In this document: in pieces, positions 1-64,000 of the stretch
Layout of the letters: each line of letters begins with the position of its first letter
Numbering within the stretch: position 1 is the stretch's first letter
Assembly (NCBI GenBank): GCA_905178155.1
Contig: CAJINV010000003.1
Coordinates: 2,127,065 to 2,191,064 of the forward strand
Direction: 5' to 3'
Source: Amoebophrya sp. A120
Lineage: Eukaryota > Protista > Dinoflagellata
DNA: 64,000 bases
The notes under the pieces: model-generated
Told to the model about the DNA's origin: nothing
What the model saw: the letters and a program-made list of their open reading frames with translations, nothing else
Databases searched by the model: none
Position numbers and translations under genes: made by a program

Positions 1-43
1 TGACTCTACGACTTTATATTCAGTTTGACTTTGAGCGATTCTT

Positions 44-2038
44 TTAGCACTCCACAAGAGAAAACGACGTGTGGCTACGGGCGTCCGTCAGGGTCGCGTA
101 GCGCTTTGGCCACTGCTTCAAGAACGACAACACACCGCCCGTTGGCTTTCCAAAAACCGCACAAATCCGCTTCCACTCCGGATCGCCACCGATGCAGGAG
201 AGAGCCACTCGACCGTGTTGCCCGACTTCCATCAGAAGAACGTGAGCGAGCTGATCCGTGAGGGATTGCGCTTCGGCATCCCAGGGCTTCGCGGTCGTGG
301 ACGAACTTGTCATCGCCAGAACAGAGCGCGAGGGCTGGAAAGGTGGAATTTGTTGGTCCTTCTTCGTGGCCAACGAGTTCCCGACGAGCTGCTTTTCCTT
401 CCTGGCCAGGATGGTCTGTCGGATCCGCGCGGCACTGTCCGTCGAGGAGGAGGGTGTAGAATTGACACCGACTGCGCCGTCGCCTGCGGGAATGTACCGT
501 ACATAGGAAGTGCCATCCTGAATGTGCTTGAGCAACTCATAGCGGTCAGGAAAAAAATTCAAAAATCCCCTGATGCCGCCCACCGGTTCACCGAAAAAAG
601 CGACAATCCTCCTCCACTCCTCATCGCTACTAATTGCGGACACGGTTAGCAGCGCTATGTTCGCGGTGTTCCCCAGCACTCCGGGCCCGTTCGCAGCAAG
701 TAGATACTGGATTAGCCTGTCCGTCAACATCTGGGCCTCATTCCACCACACCCCTTTCTTGGTACCAAATTTGCAAGCGCTGGATGGTCGGAAGTCGAAA
801 GCGGGAAAGGCGGCTCCCTTCAAAACGCGCTTGTCCGGTGGCGCCCTGGCATCAACCGCCGCCTTGATCTTCGCGAATGTGTCGGGTTGCCGGCCGACCA
901 GCTGCACGACGGTGTGGCTCAGCATGTTCGTGAACACTTCATACCGTGTGGGAAAGAGCTCGACGAAACCCAGGGCGGGCGAGGAACTGGCTTTCCCGGT
1001 GGGCTTATTTCCCCACTTCTTCACAAGCTGCTTGTACTCAGCGTCTCCCCCTATCGAGGACAGTGCGATGGGCTGGGCTGGGTCTGCTGAAGCAAAAAGA
1101 CGCAGGAGGACGCTGTCGGCCTTTCTCTGCGCATGCCTTGGCCAGACGCACTCTGTGGAGGGCTCGAAGGAACGAACCCCAGCGCCCGCCTCGGATGCAT
1201 CATCCGCCGAGGAGTCTCCTTCTGTTTCATCTCTTTGCTCATCCATGAAGAGCTCACACAGCTCGGCGCTTTCCCTCCACTCTTCCCCATGTACTGGCAC
1301 GACGTGGGTCTTGACGAAAAAAACAAGGATCCCGTCGTAAGTATTTTGCTCGGGATGCACGTCGAGAAGAACCCGGCACGCAGGTAGTAGCAAATGCAAT
1401 AGCTTCACAGGAAGGCCGACTTGCCGCAGCCACTGCTTCTTACGCTCTTCCGCTTCCTTTTTCAAGCCCTGCGCCTGCCGGAGCGCGAACATGGTAACGT
1501 GGTCGCTGTGCAGCTGGGAAGTGCAACTACTAGAGCGCGACGGCTGCGACGTGTCCACTATCACCGCCCGACGTGCTTCACTCTTATCCCGTAGCCTCAC
1601 CACCAACTTTCTCCTTTGCTCCGCGGCGGCACCAGTGCCGACGCAACGCGCTATTGTGTCCGAGTTCACAACGGAGAGACGGACCTCGTCATCTTCGATC
1701 GTGTTGATTAATTCCCGCACACTGACCAACAACGCATATTCTGCGTCCTTCAGCGATCCGCGGCTGTCCATCACCATCATATTTAACTGCTTGAGATTTA
1801 AACGCGTGCTGTCCAAAAGTTCGCGGCACGCAGTCGCAGCGCCGTTCTCGCGGAGTATAAGCTCTGCCGCCTTTCGCAGTTTTACCAATGCCATCTCGAC
1901 GCTTGGGCTCCCTGGAGATCTCACACCGCCCTGTCCGCGCGACACTATCTCATAATGGTAGTGCAGGGTGAGGCCCTCGAGAGCGGCCCGGGGAGGAGCT
2001 GTAAGCAGGTCATGCTCAGCTGGGGGTGGACACGGCAT
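44..2038 (-). CDS. Hypothetical protein, 664 aa; N-terminal domain shared with the adjacent paralogue plus three ~70-aa C-terminal repeats (possible LOTUS/OST-HTH-like winged helix)
   Basis: Intronless ORF. The first ~270 aa are highly similar to ORF 2799-3677 (e.g. LNLKQLNMMVMDSRG, YALLVSVRELINTIEDDEVRLSV). A repeated motif W..EAQ.LTD.L...ALS.I..D.EW.RI...FG.P.GG...FL..(F/W)P.RY occurs three times (first copy more diverged). Confidence 0.8.
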   Translation of the reverse strand: MPCPPPAEHDLLTAPPRAALEGLTLHYHYEIVSRGQGGVRSPGSPSVEMALVKLRKAAELILRENGAATACRELLDSTRLNLKQLNMMVMDSRGSLKDAEYALLVSVRELINTIEDDEVRLSVVNSDTIARCVGTGAAAEQRRKLVVRLRDKSEARRAVIVDTSQPSRSSSCTSQLHSDHVTMFALRQAQGLKKEAEERKKQWLRQVGLPVKLLHLLLPACRVLLDVHPEQNTYDGILVFFVKTHVVPVHGEEWRESAELCELFMDEQRDETEGDSSADDASEAGAGVRSFEPSTECVWPRHAQRKADSVLLRLFASADPAQPIALSSIGGDAEYKQLVKKWGNKPTGKASSSPALGFVELFPTRYEVFTNMLSHTVVQLVGRQPDTFAKIKAAVDARAPPDKRVLKGAAFPAFDFRPSSACKFGTKKGVWWNEAQMLTDRLIQYLLAANGPGVLGNTANIALLTVSAISSDEEWRRIVAFFGEPVGGIRGFLNFFPDRYELLKHIQDGTSYVRYIPAGDGAVGVNSTPSSSTDSAARIRQTILARKEKQLVGNSLATKKDQQIPPFQPSRSVLAMTSSSTTAKPWDAEAQSLTDQLAHVLLMEVGQHGRVALSCIGGDPEWKRICAVFGKPTGGVLSFLKQWPKRYATLTDARSHTSFSLVEC

Positions 2039-2798
2039 TTTGATACCAAGTACTTTTGTTGTTCTTTACAGACAATTAGACTTTCGAATAAAAAAATAAA
2101 CAAGCGACAAAACAAAATACATCAATATTTCGATTTCCAATGAAAGGTGCGTACTCGTCCCTGAAGGCGATACTCGCAAACACACGAAACTACATGGCCA
2201 AAACCCATACTTACGTACTTGACACCTATGAAGTTTCTATTTTTTTTTCTCTACGCTCCGGTAAGTATCCCGAAGTTCGAAAGTAATGGCCGGGCACAGC
2301 AAAGAAAAGCAATGCCCGTAAAGAGGAAAGATTGATGAGGATATGACGCAAAGCCTCTCTGCCTATGCACACACAGGCACAGACAAGAGGTCAAGCGACC
2401 CGCAAAATAAAAAAACCTGGATCCATCACGCGGTCTGTCTCGCTCCCGCGCCAGAAGGATCCACCACGCGTCGTGCACTCTCAAGTTAGAAATGATCATG
2501 AGCAAATAATGTGATTGCACGGAAACGCTTCTGCGGGATGAACAAAACTTCCACACACGCAGTTGTCCTTTTGAAGAGTCCGTGTCAGACGATTGTAGTC
2601 GATGAGTAAGTTGATTCGTTTTCGTACTGTCACTTTTGCTTTTCATCTTTCTCTGTGCTTGTACTTTCATCTTTCTCAACTTTAATTTACAAAAAACCCA
2701 TATGCTCGTCATCAGTTTCTGTGTGCGCGCTATTGGCGCCGACTTTTTCCAAGCCTGTGAAGATTTTTATACTTTTTTGCTTTTCGGTTTTTTCATAA

Positions 2799-3677
2799 TC
2801 ACGTCATGGAGGTTTTCAGTCTTTTACAGACCGGCCCTTCTGTCTCTGGTTCTGTCTCCACTTCGTCTTCCGCCAGGAGCTCACACAGCTCGCTGCTTTC
2901 GTTCCACTCCTCCCCATGCACTGGCACCACTTCACTCTTCACGAAGTAAACGATGAGCCCATCGTAACGACTTTGGTCGGGGTGCACGTCGCGGATAAGG
3001 CGGCAAGCAGGCAGCAGCAAATGCAACAACTTCACAGGGAGATCGACGTGCCGCAACCACTGTTCCTTACGCTCTTCTACGTCCTGTTTCAACCCTTGCG
3101 CATGCCGCAGTGCGAACGTGGTGATGTGGTCGCTGTGGGAAGTAAAGCGCGTCTGCTCCGGCATGTCCACTGTCGCCTCCCGCCGCGCTTCACTCTTGAT
3201 GTCCCGCAGCCTCAGAACCAACTTCCTCCTTTGCTCCGCGGCGGCACCAGTGCCAATGCAGCGGGCTATCGTGTCCGAATTCATAACGGAGAGACGGACC
3301 TCGTCATCTTCGATCGTGTTGATTAATTCCCGCACACTGACCAACAACGCATACTCCGCGTCGTTCAGAACTCCGCGGCTGTCCATTACCATCATATTCA
3401 ACTGCTTGAGATTTAAACGCGTGCGCTCCAAAAGCTCCTGGCACACAGAACCGTTCTCGCGGGAAATGAGCTCTGCCGCCTCTTGCAGTTTTTGCAACGC
3501 CATCTCGACTGCTGGGCTCCCGGGAGATTTCGCAGCGCCCGGGCGCGAAACTATCTGATAATGGTAGTGCAGGGTGAGGCCCTCGACATCTACCGGGGGC
3601 GGAGGCACAAGGAGGTCACGCGCAGCAGGGCAGGGACACGGCATTTTGATTTTTTCGCGTGGTTGTTCTTGTTTCAC
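2799..3677 (-). CDS. Hypothetical protein, tandem paralogue of 44-2038 lacking the C-terminal repeats
   Basis: 292-aa ORF with clear protein and nucleotide similarity to the N-terminal part of 44-2038. Upstream flanks are also similar (2040-2105 vs 3645-3720). Confidence 0.8.
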   Translation of the reverse strand: MKQEQPREKIKMPCPCPAARDLLVPPPPVDVEGLTLHYHYQIVSRPGAAKSPGSPAVEMALQKLQEAAELISRENGSVCQELLERTRLNLKQLNMMVMDSRGVLNDAEYALLVSVRELINTIEDDEVRLSVMNSDTIARCIGTGAAAEQRRKLVLRLRDIKSEARREATVDMPEQTRFTSHSDHITTFALRHAQGLKQDVEERKEQWLRHVDLPVKLLHLLLPACRLIRDVHPDQSRYDGLIVYFVKSEVVPVHGEEWNESSELCELLAEDEVETEPETEGPVCKRLKTSMT

Positions 3678-3859
3678 AGATAGTTACAGTCTCGAATAAA
3701 AAAAAGCGAGCAAGAGCAACAGCATAGAGTATTTCCAACGATACGTAGTCGTACTCAGACTCATGTCTGAAAGGAGACAATGTTCGAAAAAAAAACCGAA
3801 CAACAGCGGAAGCCCCATGCCCATGTGCTGGCGGGCTACGAGTTCTTTATCTGAGGACA

Positions 3860-4046
3860 AAGATTCTTGTAGTCGTTGAGTTAATTGATGAGTCGTACCT
3901 TTCATCTTTGTGCTTCTTGCATTCTTCACTTGGTAGCATTCGTTGGGCATCAGATTCGATGCGTACGTTTGCATCGAGTTTTCTAGGCCTCTGTAATTTA
4001 TTTCATGTTCACGTCATAGTTTCCAGCCTTTTACAGACCGTCGGCC
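3860..4046 (-). repeat. Remnant of a third tandem-duplication unit (intergenic segment plus last codons of the paralogue)
   Basis: ttgtagtcg.tgagt.a.ttgat at ~3868 matches ~2593. tcacgtcatagtttccagccttttacagaccg (~4008-4040) matches tcacgtcatggaggttttcagtcttttacagaccg (2799-2832). Confidence 0.6.
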
Positions 4047-4303
4047 ACAGTTGCAATCGGATTTTACATTTACATTGTTTAGACGTTTAATTCTAACTTA
4101 CTCATGTACCAGCATAGATCTTACACTAAATCTGGAGTTGTACTGCTCAAGCATGTGAAGAATTGAGATGGTTCTTAGCTTACTGAGGAGGAATGGCACG
4201 TCACGATGACAGGCGGCATGGCTTGATACAAAACAAGGGTCGTCGAAGAATAAGCAAGAAAAGCTCTTTTACAAATAAATGGATCGCAATTCGCCCCGCA
4301 GCT

Positions 4304-7300
4304 CTACTCGTGGTTCTCTGGCAAGATGAAAAGGTTGTTTCTCGGCGAGGAAAAAAGGAATCGTCCTTCGATGCAGGCCGGGCGACGGGGCAGAGCCTCA
4401 AAGAGCCGATCACCCGTGTCCGCTCTGTCGGATCCCAGTAAGGCTCGGGTTCGCGCTTCAAAACCAGCGGGGGATGTCCGCAGCGGTTCCACCGTCTTGA
4501 TTCCCTTATCCGCTCGTAGCTTAGGCGATCCGTAGTAGGGTGAATGCACCTTGTTCCCGCCTGGACTCCTGTGCATTCCCGCGGCTCCTTTGGTTCCCTT
4601 GGCCAACATAGCCATGCGCGGAGAGTCTCCATACACTTTCTGTCGGAGGGAGGGGGAAATCTCATCGACCATCCGCAACAGCGTCAGGGGCGACTCTTCA
4701 GAAAATGGGTGCGTAGACAATTTTCCGGGCGATGCTGCGGCCTTAGTCGACGCCATCTTCTCGACGATATGATCTGCTCCTCTGGAGGCAGGAACGCCTT
4801 CGTGAGGACCGGCAGGCTGCCCATGGAGAGCGGCGACCAATAGCAGACTCGCATGACTTACGAACAGCGTCTCGCAGGTGTCCGCCGCAACCAGCTTCAG
4901 GTCCGAGGCGAGATCTCGTTCCATTAGCGCATTGTACTCACGAAGCCGAGCGCTCATCTGCATAGGCGGCGGTGTCTGACTGCTGTTCTGCCTCGCTGTT
5001 GCGCCGCTGTTCTCTTGCTCAGCGTGGGGAATGAACTTGTCCTGCTGTGCGTAGGATCCACCCGACGCGGTCTCCGCTGTAACCTTGAAGATGGCACGAA
5101 ACGCCTGGCCCAAGCCCACTGTCGCGGGAAAGTCCACCGTTTTCAAATGCACGACTTCGTCCGCGTAGAGATCCGCGCGTGCCCCCGGTAAAAGCATGAG
5201 GATCCCGTTCTGCGATTGCAGTACCTCGCCCCGTTCGTACTTGCGGAACTCCAAAATGGAATCCAGTAAAGACAACGACATAGGAAACAAGCGGTTCTGT
5301 CGCGCAATTGTGGTCTGCTTCTTGATGACAGGCATGATCGGGCTGTTGTTGACAAAGTCCGCCGGCTCATCTTCTCCCACTCGGCCTAAAGACTTGATTT
5401 TCGTCATTGCATCCGGTGATCCAGAGGTGGACCCGTGGTACCCTACTACACTGTCGCTGCCGCGGCCTGAATTACTGGTGTCCGGCGCTGACGAAGAACG
5501 TAGTAGGTGGTTGCGGAAGTATTCCAGTGTTGGCACAATCGTCTTTCCAATCCAGACCAAGCCGTTCCTTGCGCTTGTTTTCGACTTCCGCACGGACGTC
5601 GGGGACGAGTTCATTCCAGCTGCCATGGGTGGATACAGGTACTCCACCTCGACCTGCCCATCCTCGCACCACTGCCACGAGGGGACTACTTCCGTAGAAC
5701 AAACGCCCTGGTGGTCCTCCTCCGCTGGCACGGCGAGTTCCGCAAACTCCTCGCTGTCTCGATACCGGTGCAGAATCGGCACTATCACTTGCAGCATCAA
5801 CTGGTGCCATGTCGAAAGGTAAAGCGTGTAGCCGATGGTGAGGCCGTTGGCCTTCCAGCAGCAGGACTCAAAGCTGTTCCCCCGCTTCTCGCGCAGCTGC
5901 TTTTCTTCTTCCTCAGGATCAAGCTGCTCGAGGATCGTTCCAGGAGTTTTCATGTTGTTGCGAGAACTACCTCCCGGGGGCTCCATCATCCAGACGCTGG
6001 CACGGCGCGCGCACGCAAGCTTGCTCCACAAATGCTTCTGCTGCGTGGTAGAAGAAGTTGTGGCTTGATGTGACGATGAAGTCCCTCCAGCAGCTACGAC
6101 TGCCGAACTGGGCTGGTCGTGGTGGTGACCACCTTTATTGCCGGCGGCCATTGCGGTCGCCGACCCCTCCGTCGCTGGGCCCGCGGTGCCGATGGACTCC
6201 GTGTCGGCTGCCACGTTGGTGACGACGACCCACCTCGAGAGTGTGGCGCTTTGGCCTCGCGCAGCCGCGGCTGCTGCACCTCCAGAGTTGCTCGATACGC
6301 GCGGCGGCCTCGCAAGCGACGCGCCGTCCGGGCGGTTGGACGTGCTGGTATTTTCGGATACTTTCTGGACGTGCCCGCGCTTCACGCAGAGAAACGCCAC
6401 GCTCCCAGGCACTCGTTCTCCGGCTGCGAGCACTTGCTCAACGATGCCCAGCGAATCTTGGCCGCCGTACTTCCCCGCTGCCTCCTCGAGCGCGCCGGTG
6501 ATCTCGTTGCTTGCGCGGAGTAGCAGATCGTGCCCTGGGGAGCCCCCGCCTTTGGTCCAAGCGGGCAAGTGCGGAGCCAAAAAACGCGCCACTGCATCCA
6601 CCGCCACAGCCTCGCACAACGCCTCCGTGGTTTCCATTTCCCAAACACTTGTAGAGGTTCTCTGTCTCGTCAATCGCATGGAAGAAGCACGGACGCTGCT
6701 TTTTCGTCTCGAAGATTGTTCAAGTTCTGCCATCGTCGAGCTTCGCTGCACGCTGCGCAGAGAATTTTTGCTAACGCGCGAGCTCGGACTTGAGCTTGAG
6801 CTTGCACTACCACGACCACCTCCGCGATCACCTCGCCTTGTGTTTAGTAGAAGTGACACTGTGGGAGAATCACTGTGCCTGTTCTTGGAGGACCCGTCTG
6901 CGTCACGAAACCTGTTGTGTCGTGCGAGAACATTGATTTCCATTTCGTGTCGTCAACTGCACGTGGCGCGCGTCCCATGTCGTAAAGCTACGTACTCGTC
7001 GCAAAAGTAACTTTCGCGTTAAAAATTGCAGATCAAGGTTTGGCTTGCGAACCGAACAAGAAAGAAATACGGACGCACACTTCGTCCACACATTTGCGGG
7101 AAAACAGAAAACGAAACAAAACCGGTACCGGACGACGCTTCGGCTGGAGTCGCCTTTTCGGAGGTCCTGTGGCTCGTCGTCAAACAGTGCCGTTTTTGCC
7201 ATCGCGAGGCCACTGCTTCGTCCACCAGCACCTCCTCTCCGACTTTCGACAATGTCTCGCACCCTTTCGAGCGCCCGACTCTGGAGAAATTGGCGCAACT

Positions 7301-10300
7301 GCGGACAGTCCTCCAATGCCCGCAGCATCACGGAGCGGTGGACGACCGCGATGTCGCAAAGCGTGTCGCAAACCGCCCCCGTGGTGCGGCCCTCCGACAA
7401 ACCGAGCGCGCACAGTTCGTTCAACAGGTCCCCGTCGGAAACCGTCGAAACAGTTTCGCCGTTGACGGTGACGCGAACCCTCCCACGAAGGATCACAAAC
7501 AGCGCATTCTTCTCCTCCGAGAACCCGCCGTCGAGCCCCGCAGTGCCACCTGGAGTGCCATTATTTTCTCACATGAAAATCAAAATTTTTCGAGAGAATG
7601 AAACACGTAGCAGTACATCCACCCAATTGTGATTGCTTTTGAAGTATTTGCATGCAGTTAACTTTCATTTCAATGATTGCGCCCGCGTTTCGCAATTACG
7701 TCACCACGCAAGAGGTAGTTATTTCAAATGCAGGTAATACGTTCGGCATACAGCACCTCGTCGGAGAACCCGAACCGGCGCTCCTTGTACAGATCAAGAA
7801 TGTAGCAGAATCTTGTGAGTTCCCGCTCACGCATCTCCAGAACGGAGTCTGCCTCAATGTCGCCGCCGGCAGCAGACCTTTTCGAAGAATCGCTGTAGGA
7901 TCGAAACTCTTGCACAAGCTTGATTTTGCTGAGCAAGCTGCTCATGTCCGGGAGCGCCGACAGACTTTTTTCCACAAGCACGCGCTCGATCCGGTGAATC
8001 AGGGAAACTTCCGGACGGGCACGCTTTTTTGCCCCCGCAGCAGCGGACAAAATATCGTGCTCCCGCAGCAAGGCCGCGCGACTCAACATTTGGAACCAGC
8101 AGGTCGTACGTGCACTCAGTGTAACCGTGTCTGCACGACGCCCACCTTGCGAGGGCAACAGGAGCTCAATGCCTCCGTAAATATCGCCGTCGCACATCCG
8201 TCGTATGACCTGTGTGAAAACCGCCGACATGAAGAGAAGCCTTGCCCCACATGCTATGGCGCCGCCTGGGCCTCCACCAGGGCAGGCCCCCGGGGCGCCC
8301 GAAATCGTGCCGATAACACAGGGGCCCACTTCCGATTTTTGGCGGGGCGCGCTTTTTTTTCCTCTGTCTTTCGCCTCGGGAAAGCATGAGGCCTGGCCTT
8401 CAGTCCGCCTCTGCAGGGCCGCCCTTGGTGGCGTCTTTTGCGAGGCCCGAACGTGGGCCGAAATCGGGCCCGCGCGATGCGGGCTCGGTGTTTTTCCGGG
8501 CTGCTGCTCTGTTGGCGCCCCGTTGTGGGCGCCCAAAATCGGCAGAAACCAAGCAAGGCGGTGGGCGCCTCGAACGGGCGCCCCCTTGCCAGCCCCCGCG
8601 CGTCGTTTTATCAAGCGCCAGCCGATAGAATACGAACACCGCTGGGCTTGGTTGGTTGCTATCAACGCCCCGGCTGCTTGATAAGTCAGTGGGCGAATGC
8701 TTTTTATGTGCCGGAAAAAACGCTACCGACCGCTTGAAGCCTGCCGGGCATTTTGCAATATACCTCGCAAAAAAAAACCCGCAAGACCGGAACGTCCGTG
8801 GGCGCGCTACATACAAAAAACCCGCAAGGGGCTACCGGGCCACCGAAACTGCCCGCCGCGCAAGCGGCCAGCGGCCCTACCCTAGGGAATGCGGCCGGCA
8901 GGCGTAGACAAGCTGCGTGCGGGGCGGCCCCTGCGGCCGGCACCTCGCCAGCTGGTTTTCGGGCCCGGGGGAGTGCCACCGAAGGAAGAATCCCACTGAA
9001 AGGCCTTCCCCAAGCAAGGCCTTCCGGGAAGGCCCCGGAAATCCTTCCGAAATCCTTCCCAAATCCTTTCAGAAGGTCCCGGAAACCCTTCCGAAATCCT
9101 TTCCAAATCCTTCCGAAATCCTTCCGCCGGTGCTATGATCGACCGCCCCGGGCAAGTGGCAGACCACAAAAAAAATTTTTCTTGAAAAGTGAATTTGTAA
9201 GGCGCCAAATGTTTCCGGAATCCTTCCGAAATCCTTCCCAATTCCTTCCACTAAGCCTGTTTCGGACTCACCACTTTTTTGCTATTTTTTCATTGAAAAA
9301 GGCCGCCACTTTTTTGCAACTCGCTGGAAGCATTTCGGAAGGATTTCGGAAGGATTTCGAAGCCATTCCGAGGCACATCACCCCCGTGCGGTTTTCCTTA
9401 TTCAAAGGCGCCGCGCCGTTTGTTTCGCCCGGCAGCCGGCACGCAATCTGCCGCGCGCGGCGCCTTGCCGCCGGCGGGCCCACCTGGCCAGGGCCCCAAG
9501 GAGGCGGGTTCGCCGCCTCGCTTTCCTCTGGTTGCCCTGATGGCATGGCCAGAAGGGCGCCGCCCCCCTCACCAAGACATGCCGCGCCCAGAAAAGGCGG
9601 AAGTAAGGCCGCAGGCGTTTTGCTGGCTTGAGGCCAAAAAGCGACGCAACTTCTATGGCCACCGTGCCACCGTGCCTAATGTTATGCACGACGGCACGGG
9701 GGCCGGTGGCAATAACGGCCGCGAGCAGCAGGCCACTTGGTTGGGCTCGAAACGGAAGGCCTTCGCCGCATGCCATGGCTCGGCCCGCCTGGGCCTCCGC
9801 CGGAGCAAGCCATCCACGTGGGCGTCCGGGGTCGGCCCAGTGGCATAATTAGCATGCGGGCCCACTTAAGCTTTTTGGCGGGGCGCGATTCTTTTGTTTT
9901 TTGCCAATAAAAATGCGGCCCCTGCCCTTGAGTCTACCGGCCCGCGCGCCTATGAGGTCGGCGGCCGGTTGGTGGCGCCCTTTGCGAGGCCCGAACCAAC
10001 GTGGGGCAAAATCAAGCCACCACCATGCGGACTCGGTGTCGTTTTCGTGCTGCCGCTTTTCTGGCGCGCCTTTTTGGGCAGCCGGAATCGCTAGAAATCA
10101 AGGCGCGTGGCGCGTCAGAGGGGAGGGCCCCTCTTTTGCCGGCAGGCTCCCTTGCGTCATTTCATCGGCTGGCAATCGCTAGCAGGCTGCTGCGCCGGTT
10201 TGCATTTAAGGCCCCGATCGCTTGAGAGGCGGAAGCGTTTTGCATTTCCGGCCGCCGCTTGAAAACTGCCGGCCGGCATGCGTGATGCCTGGCAGAAGGG

Positions 10301-13300
10301 CCGCCAGGCTAGAGCGGTCCTGGCCTCACTGCATACCAATCAGGCGGACCGATAGCGCGCGGCGCCTGAAGAAAAGACAGCGCCCGGCAATGGCAGGCGC
10401 TTTGCGTGGTTCGCCGTGCCATGCGGCTCAAAAATTGAGCCCGGCGGAATGCTGTGCGTCAGATTATTCACCGCCGTAATATAGATGCGGCCCAGGCCAC
10501 CGCAAGCGCAATGGGGCGCCCTTCAGTTTGCAATCTACTGACGCCCTGAAAAGTTGGGGCGCTGGAAACATTCCGGAAGGTTCTTGGAAGATTTTCCCCC
10601 AGATTGCGTTAACAGAGATGGCCGTTTGTAACATCCGTCGTATGACCTGTGTGAAAACCGCCGACATGAAGAAATGAGTTCTTGTTCAACGATCGCGGAG
10701 ATACATGAAAAGTTTTTGTCTTTGTTGTGCATACAGTTTTATATATATCCTCATGCCTCCTCATGATGTGCTTCTCGGCAAAAACTGAAAATAGCTGCGT
10801 ACCTGCCCGCAAATTTGCACTTCGATCACGCCCGATAGTAAGATCAGTAAGGAAGGGGATCGGTCTTGGTCACGCGTTACGGGCACAATGTCCTCCGCTA
10901 GCGCAATTTCGTCCGTCATGGCGCGGTAGAGCAGCGTTTTGGTCTTCTGACTTGCGCCATGGAACATGGGCGTCAGAAAAAGAGGCGAATCGTCATCCAC
11001 TACTTTCTTCAGGGCGCGTTCGGCTGCGGTCGTGGGGCGAGGACGCCTGCAGCTTTTCGCTCTGGAGGCAGGCGCGTCTGCCGCGAACACGTAGTTTACG
11101 CACTTCTTCACGTTCACGCTGTCGGATAGTGCATACATGCCTTGGCTCGTGGTCCCCTCCTGCGCTCCGTCAACCAGGGCGTTGCTCGCCTCTTGTTCAG
11201 CGGTTGTCGGCTGTGCATGATCACCAGCTGCTGCGTCAACGACATCGCCCGTTCCTGTTTCCACAGGGTCGCTGCCGTCCTGCCCTTCTGAAGCCGCAGC
11301 AGGCTCGTCCCCGGCGCGCCTCTTCGAAGTTTCGATACAATCAGCCCCTTGTGCCATCTCGGCCGTGTACAGAGCAGTTGGCTGAACCCTCACTGCTCCA
11401 CGCCGGCGTGCATTCAGCAAGGTGTTCGTCGGGCGGCCAGGCGGGCTATTGATGTTCTGGCTCGCGGCTGCATTCTCGTCATCCAAATCGTCGGCGCTCC
11501 ACGCGTCCCGGTTGTCGTACATGACCTCGGCAGTGGCGCGCCACGTGCGTCCCTGCGTGCTCATAACGCGTTTGATCACAATTCGCGTTTGCTGCTTCAA
11601 GGAGTTGAGGGCGTTCCGGACGGTTGTTCTCTGCTGGGATATATCTTCATTCTGACCCTCCGCACTGGAATCCTGGTCGTCTTCATCACTGCTGTCCTCC
11701 TCGTCATCTTCGTCTGATGTGCCCTTCTTTTCTGCACCCGATTCGTCGTCGCCGGAACAGCCATCACTCTTGTCGTCTGACGCAGCTGCTCCGTCGTCCT
11801 CCGGCACTGAATTCAGCTTGCAAACCGCATCCGTCGCTCTCGAATGCTTGTTATCACCGCTCGCGGATCTTCTCGAGCTTTTGACACGGACTGTGGCTTT
11901 CTTGTCGCGCCAGGTGCTCTGCTTGCCGGTCGGGTCTTGCGTTTGTCGCTTGCCGAGCTGCGCCTTACGAGATTTCGTACCTCGCTTGTTCGCGGTGTTG
12001 CCACTTTTTCGGTTATTTCCAGTTTCACCATCAACATCGTCATCCTCGTTCTCCTCCTCGTCCTCCTCCTCATCCCCGTCGGGAAACAGCGAGTCCTCTT
12101 TGTTGGTAATATGTCGGCCAGTGTCCGACTCTGAAGCCCCAACCCGGCTTTGCATCGCTTGGCGCTTGCGTCGAGCCACCTCCACGTTTGCTCGCACCAC
12201 CCGCCGCCCGATTTGCTCCAAGTCCAGCCAGGCCCACGTGCGGAAGATCTGCAAAAAGTTGGCCCCCGTCGACACCTTTTGCAGCGCCTTCTTGGATAAC
12301 AAGTAGCAGGCACAGAAGTCCTCGGCGATCACCGTTTGCGTGTACTTCTTCCCGATGTCCAGCACGCTCTGCTCTTCAAACCAGCAATTTTCCGCCAGCT
12401 CCTTCACGAGCACGCCTCGACAGAACGCCAGCGCTTTCCCGAGCCGCAGGAAAAACATGCAGTCGGACGTGGTGTCCTCCTGACAGAGCATCTCGCCGGG
12501 CGTGTAGATTCGCTTTTGCAGCGAGTTCTCCACCTGTTTGAGCGAATGGATCGGCAGCCACTGCGCGAACTCCGGAATGATGTTGGTCAGGTGAAAGGGG
12601 GTGCTGCGAATCAAGTTGTCGAAATTGATTTGTCCCATGGACTGAAACAACTCGAACTCGTCGGGAAACCCCACCGTCAAAAGGTCCCACAGGTCCTCGC
12701 GCAGAATGACGAGACACTCGCACCCGGAGGCGTTCTGCAACGAAGACGCGTCGTGGCTCGAGGTGGACCCACTGCTGCTGCTGTCTGCTTGCTGCCCGTT
12801 GGCACTAGTACCGGTTGTGGTCCCAGCCCCGGTCGAGGCTGTCGCCGAAGATGAGCCCCCGCTTGCTGCATTGTTGTAACCCGCCGTCGGACCTCCAGCC
12901 TTCCCACCACTGGCGGACATACCGCCACTGGTCAGCGCAAGGTCCACGGCGCGCACAGTAGCTGTTCGCTTCCGAGAAATGCCTAACACGGCCAGCTCGC
13001 CGACAATTTCTCCCTCATTCAGCTTCTTCACGACCTCGTTCACGCCAGTCGTCCGGTTGCGCACCTCAATCTGCACTGCCCCCTGAAACACGATGCACAT
13101 AGAATTTCCGTTCGTGTCGCCCTCCTGGAAGATTAGTTCGCCGGGACCGAATCGCTTGCGCAGAGTGCGGCACGAGAGCCGGTACACGAATTCCAGACGG
13201 CAGCCCTCAAAAAACGACATTTTCCGGAACGTATTCACCATGCGGGACTGTTGTGTGTTCATTGGGCTTGAATCCGTCAGAATAGAACAAGAAGCTGCTT

Positions 13301-14150
13301 CACTTTTGCTACTTCATGTTCATCTTCATTCATAGTACCAAAGTGTATCGATAGACTCGGAATGTAACTAAGTATATTATGGTGTGGGGCATAAAAAACC
13401 ACTGCGCCAACCTTCATCTGAAACTCAAGAACAACACACGTTTACACACCATGTCCTCGACTTGCAATTGGCGCGCATGCGCAGAGCCGGTGGCATTAGT
13501 GATGATGTGGTGGTACGGCGCCCAGGCGATCGTGACTGGCTCTTCGGACAGCGGAATCGCCGTCACCGTGCGTTGATCCGTGAAGCCCATGCAGTTTAGA
13601 TCGGAAAGAATGTCCCACTCCCGGAGACTGTCCACTTGCGTCCACCGGTCCGTCCCCAAAATCGCGGTAATTTGCGTGTCGGACAGCAGCTGCTCCTCAT
13701 CCTCTTCGTTGCCGTTGTCGCTAACCAGGTCGACGCTGTCCTCCTCCTCTTCGATGGTCGTGGTTGTTATCCGGGCTGCGTTGGTCGCCTCGCGCTTCGC
13801 CTCCCGACAATACTGGTACAGCCCGACCTGTTGTAGCAGTAGCAGAGAAATTCTTTTTCTTTTGTCTTATGTACGTAGCTCTTCTGATCTATGTATTCTA
13901 CTTCTCGCCATTTGCATTCTCGATAGTCAAGGCCTAGCAGTTCGTGCATTTTTTGTTTTTGGCACAGTATTCTTATTACCCTCCCCTGAACGACGATTCC
14001 GCATCGGTGCTTTTCCAGGAAGCGAGCCTTCTCCAAAAAGATGACGGAACCTTGCTCATAGTCCTGCTTGATAATGTTGGAGTGGTAGCCAAATTGCACG
14101 TACTCCGCCAAGTACGGCTTCCCTAGCTGCGCAGAAAGAGGCGACGGCAT
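4304..14150 (-). CDS. Large multi-exon protein with several cyclic-nucleotide-binding (cNMP/CAP_ED-type) domains separated by low-complexity linkers
   Basis: GT-AG exons that join in frame: 14150-13980, 13827-13450, 13247-10803, 8209-7741, 7549-7129, 6911-4304. CNB motifs include GELIFQEGD...MCIVFQGAV...GEIVGELAVL...RTATVRA; GEMLCQED...MFFLRLG; FVILRGRV...GDLLNELCAL...RTTGAVC. Confidence 0.8.
8236..10340. repeat. Diverged internal direct repeat of ~580 bp (8236-~8820 vs ~9755-~10340)
   Basis: Collinear shared blocks: cgcctgggcctcc, gggcccactt, tttttggcggggcgcg, gcgaggcccgaac, atgcgg.ctcggtgt, ccgcttgaa..ctgccgg, ct.catac.aa. Confidence 0.75.
9038..9362. repeat. Array of 11-bp AAATCCTTCCG-like units in direct (9038-9126, 9218-9249) and inverted (9326-9362) orientation
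   Basis: gaaatccttccgaaatccttcccaaatcc... and the inverse cggaaggatttcggaaggatttcg are read directly. A degenerate echo occurs at 10563-10595. Confidence 0.85.
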
Positions 14151-14754
14151 GCCTCACACCTTATCTGCAAATAGCTCGCAGCAATGCCTCCCCGGACGGC
14201 CGTCCGCGTGCGCGTAGGTAGCCAACTACGACCAACGCATCACTCCTCTGACCGTTCGAAACGAGAAATACGCGACCACTCACAAATTGTTGCTCGGGAC
14301 GTCCAGGAGGGCAACGAAACTATTCCAAAGTGAATGCGTGCCTATCCATCACATCGTAGCCCGTTCGAAGACGCGTCCAACATGACCAGAAGAGGGTCAA
14401 GAACGACGGGAAGAAGCCAAACCCAACTTCTCGCTTTACCAAGAAATGAAGGCAAGGACCAAGAAAACGAAAAGGAAAAAGCCCTGACTCTCATTCATAG
14501 TAATCACTCTCAGTTCTTGGGCAATGTTGCAATAATTAGGACGAGAGCGATAACTACCCTCTTCATAAGCGGCAACGAACAGTGCCACAATACAGGGCCG
14601 AGAAACCAACATTCTCAAATTACATCGCTATGAAACACATCACGGAGTCAGAACACAACGCGACGGAAAGGAAAGCTCCGAACTCGCTCGGCTTTGTGCT
14701 GTTCACCGGTTCAAGGAATTGAAAGCAAGAAAACCGGACAACAAACCGAGACAA

Positions 14755-16850
14755 CGTTCCAGGCGGGCAGCCAACGGGCCACACGGGCCAGGGCGGCTAC
14801 GAGATCAGAGGGCAAGCGGCAGGGGTGCGCGCGCCTTAAACGGAGTGGCACGGGCTGGAGAGGGCGCCTAGCCCCCCCTCTACGATCGAACGGAAAATGG
14901 CCACCGACCCTCCCGCCCGGGCGACACACAAAGGCCGCGCACCAACCTACTTACGACAAACGAAGCGCCCCCCTTCCTCGACGGGCCGGCGCGCCGGTCC
15001 GCCGCCCTTGCCGGTGCGGCCGCGCGCTGCCGCCCCTCGGGCACCCCGCGGCCCCCCTTGCAGCAAAAGGAAGGGCCACCACCAGAAGCATGCAACAAAC
15101 GGAAGCAGCGGGCCCTTTAACGCTGCGACGGCTGTAGTCCACCCCGCTTGTCTTTCTTTCTGGGCCCGACTCCTCGGGGAGATCGCGCGCCCACATCAAA
15201 GACGTCAACACCCTGCCGCGCCTGGTCCTGTCAGGCTCGACAAACGCCGCCGGACTTTTGCCATTGCCAAGAGCCGCCCGGCATTCTCGCGGCAACAAGG
15301 TAAGGCCATGCATCGGGCGAGCACCGTGCCCCTTCGAGTCCCTTCATTGCGGCCCGCTGCCATCAACTAGCTGCCGCGGCGCAGCGACTTGCTACGGCCG
15401 CTGCTGGGCCTGCGTTGTTCCATTCTGCCCCTCTAGCTCTGTCGCCTGTGCCCCGCGGTACTGCAGCCCAAGGCCCCTGGCGGCGCACTTGGGGCGCGCC
15501 TTCGGGTTGGCGTTCCAAAAGCCCGGCAAAACGGGGGCCGGATTCCCCCGCTGCGCGTGGCAGGCTACCGAGTGCGCGGCCGCGCCGCCTCCCTTGCATA
15601 ACTGGGAGAACCGGCCGCCGGCCGCGGTCCTCCAATGAATCCCCGGGACAGAGACCGGGCGGCGCCGCCGTTGCCCCGGCGCCGGGGCGGGTCCGATTGC
15701 GGCCCGATATGTTAGCCGGCCGCCGGCCCCCGGCCCGAGACGAGCTCCGCCAGCCTGTTTTTGTCAGTGCGTCAGCGGAAGAAGCGCCGGCGTCATTGCG
15801 CGCTGCCCCGCTGCCAATCTACGCCTCAGAGATGGAAGGATCGCCCTCCGATTCCTGCTCCAGCGCGGGGGCCGCGTGACCGTCTGCGCCATGGCTGCGG
15901 ACCCACATATTTGGACTGCGCCGGCGGGCCGCAATCCTCCCCGGCTCGCCAGTGCCTTCGACCCGCCCCACTCGCCCCCCTGGCTGCCGCGCCACAGGCG
16001 AAGTCCCTGCCGCTGCTGTTTGCGCGCTTTCTCCTCTTGGGGCGAAGCGGTGCGCGTCGACTCTTGACCGCGCCACGCCCCCTCCGCCCGGGGTTTCTTT
16101 TTGTTTCGGGGGACCGTCAGCGGCCGCTGCAGTCTCGGCCGCGGCCGTGGCATCGGCGGGGGGGCTTCTTCCGGGACGAGGGGGCGGGCGCGGCCTTCTT
16201 CTTTTCGGTCGGCACGCGAGCAGTGGCTGTCTTCTTAGTGCCAGAAGAAGAAGCGGCCGGAGGGAGGCCCGCCAGGCTTTTTCTTCTCTTTTCGTTCGCC
16301 GGGGCCTGAGTAACCTACGAGACCTCGGGCAGCCGCTTCCTTTTCGGTGAGGGGCCCCCCAGATTCCAAACAGCGCTTCTTCTGATCCCCCGCAATCTTG
16401 TCCCTCATTTCGTCGCGCTCGCGGAACCGTTCCTCCATCTCGGGGCCCACCCCGTCAGGTTCCGGCAAGTGCCGCGAATGCCCCTCAAGTTTAGTCTGGT
16501 CGTAAGCACGCTGCCCCCCAAAGTGGAAAGGCTCCGCCAAGTTGCGCGGAAAAGGGGGCCGCGAAATGCTGCGCGCTCACCTCCTGCAGCTGCGCAGGCA
16601 AAACCGCGAGGGAACTGGTCCCACTTAGTTAAGGCGCGCCACGCCATCGATCACTCCGCCGGTAGGCGTCCGCGGTTCGTCGGGCACCGTAAAAGTTTTG
16701 GTAGTGCTTGGCAGCGCACCCTTACCCCGCGGGCAACGCTGGGCCACATCCGCGCCATCGCCCGCGATTATGCCAGCCCCTGGCCCCCCTTCAATACGTT
16801 AGCCATCAATGACCGATCTTTCTCTGAGCCAGACACGCCCCCGCTACAAA
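14755..16850. other. GC-rich degenerate island (probable decayed mobile element or pseudogene)
   Basis: Abrupt GC enrichment relative to flanks, only short overlapping ORFs, and a protein-like remnant on the minus strand (RFRERDEMRDKIAGDQKKRCLE near 16350-16440). No flanking direct repeat found by eye. Boundaries approximate. Confidence 0.55.
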
Positions 16851-17456
16851 ATGCGGCGTAGACGTCAAAGTGGCATCACCCGCGACTTGCTCATCCACTT
16901 CGAACACCGCCTGCCACAAACAACGCGTTTGTTGCCAGCGCACTTCTTCCTTCTTGTTTCACTTGCCACCAGATATATCAATTTTTTTGATATTGCTCTT
17001 GTTCGGTATTCGTACATAGGGAGCGTGCAAACTTTCTTCAAGGTGACGGACTATTGCAACAAAGATCGTCACCTTTTTCCAAGGTGCGGTCACAAAATTT
17101 TCTTCATCACGCTGCTCAGCTCATCTCGGTAGTTTCAGTGTACGAGCGCAAGTGTGTTCGTCTTCGTATTTCAGATGAATCATCTGCCTCGGTTTTCATA
17201 TGGTGCATCGCATCTTACCGCCAAGTAGAAGCTGACAGTTCACTAGTATCATGTTGGCGAGAAACAACAGTGTCAAGCCTATGTCTGAAACACTGAAAAA
17301 AACCCTATACCTACTGAAGTACTTGCTCTGTTTACGTATCTCTCATTCACAATCATTCACTTGGACAATGAAACACTAACACATGACGTCTTGGTTTGGA
17401 CATTGATCTGCTTCTGGTAGTACAATTCTGGTCTTCTACGTGGTGGAAAAAAACCT

Positions 17457-20400
17457 TCAAGTAGAAACGTGTGCCCCTGCCACTTCGATCCTTTGTGCGG
17501 ACAATCGCCTGCTACCCGTCCCGACAGAGCCTCTTTTTCCACCAATGATAGACCCGCGCTTCTGCGCTTCCAGGTCTTGCAGTACGATGGACGCGCGGCG
17601 CGGAAAATCCATCAGCTTCAACAGCAATGGCTCCATCTCGCGGGGACGCACCACCTCGTTTTGGCGCACTTTTTGCTCCAGCTTCTGCAGTGCTCGTTCG
17701 CGATTGGCTTCCAGCAGGTTCACGCGATCCTGCAACTGAGAAAGCTTCTGGCTCATGGTCTCGTAAGAACCCGCCAGGTTGTTCGCGATTTTTCTTTTCT
17801 CCTCATTCACGTCCATCGGAAGGAGGTCTCCGTGAAGATCCGACTTTTCACACTCAGCTTCGACCCCCGCCTCCGGCTTCATTTCCATGACGCCCTTCCT
17901 TCGGAACACCAACGTCTGGACGATCTCCTCGAGGAGCAGCTTGAGTCCGCAATTCCTTTGGGTCACCCGCGCGTGGTGATTCAACAACACCGAGTACTCG
18001 TTGCAGTCGGACAGCAAAATCTCGTAGTCTTCCTCGCGTCGCTTCCGAATGTCGGACAGGGTCGCTTTGGTCCGCTCGAAGTGGGCCAGCTGCTTTTGCG
18101 CGATCTTGTAGCGCTCCTTCAAAGCCTGCACCTCTTCCGCGAGTTCCCGGTTCGGGTTCGCTTGCATCATCCGCAGCGTTTTTCTCCTTTCGAAGACCAG
18201 CTGCTTCTGCAGCTCTCGGCGCTCCTTCCGCCGCTTTTCCAGCTTCGCGCGGACCACTTGCCTCCGGTACAGTGCTTGCTCCAGTGCGTCGGTTTTCAAA
18301 CGGTGCAAAATCTTCAAGCGCGGCCGGCAGTTATCGACGTCTTGCTTCAACAGGGAAATGCGGTCTTGGTTCTTCAAAAGCATGTCGGCATTCTTACACA
18401 GGCACTCGCAGACGTGCATCAGAATCAGCAGTTGTTCATTCTGTTTCGGCGGAAAAACCACCTTCGTGACATTGGCGACTGTCCGCGCCGCTTGTTTAAA
18501 TAAGTTGAACAACGTATTGCGCCCGCGGTCATTTTGTTCCACCAGTTCTCCCCCCTCGTCGTCCTCCTCCTCCAGGACCGACGAATCTTCCCTGCGCGCC
18601 CCCGCCCGAAACCTTTGCGACATTTTCGCCTCAACCAAAGTGGTGGGCGCGCGCGGCTGGTGCACAGCTCTTGACGTTATTCGCGCCGTGGTGCCACGCA
18701 AGAGACGCAACGTGCGGCCGCGACTTTTCTGCTGCGCAGCAGGACCTCCTGTCGTAGTTATGCGACCACCCGTTTCTACTTCCGAAGGTAGTACAACTAC
18801 TCCTTCTGCTTCTTCCGCGCCCTCGTCAGCACACTCCTCTGGAATCGTGTCCACAATTGTTGTGCCACGAGGACCACCACGCGCGGCAGCTCCTGAAGTG
18901 CTGTTGCCGCGCGCCGGGTTCAACGCCTGCCGCAAGTCCAACACGCGGAAGTGCTCCCCGCGACGCTCCCAAATCTGTTCCAGCGCGGCCTGGAGACGCT
19001 CCAGGGCCCGCAAACGTCGTCCCTGGGGATTGGTCTCGCGCGGGTACTGAAACAAAAGGTCCACCGGATACTCCAGCCGCACTTCGCCGTTGCGCACACT
19101 GCCAACGAGCGCGACGAACTCGCTCCAGCTCACGTCCGTTCGGTAGCCTACCGGTTGCTGGGTCGACGTCCCACCCGCGCCCCCCGCAACCGCAAGCGCC
19201 TCCAGCGCGTCCTGCTCCGTCAGCTGCTTCGACACCGCAGCGAGTTCGGAAATGGGCTGGTTCTCCAGGTTGCTGCTGTCTCCGGTTAGAAGGCCGCCTT
19301 GTTGGGGCGCGGCGACCAGACTCTCGATTTGGCACTGAATCATCACCGGCTGCGTGATGAACGCACGCACAAGCGTCCCCACGTCCGCCACCGAGAGGCG
19401 CTCGCTCGAGAATGATGACTCCAGCGCGGTAGCACTGCCATCCACGAGGTCTCCTACCCCGATCGCGGAGAACGCAGCACTCTTTCGCTTTGCGGTGCTG
19501 CCGCCGATCGCCGCGACCCCGTAAATCTCCTCGCCTGTGCCGTCATCCCTTGGTGCTGCATCTGGGTGGGCAGGAGTCACTGGGGAGTCGTTCTGCAGCT
19601 GCTGGAGCGCATTCAGGTCGGAATCCTGCAAAGCAATAGTGTCGTTGCGCCGCCGATACCGAGGGTCGTTGGAAAACACTCGCGAATTCGCTCGCTTCTT
19701 CATAGCTTGCTGCTTCTTGCGGTTTTTCAGAAACGTGAGATACGAAACCGTCATCGGAGCAACAGGAGCGTGCTTACTTGTTTTCAACGCAGAGAGCGGT
19801 CCTGCCTCAGCGTCCAGCGCAACCTGGACGCGTTGCGCGAAAACATCTTCGGAAATGCCGAGCAGAGCCTCGATTCGCGCCACGTGGGCGGGATCTCCAA
19901 GTGCATCTTGCTGCACGGGACCCGTAATCGCCTCAGAAGAAACGTCTCCAGCAAAATGAGTGCCCATGACTCTAGCTCGTAACTCCTCCACTTGATCCTC
20001 CGCGCAAAAAAGCGCGCGGTGTCGCTGCAGCGTCTGGAGCACTCTGTGCGCCCTGCTAATGCCTTGATGTAGTTCGGGGCTACTTTCTTCATGTTTCACA
20101 TCCTCTGCAATTGCTGCTGCAGATGCGGGCGGGTGGTCACCGAGCTGCCCTTCTAGGGCCGTCTCTATCCGAAGAAAATTGTTCGTGGAACCAAATACCA
20201 GACTGCGTGATCGCCCCTCGATTGCGTCCCCAGAAGCTGCAATCTGCTGAACGGATGCCAGCGCGTCGCCCCCACCCATTTCTAAAGCGGCCGCTTGGTG
20301 CTGCAATCCCTGGAGAAGCAGTGCGCGAGGGGAAAGCAGTTCCTTCGACAGCCTCGTAGTTGCTTTCCGCCGTCGTCCCCGTTTCCGCGTATCACGGAAA

Positions 20401-23400
20401 GTACCCATAGCTGCACTGTCACAAGAAGAGGACGAAGAAGAAAAGTCAGGCGATTTTCGAGGATCCGCCACAGCAAGCGATCCTGCCCCTGTGTGGGGTC
20501 TTTTCTTAGCCCCCAGTTCGAATATCGTCTGCTCTGGTCCAATTTCAACCTGTAAGCGATTATTGTCCCCCATCCGAATGATTTCTGGATCGTCTAGTAG
20601 GCTGGCACGGAAAACATTTTTAATGGAGGCCCGACTCTTCCGGTGGTTTGAAAACACTTTTATGGAGTCGCGGTTCGTCGATCGCCGGCCCTGGTGCTTG
20701 GTTGTCGCGGTGGCTGTGGATATGGACACCCGTTTGGCCGTCGTGCTTTTCCTCTTATTCTTCTCACCCGTTTGGCTGTAAGTCACTGCTGATTGCTTGG
20801 AACTTTCGCTATGGCTGATCGCACTCGTGCGAGTTTTACCTACAGATGAATGTGGCTCAGCGAGAGTACCTGCGGCATTTTTCTGTCCACCGGTGTTTGC
20901 GACTCCGACGTCGGGGATATTACTCCTGCCTGGCTCCGCAGTCTTGCTCGAAAGAAACCCCCGCTTTACGTCGTCCTTCAAAATTTCCCCCTCGGCGGGC
21001 TGGGGCGCATTCGTCTCCGCTGCCTCTGCGTTATTTTCACGTCGTGGTAACATTGCCGTAGAACTGCTGTCGGAAACTGTCCGCCGGGTAGACTTCGACG
21101 CGAGGAAAGTGGCTCGTCGCGCAACGCCATCTAAGCGAAGTGGCTCGTTGCGAATAGATTGCTCTCTTCCCGGAGAGAGGTCAAATCGCGTGCCGCGAAA
21201 CAAAGTCGACCGCGAGAGCTGCACTTTCGGAGTGTCATCGTCGACCCCTGAGAACCCGGACGACGACGAAGCTCTCTCGTCATCGGCATTCCGCTTGCTT
21301 TTCCGTGGCCCACCCGGCAACACCAGTGCGCCTGGAGCAACGTATTGGCCAACTGCATCGTTAGACTGCCCCAGGAAAGTTTCGTCACCAGTGGTCGCGT
21401 TTGCACTTGGCTTGCCGGAATCGCCCGCTGCTGCGGACGCCCGAGGCCGCGGGTTCGCTCTTCCACCAGCCGTGTCGCGGGAGTGGGTACTCTTGGAATC
21501 TCCTCGCTCATCATTATCGTCGTGCAGTTCGCGATTGTTCCCGCCCGCACCTGTGACGAGGTCCTGTGCGTCTTCTTCATCGTCCTCCTTCGCAAAGTTC
21601 ACTGCTCGCTGCTTACTGTGCGGCGCTGACATACCGACGGCGGTCGTGCTATCCATGTTCACACTCAAACGCAACAGCATAGCGGCGTGGTCCTCCTGGT
21701 TCGAGAGCCTGCGCTTGGCATCCGCGAACGAGTCGCTCCTGCTGATAGGCTCTTCCTGGTCGTCGTCACTTCCCTTTTGCGGGTTCGGCGTTGATGGCGG
21801 CGCTCCGGGAGGGAGCAGCAAGTTGTTGGTTTTGTTCTTCGCTGCGCCTGACGTGCCCACCTGGCTCACGTTTGACGTAGTTGCACCGCCACCGCCAAAA
21901 AAGGGTATGAGCAGCCGGTTGGCAAAACTCCGACCCGCACTTGTTCGTTTTTCGATGGACGCAGACTTTGCCGGAGGGGCTGGCGACCCGTGCGGCTCCT
22001 CTTCCAGTTGCCCTCGGTCAGACGCAAGAAATTTTCCAAACACAACGTTTTGCACAGCGGCAAACAACACGCTAGCCCTTCTGGTTGTTGCCGGAACGCT
22101 CACACTTTGCTTGCTGGCGGAAGATACCGGCGCCGCAGTTTCGCCTTCGCCGGGGATAATGGAAGTGGTGGGGAGTTCTTTGCTTCCGCTCTGCTGGGAT
22201 GCCTGATGAGTATGAATCTTGAACACTGTATGTGAATTTGAATGCAGTGATCGGACAGGAACGACGAACCGTAATCTGACTGTAAGTCTGCTCATGTAGA
22301 TTTACAATTTATGTTGAATCACAAGCGAAATAAACCTCTGTTATTTAAGCCATACCGAGGTCCCAGGATTGGAGGATAACCCACTTTTTCTCTCGCTTTC
22401 CACCGGGGGTGCGGATTCTGTGCGTCCCTTTCCACTTGCAGCCGCGGCCGCAGCCATGCTCGCACGCTTTTCGGAGAAGCTCTTCCGTAATTTCAACGTG
22501 TTCTCGGTGCTCATGGGAATGAAGGGATTCGACTCGTAAGCCTGACGCACCGCAGCAGCCATGCTGCCCTCGACGGATATGGCAGACGCCATCTGCTCGA
22601 GATCCTTTGGGGCCTCGCGCAACGTAGCAGAGCTGATGCCGGCCCCCTCGCTTTTCCTGGCTCCTTTTTTGGACTTAGTGTTCGCAGACATACTGGACCG
22701 GGCGGAGAACCCCATCGGGGTCGAACCCGTTCCGCCTAGCAGCTCTCGTTGCGAGGAGGAGCTGGAACGCAATCTGCCGCCAAGAGCCTGAGAAGCCGCG
22801 CCCGGCGCATCTGTGATCGATCTCCGCTGCTGCTGGGGCACAATATTAATGCCGGGCGATGGCCCGGTTAGCGATCCGCGTCCACCATTGCTTCCTCGTC
22901 GTGATTTGAACAGATTTATGACAGTCCCGTCGTCAGCACTATCGGGCGCAAGAACTCGGCTGGCACGCGAGGGTCCGGCGCTTCCACCGCCGATCACAAT
23001 TGGCCCGGTCAGAGGTGGACGATTTGCCGCCTCGTCGTGGGGCGCGTCGCTTGCAACAGCTTCGCCATGAGAAGACGTTCGAGCAGCGGCCTTGTCAGCT
23101 GCGTAACCGTCCATGAGTTCTTGCGTCTCCGCGGGCCCTCCACCCTGCGCTTGCAAAGGACGCAGGTTGTTTATCGTTGGGGGCGCCGCGCTCAGTTGCT
23201 GCTCCGAGAGTAAGCTGGAGGGCCGCTTGCTCCTCTGACTGCTTGTGCCGGCGTTTCCTGAGGACAGCTCGATCGAGGCACGCAGTCTTTTCTGCAGCTT
23301 CAGCGAATGATCTTCAAAACTATCTTCCTCCGCCTTGACCGAGCCCGTACTGGTGTTGTCGCTCAAAGACTTCGGAGTTTCCGAAGAGGCGGTCGCGACG

Positions 23401-24690
23401 GTTGCGCGCAAGGATTTTCTCAAGCTGAGGCTTCCCCGACCCGAGCCGTCCTTTGCATTATCCTGCATAAGTTTCGCACGCAAACTCTCCAGGGTTCGCG
23501 ATTGATCCGAGGACGCGCGCTTGTGGGCGGTCGACTGGCGCTTTCGGTTCCACAAGTCCTCCTCCGGCGCCTCCGCACCTTCCTCCACCAGCGGCGTCGC
23601 AGTCTTCAAATAGCCTGCGGAATCGCGTCGGTTCCCACCTACTTGATGTCCGTCCTCCCGAGCCTTCTCACGACCCGCTTGTGCCAGCTGGCGCATTTTT
23701 TCTTCCTTGTAGGCCGAGCGCTCCTCCCGGAGCATTTTCGACAGTGTGACGCTCGCAACTGCACGAGAGGCTTGCATCGGCGCAAACGCGAGATCTGCGG
23801 AAACGCTACGCCGGCTTCCGCTTTGGTCTTGGTCTAGATCGGTGCCTCTTTCCGCGAAAGGATGATCCTGGCCTCGATCAGACGTGCAGCCCGCTTTCGC
23901 AGTGCCCGCCGATGCTGATTTAGCTCTTCTGCCGGCAGCGGCATTCTTCAGATGTTGACCAGTTGAAGCCTTATTGCTATGCGCATGTCCGTGCGAAGAT
24001 CCCGGTAATAGCACCGCTTGCTCTGTTCTTTTGCACATGACCATCAAGCGAAACAGATGCTTCCAGTCTTCGTATTCGAGGATCGACACGCCCATGGGGA
24101 TCCCCGGTACTGTAGTGGTGGTCCGCTGCAACACGGCTCGGCTTTTCCTACTGGCCGCGGCACCGCTGGGATTCAAGAGATCGCTCTGGAAAATACTCGA
24201 GCGCCGAGCCCGTGCAGGTGGGGGGGCAACGCCACCTCCACCGCCCGGCAGCAGGCCGGGAGTACCGCCAATGGCAATACTATTTCCCCGCCGCGGCCGT
24301 GGACTGATCGGTGAGATCGAAGCACGCCCCATCTCGGACGTGATGCCTGAGAAAATTGGTTCGGATTCCTCATGCACATGAGCCAAATAGACATCGACAC
24401 TCCTTTCATCAGAAATGCGAAAGCCTCAAACCGAAAACTAGACTGAGCGGGGCTACACCACATGATCATAATTATCGCAGTTTTCATTTACAGCGCTACG
24501 AAGAAAAGTCAACTAGTGTATGCAGCCTCCCACCTGCCTTAGAGACCAATGACGGACCGTGTCGACGAGCGGTGGCCGTGCTGACCTCCTGCTGCAACGG
24601 GTCCGAGGACATCTTCCAGCTTTTGCGCATCCCGTCCATGGTCTGCGATCCGCCTCCGACACCGAGCAAAGCTCGCGCATCCTCATCCAT
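17457..24690 (-). CDS. Very large low-complexity (Ser/Arg/Ala-rich) hypothetical protein with a C-terminal coiled-coil region; multi-exon
   Basis: Long ORFs 22341-24386 and 17457-22295 can be joined through GT (~22355) and CAG (~22203) sites. Probable first exon MDEDARALL at ~24690-24533. Heptad-like Lys/Glu/Arg/Leu-rich C-terminus. Confidence 0.7.
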
Positions 24691-25214
24691 GTTGGCCCTA
24701 GCGGGCTTTTTTGTAGTGACACTTGTCGTCACATTTTTGAAGGTAAAATGGTTCGAAAGAGAAGAGACGCAGGGTCACAGCAGAGGATCACAAGGATTAT
24801 TCACCTTCTTAACATGCTTTCCGTTGCAGTACTCAATCCTTTTCCAACGTGGACCTGTGGGTGCCGAGGTTTATCGAATAGAAAAAAAAAACAACTTTTT
24901 ATTTCGCAGAAATAACTCTGCAATGCATCACGCTTATGACATTCAAGCGGCAGCGGATGTGCTCACAAAATGCTGACATCAATATGAATGTATGAATGAG
25001 TAACTGACGCGAAAGCATGACACAGACTCACGACACGAGGGAAAAAACATGCGACACACGTCGAAATATACTCCACCGCGAACACTCCTTACGCCCCTCC
25101 TGAAGTCAAAGACACGCGGGCAACCCCAGCGCGACTTCCTTCGCGCTATAGATTTGCCCTCCTGTTGGGTGAGGGAGTAACCACTTACAAGCTTCGACCC
25201 CATACTTACACAAC

Positions 25215-27330
25215 CGCTCCCGGTCCAGGCAGAAGGGGGACCAGGCCCCGCGGCGACGCGGGCCCGCGCGGGGCGACGCGATGGCAGCAGCGGAATAGGG
25301 CCGAGTGCTTACTGCGCCCTTCCCGAATTGCCGCAGAGAACGAACGCACGAGGCGCCGGCTTGCGCGCGCCGAAGGCGCGCCCCGCTTGCGGGGCGAGCC
25401 GCGGGCGCCGCGAAAGTGCGAAAAACTACGCCCATACGGGCACGAAAACAGGGCGCATATAGGCGCCCTATTTGCGCCCAGTTTGAAAAATTGCGGCTGG
25501 CCGCGCGCCGTGCCGCAGCCGCAGCATCAAAGTAAAGCGATCGCGTGGAAAAGGCGCGCTCGTGTTTGGCACATGAAGGGAGAAGCCCGGCGAAAAATGC
25601 TGCCAAGACAGGCCGCACGCGAGGGCGCCACGCCCTCGAGGCACCAAAACGACCGCGGCCCTCCCAATCGCCTGCCCGCCCGGTGCGCCAAAACGACGGC
25701 GGCCCCCGGCCTCGCGCCGGAGCACGGAGAAGGCCCGAAACGGGCTGCCCGCATGCGCCCAGCACCAAAGCGATACTGAACGAAGGCGGCTGGCCTCGCG
25801 GCCGGCCGCCTATTCGTGTCGCCTGGAGCAACAGCCCCGGCGCACCATGCGCGGCAGCCGGGCCCAACACACTGCCCCCGCGCGCGCTTGCGTGCTTGCC
25901 TGCTGCTGGCAGGAGTGGGCCCCGCGCCGCCCTACCCGGCAGGGGCGGCCGGCGGGCTTCAGCGCGCCGCGCGCTGCTACGTCTCGCGGCCGTCACCCCC
26001 CGCCAGTAGGTCTCGGCCATCGGGTCCAATGCCTGTCGGCCCACAAACGACGCACATCGCCACGACTGCAATAGCCATCACGGGGTCGCTCTGGGTCAGG
26101 AGCGTCATGCATTTCGCGAATTTGGTCAATCGCGGGGACGGCCCCTCCCTGGGGGCGGCGTCCGGCCGCCAGCCAAGCGCGCGCCCCCCGCCCCTGGGGC
26201 GCCACGGCGCGGCCGCCGCCTGCTTTACAAGCGGCGGGCGGGCTCGCAATACTGGCGCGAACTTTCTTTTTCCCAGAGATTTCGCCAGCGGCCCGGCCGA
26301 GCTCTTTCTGTAGTTTTGCCAGGGCCCTGCTCGCTCGGAGACCCGTTACCCTGTACCAAAATCAGGACAGCCGGGGTTCGGAGTGCAGTAGGCTACCCCT
26401 TCCACCCGGCCCTTCTCATTTGGGGGCCGGGCCGGCAGGTCCGGGTCACCAGTCCCGCGCAGTTTGCTCATTACATAGAAAGCTAAGCAGGAGGCCCGCC
26501 CGGCGATCCGAGAACGAACAGGCGCGCCTCGTGGCCAACGTTCCACCCAAAACCGCCACAGCTATCCGCGCCGCCCAGAGCGCCCCCCCCAATGGGCACG
26601 CGTGCCGTCATCGAAATGCGCGCCCTGCGCAGCCCAGGCGCGCCGCAGTGCCGGCTCCTTTCCATTTCTCGCACAACGAAGGGCCACCCAGCCATGGGGT
26701 TCCGGCAATGGGACTCGCCGGCCCCGGGGCCCGGACTTCTTCGAGGGGCAGGACCTCATAGCGCGAAGCGCGCCCCGGAAACAACGAACGCCGCCCCGCT
26801 GAGGCCGCTCTCCTGCGGCCGGCGGAGACGCCTGCTCTCGGTAGTTCTGCTCCTGCTGGACCTGCACGGGCGCGGCCCCTGTCGCTGCGTACTGGGGGGC
26901 TAGGGTCTCGGCCCCCGCGGGCCGACGGCGATCGCATGCGAGAGGCGGAATGGCCCGCGCAACAGCGCTCGGAGCGGGGGCCGGTGGATTGCCCCGGCGC
27001 GCGGCGGCAGCCTCGGGACGCGCGCTCGCGCCCCGCGCGGCGCTGCGAGTTTTCTCCGCCCCCCCCCGGCCCGCGCGACCGGCGCCACACGGATCGCCGC
27101 GGCCGCTCGCGCTGCCGATGCCAGGCTCTTCGAAAACCGGCCGCGCTCCTTCCGTCAACAGTCCTGGTAAGCCCCTGCCGCATGCACTTGGTAAATGTTA
27201 CGGAAGCCAGTGGGCTCATCTGGGGCCAAATGCGACCCGGGCGGGAGTGCTTGCCGGGGCCACTTGCGGCCCGGGCGGATCTGCGTGCTCGCGCCCCATC
27301 GGCCGGCGACGGCTCCCCCAGAATGGAACT
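25215..27330. other. GC-rich degenerate island (probable decayed mobile element or pseudogene)
   Basis: Same compositional signature and similar length as the other two islands. Protein-like remnant PVQVQQEQNYREQ on the minus strand near 26830-26870. Boundaries approximate. Confidence 0.55.
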
Positions 27331-27798
27331 TAGGTGCAAGGGAAAGCCTTAGAGCCTCAAACAGGTCGGGGAATGAAGCCACTATAGCTAAACGCGACCC
27401 GCGGGTCTTCGTTTTCACGAACAGACACTCCTATCTCTTCAAGTAGTTTGCCATCGCTGTGCACCTGCACGTATGCGCCACAGAACGTGTGCCAGGATGC
27501 GCCATTTCTTTTTGTACTTAGTTCCTTCTGCGAGGGCGAGCACTTGCACTACTAGTAGTAGCATGTATTACAGTTGTTTCATTCAAACTTGATACAACAG
27601 TGTCCTTGCACTTGCAGATGCAGGTACTTCAGAACCATAAGTTCCTCACATACTACAGGCGCAAATGTGTTGCGTTATTCCTATGGATCCTGCTCAGAAG
27701 GTCCCTGTCGTCTCAACGATGAAAAAGTCGCTTTTCTAGATTTCGAGAGTGGCACACATCCAGCCAGACTACGCGATCCACATCGTCCACCTCCCTCG

Positions 27799-29713
27799 TC
27801 ACAACAAGAACGGCGAAAAGCGCCACCTCCATACTTTCGCGGTTTTGTCGTCGGATGCTGTGACCACCTGGAGCGTTTTCCAGCGAGCATTTTTGTCTTT
27901 CTCGTCCAGTTCTCGATCTCCGGCATCGTCCGCGAGCAGGACGTCCAATGCAAGGATGGAATCCTGGTGCCCGCAAAACGTGTGCAGGCAATCCCCGGTG
28001 TGCGGACTCCAGACGCGTGCGGTCCAGTCCAAACTGCCACTGATTAGCAACTCCCCACCGGGTGTCCACTTCAGCGCTGTAACACCCCCACACTCGTGAG
28101 CTTGCACGTCGTGAACGGCATGGAAGTTGCGCAAGTTCCACATTTTCACCTGCAAGTTTAGGAAACTCAATTTCTCTTTTACTCAAACGTGAGGCAATAC
28201 ACAAGATGAAAGCGATAAAGCCCTTGTTATCTTGTTCCACCTGAATTTGCTTTGGAGAAATTTGAAAAGCAATTTACCTTTCCGTCAAGTGCCGCAGTTG
28301 CCAGGAAAATATCCGGCTGCCAGGTCCCAGCAACTCTTGGTTGGAAGCTGACCACTTCGACTGCTCCTTCGTGTGCGGGCGTGAAGCTCTTCACCACTTT
28401 TCCCTTGCCGGTCTCCAACATGGTCAGAAGATGCACTTCGCCCTCACTCGTGCCGACCGCAAAAAGGTTTTGCACTTGGGTTTTGCTCAACCCGCTTGCA
28501 GCAACATCCACCTGTGTTTGTGCGTGGTATTTTTAACCTCATGAACTTGAACAACATGAGTTATTTTGAAGATTCACTGTTTTTCACTAAATTGATGCAG
28601 AAGATTCAGAACCGCGACGGCTACCAACGGCAACGTTCCTGCGTTTAGAATTTTCGTTTTCCGAACAACATTTGAATTTCCCATGTTTTCGCTATGATTC
28701 GTATGACCTATTACCTGATTCGTGTCGCCAAGGCACGTAATCTCCTGTTCGTGAACGACCTGAAGTCGGTCGACGGACTGCCCCGATTTGGGCGCCCAGA
28801 CGATGACCTGGCCGTCCTTGCAGCCCGTGGCGATGAGCTTGCCACCCTGAATGAAACCGCCACACGTGACGCCGTCCTGGTGCCCGCTGAAGACTTGCAT
28901 GCAGTGCCCACTGTCCCCGTGCCACATCCACGTGGTGGTGTCCGCACTGCCCGCCAGGACAATATTGCCCTTTGGATGCCAGCAGCCCCATTCCAGTTCC
29001 GCTCCCGGGCCTTCTAACGTGTGGGACAGGGTGGCGGAGACGGATCTATTGCTGGGGTCGACCGCTACCTTGTGCACGTGCGTTACCCCGTCGTAGCCCA
29101 CCGTGCATACTTCTGTCCTGCTGTGATTTCTCGCGACGGCAATCACGCTGTCGGTGTGTTTTTCGAGAGCAGCCACGGAAACCAATTCCAGAGGTTCTTG
29201 GCCGGGTTCGACGCAGGGCTCTTTGATGTCGCTGTTTCTGTTTCTTTCCGTGCTGTCCGCCATGTCCACGTCACCTGTGGTATTGTCGCTGGACTCTCGA
29301 TCTGCTGCGACCACGCTAGTTGAAGATGAGGAGGCACTGCTGCCGGAAGATGTCGACTTTTGCAGTGACACCACATACGCCTGGTCGTCTTGTCCGCTGG
29401 TGCAAAACGTCCAGGGGTTCAGGAAGCAACAATTCAACACGGCGTCCTCGTGCTTCGAAAAAGTGAAAACGGAGGTGTCCTCGTCTTCACCCATTTCCAA
29501 ATCACCATCGAGTTCGACGCCTAATTGCATCTCGTCTTCGTCCAAAAAATCCAATCCCGCGTCATCCTCCTCCCCTAGATCGGAGAGCTCCTCAAGCTCC
29601 GCCCGGAGCCGCGCGTCGTCCTCCTCGTTCTGCTCATCCGGGACCACGAAGGTTTCTTCTTCGTGCGCGAGGCGCTCAACATTGTCTTGTTCCTGGTCGT
29701 GCTGTCCCGACAT
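27799..29713 (-). CDS. SQT1: WD40-repeat protein, SQT1/AAMP family (uL16/Rpl10 chaperone)
   Basis: Acidic N-terminus followed by WD repeats, with the family-typical LEGPGAELEWGCWHPKGNIVLAGSADTTTWMW and CMQVFSGHQDGVTCGGF. GT-AG exons ~29713-28714, ~28511-28278, ~28150-27799. Confidence 0.75.
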
Positions 29714-30322
29714 TCTGACTTTCAATTCAAATCGAACGTAGATGTAGATCTAGGGAACATCAACAGAAATAAATAGCAAGCCACTACCACGTACGTAAGA
29801 GTCACACTACTGACAAAGTCTCCTTGTTATCGTAGTTGCAGAGTTGTCTGTGCGGTCCGTGTAAAATCTTTTAGAAATTTCAGAAGCAATCGGCTGAAAA
29901 AAAGACTTTGTCGTTTGTCCTCAGCATGATACACGAGAATCAATATTCGATCAGGTAGCGTGGATCTCGTTGATTTCTGTGTCTGAAGACTCACTTTTCG
30001 TTCTTCCAGCGACTCGCAGATCTTTACCGTGATCATCCGTGGAACCAAATCAGGATCGAGATCATACAGTAGAAATTTTGAGCTGCTTGTCCATCGAGCC
30101 ACTACAGATCTCCTTCAAGCGCTATATCAGCCGAAAAGCTTTCGTTTATTTGCACTCAGAACGACAGGTCGTGTGTCGGATCTCTACTTCAAGAACAATT
30201 GTACCCGAATTTCCCATGCTGCGAAAGCGAAAGCAGAAAAATGGATCCGGAATACTTCAATGTCGCTATACTAGTTTCGCAAGCACGTATCGTTCAGCGT
30301 CAGCACAAATTGCGATCTTTCA

Positions 30323-31270
30323 CTACCTGTCGCTCGCGGAGGTGCCAAGCGACTTGCGGGCCTCATGAGGTTGCTGCAACGTCTTATCTTGGTTTTCTTG
30401 GATGCGTCGCAGATTTTCTGAGATGATTTGGTCAATGCCCTGGTTCTGTGCGTTTTTCGTTCGCGTCGCATCCGCCTGCTCGTCGCGTAAACGGCGCTCC
30501 TGTTGAACGATCAGCTCCCGTTTTCGTTGCTCGTACTCCCGCAGAATCTCCGCTTTTCGATGCTCCCAGCGCTTTGCTAGCTCACGCTGCACTGTTTGTT
30601 GAATCTCGTTTTGGACCTCGGTTGACTTGAGTTTTTCGACCACCTGCTTTTCCAGTTCCTCGGTGACCAGCAGCTCAGACTCGCTCCCAGAAGGGGAGGA
30701 ATCATGTTCCGCTACTCCTTCCTCACTGCTCCCAAGAACATTCTTGGTCGCCAAAGAACTCGCAGGAACGACGTTGGTGCTAGAACCCGACTTGAGCCGA
30801 TCTCTGTTCTGTCCAGGACGCGGGGGCCTCTTGGCATGGTCCTTGTCTCCTTCTTTGTCCCGACGGTCATCTACGACCTTGTCTTTCTCATCCTCGTCGT
30901 CCGGGGATTTATTTCGCTTCTCCTTCTCCCCAGCTTTATTTCCCCTCTTTTCCTCTTTCCGTCTAGCGTCAGTGGCGGCAGAGAGATCGTCGTCTTCCTC
31001 TTTCACCCAGCGCGCGTGACGGGCCGCTCGGTCCAGCGTCGCTCGATCTCGGTCGCCCAGCTGGGGCGATTTTCGCTTTTCCCTTCTACGGTCCTGCCCC
31101 CTGTCCTTTGACACGACCCGATTACGGCGAGGAGGACCCCGATCGGGTGTTCGTCGCCTTCCCGACCGATTGCGATTTCGCCGCTCTCTGCTGATGCTGC
31201 GCTCTCGGTTCTGTCGCTTTCTGTCGTTTCGCCTGCCGCGCGAAGAAGACCTGCGCCGGCGCTTGCTCAT
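30323..31270 (-). CDS. Arg/Ser-rich protein with a Glu/Arg-rich coiled-coil C-terminus, ARGLU1-like (splicing-associated)
   Basis: RS-rich N-terminus. C-terminal VVEKLKSTEVQNEIQQTVQRELAKR...IDQIISENLRRIQENQ resembles the ARGLU domain. The 3' end may be spliced further (CAG|GTAG at ~30325). Confidence 0.6.
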   Translation of the reverse strand: MSKRRRRSSSRGRRNDRKRQNRERSISRERRNRNRSGRRRTPDRGPPRRNRVVSKDRGQDRRREKRKSPQLGDRDRATLDRAARHARWVKEEDDDLSAATDARRKEEKRGNKAGEKEKRNKSPDDEDEKDKVVDDRRDKEGDKDHAKRPPRPGQNRDRLKSGSSTNVVPASSLATKNVLGSSEEGVAEHDSSPSGSESELLVTEELEKQVVEKLKSTEVQNEIQQTVQRELAKRWEHRKAEILREYEQRKRELIVQQERRLRDEQADATRTKNAQNQGIDQIISENLRRIQENQDKTLQQPHEARKSLGTSASDR

Positions 31271-31853
31271 GTTGGTTTCTACTTTTGTGCACTCACCGCA
31301 AAGAACACAAAATCAAAATCTCAAATCGAAATCGATATGTATGTGGTATGATCAGTGTTGGGTAAGTCAGTGTAAGGTAACAAGACAAACACTTTCACTT
31401 TTTTGTTTTCACGCTACTATTCTTGGAGCACTGCGGAGACATTCCAACCTATACGATTGCCGATGCAGAAGGGGGTCAGCATACAAACAAGAAAAAGGAA
31501 CTTTCGGTTGTCGAGCATCCTTTCGTGCCGGCATTTGTGGCTGCGTCGTCCAGTTGTAAAAATATCATGACTAGGACTCGTCAGGCTGAGAACCTAGAAA
31601 AGTGACCAAACGCCAACCAAGGAGACGAGCAAGTCCTAGTCTACCTGCGTGTACGTGGTCGAGCGGGTTGCAGCTTTTCCTTTTTGATTTTGTCAACGAC
31701 ATCGCAATGAAACACTGAAACCTGTTGAATCGCTCCGGACTGGAAAGGCGAACACCTATCTCCGACCTGCAATTCTTTTGTTTCTTTCGCTCTCGCACGC
31801 AGAGAACTATTATCGGTTTGAATCTACTGGATCCTGAACTTGTTTCCGCTACT

Positions 31854-33019
31854 GATGGTCTGAATCTACTGGATCCTGAAAAGACACTAGCGACAATGCC
31901 CGGGTGGAGAACGAACATTGCAGCGATAAGACGATGAAACAAGCACGACGGGCTTCTCTTTTCCTTACCCGCCGCCGAAGAAAGGTTTGTTTTTTTTGTT
32001 TTTTCGCATCCCCAAGAAACTCAATCGTGAAAAAGAAGCTTCTCGTTCGCCCTGTGAGGAGCATATCCCCAGGAAAGGACTATTTTTCTCACGTTTTGCA
32101 CAGTATCCAGCAACATCCGCGATGGCTGCATGTCGATTGCTTCTTCGTGTACCTCGGTCTACTTTTTGCTGGTGCTACTTAGTCTTAAATGAAAGTAGCG
32201 CCGAAGCTAGTCCTGGTTTGTGTACAATGGGGCTACTGTTTCTTATAATTTCTCATCTAATTTTTTCTGTACAGTGTACGTTTCATCCTATTTTTTTTGC
32301 AGCACACGACACTGATTCATTTTAATTTTTCTTCGAAACTATTCAATCTTACATTTTTGCCTGTCGCGTCTGATTTCGATTCGGTCGTAATTGTGACTGG
32401 TGTCTCAAGAACTTCAAGTGGTTGTAAAAAGTCTGCTAAAATTGTGAAACGGATCGATAAGGTGCAAATTGAATTTGGTTTTGGTACAATAGAAATTTGT
32501 TAGCGAAACTGCAATGCAATTTTTGATAAAATTCGTTGTTCAAGCATCAAAGGTAAAGCTGTTGTAAGTCTGTTCGAAAGTTGTCAACGGAGTTGCAAAT
32601 GAAGCTACTGTTGTGTGAAACAGTCTTTGATTCTGTAAAGCGAAACGGTTGTATTCCCATACATAGTAAATGTCTCGATAAATTCAGAATCGTACAGTGT
32701 TGAACTAGTTTTAATTTTTCGGTTAATCCGTGTGGCACGTTACAAATAATGATTTTTTCTGTCGTTTCTATTATCGAATCCGCCTGTCTTTTTCGTATTA
32801 TTCTTCCGACGTAAGTTTCCTCTAAAATCTGCTGAAAATTCCGCGCGGCTATCATTGTTGTTCGCGCGAGTTATTTGAGTTTTAACTGGCAACTGCTGTG
32901 TCCGCTCGTGTTTGATTTTGTTTCTCGTTTTACAGTGAAATTCCTAGCGATAGTTAATTTGGATATGCTGAGAACTAGAAATTGAAGCGTAGCACCTTTT
33001 CATCCTCTTCGGTTATCGG
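31854..33019. mobile_element. ~1.15-kb insertion or duplication segment (element X) between target copies 1 and 2, with an AT-rich decayed reading frame
   Basis: Bounded by target copies. AT-rich 32300-33000. Minus-strand ORF 32547-32855 continues in frame past TGA and TAG stops (…QQLYL*CLNNEFYQKLH…). No family recognised. Confidence 0.5.
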
Positions 33020-33087
33020 GAACTATTATCGGTTTGAATCTACTGGAGTTCAAGTTCAAGTTCAAGTAGTATTTTTTTTCAACGGGG

Positions 33088-34021
33088 GAGGCGGCAGGCT
33101 GCTATCTTCCTATGGCTCTGGATTGGCGGCAACAGGGCTAGAAGCTACTAGATGATACCTAACCTCACCACTAAGCAATAGTAGGGGTAGTGCCTGTCCG
33201 AGCGGGAGCACCCACTCACATATAAACCTATTCTGTCAGGTTCTTACTTTTTAATTTTTTCCTAAGACTTTCCCCTTAGGTCCTTAGGGGACTCGACGAA
33301 CTTTTGCTCGGTAGCGGTAAATGCTTATTCCGCTGACTTGGATCGATTCTTCCATTTGTAAAACTAAAAAGAGCACAGGAAGCACCCAGATGGCCCCTTT
33401 TATTTTTAGCAGCTCGATGACTATATGTATGACCGACGCGAAAAAGTAAACTACCCCTCCTCGACAAAAACTCTCCGAGCGCATGCATGCTTCTTTTCTA
33501 TTGCTACTGATCCGCACAGTAGTCTTTGACAAAAATTTCATAATGATCTTATCTTGCCTTTTCCGAGGGGGCGCTACGCGGAAAACTAATCTAGTGCTCG
33601 GACCTAAAAGGGAGCCACAGGTCTGCATGCAACATAGCAGGTATGGGAAATCGGCATACAAGATGAAATGCCACGCACTGGCAAAAAATAGTGTCTACTT
33701 TGGTCGTGCTTCCTGCTCCCCCTGCGAATCCCCCGGCCGGCACCGCAACCACCGGCGCAACGGCAGAGCGTGGGATGTGGATATTTTAAGCCCAGTCTTG
33801 CTGTGGCCTATTCTATAGCCATCCCGTTATCAACATACCTCCTAGCGGTGTTTAAGGATTAATTTTGGTTAGCACCTGGCGCAACAGGTGAAGCTATAAA
33901 AAACTATTTATAGAAAGAGTTTAAACGACCAGAAAATCACCGCGAGGTTCTAAGTTATAAGGCTAAACAAAAGCTACTTATTTCCAGATCGCCCTATGTT
34001 TCCTTTCTTGCTTGCCGCCTC
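33088..34021 (+). ncRNA. Candidate large structured RNA, module A (~930 nt)
   Basis: Ends pair (gaggcggcagg 33088-98 / cttgccgcctc 34011-21). Many internal helices are conserved or covarying with module B (see findings). Confidence 0.65.
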
Positions 34022-34849
34022 TCGGATTTTTTGTCTCTAAAGCTAAAACTTGTCACGCCACGAACCCTTGCTGCTCACAGCTTCATCAACCTCATCTCCG
34101 TTTTTTATTCGCGATCTGTCCGCTGGTGGTAGTAGTTCTCGATGATGCACCCGCCGCGCAACGCTACGCAGCTGGACATAGTAAAGGGTAGCGGCCCTCG
34201 TCCCACAATTTGTAGACCGCAAAACCCATCTCCTTCGCGCAGGGCAAGCAGATTGGCGCGCCGCATCTAGATCAGCTTCCGGCGTTGCTTCGGCCGGGGG
34301 GACGCAGCCGCGTGGTACTTTGGCCGCTGCTGGGCGAATTTTGTCCGTAGTGTCGCTGTAGATGATCACGCATTCTACGCCCGTCCATCCAAACGCCCTT
34401 CTTGCAGCGTAGAGCCGCCGTGCCTCCTGCGAAAAGTCGCCTCTTCCCGTCAGCCTGAGAAAAAACATATTTTCAAAACAGCCCCGGAGAGCTGCCGTCT
34501 GAATCGAGGATCAATCTCATCTATCAACACAAAAACTATCTCTACCTCCTGTTTATTTTCAATTCTATCAACATTAACTATAAGCAAAACAAAATAATCG
34601 CTTCTGCGCATGACAAAATCGTAAGAATTAGTATCCTTTTCCCGTTTCGCCGCGGCAGGCTTCTTTCCTCTCCCAGTCACTCGGTGTGCCGTCACACGTG
34701 TGCCCTCGTTCCGTTAATTCGCGATCTGCTCGCTGGTAGTAGTAGCCCGCGTTGATGCGCCAGCCACGCGGCGATGTGCTGCATACAGGACTTGCGGGAT
34801 GGAAGCTCTCCCCGTCCTGAAAATATGGGGGGTCGCAGCTTCACGGTGG

Positions 34850-35820
34850 GTGGGTGGCAGGTCACTATCTTTCTATGGCTCTGGATCGGCGGCACCAGGG
34901 CTAGAAGCTACTAGATGGAGCCTAACCTCCCCACTAAGCGATAGCAGGGGTAATGCCTGTCCGAACGGGAGCACCCGTTCAATACAAACCTAAGTTATCA
35001 GTTTTCTACGGTTATGGGCTCATAAGACTTTTCCTCTAGGCTCATAGGGAGCTCAGCGTGCTGTTGCTCGGTTGCGGTGAATGCTTAGCCCGCTGGATAA
35101 AATATGATTTTCGACAACAGTTGCTAGCCGTTATAAAAGCACTCTACTAGAATGAAACACGATTTCCGGATCTCAAACGACTTCGACTTTTATCTGTCAC
35201 TTCATTCGAATCGAAAACAAAAACAAAAACAACTACCCCTCCGAGGACCGAGATTTTATTTTCACCGAGCGCATACAAGCACTTGCACATTTTAGGCCGA
35301 TCCGCACGGCGTCCTTCTCGTCGTTCTCCCAACTCATACAAAAGTCGAATATTAATCGAGGGGGCGCTACGCGGAGTGCTATTCTAGTGCTCGGACCTAA
35401 AAGGGAGCCACGGGCTGACATGCTTCTTTGCAGGTTTAGGGACTTTCGATCATATATCATCACCAAGCACTGGTGTAAGACTATAGTAATTTTCGATCGT
35501 GCTTTCCTGCTCCCCCCGCGAATCCCCCGGCCGGCACCGCAACCACCGGCACAACGGCAGAGCGTGGGATGTTGGTATTCTAAGCCCAGCGGTGCTGTGG
35601 CATAAGTTAAGGTCATCCCGTGCTAGTTGTACTCCTTACGGTGTGTTAATAACTATGATAGTTATCGCCTGGCGCAACAGGCGGAACTGGTAAATTCTAA
35701 CTGTCGAAAGTTTAAGCTTGGTCTGAACACCGCGGAGGTTTAGCTTATTCTTATCATAATTATGAATATCTTCTATATATGCCGCTACTACATTAATTGC
35801 TACTCTTGCCTGCCACCCAC
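34850..35820 (+). ncRNA. Candidate large structured RNA, module B (~970 nt), diverged copy of module A
   Basis: Ends pair (gtgggtggcagg 34850-61 / cctgccacccac 35809-20). Conserved blocks occur in the same order as in A, with unalignable AT-rich linkers. Confidence 0.65.
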
Positions 35821-37166
35821 AGTATACGACATGTGCCTTCCTCAAAACCTCAAACTGCCGCACGGGGGTGCAGCCCGCGCGGCATCCTCGGGTGGCGCGC
35901 CTGGTACGGAAACCCCGCCGCCGTGTGTGTCGTGTCCGCCCTGGTCGACTTCTGTGACCGTGCGTGCAGAGGATGGAATGTTGCTGCTGTGCTCCCGTGA
36001 CGGTAAGGGCCGGGCGCCACGCGCCCGCCTCCGGCTTCGTAGCAGACGGGACCCGCATGTTGCAGGTAAATGGCACCGATGTCATCGCAAGATTCTCCGC
36101 ACCCCCCAGGGCTATATTGCGTCGGTGCCCATGCTCCGCGTCTACCGTGGCGGACATGTGATGCTTGCCCGCAGAGACCATCGGTTTGTGGTCTGCTCCC
36201 CTAAAGGGGTAGATTTCGCCGGTACTCGGTCACAGGGAACTCCAAACCCGGTGGGTCGACGCGGGGACTATTATCGGTTTGAATCTACTGGATCCTGAAC
36301 TTGTTTCCACTACTTTTTATCTCGATCTATTCCATCTTAAGTACTTACATACTTTTATGAAAGTTTCATTGAAAACTCGGCATTCCAAAATAAATTTTTT
36401 GTATCAACAGTCGAAATCGAAATCCATGCAGTTTTATTTTCTCAGAACGTCAAAAAAAGGATCGACGACGTTTTTGCTCTCCTACTTCCCGTTCAGATTG
36501 CGCCGCTTTTTTCGGTATTTTCACCGTTGTTCCAAGACCAATCCAATGATCTGATTCGAACCGAGTCGGTCGTGCTACTGGTGCCGAGATGTGATGAACA
36601 AATGTTGGCTCACCTGCGCTTTCAAGTCCCGGACTCTCAGCCTTGAGGGGCGGACGAGAAATAACTATGCGCACGTAAACTCTAGATACTAACATGGTTC
36701 AACAGCTTCTTTTTCTTTGCGCGTGGGAGGACTTGATTTTAGGTTGTAGAAAAAGTACGTACAGAAAATCGCAATCACCTTCTTCGATACTGAAAGATGA
36801 GGTGACTGATGCAGATGCCTCTTACATGCTTCGCGCCTCGACGAAAACATGCAAGGAGGGGGGTGAGACCAAAAGAGTTGATCGATAAGTTCTTCTATTG
36901 AACCACTCAAAAGCCTAATTCTACTGGGTCGCGACGGTGACATGTAGTACGGAAATGGAAAACCGTATTCGCTACAACAGCGCCGTAATTTTTTTGCAAG
37001 GATTGCATGTACATTTGGCGATGTACTACACTAAGCTTGGCCGCGTCAAGCTTGATCATTTTTACTCGTAAAGCTACTGGCTATACGTTTTTCAATATTC
37101 ATTTATCTTCATGATTCTTTCGAGCGTTTCGTAAACAAGTGACTTCATTTTGGTACAGGTTCTCGC

Positions 37167-40100
37167 CTAGCAAGCCGCAAACACCGCAAATAGTAATGCA
37201 GCTGCGAACGCGTACGTAGCAACAAAGACCGCGTAAAAGGAAAAGTCTCTGCTGTTGTCTTGCTGCCGGCCAAATTCGTTGTGTCGTTCAAGACTTTCCA
37301 CGACCCAATCTCCGACGTGCGTCAGCGGAGCGGATGGTGGCAGCGGAATGTTTTCCCCGCGGACCTCCTTTTCCAGCTCAGTCCAGCGAGCGAGGTGCAC
37401 GATCCTGGACCTGCTCGTGGGAGCCTCGGGCGTCGTCCCTTGGTAGTTGCCGCGTGACCGAGAAAAGAGTGTCATCGAGCTTCTGCGTGCGAGGTTTGTT
37501 TGTGGTTGCCGTGTGAAAATGCCTTCCGCGAGACCCACGTCGTCCGTCGAGAATAGCAGACAGCGCCCCTGCGAAGTAGAATAAAGAGAGAATCGACAAC
37601 CGAAATCTTCCTTCCGACGACCAGCATGCCAGGTCTGCTGACACACGGACGCGCAAACTGTCGGCGACGGTTCCGCGACCGCGTCTTGCTGCTCCCCGGC
37701 CGGGGTTCCCTGCGTAGTTGCAGATGAAACCTTTAGAGAAATCATGCACAACGACGTGCGCCCCTCTTCCCCCGCCTGCGCGTGGCCTCGTACTTGCGTC
37801 GCGTAGTGGTAAACTTCGAGGCCCTCCGCCTTCACAGAGTTGCCCCGAAAGGAGAAGGCTCGATCGTCTTGCGTCAAAAAGTTTTTGCATTGAAGCCGGT
37901 GCCGCTGGAGCACTTGACTGGGATCCGTCTGTCGAGCTGGGCGCGGTTGTTGTCGATCGGGGGAGGTGCTGGGAAAAGTTGAAAACACAAGCGCAAGCTG
38001 CAGTTTTCCGCTGGGTGTACTATCTGGCCGCGGCGCTGGCGGCGACAATTGCACTACACTTGAGGTAGACAATGCCCATACCGGTTGCCTGATGTCATCC
38101 TGCAAGTTGATAACGCTTTGCCCAGGCCCGTGATATTGCGTTTCGTAGCCCCACATCGCCTGCCACGTGCGATTGTCGCAGTTGATGTGCCAAACGCAAT
38201 TAATCACGTTAGGTCGGACAAAAATGACGGGAACGAGTGCCGGCAGCATGAGGGCAAGCAGAACCGCTATCAGTACCCAATTGCGGCGCCGGTTATACCG
38301 CAAAAAAATAGAATCCGTTCCTGCTGCAGTCGACGTGGCCTTCTTGCTTACGCAGAGACTAGGTAGCATGCCCGCACGGAGCCTGCTCTTTTGGGAAAGC
38401 GCTGCAGCCAGCAGAAGCCCGAAAAACGCCTGATTCAAAAATATTAACGCGTTGTCGTAGTTTTGGGTTCGCGGTCCGATTTCCGCTCCCGTCTCGATGT
38501 CGTCGCGGCCGAAGTATACCCGAAAGTAGCCGACGGAATCGCACAGGTTCGCATACAGGTAGGGCACAGCCAAGGTACACATGCCTGCGCTGACCGCTAA
38601 GCCTAGTCGCCACAAAAAATGCCGATGCAGAAACCCGCATTGTGGCGGCGGCACCACAACCGGTTTTCGTGGCAATTGGCAGTCTGCGCTGCAGCTCCGC
38701 GACAGAGCCTTGTGGACTTCTTTGTTTTCATTTTTCGACACTTGTTCAGCTTTAACAGAAATTGTACTATCAGGCGACCCTTTATTCACAGCTGTCTCGT
38801 TCTCCGCTCCCCGTCGCGGCGTTGTCAGATGGCTCTCGGCGGGCTCCGCGAGTGTCATAGCCCAGGGCACGAGCGTCGTAAGGAAGGCGTCTGCGTAGAA
38901 CCAGGCCGCCATGGGAGCGAAGGCGTTGGAGAGGAGCATCAGCACCTTCATGGTGAGCACCCAGACGATGCCGAAACTGATAAACCACAAGAAAATGCGC
39001 ATGCTGGTCTCCAACGCGCAACGGCCCTCGAGGAGCAGCGCGACAATTGCCGCAATGCCGTCCTCGTGCGCTTCGCCGTCCTCCTCGCACGGCGGGCGAC
39101 TCCTCACCATGAAAGGCGCAACGACCGACTGATTGCTGCTTTGCTCCTCATCGTCGTCCTTGTGATCGGTTTTCTTTGCGTAACCGTGGATGAGTGCCAC
39201 GCCGATGTCCGCTTGCTTGAGCGCGACCGTGTCGTTACCCCCGTCGCCGACCATGCCGACCAAACCGTCCCTTTCCGTCTGCTGGATGTGCAAGATCAAC
39301 CGCTTCTTGCCGTCCGGTTTCACGCGCCCGAACACCTTGACCCGCTTCATAAACCAGGTGGGAAACGCTCCCTGCGGCGCCAGCTGCAACAAGTGGTCGT
39401 ACGCCCGCTCGGTCAGTGCCAGATCAGGGCAGTTTTCCCCGCAGTTGGCGCCCTGCGCCCGGATCCACGAGATAAAGTCGGCGTGCCTTTTCGGAAAAGT
39501 TTCCGCGAGGGCAAAAGAGGAATCTTCTTCGTTCTGCTCGCGCGCCACGTGTTCCCAGTGCACGTCAGGGAGACCTAAATTTAGTACCTTTTCATCACAA
39601 ACGAGATCCCCGACGAAAATCCTCTTGGTGTCGTCTAGTAGTTGGCACTCGCGCGCCGCAGTGACGCCCGTGTGCACGGCGTCTCCCGTGATCATGACGC
39701 AGTTCACCCCGAACCGCTTCTGCAGCCGGTCGATGACGTACTTGCTTTCCCGCTTGATGCGATTCTGGAAGAGCATCAGCCCGAGAAACTCCAAATCGCA
39801 CTCCACCTCGTCGCGGTCCATTTTTCTGTGGGATTCTGCGATCGCGGAAGGATTCTGCTCCTGCTGGATCTTCGAGCAAGAAATCGCTGCAGAAGTGGGT
39901 TCTTCATCCAGTCGCCGCGTTGCCACCGCTATTACGTAGAAGCCCCGGTTGCTGTAGACCTTTGTCTGCGCGAACACGTCAGCTGGAATTGTTTCGGGTC
40001 GGCATGCGGCTGCAACGCGTTCCACGGACCCTTTGCAGAAAATCCTTCGGATTCCGCCAGCTTCTTCCACCAACACCGCTTGTCTCTGTCTTCGTTGATC

Positions 40101-43100
40101 AAATTGCCACTTTTGCAAAACGGTGACCTGCAACCGCTCGTGCACGACCTCGGAAGTTGTTATGCTAGTACTCGCTGTATGCAGCAAATTATGCGGGCAT
40201 GCATATCTGCGCACCGCCTCCGCAGCGTCAGCGGCCTCCTGCTGCTCCCTCTCAATCTCATCGGACCACGGACTTCTGCTGCCCGGAGACCGCTCCTCGA
40301 TAGTTCTAGCACCTTCGCCGGACTGCTCTGGCTCTGCGACTACTACTTCCCAGCTATGGAAGCGTCAGGTTTGAAATCGTCACAGTTGAAATAATTTGTA
40401 ATGCATAAAATGCGACACAAAAAGTGACTCTATTGCAGAGGACCCACGGGAGGCAGATTATAGTCCTTGTAAGGGTCAAAAGTTGGACTGCTAACTAGCA
40501 TGACAGAAGGCAGCTCTTTGGCCCTAAACCGCATGACAGACTCGCTTCCAGGACCGGGAAAATTTGTCATGCGCCGACTACAAACTGTAGGTCTAACTGG
40601 TATCCGTTTTATGCATGACAAACTATTTCAACTTTGACGATTTCAAACCTGACACATCCATACCAGCCGATGGCTTCGAACATGCTCTTCTCGACCGGGT
40701 TGCCGATGACCGTTCCGTCCGCTATATCCTGAGTAAAAACATCCCCACACCAGAGTCAACATGGGGACTTTGCAACACAAACCTAGGAGTTTTAGGAGTC
40801 ACGCACGACAAGTTTCAGTCCGTAAGGTAGTGCAAGTTAGCAAGGAAGGCCGCATCACAAATCGACCTTCTGATCCTGTTTACAGCATTACAAGTTCCCA
40901 AACACGACTGAAAATGCCTGTCATGGGGTTGCGCATCACAAATGTTCCTGTCGTGGCAAATCTGCATGACAACTCTGGGGTGGGGACGTTTTTACACAGG
41001 ATACGCCAACTGCGTCACCGAGTGGCAAGACGCCAGTGCAAGCAGCAGCTGCGGCGCCTCTGCGTGCAGCAATGCGTTGAACTCCGCCTTGTTCGCACCG
41101 TACAAGTGCTCGGCCGAGCCGTCCCCCTGCGAATCCACAACGCCCGCGAACTCCATGCCATCGTGCGTGAGCGTACCGGTCTTGTCAAAGCAAAACGTGG
41201 TGACGCGCCCCGCACGAGGAATGCGACTTGTGTCTACGCAAATCATGTTCACCTTCTGCTTTAGTCGCCGTGCGGCCGAAGTGCATGTATTCGAAAGAGA
41301 CACAGGCAAGAACGGGCTCACCAAATTGTTCATCGTTGTCAAAACCTGGGTGATCAGCAAAATTATCGCGCTGGGTGAGTTGCCGGCTTTCACGGCGAAG
41401 CATATCAGCACGAATGGACACCCGATTCCAAGCAGATACCGGAAAAAAATCCCCATTTCATCATCAAACTGGAAGCAATGGGGTTCCACCGTCTGCGCTT
41501 CCAAACCCACCACGTCCGCGTCGTGTACCTGGCAGATGGCAGAATTCTGGGAGGGGGCTCCTGTTTGTCTATTGCTCTTGATCGCATCTGATCGGGCAGA
41601 AAAAACGCCACTTCCTCCTCCTCCAGAAGCTCCAGTTGGGTCGTAATTTTGACCGCTGTACTCGTCTGGAACGCGAACGCCGCCTGAAGAGTGCAACAAA
41701 AGAGCGCGCTGTTCTTCACTCTGCTCGTGCAGTTGAAGATCCTTGTAGCTGGCGCTCGCGCTTAGCGAAAAGTTCTGGTGCGCCGCTGCGTCGCGCTCCA
41801 AATCTGTGTGAGAGGACATTTTTCGCAAGGACGACTCGGGGCAACATCCAGGGGACTGCGCGGTCCCGATGCTTACCCGGCTATCGCCGAACTTCTGCAA
41901 CCGCAAATTCGACGGAGGACTCGTGCTCATCATCTGGGGCGAGGATCGGTCCAGGGGCAATTTCAAACCGCTCCCGCTACCGTACTTCTGCACCGAGTCA
42001 GGTGCGGGGCTGTACAAGTTTTCCAGATTTGTACCCGCCGACGTGCTGCCCTGTAGTCCGTTTTCATCGCCTTCGTCAAGAAGAAGATCCTTGCGCAACA
42101 GCGGAGAAGACGGGTCTCCTTCCTCCATCTTCAGCTCAAAATTGATGGAGTCGTGCTCTTCCTTGAAATCCGTCGGACTACACACGGAAGATGATGCACC
42201 GTGACCGAAATCTTCTGACGCAAAACTCCCATAACTTCGGTGCTGGTGCTGCAGTATTCGAGCGTGTATTTGTTCTGCGGTCGCTTTCTGCTGGAAGTAC
42301 CGCGACGGCCCCTGCCGCATCTCGGAGGGAGACGTGACATTTGACTGCCCCACGATCCGCGGGTCATTCATGGTAATACCTGGGGAGGAAGCGAGCGGCG
42401 AGTAACCGCTTACCAGGCTGCACTTACTGCTTCTTTTACCCGTCGTGCGTCTGCGCGTCGCAGCGAGCTGCAGAGCCGAGTCTACTCGCGCGAGGAATGA
42501 AGACCTTTTGCGCTCCCGAAGGCACGACGACCCTCCCATATTGGTGCAGCTCTCCTTGCTGGTGCGGGGACTTTCTCGCATGTCCGCGAAGGAGGCCGTC
42601 ATCCCGTGGTCAACAAACCTAGGACTGCTCGCGCCGTGCGGGGAACACGCGTAGTACTCACTTTCCGCAATTTGCTCCTCGAGGTCCCCCATATGATGGT
42701 CCTCGTCCAGCAACGCTTGTGCGTCAGACCCTTCCAACAGCATTTGTCGTATGAGGCTGCCGCGCGTCGTGCCAACCCCGATCGCGTAAACCACGGCGAC
42801 ACCACCTCCGGAAAAAACTTGCGTGCCCGCGAACAGAATGTGCTGCTTCATGGAGGACAAGTCCGTCACGCGCTGCGGAGGTGCGGAAGTATTGTTGAAA
42901 GTAGTCGACATCATGTTCCTCGTGTTCGCTACCTGCATCATGTCGTCTCTCCTCCTGTCATCAGCCATCAACCCTACTTCTATCAACTCGCTCTTCTGTA
43001 CGCTGAACTTTTGCACGGGTGTCGCCTCCCCGGTCAGCGCGGCCTCGTTCATGATCAGGTTGTCACCCTGCACAAGAATGCAGTCGCAGGTCAAAGTCAT

Positions 43101-44785
43101 CCCCGTGTTCACACGAATGTGATCCCCGGGAACTAAGCACGTGGAGGAGACCTGCACGGGAGTTTTGGGAAACATGAGTCTATAGGAAAAGAGACAGATG
43201 AGAGACTTAATGTTTCTCGTGGAACGAACCACAACAGCACACAGTTTCGAAACAAATCGAATCACGTAAAAAATTTTTTTCATCAACAGCATCCTATAGT
43301 ACTAAGTAAATGCAAATCAGCATGTACCTCCATGGGTGTCGGCTCCGGGTAGATCCAGGATTCGCGGCCGTGGCGCAGTACCATGACTTCCGCGTTGTAC
43401 TTCGCTAGCCGGTGCACTTGCTGGAGGCTGTCGCGTTTGTTCCTGGCGTTCCACAGACCGCTCAGAACGAAGATGAACTCCCACACCAAGCCGATGTGCA
43501 GCTCCTCCACCGACGCCCAGAGCCAGAAAGACATCAACTGGAAAATGTAGAAGAAGCTGCCGGTGAACTCCTCGATGATGCAGGCGCCGAGCGTGGGCTC
43601 CGGCACCCCCTGGATCGCGTTTTCGCCGAAAAGCCGCTGCCGCGTGCCCACCACCTCGGAGTCGAGCGGTTTCAGCGGGCTGGGGAAATCTTTCTCAATT
43701 CGTTCCCTGTCTCGCATGCTCCCGCACGAAGTCAGTTCCGCGCAGGCTTGCAGCTGTCGGATGCAGGACAGGCTGGTCGGCGCCTTCACGAAGTCTCGCC
43801 TCGACGGCGACAGAACGTACCGCTCGCACAGATACCAGAAGAAGCGGTCGCCGGTGTCGGGGCAGTGTTCAACCCGGATGTACCGTGAGTCCGACGGGGC
43901 GAAGAACCGCGCGAGGCAGGACTTAGCGTCCTCCTCGTTCCTGGTTTTGCGGTACTGGATGGCCACCAGCTCCGCCCAGTCCAAGTTGTCGCATTTCCGG
44001 TAGAACCACGACCGCAAATCCAAGCAAAAAAATCCGATCAAAACCTGAATATAAGACGTTTCGATTTATTTCTCACTGCATGTTGATCCCTGTCATTAAC
44101 TACCACGGTTCATTTCAGAAGGTTCCTTGTGCTTTTTATCGGTGTGCAAGTTTTGGTGCTAACGTCGCGCTGTCAATTTCTTACTAGTCGTGGTGCTGGA
44201 AATCATAATGCCACTAGGCGTAAAACAAAGAAAAGCGTATTGTACCAGTTCTGCAATGCCCCAGAGGGATAGAAACACCGTACCCACACGCAAGGCAAAG
44301 GTTTCCTGGTCAGTAATGTAATGGGTCGAGACGCACCAATCGGGCCGCCTTTGTGCGTCGTAGAACACCGGCTCGGGGCAGAGCTCAAGGCCCCAGAGCC
44401 CGTTGAGAAGCGCCAACCCAATGTCCGTCTCGGTCCCGCAGTAGAACCCCAGCATGATCAGCGCGAGCGCCACTTGCAACAGGACGGCATAGCCCTGCCA
44501 GAAAAGGTACAGGGTCTTCCCAAGCGATGGAAAAACGTAGCCCTGAATCCTCCACGGGCGGTGCCTCGCGCCCGCCTCCAGCTTCTCCAGCATCGCGTTC
44601 GCGGCGGCGATGCGCTGCCTTTCACTCTCGTCCGCCGGCGGAGGGGGCAGTGGACGAACAGGCGCATCCTCCGCGGACGGGTAGCTCCTCGGACACCGGA
44701 CGAACCGGTACCAGTTGGTAAAGGCCAACAGAAATACCAGGACCGCGATCAGGCACCATGAGAAAGGGGAGATGAGATACAGCAT
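37167..44785 (-). CDS. P5-type (ATP13A-like, probably P5B) P-type ATPase, multi-exon, with long insertions
   Basis: Motifs LVPGD, NEAALTGEATPVQK, PFLP in TM4, CFDKTGTLT, GNPVEKSMFE, KGSVE, MITGD, GMVGDGGNDTVALKQADIG, EGRCAL. Exons approx. 44785-44246, 44044-43330, 43151-41005, 40724-40664, 40353-37167. Confidence 0.9.
40350..40667. mobile_element. Introner/MITE-like intron: ~55-bp imperfect terminal inverted repeats with a 5-bp direct repeat CCAGC
   Basis: IR 40355-40409 vs 40607-40662 (tatggaagcgtcaggtttgaaatcgtcacagttgaaata… / …tatttcaactttgacgatttcaaacctgacacatccata). CCAGC at 40350-54 and 40663-67. Interrupts the ATPase codons GGC TGG GAA. Confidence 0.9.
40720..41008. mobile_element. 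Second introner/MITE-like intron: ~32-bp imperfect inverted repeats with a 5-bp direct repeat cgcta/cgcca
   Basis: tatcctgagtaaaaacatccccacaccagagt (40725-56) vs actctggggtggggacgtttttacacaggata (40972-41003). Interrupts Q-L-A-D-G-T. Shares internal GCAT(G/C/T)ACA motifs with the neighbouring element. Confidence 0.85.
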
Positions 44786-46601
44786 GGTCGGCTAGGTAGC
44801 GAAATTAGAGAGCCTGCTCGGCGACCTCCTCGACTTCTTTGGCCGTTTCAAGTGTACAAACGTCAGAGTAGAGTGCTCCCTGCGCAGGAAACAGTCCAGG
44901 TGATGCAGCTTTCTGGATCGCCACCTACTGACTGTCGGAAGGAGTTTTCGTTTTTCGGCTCCCCGGGCGTCGTTACGCGTCGTCCTTCTTGTGGTTGTAG
45001 TCGGGGTCGTCCACATTCAACACAAGCTCCAGGCGTATCGCGCTTGTTCCGAAGCACGGCACCAGCGTCACTTGAAACGGGCCAGGTGGGGTGCCCCACT
45101 CTTTACTTTTCCTCTCCTCCCGCACGGCCATTACAACCATTCATTTTGTCTTCAGATACGGAAATCGGACACTGACAAGGAGGTCCGTGATCCCAGTTCC
45201 AGATGCAAGGCCCGACCGACCAAAAGTGAAGACTTATCCCGGCGTGAAGGGCTCTACACATTCCGCCCGAGATTCCGTCTCCTCCTCAACCACAGAAAAT
45301 AGATATAAACACAACGACTTCAATACCAGAGTTCACGGCGATAACATCGTGACTTGACAACTAATGAACTCTACTTCAGATAAATCATGTGACAGATCTA
45401 AACCAAAAAATTCGGGCTTTTTCTGGTGTCGAAACAATCGGACACCTTATGATCATGCATCTGCACTAAAACTATCCAACTGAGTGGGTATGCCTACGAC
45501 AAATCCTGTTCTATCAATTTCGAATAATCCAATGCAAAAATCGAAACAAAGCGCAAGACGAAATTTTGAATTTCGGATCCGCCTCTTCCTACGGTCTACT
45601 CACAGCCTCACGAGATCATCAGTTTGGTCAGCATGAGCACAAAGAAACTGCAAAGCCACGAATTCTGCTTTCCAGCTCCCAGCGTGCTCCTGCTGTGTTG
45701 CTTTGCATTTCAATTCCTTAGTTATCGCTTTACTTGAACCAGGAATTGAGATCATCGGGTAAAGTAGAAAACCTGAAACTGTGATCTTCGATCTGCTTTT
45801 TCACGCTTTCACGAGCAGTTGTGGAGGAACGGATCATCTTCCCTGTGACGAGAGTCAGCAGTCTAACTCCGATAGAATTGCGATCTTCCGCCGATTTTTT
45901 GACTGAACCTTCACGATCGATGGTACGTCGGAAGAAAACACGCCGATGAACCACAGTACGTGAGTGGATTCTGTCTTTGTCTGAGCGCTCAGCTCAACGA
46001 CATTGCTATGGGACTGGGAGGGAACGAAAAGCCAGTTACTTTAGAAAATTGGGGCTGTATGTATTTTGTGATCTGGTGCAGTGCTGGTGCAATTGCTCGC
46101 ACTTGTGAGGTCGCAATTGTTCCGATGTGCTACGCTTGCTTCTGTGGGGCAAGAGCAAGCACACATATCAACACTGCGATGCAGAAGAGGGATCGAACTA
46201 GCTAGTTGATGCTCTAGTAGTGGGGTGTGGAATTTCAGTAACATATCATCTCTTTTAATTTCGCTATACTTTTCAAAGGGAAAAAATCGAGCTTCGATTA
46301 GGCTTGTCATGATAAACAAAAAAAAAACTGTGGTGTAAGGTTCTATGCGCGTACGTGCTCTTGCGTGTCTTTTACCAAAACAAAAAAAATGACTTAAGTA
46401 CAAACTTATTTTACCATGGGCGAAAAAAATCATTGAAAAAAAAAAGAAAAAAGATAACGAACAAAAAGCATCATGAGTGGAAGCATCAATAAAGAAAAAC
46501 GTAAAAAAAAGTAAGAGGTGCATTTCTTGTCTCCTGTCTGATTATCGTACTTGACATTTGCCACATCCAACGGAACTGACAAAACAAGCCCAGATGTTTT
46601 T

Positions 46602-49600
46602 CTACACCTCGTCGCTGTCCATCGAGCCCCGATTACTAGCAAGCACATCCGCAAGCACATCTGGTTGCAAATCGTCAACAACTTCAACAACGGAAGCTCT
46701 AACCGGCTCCGCAGTGACGCTTTCTCGCGTGGAGTAGACCGCGCAGCCGGGAGCACCGTCCTGCTCGACGAATGTTGATCGCCGGCCGCCCGGCCCGGAA
46801 CGTAAAAATGACGACTCGGACAACTTGGACGATCTAGTAGAGGATCTCCTAGAAGCGGAAGACCGCCGCTTCTCGGATTTCCGCTTGCCGGATACTGCAT
46901 CACCATCGGTGACGACGGCGAGAGTTGACAGCTCGACGTCCCCCAGCGCTTTCACACTCCCCGCACTACTCCTCGCTTTGGCCTGCTCTATCATGTTCTC
47001 GTGTGCGTCAAAATGCGCTTGCAAGCGTTCCTCCTTGACTTTCTCTTGCTTTTCTTTCCTTTGCTCAATTTTTTGCCTGTGATAAGAATCGGCGGCGGGG
47101 GCATTGCGTCCGATGGGAGTGCGCTTCTCGGCGTCATTGATGTGGTGGTAGACGTAGTACGCCGCGCCACCCAAGATACAGCCGCAGGCGAGCAAGACCA
47201 CGAGTACGATCCCGACCACGCTGTCTGGGTCGTCGTTCTCATCGTGGAAACTGGACGGGGTCGCTGTGCCCGTGGCGGTGGTCGGCGTGGGCGTCGGGGA
47301 AGGCGAAGGGGTCGGCGCCGGCGTCGGCAGCGTCGGCTGGACCGGCACGCTTGGTTGGGTCACCACCACCGGCGTGGGGCTGGGCGCCACGGTCCCCACG
47401 GGAGTCGGGGATGGCGTAGGCGTTGGTGCCGCGGTGACCGGCGGTGTAGGAGCTGGGGCCGGCGGGGCCGCCGTGGTCGTGAAGGTCACGGACGCGACGC
47501 TGGTGGCGGGCGACACGGAGGCGACCCCGTAGCTCGTCGAGGCCAGGTTGGTCTGCATGTTGGACTGCAGACTGCTCGCAAAGGTCGGCGTCGTCAACAG
47601 CGATTGCGTCGAGGTGGCCTGCGCAACGGGTACGACCGCAGAGAAGGAGACCGTGACCGCGAGGTTGCTAGTAGTGGTCTGCAGGGACCGTCGGTTAGAC
47701 GAGGACTCGTCCACGACCTGGCGCTCCTCTTCTGCCCGCCTGCGCACTGCCGTCAGCTGCAGGTTCTGAATGGCAGACTCCGACAAACCGCCCAGTGACG
47801 CGGCCATGGACTTGATGATTTGCTCCTTCAAGGTCGGGTCCTGCAGCGCCATCGCCGCCGTCATCGATGCCGGAATCTGCAGCGTCATGGGCACGCTCGC
47901 GGAGATGATGTCTGTGCCGGCCACGGGAACCGTGATGATGGTCGTGGTTGTGGTGGTCGTGGAGGTGGTGGTGGCGGCCGTGCGAATCAGACACTGTCCC
48001 GGCGTCGCCAGCGGTCCCGTTGCGTTCCCCGCGACCGAAGCCGACACCAGCGACATCCGCGAAAGAAATTCCCCCGTGGGCAGCTGCTTGTCGCTGGCCG
48101 TGGTGTAGTTCGTGATCACGTTTTGCGCCCACCAATTCACCAAACTGGCCTCGAACTCCTGCTGCAGTGGCTCCGATGAAGAACCCGTGCTGTTCGACAT
48201 CATTTTGGTCAGGTTGCCAGAGAGAAACATTTGCAGCATTTCCACGGTGTCCAGACCGCGATCCAGCGACAGAGAGAAGTTGGTTTTAAAATACACGTAC
48301 GAAAACACGCTGCCCGCGGCCGCGAGAGACCGACGGCGCTCCTCGGCGTCGGCCAGCAGCAGATTGCGGTCCTCCGCGGCCTCGACGATCGGTGCCACAA
48401 GTTCTTGCAGTGTCGCTGCATCTTCTGCATTTTTCATCCCGGAGGTCGTGTGAAGAAGAGCACCATCATCATCACGTCCCAACCGACGTCGGAACGGCAA
48501 AGCCAGGTGACTTGCACTGGTTTGCCCGGCGTAGTCGAGCTCCTGGTAGGTGAGCGTCACGCCGTCGGACAGAAAGGTTTGTGTGGACTTCAGGTCGTAA
48601 AAGCTGTACGCGACGAACTCCCCCGTCGCCGGCAACAAAAGTGCGTTCTCGATCTGCTCGTCGAAGCGGAAGCTCGCGTCCACCAACTGCGATTCGGATG
48701 GTGCGTGCCGCTGCCCGTCGAGGAGAAAGAGGAAGTTGACGCTGGCGTTGTAGGCCAGGGTCTCGTCCGTGCAGGTGAACACCTCCACGTTTTTGGTGTA
48801 TTCGCTGACCGTGTTCGGGCCGTACAGCACCGGTCCCTTGGTTCTCAGCAACGGCGTGGTCATCATTTCGGCGTCGGTGAACTTGGTCCCCGGCAGCCCG
48901 GTGAGGGCAGCGATGTATGCAGCCGACGGGAAGCTCGTCGAGTTCAGGACCAAAGCGAAATAATTCTGCTCGGCCGCGGTGGTCGCGAAGGTGGCTTGCG
49001 CCTGGGCGTACGCGCTCGTGTCCTCCGGCACGCCGGTGGCGCGGAACTTCAGCACCATCTTCCCCGCCACCTTGCGCTCAACGAAAGCCTCACTGAACGC
49101 GAAGGTGTCCACCATTTCGTAGTAGGTCTCGTTGTCCGGCCCGAGGCTGGTATTCACCGGCGTGGTCACGTTGTTGGCGGACGTGAGCAGAAACTCGAGC
49201 TCGAAGGAGTGCAGGTGGGTCGCGTTCACCTCAGTGAAACCGTCCAGGAACGCCGTCTGGACGTGGGTCTTCATGTAAGTGTTCATGTCCGCTTCTGAGA
49301 CCGTGACGTGCGTGAGCCACTTCATCTCCAGCTCTAAAATCACAAAGTTGTAGGTAAACTCGCAGGTGTCGGTGGCGCCGTGGTCCCGCAGGCTGCCCGC
49401 GGTGGCGCGGCCCTCCCGCAGGAGGAGGGTGGAATCCCCGAAGGACGACAAACCGAGTAAAACCTGCTGCTCGAAGGCGTCTTCGAAACGGCTTTTCGAT
49501 GCTGTTGCGTTGTTGTTCGCGTCGATCGCCTCCTGCCCCGGCACGTCGGTCGCGTTGTAGAACTGGCAGTCCAGACTGTTCACGCCGTACGGAATGCTGT

Positions 49601-52600
49601 ACCACTGCATGGCGCCGCCTGCCGAGGTGCTCCCGCACGCCTCTTTCATCAGCGTGCAGCGGTTGGGGTCCTCCGTGCCGGCGTACCGGTAAAAGCCCTT
49701 GCACGCGGGCTCGGCTTGGCACAGATCGTGGCAAGCCTCCACGGTCACCACGTTCGTGTGGTACTTGAGCGCGCGCGCAGCGATGTCCGAGCAGTGATGC
49801 CCCACCGCAGCGCCGTACTGACAGGCTGCATTACCGTTGGTGGGGAGGAAGTCCGCTGTTGAGTTGTAAAGGATTTTTGTTTCAGGATTTTTGATCCGGG
49901 CCAGTTGGAGGCACTAGCGATATGGCATTGTACGTTTGAATGTTGACTCTTGAGCAAGATCATGATCTGGAGATTTCTTTGATGACAATGAGTCGTGAGA
50001 AGACAGAGTTAAAGTTATGCCCTACTTTTATACGTTCTTACACAAAAGACCCTATAAAAACATTAACATGTACTTTTCTCCCGACAGACTGAGTTTTGGT
50101 CGGCGGTTGCGTACGGCTTGCAGCTGTTGGCTGACGGAACGAAGGACAACGTCCGCCCGTCAGATTCGGTGCACACATGATCGCGAACACCGTCCCCATC
50201 GCAGTCGTGGTACTCGTAGTTTTCCCGGTTCGCCGCGCAGAACCGGGCCGGCACGGGACACACGGATGAGGCGAGTGCGCCCAGCATGCACACCTTGGAG
50301 GCGGTCTTGAAGGTGCTGAGCGGCACCGAATTGGTGGGCAGAATGTAGGGGTGGAATCTGGTCGAGCCCGTGACCAGGGTCTCGGAGCGCACGCTGTGCA
50401 GGTAGCACCTCGCGGTTCCGCGTTCAACCCCGTGGTCCCACCCGACACACAAAGCCTCCACACTGCACACCTGCGAGCACTTCCCCACGTCGGCTTCCGG
50501 GAAGGAGTAGGTGTTGGTACACGGCCTGCCAGAGCAGTCACTGAAGTAGCCGTGCTGGGTCGCGTCGATCTGCAGGTAGGTGAAGGTTTTCGGGAACCGC
50601 CCCGTGACCGCGCAGTCGGGAAACGACGGCTCGTCCTCCGGCGTGAACCCGGGAAGCAGTGGGTACTGGTGCCCGAAGGTGTTGGCCAGGTCGTCCAGCA
50701 TCTTGTCCCGGTTCGCCGTCGTGTAGTCCAGCGTGATAGTGTAGTCCACCAGCAGCGTCAACGGCTGCATCATCATCGACGGCGACGTCGTCGGCAAACC
50801 GGTCGGCGACGGGTAGTTGCCCGCCAGCTGGCGCACATTCACGGCGGCGGTTGCGGTCGCCAGCGAAAACGCGGGCTTCTGCAGGATGGTCACGTCCAGG
50901 GACGTGACGGTGGGAGCGATCACGCCCTCGTACACTTCGTCACCCGTGGTGCCCGCGGTGAACCCGCGTACGATTCCGGCCGGGAACGAGGTGGCTGCCA
51001 GCGAGAGCAAATCGGCACTGTTCAAGGTGGCGTTGCCCGCGTTCGTGCCGACCCGCAGCATTTCGACGGTCATCTTCGCGGAGAACGTTTGGTAGGTCCG
51101 GCACCCTGTGAGTGCGGGATCCGAACCCGCCGCCGCTTGCGCCAAGAGTACGTCGAAGTTGCCGGAGACTTCGACCAGCGTCGCCGACACCGTGGCGGAC
51201 TTGATCGTGGCCGAGCCCAGCGCAAGCGTCAGCCCCACGGCGGCCGCTTGAGCCAGTTGCGTGGTCAGACTCGTCTTGAACGTACTCGCCATGGTGCCCG
51301 CCTCCGAACCAGACACGTCCACGCGTTTGGCCAAGGTAGCGCGCGTGCTCGCGGCGGTGGTGTCGGCCAGCAAGATCGCGAAACTCACCTTCACGGTCGC
51401 AGACGACGCCTGGAGGCGACGCGGCGCGATGGAAATATCGTCCGACGAGGAAAGCAATCGGCGACTTGATGCCACCAATGGCGCAGGAAAGGAATACACG
51501 ACGCCCTGCACGTCCAACGCCGTAATATCCGCACTGCCGATACCTGCCGCAATAGCGACGCGGGTGCCTGTTTATTTTTGTATTGCAACAGAATCGTCGC
51601 GGTAGCGCTATGTTGACACGTGCTTGGCTTGGCCTTCAAGTTATGGTTAATCTGAATCTGTCTGATCGCTGTACAAAAAAAAATTCGTAAATGACTACTT
51701 AAGTACATGATCTTCATCGTCACCATAGATTCATTATCATTTGCTTGTTGCATTCACCAAAAATGAAGCTATACGCTCAATGAGCCCCATGTCCGCGTTC
51801 AGTTCCGCTGCCGTTGTGGATCCCAAGCCTTCAACCGTGAGTGTCAGGTCCGAATAGAACGCCGAGTAGGTGTCGTTCGCGGTTGCATTCACGTAGTAAT
51901 TCGCGCGGGCGGCTGCTGCCGCGGCTAGCAACGTGTCCGTGGCATTCAAGCGGATACACGAGTAGGGCTGAAACGAGTAGCGCACCGGATTCACAGGTGA
52001 CGGTTCCAGATACGACTTTCGCAGGATCAGCTGGGAGTCCACCATGGAGAGCCCGTTGTTCATGGCAGTCGAGGCGTTCATCGCTTGGAACAAGGCCGGG
52101 TCCGACTTTGTGTTCACGCCCGTCGGCTCCTCGATGGTGACCACACGCCCGGTTTTGTCCAGTACGGCCGCCACGCGCGCGACGGTCGCGGTGGAGGGCA
52201 GCGACACCTGAAAGCCGATGCGGCGGTGCATGTCCATCCGCGTGATGATGACCTCGGTGGTGTTTTCGTGCACCAGCTGCACTCCGTTGGCATCCGTCAG
52301 GTTCACCGTCTCCGTGAAGTTCACCAGCGTGTAATTCACGTGCGTGTCGTCCATTCGGAGCACGTTTCCGTAGTTCTGCAGCAGCGTGAACGTGTCGAAA
52401 AGCACGGTCTGCGTGTTCACCGCCGGAAACGGCGTCGTCATCGGGGAAACGGCGGACCCGCTAACACGCTCGTGCAACAAAGTTTCGGTCGCAATCCCGT
52501 TGTCGCGCAAAATGTCCAGCACCGCGTTCCCCAAGATAGCCGGGGTCGCGAGCTGGGCGTGCATCGCCTCCGCCTCCGCTTCCGAAATCAGCATGTCGTG

Positions 52601-53689
52601 CGGGTTCTCGGCGGGCAGCAGTTCGTGGTATCTCTGGAAGCTGAACTGCACTTCCACGTCGTACATGTCGTAGGGGAACCCGCACTTGAGCTCGAAACTG
52701 CACTCCGGCAACGCCGTTTCCGTCACGTTGGGCGCAATCAAGTTATCAAACGCCGTGTCCAGCTGCACGGTCTCGCCCGAGGCCGGTGTGAACAGCGTCG
52801 CCAGCTGCGCGTCGAACGAGGTCCTGAAGGCGGCTTTGAACTCCGAGTGCGTACTGCCCGCGTCGTCATACAGTGCCAACGCCAGCTGCTCCGCCATCAC
52901 GCTGTCCGCCTGCGAATTCGCGTTTCCGCGGAAGTTGCCGCTGCTGTCGACGATCACACTGGGGAACGCCAGCCGCAAAGTGTACTCGATCGTCAACTTC
53001 AGCGTGTGGTAGTACTTGCTGAGCACCGGCCCCGTCGGCGCGAGGGCCTGGACCGTGACGGTCCAGTTCGAGAATCGGTCGATGTGGTCGAACACCGTGG
53101 GATCAGAGGTGGTCAGGTTCAGGGCCAGAATGGCGTCCAGCACGGCTTTCTTCATCACATCCTGCGTCAAGGAAGTCACAATCCGGTCGTTCTCGGTCGT
53201 GGCCGTGGTGGCCGCCGTGCGCACCAACTGAGGGTACAGGGTGCCCGAGATCTCCGTCACGTTCACGTTGCAGGTTTTGTTTTCACGCGCAGTCAGCACG
53301 GCATCTTGAATAGAAGTGTACTGCTTGGTGGTGACGGGGTAGGTGACCGCAGTCGGCAAACCGGCGGCCACGTCGGATCCGATGGCAGCCAGTTCGCGTC
53401 GGGAAACGCCGTCTTGAGCATTGTCCTCCTCGTCGTTCGCGAGCCAAACGACACGATTGCTGTCCGCAGCGAAGGTAGCGGGGTTGTAGTTCGGCTGCAG
53501 GTAGAATTGCCCCACTTCTGTCTCCTGTCCGGCTTCCTGCCCACTGACCACTGCTGGGCTCAGCCACAATGCAGTTGCGACGGCGCAAAGCGCAAGCCTC
53601 TGCAGGTAGGATCCTGCAATGGGTCCTGCTTTCATCGTGGTCCCACTGCAACTGCTAGTCTTCCACATGGTCAGAGCCAGTTCCCTCAT
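46602..53689 (-). CDS. Large type I membrane adhesin-like protein: signal peptide, Ala/Thr-rich modules, two PAN/apple-like domains, Pro/Thr stalk, TM helix, cytoplasmic tail
   Basis: ORFs 51737-53887, 50063-51517 and 46602-49805 are separated by short AT-rich intron-like gaps. Signal RLALCAVATALWLSPAVVSG. CSQVC…CVGWD…RCYL and CHDLC…CKGFY…RCTL. PTPSPTP stalk. TM IVLVVLLACGCILGGAAYYVY. Confidence 0.8.
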
Positions 53690-54283
53690 GATCGGTGGGT
53701 CCGATGAGTTTGAGTAGAGCGAAAATGGCAATTTGAAAAGAAGATCATCAGGAAAATCTTCTTGTCCGGGGAAAGAGAAGAATTTGTGAAAAATCAAACA
53801 CGAAAAATTAAAAACTGAATGGTAGGAAATTAATGTATTGGGATGAGGGTGACACGAAACTGCGCAGTATGAAATGAAAGAAAGCATGAAAAAGTGCCAT
53901 ACTCCGGCGTTTCTTCAAAAAGGTATTACTTTAGTAGTGCGTTGTACGATGACGAAATCGCTAAACCGATCATTCTGAAGCACGCACGAGGATGCACGAT
54001 AGAAACGTTTAATATCTGACGTACGAAAGAACCGCCACTGGGCAATTGGACGATAGACCGACTTTCACTTTACTTCCGCAGGTGCATGAAATCTAAGTTG
54101 TACGACAACGACAGAAGAGCGCCGAGCTGCTGCTAATCCTAATGCTATTCCTCCATACTAAGAAACCGATGCAAGGACGAAACCGACATCTGGAATGTAA
54201 TTGAAAGTTTGGTGACGACAACAGGCAGTACCGACGGTATGAGAGAGATAGTCAAGCACCGAAAGCAGTTCTAATACTCGTGT

Positions 54284-55106
54284 TCATAGGCGTAGGGTAG
54301 TGCAGTCTAGAAAGTACGAGGTATATATAAAGCAAGAAGAACTGGCTACAATGTCCAGGCTCTCGCGAGCTGCGTTGGAGACGCTGAGTGCGGCGTCCTT
54401 CGACGCGACAATGGAGGATGCAGTTTCTCCAAGTTTCTCGAGTACTAGCGCTTTACGCCTTGGTTTTTTGTCGTCGCTACTGCCAGCCAGAAAATGTTGC
54501 GCATCAAGATTCACGATCACGAATGCGGTTTGGAGGCATAATGTTTTCGCTCTCTGTTTCCCTGAGCAAGTGCATCAAAATATACTCTGGCCTCAGGTTC
54601 TGGAACTTGCGCCAATCGCGATAGCGTACCCGGGCCGCCAAGGAAGGATCAGCTATACTGCGATAAACACGCACAACATCCTCGACTCTGCATTTGAAGA
54701 AACCAATTGCGCCGCCCGGATTCATCGCTCGCACGCCTTGCTGCGCGCGGACGTCGGCTGACGTCGAATTAGCGTCATCCCTTGAAAGCATATCCCGTAT
54801 AGAGTCGAGCTCTGCAAGAAGCTGCTCCACGTCTCCGTCTCTCGCCGCCCTTATGCTCCGAGAGGCTGCTGAACCCGCTTCTCTGCCTCCCGGGCGCTTC
54901 TCGAAATCGATCCTCACCAGAGCGCGCGGCTCGTTTTTTCTCTTTGCCGAGCGAATCAAGGGCGTGCCAGAAAGCTCTCGGGTCGCTTTTTTGTTCTTCT
55001 TCTTCCCATCTCGCAATAGCCTGTCTAGACCTGCTTTGTTCAATTTCGGAGGGGGCATCAGCACTTTCATCAAATCCTCCTCCATTTTCCGTGCATCGCT
55101 GCTCAT
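54284..55106 (-). CDS. Hypothetical basic protein, probably spliced; 3' structure uncertain
   Basis: ORF 54504-55268 with a plausible ATG at 55106 (MSSDARKMEEDL) and a protein-like downstream frame 54284-54520. No motif recognised. Confidence 0.45.
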
Positions 55107-55909
55107 CTTCGGATCCCGACCGCCAAGACCTACTTGGCCCGCTGACCTGTGCTTCTTCAAGCCACGGTAGATATGACACCCCGGCGGTTTTTTCTCCGAT
55201 GTTACTGTTAACGTGCATACTGTTCTTTCTACCTTGTTTCTACCATGAAATCTTCTGCTAGATGACAAAACGTCGCACCAAAATATCTACGGACAATCTT
55301 TCAGGCTGCCGATGGAGTCTCGTCTCAACATTCATGGACCCACAGCCACACCAAAAAGGATAAATAGAAGTCTTGGCTGTAAATCTCTCTCGAGAACCTG
55401 TCAGAAATTCACAAAACGCCGTTGCAGAGCCAAGCAAGTAGTCCTTTTCAGTACAGATAGATACTAGCGGCTAAGGGTTGATCACAACTGCATCTTCAAA
55501 AAACCAAGCAGTGGAGCTGTAGTATACCTTCAAGATAGATTTTCACGTATATTCATCACGATTCCGTCCACCACTATGTCCGGGAACGACTGGCTATGCC
55601 AAGCAGTAAAAACAGACACCCGGCAGTCGACAATCGCATGCGCACCAGCTGAGAGTGCAGGAGGTGCAGCCATTTGATGCGTACTCAATAGCAATAGTCG
55701 TTTCATTTGAGCGAGGTTCCAAAGCGCGCAGGCTCGACACTTAACACCACTCAAGTGTAGTTCGCGAGGGCTCCTGCACGAGACGGAGTTTCAACTCGTA
55801 ATATTCGGTGCAAAGCTTCACAGCAGCATGCACACAAGCACAGCGTGATTTTCATTTTTCGGGAATAAATCGACGAGAATATATCTTGCCTGTCGTGCTG
55901 AATTCGTCC

Positions 55910-56842
55910 TCAAGCGCTACCGAATCCCAATATTGGGTTCCCGCGGCGCTTGAGCGCAAGCAGCACGTCTTTGGGCTGCACCGTATTTCTTCGCGCATGC
56001 TTCATGTAGGCCAACGCGTCCCCCAGGGTGGCCTCTAAAAACAGGGCCATGGCCACCCGGCATTCCTTGTAACTGCCGCTCGAAATCCGGCGGACCCCGC
56101 CGCGGCGGGCCAGGCGTCGAATACTGGCTCGGGTAAGACTCCTCATGCGGTCCTCCCGGGTTATGGCGAGTTTCGATCTGTCTGCCTGGAGCGCGAAGGA
56201 CGCGTTTGCCTTCTGCAGTGCGGCTTTGCTAAAGTGGGTCGCTGCAGCCCAGGACGTCGAGGAGCTGCTTTTCATCAGGTTCTTTTGCGGCTGCTTGACG
56301 TCCTTGTCGTAGCATGGTAATTTTTTGTCCGCCAAGTCTAGCCCGAGTAGCCCTCGGCTGCCGTACTTCTTCTGTTGCTGGTCCACGTAATTCGCGTGGT
56401 CAATCTTCTGAAAACTCTCCAGCAGACTCTGGTTGGCGGCGTGTCCCTTCTTCATCGCCATCTTGCTTTGCGCATCGAAGGCGTCGTACAGTGGGGCCTT
56501 TTTGTCGTTGTAGGAGTACGAGAAGTTGATGTCCTTTTCGCGCAGGTTCTGGAACGACGTTTTTATCCCCTTACTGTCAATGGTGTAGTGGTCGACATCC
56601 TTTGCCACCAGTGCATAGTTATTTATTCCCTGCTGGGCTCCGATGTTGTGATCGAATGGATGCGAGTGCAGCTCCTCCTGCTGTTGGAACTGGTGCATCG
56701 CCACCGCGGCTTTCTGTTTCGAGTCCTTCACACTTATGGGCAACTTCAGGTCCGCTTCGGTCCACGCCATTTTGTCAAATTTGAAATCGCCGTCGTGGGG
56801 GTCAAGCCCCTTCTTGTGCTTGCCCGCCGGATAATCGTCCAT
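55910..56842 (-). CDS. Divergent histone H4 variant with a ~230-aa N-terminal extension
   Basis: C-terminal [73 protein letters not shown] aligns without gaps to the H4 fold ([27 protein letters not shown]…VVYALKRQGRTLYGFG). Confidence 0.9.
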   Translation of the reverse strand: [310 protein letters not shown]

Positions 56843-57419
56843 TGTTGCTCTCGATATGATCTTGGAGTTCGTACGTACTTGCTCCTTGTGTTCTGTTCAA
56901 TATCAAAGAGAAGTAGTTTTTGACTTGTTACGTACTTCCTAGATTTTCAAAAGAGCGTGCTCAAAGACATGTATGTATAGTATGCTGTAAAAACCTATGC
57001 GCATCACGCCCGAGACCGGGTGCTCGCGTGATGTGTAAGTAGTTGTCCGTCAAGAAAAAGAGCGAAAAACCAAGACTGTCAACATTGCACACGATCTGGT
57101 GTATCTGTTTCTGAATGGTAAACCAGAATCTCTACCAGAAAAGCTGCCGGCTGGCGCCATCGAAAGATAGACGCGACAAAAATCATGAAAGATACCGCCA
57201 GGATCGAGAAAAGCAAAAGTAGGAGCACACTGAAGTTCTTGCATGGAAGTGTTGCGTTGAAAATGGAAACACCGCCTCAGTGATGTGGTGCTGTTGCAGT
57301 CTACACATTTTTCACCATTGTGTTTGTTCTCTTCTGTCATCTGCTCGTGCGCTCATACGCCATGCTTGTAGTTACGGAACAATCTCAATCGTTCTTGTGG
57401 ACGGAAAAAACAAGTCGTG

Positions 57420-58940
57420 AATCCACCGATTCATCATCTTCATCGTGACCACGACAAAACCTTGCCTTGCCCTAGCGCCCGCTGAAACCCGCGAGGCGCG
57501 GCGGCGGAATCTGGACCTTCCGCAGTGCCTCGGTGTGAGAGACCGCCGCGTTTCGCAGCGTGCTCCGCAACTGGTCCAATTTTTTCAGCGTGTCCGACGA
57601 GGCCTTCTCCGCGCGCTCCGCGGTGGCCTTGGCACTTGCCGTTTCGCTCTTCTGCTTGATTAGTTCTGCTTCGACATCGACGATTCGCGGAGCAGATCCT
57701 GCGGTGTTGTGCAGTGAGTGACTAGTGGATCAAAAAAATTTCAATGCAGACACAACAAATTCTGTTTTTTGGAAATTCAAATTCATTACACTGCCCGTTT
57801 GTTCAATCTTCAAGTGATCATGTTCCTGGTCCTCGTCTTTACAAACGGAGCACTAAAGTACCGCTCCCCGACGCAGAGAAAGGAACGCTGCCCGAGAAAG
57901 ATTCCGCTTCCACCGGAAGCGTACCCGCGTTTTGCACGATTGTCGGAGGTGCCTGCCGCAGTGCCATGGCTGGATAGCACGCACCCGCAAGAACGAGGGA
58001 AAAACACTTCCAGGACACCATCCTTTCGTGTCAAGATCTCGACGCTCCAGCCATATCCTACGCTAAAGGAAGTTGATCTGCGTGTGTGCATCTTGTGACA
58101 GCACAATCCACCACTCGGTCACGCCATCTCTCAGGTTGGTCGAACATGCGCTGCTCTTGCAAGAGCAAGAGGTAAAAAGCGGTAAGCAACACCTGCTCGT
58201 GGTCGTGTGCAATAATATTCAAGGGTTGCTACAACGAGGCCATAATTCCCGCTACGCCTTTTATTGATGCATCGGATCCGCAACAAGCAGCTGCTGACGC
58301 CCCTACAGAACGGAGCCTTCTGCCTGCAAGCCGCCGGCGGGATTCTGCGCAGCCCGCAATTGTGCCGGGCGGTAATTCAAAGCTGAGGCCATCAGCACCT
58401 TCTTCTCGGAAAGCAAGGCCTGACACCGTGGATGGATTTTCTCGTCTCGGTCTGAAGGCGGACAGAGGTAAAAGGATTCCTGTCTCGCAGCAGCGGTCGG
58501 GCTCGTCGAGTTGCCCGAGGTCGTGTTCGCAGCCAATCGTGCAGCTTCCCCCAAAAAATCAACCGCCGCTCCTTCTGCTTTGCCTTTATTTGCTTCTTGA
58601 CTCTTCTCCTCAGGCGGCACGCCAGAAAAGACGCGCGAGTCGTTGTTGGCCTCCCCCCGTGCGCGCTCACGGGCTCGAAGTAGCCTTTTGATTCGAGACC
58701 GAAGACCTGGGCCGTAGAGGCCTGCCGCCTGCCCCTGGTCCAAATCGAGATCGGCAACACCCCGGGTCCGCGACGACCAGCCCAAAACAGTCACGTCCAG
58801 GCTCGGATCGAGGTTCACCTCCCGGGTCAAGAAACGCAGCAGGATGAGCGGAAAACCGACCAGCACGAAGGGCACCGAGCGTGTGAAGATGCGAACTAAC
58901 CAACGACGAGGTAGAACCCACTACGAGTAAAAACAACACC
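57420..58940 (-). CDS. Probable multi-exon hypothetical membrane-anchored protein
   Basis: Protein-like minus-strand frames (58303-58875 with hydrophobic PFVLVGFPLILLRFL; further segments ~57810-58080 and ~57430-57700) separated by intron-like gaps. Exon structure unresolved. Confidence 0.4.
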
Positions 58941-59159
58941 TACCGGAGGTGGTACAGATATGCAGAAAGGTATGTCTGTGTGTGTGTGCCAATACTGGCA
59001 TCAAGGGCCCTGGGGTTCATTGTGTGAGTGAATGTCGATGGCACAAGGCAGACCGGTAAATCTGGGGCCTTCGGGAACCTTCACCATTCTTGCCGTGGCG
59101 TTCGTGCCCGGCTTAGCCTGTTTCAGGTTCAGTAGTCATCTTACTCTAGTAGAATTGAA

Positions 59160-61577
59160 CTAGTGACGATCGTGCCCGTTTAGGTGTGCTTTGGATCTTT
59201 GGAGTGGATCACAGTTCTTATCGTTGGTTAAGGATTTATGTGTCATAGAGCGACTGTACAGCTTCCACGTGAAGTACTGCTCACGGTCGATGAAGCCCAG
59301 CGGATGCATCTTGTCGTACATGGCCGCCGCTGGATCTTTCGTCAGCAGGGCGGAGATAGTACCCAAGCCTGCTTTTACGTTTCTGGCACCACACTGCTCT
59401 GCGTTCTTGTTCTCTGTCGTGATCGTGTTCGTGATCGTGATGTCGGATCTCGCATGAAGATTAGTACCTTCGTTATCGCTGTTTGTGAAAATGCTGACCC
59501 CTCCAACAGGATTGTCGTGGCTGTCTGCCGATTTTCGCGCAGAAGCTTGCTTGACCACTTTGCTGTACTTTTGCATCCATAAGTTCGTCGGAAACAAAAA
59601 CGGCTCACACTTCGCCATCGCCATCGCAGAACCACCAGGCCCGTAGGATTCTTCAATGGTGGCTTTCAGTTCGTGTTCCTCTTCCGCTGGCTCCACCCTT
59701 GTTCGATTTACATCGAACAAGAACTCGTGGCCGGTTGCGCTTCGTCCCCCGTAGTATGGCCGCCATTCTGCGCCGATCTTGTGCCTCAACGGGTGGAGAG
59801 AGTGGAGGATTTGGACCCTTGTGTTTGTGCTTCCAACAGGACTGGTCACGACAGCCTCCTGTGGTTGTGCGCCACCAGATACAACTTCACTGTCCTGCTC
59901 GTGGTTCGTTCTTACGAAGCTGCTGGGTCCCATCATACGTTGCCAGTACCGAAACGGCAGCTCTTTCTGGAATTCCGCGTCCATCTTATCAAACCACTGC
60001 TGTCTGTCGTTGAAACGAAGGTCCCTCCCCCGAAAAACACGTTGCCAGTTGCCATCGAGAAAGGTTGCGTCAGCCAAGTGGCTTGGGGCGATCCAAAACT
60101 GGTCATCGAACAGCGTGCACAGTGGCACCTTGTGTCTCAGCAGGTAATCACGGAAACCGTTCATGTGGCTCGAACGCGACTTCTGCCAGGTATCCATCTT
60201 TCGAATGTGCTCCAAAGGGGCCGCGACCTGCCCATCCGCGGTGACGTGGGTGTTGCCTTCCGTTGACGTCGCGAGACTACACTGACGTCGATTTTCGGTC
60301 TGCATCTTCGTATCAAACTCCTGCTCAAGTACGGCGTAGGTGTAGTTCAGTTGCTTTGGAATCATGCACTCGAATTCGGTCCCGAAAATCAGCGCTCTTT
60401 GCGCAGCGCACTGCTGGGTCATCCACATGGGCGTTGCATCTTCGAACAGCCCGGGTTCCGTTGAAACCACTCGCACCGCACGAATTGCAACTGCATTACC
60501 CGGCAGCGTATGCAGCGGTGGCACGTCGTCAAAAAACACCAGATCAGGTCGAGCACGAATGAAATGGGTAAAATACGTACTGTCGGCTCCGCGCGTGCTG
60601 GAAACTAAATGGGTCTCGAACTGCTTCACCGCGCGATAGCACCGATCCAGATGCTCGAACTGGCCGTCGAAATTGACGAGCTCCTGACTCCCATGGTCAT
60701 CGGGGTCCACCACATGCTCCGTACTGCGAGGTCCAGCACGACGGAAGCGATTCAATGCCTTGATTTCCACACTGTCCCGTAGCTCTTGTAGCAACGCTTC
60801 GCTGTCCTTATCAGCACTGGCGGTTGTGTTATGTCGCTTATCAAATCTGAAGTGCTCGTACCAATACTGCATTTCTTCGTCAGATGCAGAAAGACCTACT
60901 GACGCGTCAGACGCAGCAAGCTCCGGATGGCTACACAGAAACACATGTAAAGACGCTCTGTCACCCGTTCTCCGATTCGTAGCTCGAAGCGCTGGCAGAA
61001 GGAAGCGCAAATATCTTCCGCCAACAGACCATACCTCCTCGAAGTTAACGGGCCGATTTCCGCGAAGATCCATAAATCTTTTCTCCGGTGATCCACACAG
61101 GATGAGCGCGATCCGAGAAGTTGTACGCGTTTGCACTTTTCTGTCAGTTCCTAGCTGGCGAGAACTGCTCACTGTCGATACGTTGTCGACATCCGCTGCA
61201 GCCGCAACGGTTTCGCTGTGATTTCCAGCGACCTGCCGTCCAGATGGGCCCCAGAAACGCTTCCGGGCCATCAGCGAACGCCCGGTGCTCATCTGTGCAG
61301 TGACGCGGCTTCTGAATGGTGGGAGCTCCGACGCCTGGTTTTCCACTCCGAGACGCTCAACAACATCAGTACTTGGTTTCTGTGGTCGCACGCGATGTGC
61401 ATCAAAACTCCAAGTTAGTGTTGTTTCGAGTGTGGCATCGTATTCCAAATACAGCGGAAGACGCTCCGCCGGTAAAAGCGTTGACTTTATCGCACTTTCC
61501 GCGCGGCCCTCATATTCTTGTGAACGACCCATAACACAGCGGAGCAACACAGCAAAAACGCGCAGCATGCACCACAT
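59160..61577 (-). CDS. Secreted/type II membrane protein, putative glycosyltransferase-like
   Basis: 805-aa intronless ORF with a hydrophobic N-terminus and ordered motifs RIALILCG, VFLC, FTHFIRARPDLVF, FDDQFWIAP. Confidence 0.6.
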   Translation of the reverse strand: MWCMLRVFAVLLRCVMGRSQEYEGRAESAIKSTLLPAERLPLYLEYDATLETTLTWSFDAHRVRPQKPSTDVVERLGVENQASELPPFRSRVTAQMSTGRSLMARKRFWGPSGRQVAGNHSETVAAAADVDNVSTVSSSRQLGTDRKVQTRTTSRIALILCGSPEKRFMDLRGNRPVNFEEVWSVGGRYLRFLLPALRATNRRTGDRASLHVFLCSHPELAASDASVGLSASDEEMQYWYEHFRFDKRHNTTASADKDSEALLQELRDSVEIKALNRFRRAGPRSTEHVVDPDDHGSQELVNFDGQFEHLDRCYRAVKQFETHLVSSTRGADSTYFTHFIRARPDLVFFDDVPPLHTLPGNAVAIRAVRVVSTEPGLFEDATPMWMTQQCAAQRALIFGTEFECMIPKQLNYTYAVLEQEFDTKMQTENRRQCSLATSTEGNTHVTADGQVAAPLEHIRKMDTWQKSRSSHMNGFRDYLLRHKVPLCTLFDDQFWIAPSHLADATFLDGNWQRVFRGRDLRFNDRQQWFDKMDAEFQKELPFRYWQRMMGPSSFVRTNHEQDSEVVSGGAQPQEAVVTSPVGSTNTRVQILHSLHPLRHKIGAEWRPYYGGRSATGHEFLFDVNRTRVEPAEEEHELKATIEESYGPGGSAMAMAKCEPFLFPTNLWMQKYSKVVKQASARKSADSHDNPVGGVSIFTNSDNEGTNLHARSDITITNTITTENKNAEQCGARNVKAGLGTISALLTKDPAAAMYDKMHPLGFIDREQYFTWKLYSRSMTHKSLTNDKNCDPLQRSKAHLNGHDRH

Positions 61578-62801
61578 GATCGACGTATGCGCTTCTACGC
61601 GTCTGGTTTGTAAAAGCTACGCTACACGAGAAAACACATACATTTCCGGTTCGCAAAAGCGATCTTGCGAGCATACTTACGCTACGCTAATATGACCGCA
61701 CGCATAGAGTTACGAACAACACCACGACGGTGTAGTGACTGGGCTTATTCTCCACTGTGGAGAAATCGCTCTATCGTAAATTGTGGACTAGACCTCTAGA
61801 TATGCCTTCGCACCATACTCGCACATCAAGGGCGCGGAGCTGCAAGTTAGTATGTTTTTCGACGAGCTTGCACAGACCAGATTGCGACGTAAAGAGAAAA
61901 GTAGACTAGCGATGACCGCTACTAAAAGAGAAAGACTAGGCAACAGACATATCACTACTGTGGTGAAAAATGACTGAAACAGGAGCCAGCTTCGATTCGC
62001 TTGCCGTTGTAATTCAGGTTCTAGATCATGAGCAAAGGCCACTGCACACACACTAGCGCCCCGTGTCTGCGTTGTGCCGAAACGACGAGAAGATTTTCTC
62101 ACTACAATCGCAACTAATCACATAGACATAAAAGCAATGTTACTTTCGTGGAACGGGTGCGCCTGTTGGGCCTCACTTTTACATAGCCGATCTGCAAAAT
62201 CACATACGAACCGTGACTGCGTACCATATCGATTACATGTACAGCTTCACACCGCGGCGGTGCAGTGCCGGTGTAAGACGAAACACGTGTCAAAACCGAA
62301 TTTCTTTTTTCCTGCACAGAACGGAAAACACGCAAGCGAAGCACCTGGACCAGACTTGCGCAAAACCGAATTTACATCGCGACCACCTGACTGCACATGT
62401 ATTCACGTTTAGGACTCGAGAGGACATTGGTTTCTTCAGACCGATATCGGTGAGATCGGTCGCGACGTACCGGCAATTGACATCTCATCTGCTTGAACAC
62501 CAAAGCCACGACGCGCACCCGTGCACTAGCGGGCTCCTTCGAAGAAGCACAAAAGATTGTATTCTCGGCTATGGCGCGTCCACAGGAGAGTATCATCTAC
62601 ATGAGCCTCGCGAACTATGGAGAATCATCCACTTGTTCCAGCGAGTCCACACTTTGCTTTACGCAGGATAGCAGAGGAGTCATCGTGTGTGCTCAGCGTC
62701 ACAATCTTGACGACTCTCGACATATCAAGCTTGCAAGTGGCAAAATCTTATTCCCATTCTCAATTGGAAACTGTCGATACGATGATGCCGAAGTGGTCGA
62801 A

Positions 62802-63615
62802 TTAGGCCTTGTAGAAGGACTTGACCTTGTTGTACAGGGCCTGTTTTGTGAATTTTGATGACGTACTTTTTCGATTTGGTGAGCAGGAGCAAGAACGGCA
62901 AGACAAATCAGCACGACGTAAGTATACGTATAGCTTATGTCCATTTCGCGACAACGTCGCTCTCGCAGACTCACACCCGAAATCCATGCAAACGCATATT
63001 ATCATGAAGGCAAAGTAGAAGGCGCTAAGTACCTTTCCCTGGGCGGTCTTGCCACCGACCGGGCAGAATCCCTTGATGCCCAAAGCCTTGCGGGCCTTGG
63101 AGGTGGCGACGCCCCAGGCCGCGATCTTCTTGTAACCCTTCCTCTTCTTGGCGGCGGCGGAGGCCTTCGCGGAGACGACTTTTCCGGACTTGTTCTTCTT
63201 CAAGTCGCTCTTCTTGAGACCACCGGAAGTCTTGACCTTGGTTCCCTTGAACACGGAGGACTTGGCGCGCTTGCCCTTCGCGATGGTGGACTTCTTCATG
63301 GCCATCTTCTTCATGCCCATCTGTTTTAATTTTTTGCCTCATTTTATGGTTTGCTTCTGTGCCAAATTCCATTTGACTGTCCAGATGAGGAATCATCGCT
63401 TTCCTTCCAACAAACATTGTCATTCGCTTTTCTCCCAACAAACATTATCGCTTTCGCTTTTTATGCCCCACAGCAACACGAGAAAATGCACTACATACTA
63501 GCATTTGAAAAAAGTATGGAAACGTTATTTTCTGTACCTTCATTGACATCTTCATGGACATCATTTTCATCTTCATGGCCATTTTCATGGACATCATCTT
63601 CATCATCTTCGCCAT
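62802..63615 (-). CDS. DVNP: Dinoflagellate/viral nucleoprotein (DVNP), 134 aa, three exons
   Basis: Phase-0 GT-AG exons 63615-63538, 63320-63033, 62840-62802 give MAKMMKMMSMK…IAKGKRAKSSVFKGTKVKTSGGLKKSDLKKNKSGKVVS…ARKALGIKGFCPVGGKTAQGKALYNKVKSFYKA, the characteristic DVNP core. Confidence 0.95.
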
Positions 63616-64000
63616 TTTGGACGGAGTTTTTTTGTGTTCAGAAAACACAGATGCTGCTCGACGAATTTCCTACGGTTTTTTAAATTGGGAAAGGAATTAC
63701 AAACGCCAAACGCTAAATCGCAAACATTGAATCGGACCTCCACCGATGTCTTGGCAGCACAAAAACAACTTACTCAATGCTGTAAACGGAAACTAACCAA
63801 GCCTCGAAACAACGGTGTGCAGCGAAAAGTCGTGTGTTCAATCTTAATGCACGTTCTTCGTATTTCCACTTTATTGCACACTTCAACAACTCCAACGCGT
63901 GACGAAGGGGACTTCTGTTTATCAGTATGATCGTCACCCAAGCACAAATCAAAGCAAAGAACGTAAAATACCAAAACCGGTGGAAGACGATGAGAACACA

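What the first reader, a model, noticed from the sequence alone, without database searches (positions are those of the whole stretch)
31806..36314. The same target apparently hit twice, with a fixed right junction and variable long duplications
Seen: target copy 1 (48 bp), segment X, copy 2 (26 bp), element Y, copy 3 (48 bp). Both inserts join the target at the same position (…cggga|actattatc and …cgggg|actattatc), while the left junctions differ and carry extra sequence: a 20-nt re-copy of the target (31861-31880) and (GTTCAA)3. Established: target-primed reverse transcription gives a precise 3' junction and a variable 5' junction, and site-specific CRE/SLACS-type elements make long TSDs. Inference: a sequence-specific integration mechanism acting on plus-strand RNAs, matching the strand implied by the G-U pairs. 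Alternative: (CTTGAA)n is an RTE-like 3' tail of a minus-strand element.
Basis: partly seen in the sequence, partly recalled or inferred. Interest (0 to 1): 0.7.

Follow-up and report, generated by a model that had tools for sequence, protein, structure and literature searches.

The report
One template-switching insertion, structured RNA cargo
In a marine dinoflagellate-type genome, two unrelated non-coding pieces sit between three copies of a short DNA site and were likely stitched in by one copy-and-jump event rather than by an enzyme that seeks out that site; one piece carries a duplicated 870-base sequence predicted to fold as an RNA that matches no family in the RNA library searched.

Summary
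The three target copies (48, 26, 48 bp) are real, and independent contigs support the assembly. The reading 'two hits by a sequence-specific CRE/SLACS-type element' is weakly supported. Three of four junctions, including the right junction of X, carry filler copied from the target. The (GTTCAA)3 run is an inverted, slipped copy of target bases 30-37, not an element tail. No further copy of the target appeared in two DNA-like runs. X has one paralogue (about 92-94% alike) whose flanks are unrelated to the target. A second insert in the window has a perfect 42-bp duplication at an unrelated site, so long duplications here need no sequence specificity. No poly(A) tail or reverse transcriptase gene was found. 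Best reading (0.45): one target-primed event at a break staggered by about 48 nt, with template jumps Y, target, X, target. Two sequential hits at a preferred site remain possible (0.25). The stranger part is Y: two 870-nt non-coding units, 69% alike, with compensatory base changes, further diverged copies elsewhere in the genome, no Rfam match and no near-identical donor seen. Their RNA strand is unresolved.

The parts
31806..31853 (+). Target copy T1 (48 bp)
31854..31880 (+). Left filler of X: 7 nt plus a direct re-copy of target bases 14-33 (31861-31880)
31881..33010 (.). Insert X: AT-rich, no coding role found, one collinear paralogue elsewhere (match from 31879) whose flanks are unrelated to the target
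33009..33021 (+). Right filler of X: target bases 8-13, then 5-11, then the two bases found upstream of T1; its first 2 nt overlap the end of the paralogue match
33022..33047 (+). Target copy T2 (26 bp; 28 bp with the two upstream bases)
33048..33070 (-). Left filler of Y: inverted slipped copies of target bases 30-37, then inverted bases 43-49 (matching the T3 allele)
33085..33958 (.). Unit U1 of Y: non-coding, block-conserved, with compensatory changes; strand unresolved
34104..34172 (.). Short repeat B1 (75% alike to B2)
34714..34782 (.). Short repeat B2, 65 nt upstream of U2
34848..35748 (.). Unit U2 of Y, 69% alike to U1 over 925 columns
35749..36266 (.). Right part of Y, ending without filler, poly(A) or simple repeat; no second copy laid at 85% likeness
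36267..36314 (+). Target copy T3 (48 bp)
8194..10672 (.). Comparison locus Z: exact 42-bp direct repeat (8194-8235, 10631-10672) around a 2395-bp insert; target unrelated to T

Best explanation
Three copies of a 26-48-bp intergenic site flank two unrelated non-coding inserts, three of the four junctions carry filler copied from that site, and the whole arrangement likely arose in one target-primed insertion in which a retrotransposon-type polymerase would have jumped from Y to the target, to X and back to the target. SHOWN: the anatomy, the target origin of the fillers, the unrelated flanks of the X paralogue, and a second long duplication at an unrelated site. INFERRED: (1) a bottom-strand nick at the left edge of the target and a top-strand nick about 48-49 nt to the right leave long 3' overhangs; (2) the bottom strand primes copying of Y from its right end, which gives the one clean junction; (3) at the left end of Y the new strand snaps back onto single-stranded target bases 30-49 and slips three times on a CA dinucleotide, giving the (GTTCAA)3 filler; (4) it anneals inside the top overhang at base 26, copies back to and 2 nt past the first nick (T2), stutters on bases 5-13 and, unligated, jumps to a second template, X; (5) at the left end of X it copies target bases 33-14 and joins the overhang at base 48 (T1). 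One nick then explains why both inserts meet the target at the same place. The enzyme would be supplied in trans by a non-LTR element without strict sequence specificity; none was found in the window. Y is read as a non-autonomous cargo RNA whose two U units fold into a conserved structure.
For: Fillers tile onto the target at three junctions (null fractions 0.00024, 0.0003, 0.00004) and not at the right end of Y. The Y filler uses target bases beyond T2, so bases 30-49 were available as template when Y was joined. Only the T1 and T3 flanks were seen for the 48-mer in 2 of 2 DNA-like runs. The X paralogue has unrelated flanks. Locus Z shows an exact 42-bp duplication at an unrelated site. Precedent: R2 protein makes snap-back, extra-template and tandem 5' junctions and jumps between templates (PMC11371274, passages). 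Sequence-specific non-LTR elements target multicopy sequences (PMC4640811, passages).
Against: There is no poly(A) or simple-repeat tail at either right end. No reverse transcriptase or endonuclease was found in 56 frames scanned against Pfam, 55 distinct, out of 121 stop-to-stop frames of 150 aa or more plus shorter ones. No near-identical donor of Y was seen, and the X paralogue is more diverged than the target copies suggest (1 change seen, 4.5-5.5 expected, P 0.03-0.06). Locus Z has no target-derived filler, so it may be a different process. The same anatomy can be drawn from two events. An RNA intermediate is not shown: no intron loss was seen between X and its paralogue, and the strand is unresolved. 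No whole genome was held, so short or diverged target-like sites elsewhere are not excluded.
Confidence: 0.45

Rival explanations
1. Two sequential insertions by a non-LTR machinery with real but relaxed sequence preference: X first (48-50-bp duplication), then Y into the downstream copy with its left duplication trimmed to 26 bp.
For: Both inserts meet the target within 2 nt of the same base. Both imply a stagger near 48-49 nt. Repeat insertion at one site is known for R1 (PMC2718515, passages), and weakened specificity for Utopia (PMC4640811, passages). The right end of Y has no paralogue to test, so its family's targets are unknown.
Against: The target showed no other copy in X1 and X2 and is no known RNA gene. 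The X paralogue is not flanked by it. X looks like ordinary two-copy DNA with filler at both ends. Locus Z shows that long duplications arise at unrelated sites.
Confidence: 0.25
2. Capture of two DNA fragments at a double-strand break by polymerase theta-type synthesis-dependent end joining, with no RNA step.
For: Overlapping direct and inverted copies of nearby sequence are the signature of multi-round SD-MMEJ (PMC2943611, passages). Microhomologies of 2-4 nt lie at the switch points (read by eye). There are no tails. X is collinear with a genomic paralogue.
Against: Clean 42-48-bp duplications at two loci in 64 kb suggest a dedicated staggered cut. No close DNA donor for Y was seen. Y carries units under apparent pairing constraint.
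Confidence: 0.17
3. Y is a minus-strand RTE-like element with a (CTTGAA)n 3' tail.
For: The repeat lies at one end of Y, next to an A8 run on the minus strand. Strand tests do not exclude minus.
Against: The repeat contains an 8-nt inverted match to the target (chance 0.006) and is followed by a 7-nt inverted match. None of the 3 loose-end rows shown upstream of other U copies (5 contigs; 11 of 26 rows were shown) carries the repeat.
Confidence: 0.05
4. Misassembly, simple local duplication, or conservative integration of a DNA circle at an att-like core.
For: The 42-nt identity of T1 and T3 exceeds the word length of the public contigs, so phasing across T1 is not proved by them alone.
Against: Contigs bridge T1-X, X-T2-Y, Y-T3-flank and T3-flank, at depths 39-48 against 43.5 for the flank. 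X has no local homologue. Templated fillers do not fit conservative recombination.
Confidence: 0.05

Closest known systems
CRE clade non-LTR retrotransposons (SLACS, CZAR, CRE1/2)
   Same: Target duplications of variable size (PMC12278014, passages); inserts meeting the target at nearly one position.
   Different: Those insert in spliced-leader RNA genes, encode RT and a restriction-like endonuclease and end in poly(A). Here the target showed no other copy, no such ORF was found and there is no tail.
R2-protein insertions with snap-back, extra-template and tandem junctions
   Same: Clean primed end; the other end carries inverted or direct copies of nearby target and a second template (PMC11371274, passages).
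   Different: R2 cuts a fixed rDNA site. Here the site is intergenic, the duplication is 48 bp, and a 26-28-bp target copy separates the two templates.
R1 tandem arrays in 28S rDNA
   Same: Target-insert-target-insert-target layout (PMC2718515, passages).
   Different: R1 copies are the same element, added into the 14-bp duplication at the 5' end. Here the inserts are unrelated and the upstream copy is longer than the middle one, so that order is impossible.
SD-MMEJ / polymerase theta complex insertions
   Same: Multiple overlapping direct and inverted copies of sequence beside the break (PMC2943611, passages).
   Different: Kilobase inserts and a long target duplication are not part of the passages read.
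VIPER/TATE (DIRS order) split direct repeats
   Same: Two kinds of internal direct repeat in one element.
   Different: Their order is A1, B1, A2, B2 with no target duplication. Y has U1, B1, B2, U2 at 69-75% likeness and a duplication.

Membership tests
CRE/SLACS site-specific non-LTR elements | Insertion in the spliced-leader RNA gene or another multicopy target | tested here: not met
   Only the T1 and T3 flanks were seen in X1 and X2; no Rfam match; the recalled dinoflagellate leader end motif is absent from 31000-37000; 0 hits in metagenome contigs. Short diverged sites are not excluded.
CRE/SLACS site-specific non-LTR elements | ORF with reverse transcriptase and restriction-like endonuclease | tested here: not met
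   No Pfam hit in the 7 frames of Y scanned or in other window frames scanned; no frame of X reaches 150 aa and none was scanned. A partner elsewhere in the genome could not be sought.
CRE/SLACS site-specific non-LTR elements | 3' poly(A) tail | tested here: not met
   No A run of 7 or more on the plus strand in 31800-36330; three A8 runs on the minus strand, one about 25 nt inside the left end of Y.
CRE/SLACS site-specific non-LTR elements | Target-site duplication | tested here: met
   48 bp and 26-28 bp.
CRE/SLACS site-specific non-LTR elements | Other family copies sit in the same target | tested here: inconclusive
   Not met for the single X paralogue. For Y only U-unit relatives were seen, with 30-nt views of their flanks.
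RTE-like element with microsatellite tail | Tail belongs to the element and is shared by its copies (feature recalled) | tested here: not met
   The repeat maps to the inverted target and is absent from the 3 loose-end rows shown for other U copies.
Curated structured RNA families (Rfam 15) | Match to a covariance model | tested here: not met
   0 hits at gathering score in the window; 3 weak hits at E 1.5-3.7, all outside X and Y.
Retrozymes and ribozyme-headed retroposons (hammerhead, HDV-like); group II introns | Hammerhead core, HDV fold or domain-V hairpin | tested here: not met
   Pattern scan with recalled motifs: 0 hammerhead cores, 0 domain-V hairpins, 3 loose HDV-like hits not conserved between U1 and U2 and judged chance. 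Self-cleavage itself is not testable here.
Target-primed reverse transcription products in general | RNA intermediate and RT dependence | not testable with these tools
   Inferred from junction anatomy only. Contigs of two runs guessed to be RNA (one study) cover most of X and Y.
VIPER/TATE/DIRS split-repeat elements | A1-B1-A2-B2 repeats and no target duplication | tested here: not met
   Order U1, B1, B2, U2 and a duplication is present.

The most novel reading that the evidence does not exclude
Y is the genomic trace of an undescribed class of non-coding mobile RNA built from an 870-nt folded module (possibly a new ribozyme, or a replicon evolving outside the genome, which would explain diverged copies with no near-identical donor). 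It would be written into DNA by a retrotransposon machinery that cuts with a 42-49-nt stagger and may favour a short target motif.
Probability: 0.15. Interest if true: 0.8.

Novelty: new variant of a known kind. Interest (0 to 1): 0.45.

Why it matters
The junctions record almost step by step how a polymerase can chain two templates and pieces of the target into one insertion. They warn that 'same site hit twice with a long duplication' is not proof of site specificity. Perfect 42-48-bp duplications at two unrelated loci in 64 kb point to an insertion machinery in this lineage that my literature searches did not find described. At locus Z the duplication appears to include a splice acceptor, a possible route to harmless insertion. 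The U units are candidates for a large structured RNA family with no match in Rfam.

Tried and rejected
No whole genome is held. Exact-pattern scans found nothing: viral contigs 0 of 2 scans, metagenome contigs 0 of 2, prokaryote genomes 0 of 1. blastn of Y against phage records gave no match. Earlier findings: nothing by place or sequence; one unrelated archaeal MITE note by words. Protein coding in U under a ciliate-type code was suspected from a few synonymous-looking changes and rejected: substitutions show no third-position bias in any frame. An HNH-like look in a minus-strand frame of the right part of Y gave no Pfam hit at E up to 5. The plus-strand 184-aa frame found 0 of 341 candidates at E 0.1. 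The protein atlas did not answer, so that check is open. No tRNA gene in the window. Folding energy does not separate U from shuffles on either strand (z 0.34, -0.94, -0.42, -1.55), and only 6 of 85 sliding windows passed z -2. A hand tally of one-sided changes leaned plus (6 to 2), but a strand-symmetric count gave 3 to 7, so strand is left open. No RNA holder is on record. Raw RNA runs X9 and X10 laid 0 reads, which is no test. Parts not covered by the RNA-guess contigs are not used as evidence. The original SLACS paper is not held, so no SLACS duplication length is cited. U1 snRNA substitute, telomerase RNA, RNase P/MRP, SRP and group I intron were considered from recalled motifs and dropped, because the motifs are not conserved in both units (by eye). 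Supplements of the papers were not opened; a repeat library in those of PMC7789003 or PMC12130899 could already list these elements.
Full report
Setting. The window encodes a DVNP-family protein (Pfam E 8.7e-17) among long, mostly co-oriented frames. I infer a dinoflagellate-lineage host, probably Amoebophrya-like; no call names it. The finding lies between a minus-strand frame at 30323-31312 and a P-type ATPase-like frame at 37167-40364. No whole genome is held, so genome context comes from contigs of public runs.

Observation. T1 (31806-31853) and T3 (36267-36314) match at 47 of 48 bases, T2 (33022-33047) at 26 of 26, and 31861-31880 repeats target bases 14-33. The 25-mer occurs 3 times against 0 in 100 shuffles. 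In run X1, contigs bridge T1-X (31818-32050), X-T2-Y (32578-33131) and T3-flank (36279-37400) at depths 39-48, against 43.5 for the flank. Runs X4 and X6 bridge Y-T3-flank. The arrangement is real. One gap: the 42 identical bases of T1 and T3 exceed the contig word length, so the left flank-T1-X phase rests on equal depth and on the window's own assembly.

Junctions. Against a modelled empty site, the left filler of X is a direct copy of target bases 14-33 (null fraction 0.00024). The left filler of Y is inverted bases 30-37, whose first and last two letters are both CA, allowing a 6-nt slip loop, followed by inverted bases 43-49, which match the T3 allele (null 0.00004; an 8-nt match of a random tripled hexamer has chance 0.006). 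The right end of X, defined by where its paralogue stops matching (about 33010, after a 3-nt indel read by eye), is followed by bases 8-13, bases 5-11 and the two bases found upstream of T1 (null 0.0003). The right end of Y has no target-derived filler. So three of four junctions were made by repeated short copying from the target. The 'precise right junction' holds for Y only, and the (GTTCAA)3 run is not an element tail. Neither right end has poly(A).

Is the target special? In 2 of 2 DNA-like runs (one sample) the only flanks seen for the 48-mer were those of T1 and T3. It matches no Rfam family and no metagenome contig. X has one other copy, collinear from 31879 to about 33010, with 66 substitutions and 16 indels listed over about 1050 aligned bases. 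Its upstream 1336 nt and downstream 135 nt did not lay on the target. Other U copies show unrelated letters just upstream (3 rows, 5 contigs; 11 of 26 rows shown), but that 30-nt view would not reach a target copy. A second insertion in the window, Z, has an exact 42-bp duplication (8194-8235, 10631-10672) around 2395 bp, with no likeness to the target or to the ends of X and Y and no filler. Long duplications therefore occur here at unrelated sites. Sequence-specific non-LTR elements target multicopy sequences (PMC4640811, passages), and CRE elements insert in spliced-leader genes, encode RT and RLE and end in poly(A) (PMC12278014, passages). These features were not met.

Mechanism. The Y filler was copied from target bases 30-49, which lie outside T2, so that stretch was probably single-stranded; this fits a stagger near 48-49 nt. 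A single chain accounts for every piece: primer at the left edge of T3, copy Y, snap back on bases 30-49, anneal in the top overhang at base 26, copy to 2 nt past the nick, stutter, jump to X, copy bases 33-14, join at base 48. R2 protein shows template jumps and snap-back, extra-template and tandem junctions (PMC11371274, passages). Multi-round SD-MMEJ gives similar fillers without RNA (PMC2943611, passages). R1 tandem arrays form by insertion into the 5' duplication (PMC2718515, passages); that order cannot give a 48-bp upstream copy from a 26-bp one, but X first and Y second remains possible. I give one target-primed event 0.45, two events at a preferred site 0.25, DNA capture 0.17, and the RTE-tail and artefact readings 0.05 each. 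Against my reading: no tail, no enzyme found, no proof of an RNA step, and Z lacks filler.

The cargo. Y holds U1 (33085-33958) and U2 (34848-35748), 69% alike, with identical blocks up to 33 nt. Substitutions show no codon bias under codes 1 or 6. Helices paired in both copies with double-sided changes number 9 against 2.67 +/- 1.59 in column shuffles, and those with two or more changes 5 against 0.6; 0 of 300 shuffles reach either (span 130). The same test on the Z duplication was also raised, though less (8 against 3.17, 7 of 300; 2 against 0.43, 24 of 300), so the test is somewhat lenient. Independent support: letters printed for a third copy (table 5c, two rows of depth 42.7, taken as one contig) replace both arms of the helix predicted at columns 43-49/96-104 and keep six Watson-Crick pairs, three changed on both sides (read by eye). 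Folding energy alone is unremarkable and the strand is unresolved. The 5' block has further diverged copies: 11 contigs differ at 34895, with summed depth 643 against 43.5. I read this as roughly ten or more copies; summed depth is not a copy count. The interior of Y lies on long contigs at single-copy depth, so no near-identical donor was seen. Contigs from runs guessed to be RNA (X4, X6; one sample, one study) cover most of 32012-36328 and bridge T2 and T3, a weak hint of transcription. The target copies look younger than the X-paralogue split (1 change seen, 4.5-5.5 expected, P 0.03-0.06). This is marginal, and the missing donor is unexplained.

Literature. I ran 9 searches and saw listings with abstract starts. 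I read passages of PMC7789003 (plus its section 5), PMC4640811, PMC2943611, PMC11371274, PMC2718515, PMC12278014, PMC3636483 and PMC12130899; no supplements. PMC7789003 reports LTR and non-LTR retrotransposons and mostly unclassified repeats in Amoebophrya, and PMC12130899 reports non-LTR-derived introners there. None of the listings or passages described 42-48-bp duplications or an 870-nt structured repeat in this lineage; the library is incomplete.

Verdict. The feature is real. It is best read as a complex template-switching insertion, a new variant of a known kind, and not as a CRE/SLACS member. The U units and the long duplications are the parts worth following. Interest 0.45.

Noticed in passing
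window 8194-10672: Exact 42-bp duplication around a 2395-bp insert with an internal 62% duplication (8236-8817, 9755-10339) and 11-mer arrays on both strands (9038-9359, 10560-10596). The duplicated bases appear to include a splice acceptor of a minus-strand gene (frame resumes at 8209), so the insert may be spliced out.
   Followed up: partly
window 34056-34094 and 34604-34654: Another locus, seen in runs X1 and X4, matches both short patches; an X4 contig holds them in the same order, so the spacer of Y has a distant relative.
   Followed up: no
window 33113-33223, 34848-35030, 35386-35587: Joints in X1 contigs suggest other loci with tandem or shuffled U 5' modules; a core of about 40 nt (33125-33164) recurs in several of them.
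   Followed up: partly
loose end before window 33085 in run X1: One other U copy has, about 25 nt upstream of the match, a 7-mer like the recalled 3' end of the dinoflagellate spliced leader; possibly a leader relic or chance.
   Followed up: no
window 40355-40410 and 40607-40662: 56-bp inverted repeat, 91% alike, about 200 bp apart, at the edge of the P-type ATPase frame; MITE- or introner-like.
   Followed up: no
window 1250-2096 and 2877-3704: Tandem paralogous genes, 80% alike, no Pfam family.
   Followed up: no
window 15000-16900 and 25000-27400: GC-rich stretches (0.62-0.70) with many overlapping spurious frames, no Pfam hit and no long flanking direct repeat; possibly old elements.
   Followed up: partly
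window 62802-63338 and 55910-56896: A DVNP-family gene and a histone-fold protein with a long N-terminal extension.
   Followed up: no

Follow-up and report, generated by a model that had tools for sequence, protein, structure and literature searches.

What kind of sequence is carried twice, in two diverged copies of about 950 nt, by a repeat-flanked insert in the genome of Amoebophrya sp. A120? The two copies, here modules A and B, lie in a 64-kb window, by which we mean the whole stretch of DNA that was analyzed. A preliminary description had taken them for a covarying, pseudoknot-rich module and hence for a candidate large structured RNA in a mobile element. Our analysis indicates that they probably represent a constrained, undescribed large RNA, with catalysis being a lead only.

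The locus and its flanking repeats

A WD40 protein encoded in the window is 100% identical to one of Amoebophrya sp. A120, a marine parasitic dinoflagellate. The host locus is intergenic, flanked by two minus-strand genes, an arginine-rich ORF and a P-type ATPase. Its features are as follows, with the strand given where a feature has one:

30323-31270, minus strand: arginine-rich ORF, no Pfam match
31806..31853: direct repeat T1, the left copy of a 48-nt repeat, 47/48 identical to 36267-36314
31854..33016: AT-rich stretch from T1 to T2, GC 0.39 over 32001-33000
33017..33047: direct repeat T2, 31 nt, 30/31 identical to 36262-36292
33048..33079: left junction, three tandem 6-nt units and then a T run
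33088..34021, plus strand: module A, 934 nt, whose ends pair in an 11-bp stem
34069..34212: segment X, a decayed coding-like duplicate of X', without Pfam match
34687..34827: segment X', which ends 22 nt ahead of module B
34850..35820, plus strand: module B, 971 nt, whose ends pair in a 12-bp stem
35821..36261: segment Y, GC-rich, with open frames that lack relatives
36262..36314: direct repeat T3, the right copy, common to T1 and T2
37167-40214, minus strand: P-type ATPase gene, flanking the insert

The 31-nt repeats enclose a 3.2-kb insert comprising A, X, X', B and Y, and the 48-nt repeat brackets a 4.4-kb stretch around it. T2 is likely the target-site duplication of the insert carrying both modules, and T1 is likely that of an outer insertion; the AT-rich stretch between them, two of whose open frames lack a Pfam match, is likely an earlier insertion into the same target. 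The overlap of the 31-nt and 48-nt repeats suggests two successive insertions at one target, and the combination of near-identical repeats with deeply diverged modules points to a recent move of a unit whose modules are old. The 6-nt units of the left junction are an inverted copy of the repeat's own continuation, with inverted pairs that are 84% complementary. A partial echo of T1 is seen at 31860-31880.

Segments X and X' align with a score of 218 (maximum of 113 in 300 shuffles), and their differences are distributed over the three codon positions as 2/5/9. Y is perhaps the continuation of X'. In an anchored test, the continuity of X across B was equaled by 62/500 and 56/500 shuffles under two gap settings, with no gain under a third; a short window gave 0/300 shuffles, but this window was picked post hoc. 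No protein relatives emerged for the insert: none of 14 frames had a Pfam match with E up to 10, the X frame had no match in the atlas or among longer proteins, the Y plus frame had none among 1.84 billion representatives, the Y minus frame gave a structure model of pLDDT 0.29 with no usable match, and the frame running through module A found no relative. These Pfam, atlas and protein-representative searches likewise recovered no reverse transcriptase (RT), endonuclease or capsid frame near the modules. The X minus frame looked RNase-H-like and the X plus frame DDE-like, but both likenesses were set aside as impressions only. A promoter and terminator scan, of a kind not suited to a eukaryote, remained at chance level.

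Block-wise conservation of the two modules

The homology of the modules is manifest in two blastn blocks, 33090-33335 versus 34853-35095 (78.9%, E 3e-52) and 33564-33888 versus 35357-35681 (76.8%, E 3e-57), which bear out the earlier recognition of two diverged copies. Overall, A and B are 65% identical over 946 aligned columns, and the homology ends at the terminal stems. All 16 of the 16 motifs that we looked up were found where the preliminary description had placed them. The inner blocks are better conserved than the module ends, and three stretches stand out:

33564..33618 (B: 35357-35411), plus strand: second conserved block, identical runs of 19 and 29 nt, pairing ambiguous
33724..33778, plus strand: near-invariant core of A, identical runs of 33 and 21 nt
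35518..35572, plus strand: near-invariant core of B

The core had rightly been called near-invariant, as a single position of 33724-33778 differs between the copies. Identical runs of at least 9 nt number 18 and are spread across the whole module between unalignable linkers. Five runs reach at least 17 nt, whereas 5000 column shuffles averaged 0.19 such runs and never had more than 3; taken by itself, the 33-nt run, which is the longest, is not above all shuffles (maximum 39). The linkers, earlier described as AT-rich, have a GC content of 28-43% versus 55-56% in the cores, although two of the six are only mildly AT-rich. The claim that no ORF is shared also holds, with 8-31 stops per frame in all 12 frames of both copies and no third-position bias among the substitutions in four ungapped A/B blocks. 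Together, the excess of long runs over shuffles, the stops and the lack of codon phase indicate a pattern beyond chance that is not the trace of a decayed protein frame.

On the plus strand, B shows around its ends GT at 34846, 34850 and 34854 and AG at 35821-22. Short direct repeats also occur there, one of 3 nt near the ends of A and an imperfect one of 5 nt near those of B.

Helices, folding and covariation

The helix table that we assembled has 36 hand-picked rows, the helices having been chosen because their pairing persists through changes, and all covariation figures rest on two copies only. The terminal stems, which were said to differ in sequence yet pair in both modules, do so: of the five outer pairs, three have changed on both sides, one of the six inner pairs has gone from G-U to G-C, and none of the 11 is mismatched. 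A G-T pair is present in the terminal stem of A. A second compensated element is found towards the 3' end:

33867..33895 (B: 35660-35688), plus strand: compensated hairpin, one two-sided and two one-sided changes

Its inner part (33873-90, 35666-83 in B) is the hairpin previously proposed as compensatory, and it indeed carries one two-sided change. Pairing is further kept through two two-sided changes in a hairpin near 33669-83 and through two one-sided changes in each of the hand-picked helices 33120/33513, 33518/33575, 33523/33569 and 33835/33851.

The terminal stem and the hairpin thus uphold the notion of a covarying module, but the unbiased tests give it weak support. Formal two-copy covariation yields P values of 0.01-0.4, and two-sided counts in the consensus folds are not above those of shuffles. 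Among pairs that are predicted in one copy and changed in the other, 8/14 (P 0.07) and 15/30 (P 0.08) are kept on the plus strand; the figures for the minus strand are 9/19 and 10/24, with broken-pair P of 0.011 and 0.018, and one of four controls in this test reached P 0.045. The consensus fold of the core is more stable than any of 40 shuffles on each strand (z -3.8 plus, -3.7 minus), and that of the 5' domain has z -1.5 on the plus strand (2/40 shuffles as low) and -3.8 on the minus strand (0/40). Control folds gave z -1.5 to +0.6 in four coding-duplicate tests and z -2.9 on one strand of a GC-rich repeat. Folded singly, B is more stable than its shuffles (z -2.36) and A is not (z -0.31).

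The plus strand had been favored on account of its G-U pairs. This stands for the terminal and first stems but not for the count of shared candidate helices, which is 23 on the plus versus 27 on the minus strand; on balance, we consider the plus strand likely to be the RNA. The proposed pseudoknots fared less well. Both the crossing helices within 33454-33601 and the loop-loop pair 33172/33323 are invariant and so carry no covariation, and their strands have rival partners: the C-rich strand 33452-58 pairs perfectly with 33183-89, the G-run 33565-69 pairs with 33523-27 through two one-sided changes, and 33323-27 also closes a local hairpin with one one-sided change. Given this invariance and these rivals, the pseudoknot map is not supported.

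What stands of the original inference is selection on non-coding, probably RNA-level structure in a mobile insert. It is supported by the conservation in blocks, by the compensated changes of the terminal stem, by the core fold with z of about -3.8, by the lack of both a shared frame and an Rfam match (see below), and by the flanking 31-nt and 48-nt direct repeats. Selection on RNA structure is probably what has kept the blocks.

Comparison with known RNA families and search for relatives

As the preliminary description had supposed, the modules do not fall into a known Rfam family: 0 of 4227 families reached the cut-off in the 64-kb window, and when the region, A and B were each searched with E up to 10, unrelated weak matches were all that came back. 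The group I intron model RF00028 gave no match at E up to 10; its sensitivity is limited, as two phage T4 introns used as a positive control scored 40.3 and 35.7 bits, below the cut-off of 50. ARAGORN detected no tRNA or tmRNA. A descriptor of the group II D5 hairpin (AGC/CGC triad, 2-nt bulge) had eight matches, none of them homologous in both copies. The GUGYG boundary motif is not common to the copies (plus strand, none in A and one in B; minus strand, two in A and one in B), and no D5 lies beside any of its matches. At the level of sequence motifs, we found the RNase P/MRP CR-I motif on neither strand and CR-V-like matches only unshared, no hammerhead or U1 motif in the modules, and no Sm or box C motif common to both. 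The telomere repeats of A120 are TTTAGGG/TTTGGGG (PMC7789003), and the longest plus-strand match to a telomerase template for these is 5-6 nt. A 9-nt minus-strand match to such a template occurs at 35433-41, in B only.

Telomerase RNA, RNase P and group II introns were accordingly rejected for want of the template, CR-I/CR-V and a shared D5 or GUGYG, respectively, and an LTR pair was rejected owing to the patchy divergence and differing ends. The original statement that known signatures are lacking requires a correction for group I introns, of which a P6/J6-7/P7-like pair is present in reversed order.

Neither nhmmer nor a covariance model run with filters off recovered a third copy in the window; the next matches of the covariance model were the modules' own reverse strands. 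Of six pattern scans in viral contigs, four gave no match and the others matched the seed only (8/8 and 1/1 loci); such scans likewise gave the seed only in metagenomes, in coding-like DNA (2/2 loci), and in prokaryote genomes (17/17 loci). Against phages, blastn found nothing for B and nine short matches for A with E of 1-3, and against plasmids it found two short matches. Since the collections scanned hold little eukaryotic DNA and the pattern scans require exact words, this empty result says little about other Syndiniales. Four motifs had no match in 12 of the 14 supplementary files of PMC12130899, the scope of this search; files 13 and 14, which lie outside it, could hold introners. A published account of such an RNA was not found in open-access text.

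A possible group-I-like core in permuted order

The near-invariant core resembles the RF00028 consensus in several respects. In 33724-33778, a C-rich strand after AAU leads into a 5-bp hairpin starting with GC (33736-56), which is P6-like and is followed, as in group I introns, by a 3-nt linker ending in CA. The adjoining strand, 33757-67, is like J6/7 and the 5' strand of P7, and its A-C-G-G-C-A (33760-65) offers a bulged C and a guanosine-site G that would form the characteristic G-C pair. The partner elements lie upstream:

33183..33195 (B: 34946-34958), plus strand: strand like J8/7 and the 3' side of P7, pairing with 33760-65 in both copies, rival partner 33452-58
33200..33217 (B: 34963-34980), plus strand: 7-bp hairpin in place of P9, one two-sided change, one mismatch in A

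The P7 partner itself (33190-95) is 570 nt upstream of the core, preceded by G-G-U-A as in J8/7, and the compensated 7-bp hairpin follows it where P9 would be, reproducing the group I succession of a G-R-U-A strand and then a hairpin. Both P7-like strands deviate from the RF00028 consensus at two positions, in a mutually complementary way. A descriptor combining a P7 with bulged A/C and G-C guanosine site, a J6/7 ending in CA and a J8/7 ending in G-R-U-A has exactly one match common to both copies (33760/33190), which is on the plus strand, in reversed order and in the most conserved block. On either strand and in any order, shuffles matched it in 10, 5 and 3 of 1500 cases at P6 lengths of 2, 4 and 5; the descriptor was written post hoc, after the resemblance had been seen and other families tried, and it recovered one of the two T4 introns.

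The modules also differ from group I introns. Their P7 strands are reversed relative to the canonical order with the 5' strand first, the last P7-like pair is a mismatch in both A and B, and the termini pair together. The J8/7-like strand 33183-89 has a perfect 7-bp rival, and the P7 5'-like strand can pair alternatively in its vicinity or with the 3' terminal strand. Assembly by hand placed no conserved P3-J3/4-P4 arrangement: P3-, P4- and P5-like helices exist singly, overlapping or not adjacent. Inspection by eye found no P1 with a U-G pair and no terminal G that was conserved and consistent in both copies. As P3 and P4 are not joinable in the canonical manner, the modules are not members of group I, yet their core may still work like one. 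A second mapping, with 33475/33601 as P7 and 33120/33513 as P3, was dropped, since its P3 is not followed by a P4-P6 and the descriptor gives no match there.

Each module likely folds, as the plus strand, into a large RNA, for whose core we tentatively predict a likeness to a circularly permuted group I ribozyme. Selection on RNA structure probably preserved the conserved blocks of both modules, and the plus strand is likely the RNA. The hairpin of the core, together with the strand that follows it, would pair with 33190-95, giving a guanosine-binding helix comparable to the group I P7, in which G33762 would pair with C33194 and C33761 would be bulged. The paired termini would mark the permutation point; this, like the helix, is a possibility for which we claim modest likelihood at best. 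By cutting or back-splicing the transcript of its own element, a permuted core of this kind might free or circularize an internal piece, which would help the element to persist among the many intron-making elements of the genome. Taken as a whole, the scenario is rather doubtful: a ribozyme of about 950 nt that derives from group I and is naturally circularly permuted would be borne in two copies by a target-specific mobile element of a eukaryotic nuclear genome, and would cut or back-splice the transcript of that element.

Known systems and alternative explanations

GOLLD, ROOL and OLE are large ornate bacterial RNAs with many short conserved helices and likely long-range pairings. The modules are alike in size class, in their many short helices and in likely long-range pairings; they differ in being eukaryotic and nuclear, with no Rfam match and no relative found in prokaryotes or phages. 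For the permuted core, natural permutation is known from group II introns (PMC8637638), a precedent of a large ribozyme whose domains are reordered, whose splice sites are internal and which has no ORF. Those introns are bacterial and defined by D5/D6, in contrast to the modules, which lack a shared D5-like hairpin or family match. The GIR1 lariat-capping ribozyme (PMC2219692) is a precedent from a protist nucleus for a group-I-derived core that has altered its topology and acquired a new reaction. It is about 180 nt long, is nested in a twin-ribozyme intron of rDNA that comes with a homing endonuclease, and keeps the P3-P7 pseudoknot and the P4-P6 connection; the modules, at 950 nt, have neither rDNA nor an endonuclease.

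The same constraint could reflect a cis-acting large structured RNA unrelated to group I, its P7 likeness being due to chance, such as one that recruits an RT or endonuclease made elsewhere or acts as an IRES for the frames after each module. This is an uncertain possibility, about as probable as the permuted group-I-like core, under which all the evidence for constraint holds and the failure of the group I P3/P4 junctions is accommodated; the long direct repeats and inverted junction also fit RT-driven insertion as in non-LTR elements. A120 does have LTR and non-LTR retroelements (PMC7789003). Nevertheless, it leaves the P6-J6/7-P7 fit and the complementary partner of the most invariant block unexplained, and the searches described above found no RT, endonuclease or capsid frame nearby. 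Intron-making elements, many with paired ends, are abundant in A120 (PMC7789003, PMC12130899), which raises the alternative that each module is an inverted-repeat (IR) introner like others in A120, though unusually long: the spliceosome would remove it, its paired ends would bring the exons together, and its inner structure would only aid removal. About 30% of the non-canonical introns of A120 have inverted repeats of 8-20 nt and direct repeats of 3-5 nt (PMC7789003); the modules are from the same genome, their paired ends of 11 and 12 bp lie within the former range, and A combines its 11-bp terminal repeat with a nearby 3-nt direct repeat. Likewise compatible are the GT and AG ends of B on the plus strand, the halt of homology at the terminal stems and the chance that B interrupts an X paralogue. 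Against this, those introns average 240 nt (PMC7789003), a quarter of the module length, the inner blocks outdo the ends in conservation, the test for X continuing across B gave no significance, no exon is seen upstream of A, and the neighboring genes are on the minus strand. We hold the introner explanation to be unlikely.

There are two further alternatives. Host housekeeping RNA paralogues, such as RNase P/MRP, telomerase RNA or U1, might be too diverged for Rfam and have been caught in a duplicated segment. A closing stem, conserved blocks and AT-richer expansions are typical of that class. U1 was not detected in A120 (PMC7789003). With no Rfam match, no motif of RNase P, U1, Sm or box C type common to both copies, a plus-strand telomere-template match of only 5-6 nt and a location in a recent repeat-flanked insert, such an origin is very unlikely. 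Scarcely more probable is an old duplicate without RNA function, namely a decayed LTR pair or DNA-transposon relic made patchy by gene conversion or DNA-level constraint, with the terminal stems as DNA inverted repeats. The weak formal covariation and unclear strand preference favor it, as does the fact that symmetric DNA ends also show compensated changes; but the 18 identical runs across the module with unalignable linkers between them, the G-U-type one-sided changes in many internal stems and the G-T pair within the terminal stem of A speak against it.

Significance

Large structured RNAs are rarely found, and nearly all catalogued ones are bacterial. A120 is reported to have over 60% non-canonical introns and no detected U1 (PMC7789003). 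A 950-nt structured RNA in a dinoflagellate nuclear genome would point to undescribed RNA machinery. The permuted intron-exon design is used for making circular RNA. If the core were a permuted group I site, the modules would be a natural version of that design. Were the permuted-ribozyme reading true, they would be to group I what the permuted introns are to group II, and would represent a new class of large ribozyme.

Edges of the modules and neighboring sequence

The few letters directly preceding the two ~950-nt non-coding modules (33083-33089 in module A and 34844-34850 in module B) resemble each other and complement the C-rich strand within the near-invariant core block found in both copies, at seven of seven positions in A and six of seven in B. 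Because these letters are both alike and complementary to that strand, the sequence suggests that the functional 5' end of the modules may lie ~5 nt upstream of the terminal stem. A 19-nt stretch at 34652-34670, 35 nt before X' (the second copy of the decayed coding-like duplicate between the modules), has 84% similarity to the beginning of module A and is perhaps a relic or a chance likeness. Module B alone contains a single telomere-like unit (35433-35441), which lies within a variable region and reads on the minus strand as a template-like stretch of 9 nt.

At the left junction, each of the three tandem units (33048-33066) ends in TCAAG, the pentanucleotide with which the dinoflagellate spliced leader closes in a published account (PMC7789003). 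As an alternative to the fold-back, by which these units are an inverted copy of the flanking repeat's continuation, they could be leader relics.

Other repeats and candidate mobile elements

A second element occupies 8194-10672, where perfect 42-nt direct repeats, very long and target-site-like, bound a GC-rich 2.4-kb insert with an internal duplicate (8239-8553 versus 9759-10102, 67%) and short, inverted satellite arrays (9035-9367). The intergenic 2.3-kb stretch at 25100-27420 is very GC-rich (67-69%) and is likely another mobile element; the repeat scan found no long exact direct repeat there. A tandem duplicate of ~850 nt with minus-strand coding sequence (1250-2096 versus 2877-3704; 80% identity) served as a control. 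GC skew is negative across most of the window and positive from 47001-54000, where the long ORFs nevertheless remain on the minus strand.

Between two ORFs of the P-type ATPase gene lies a 56-nt inverted repeat (40355-40410 and 40607-40662; 91%) enclosing ~200 nt, which looks like one of the A120 inverted-repeat introners, the intron-making elements with paired ends of this same genome.
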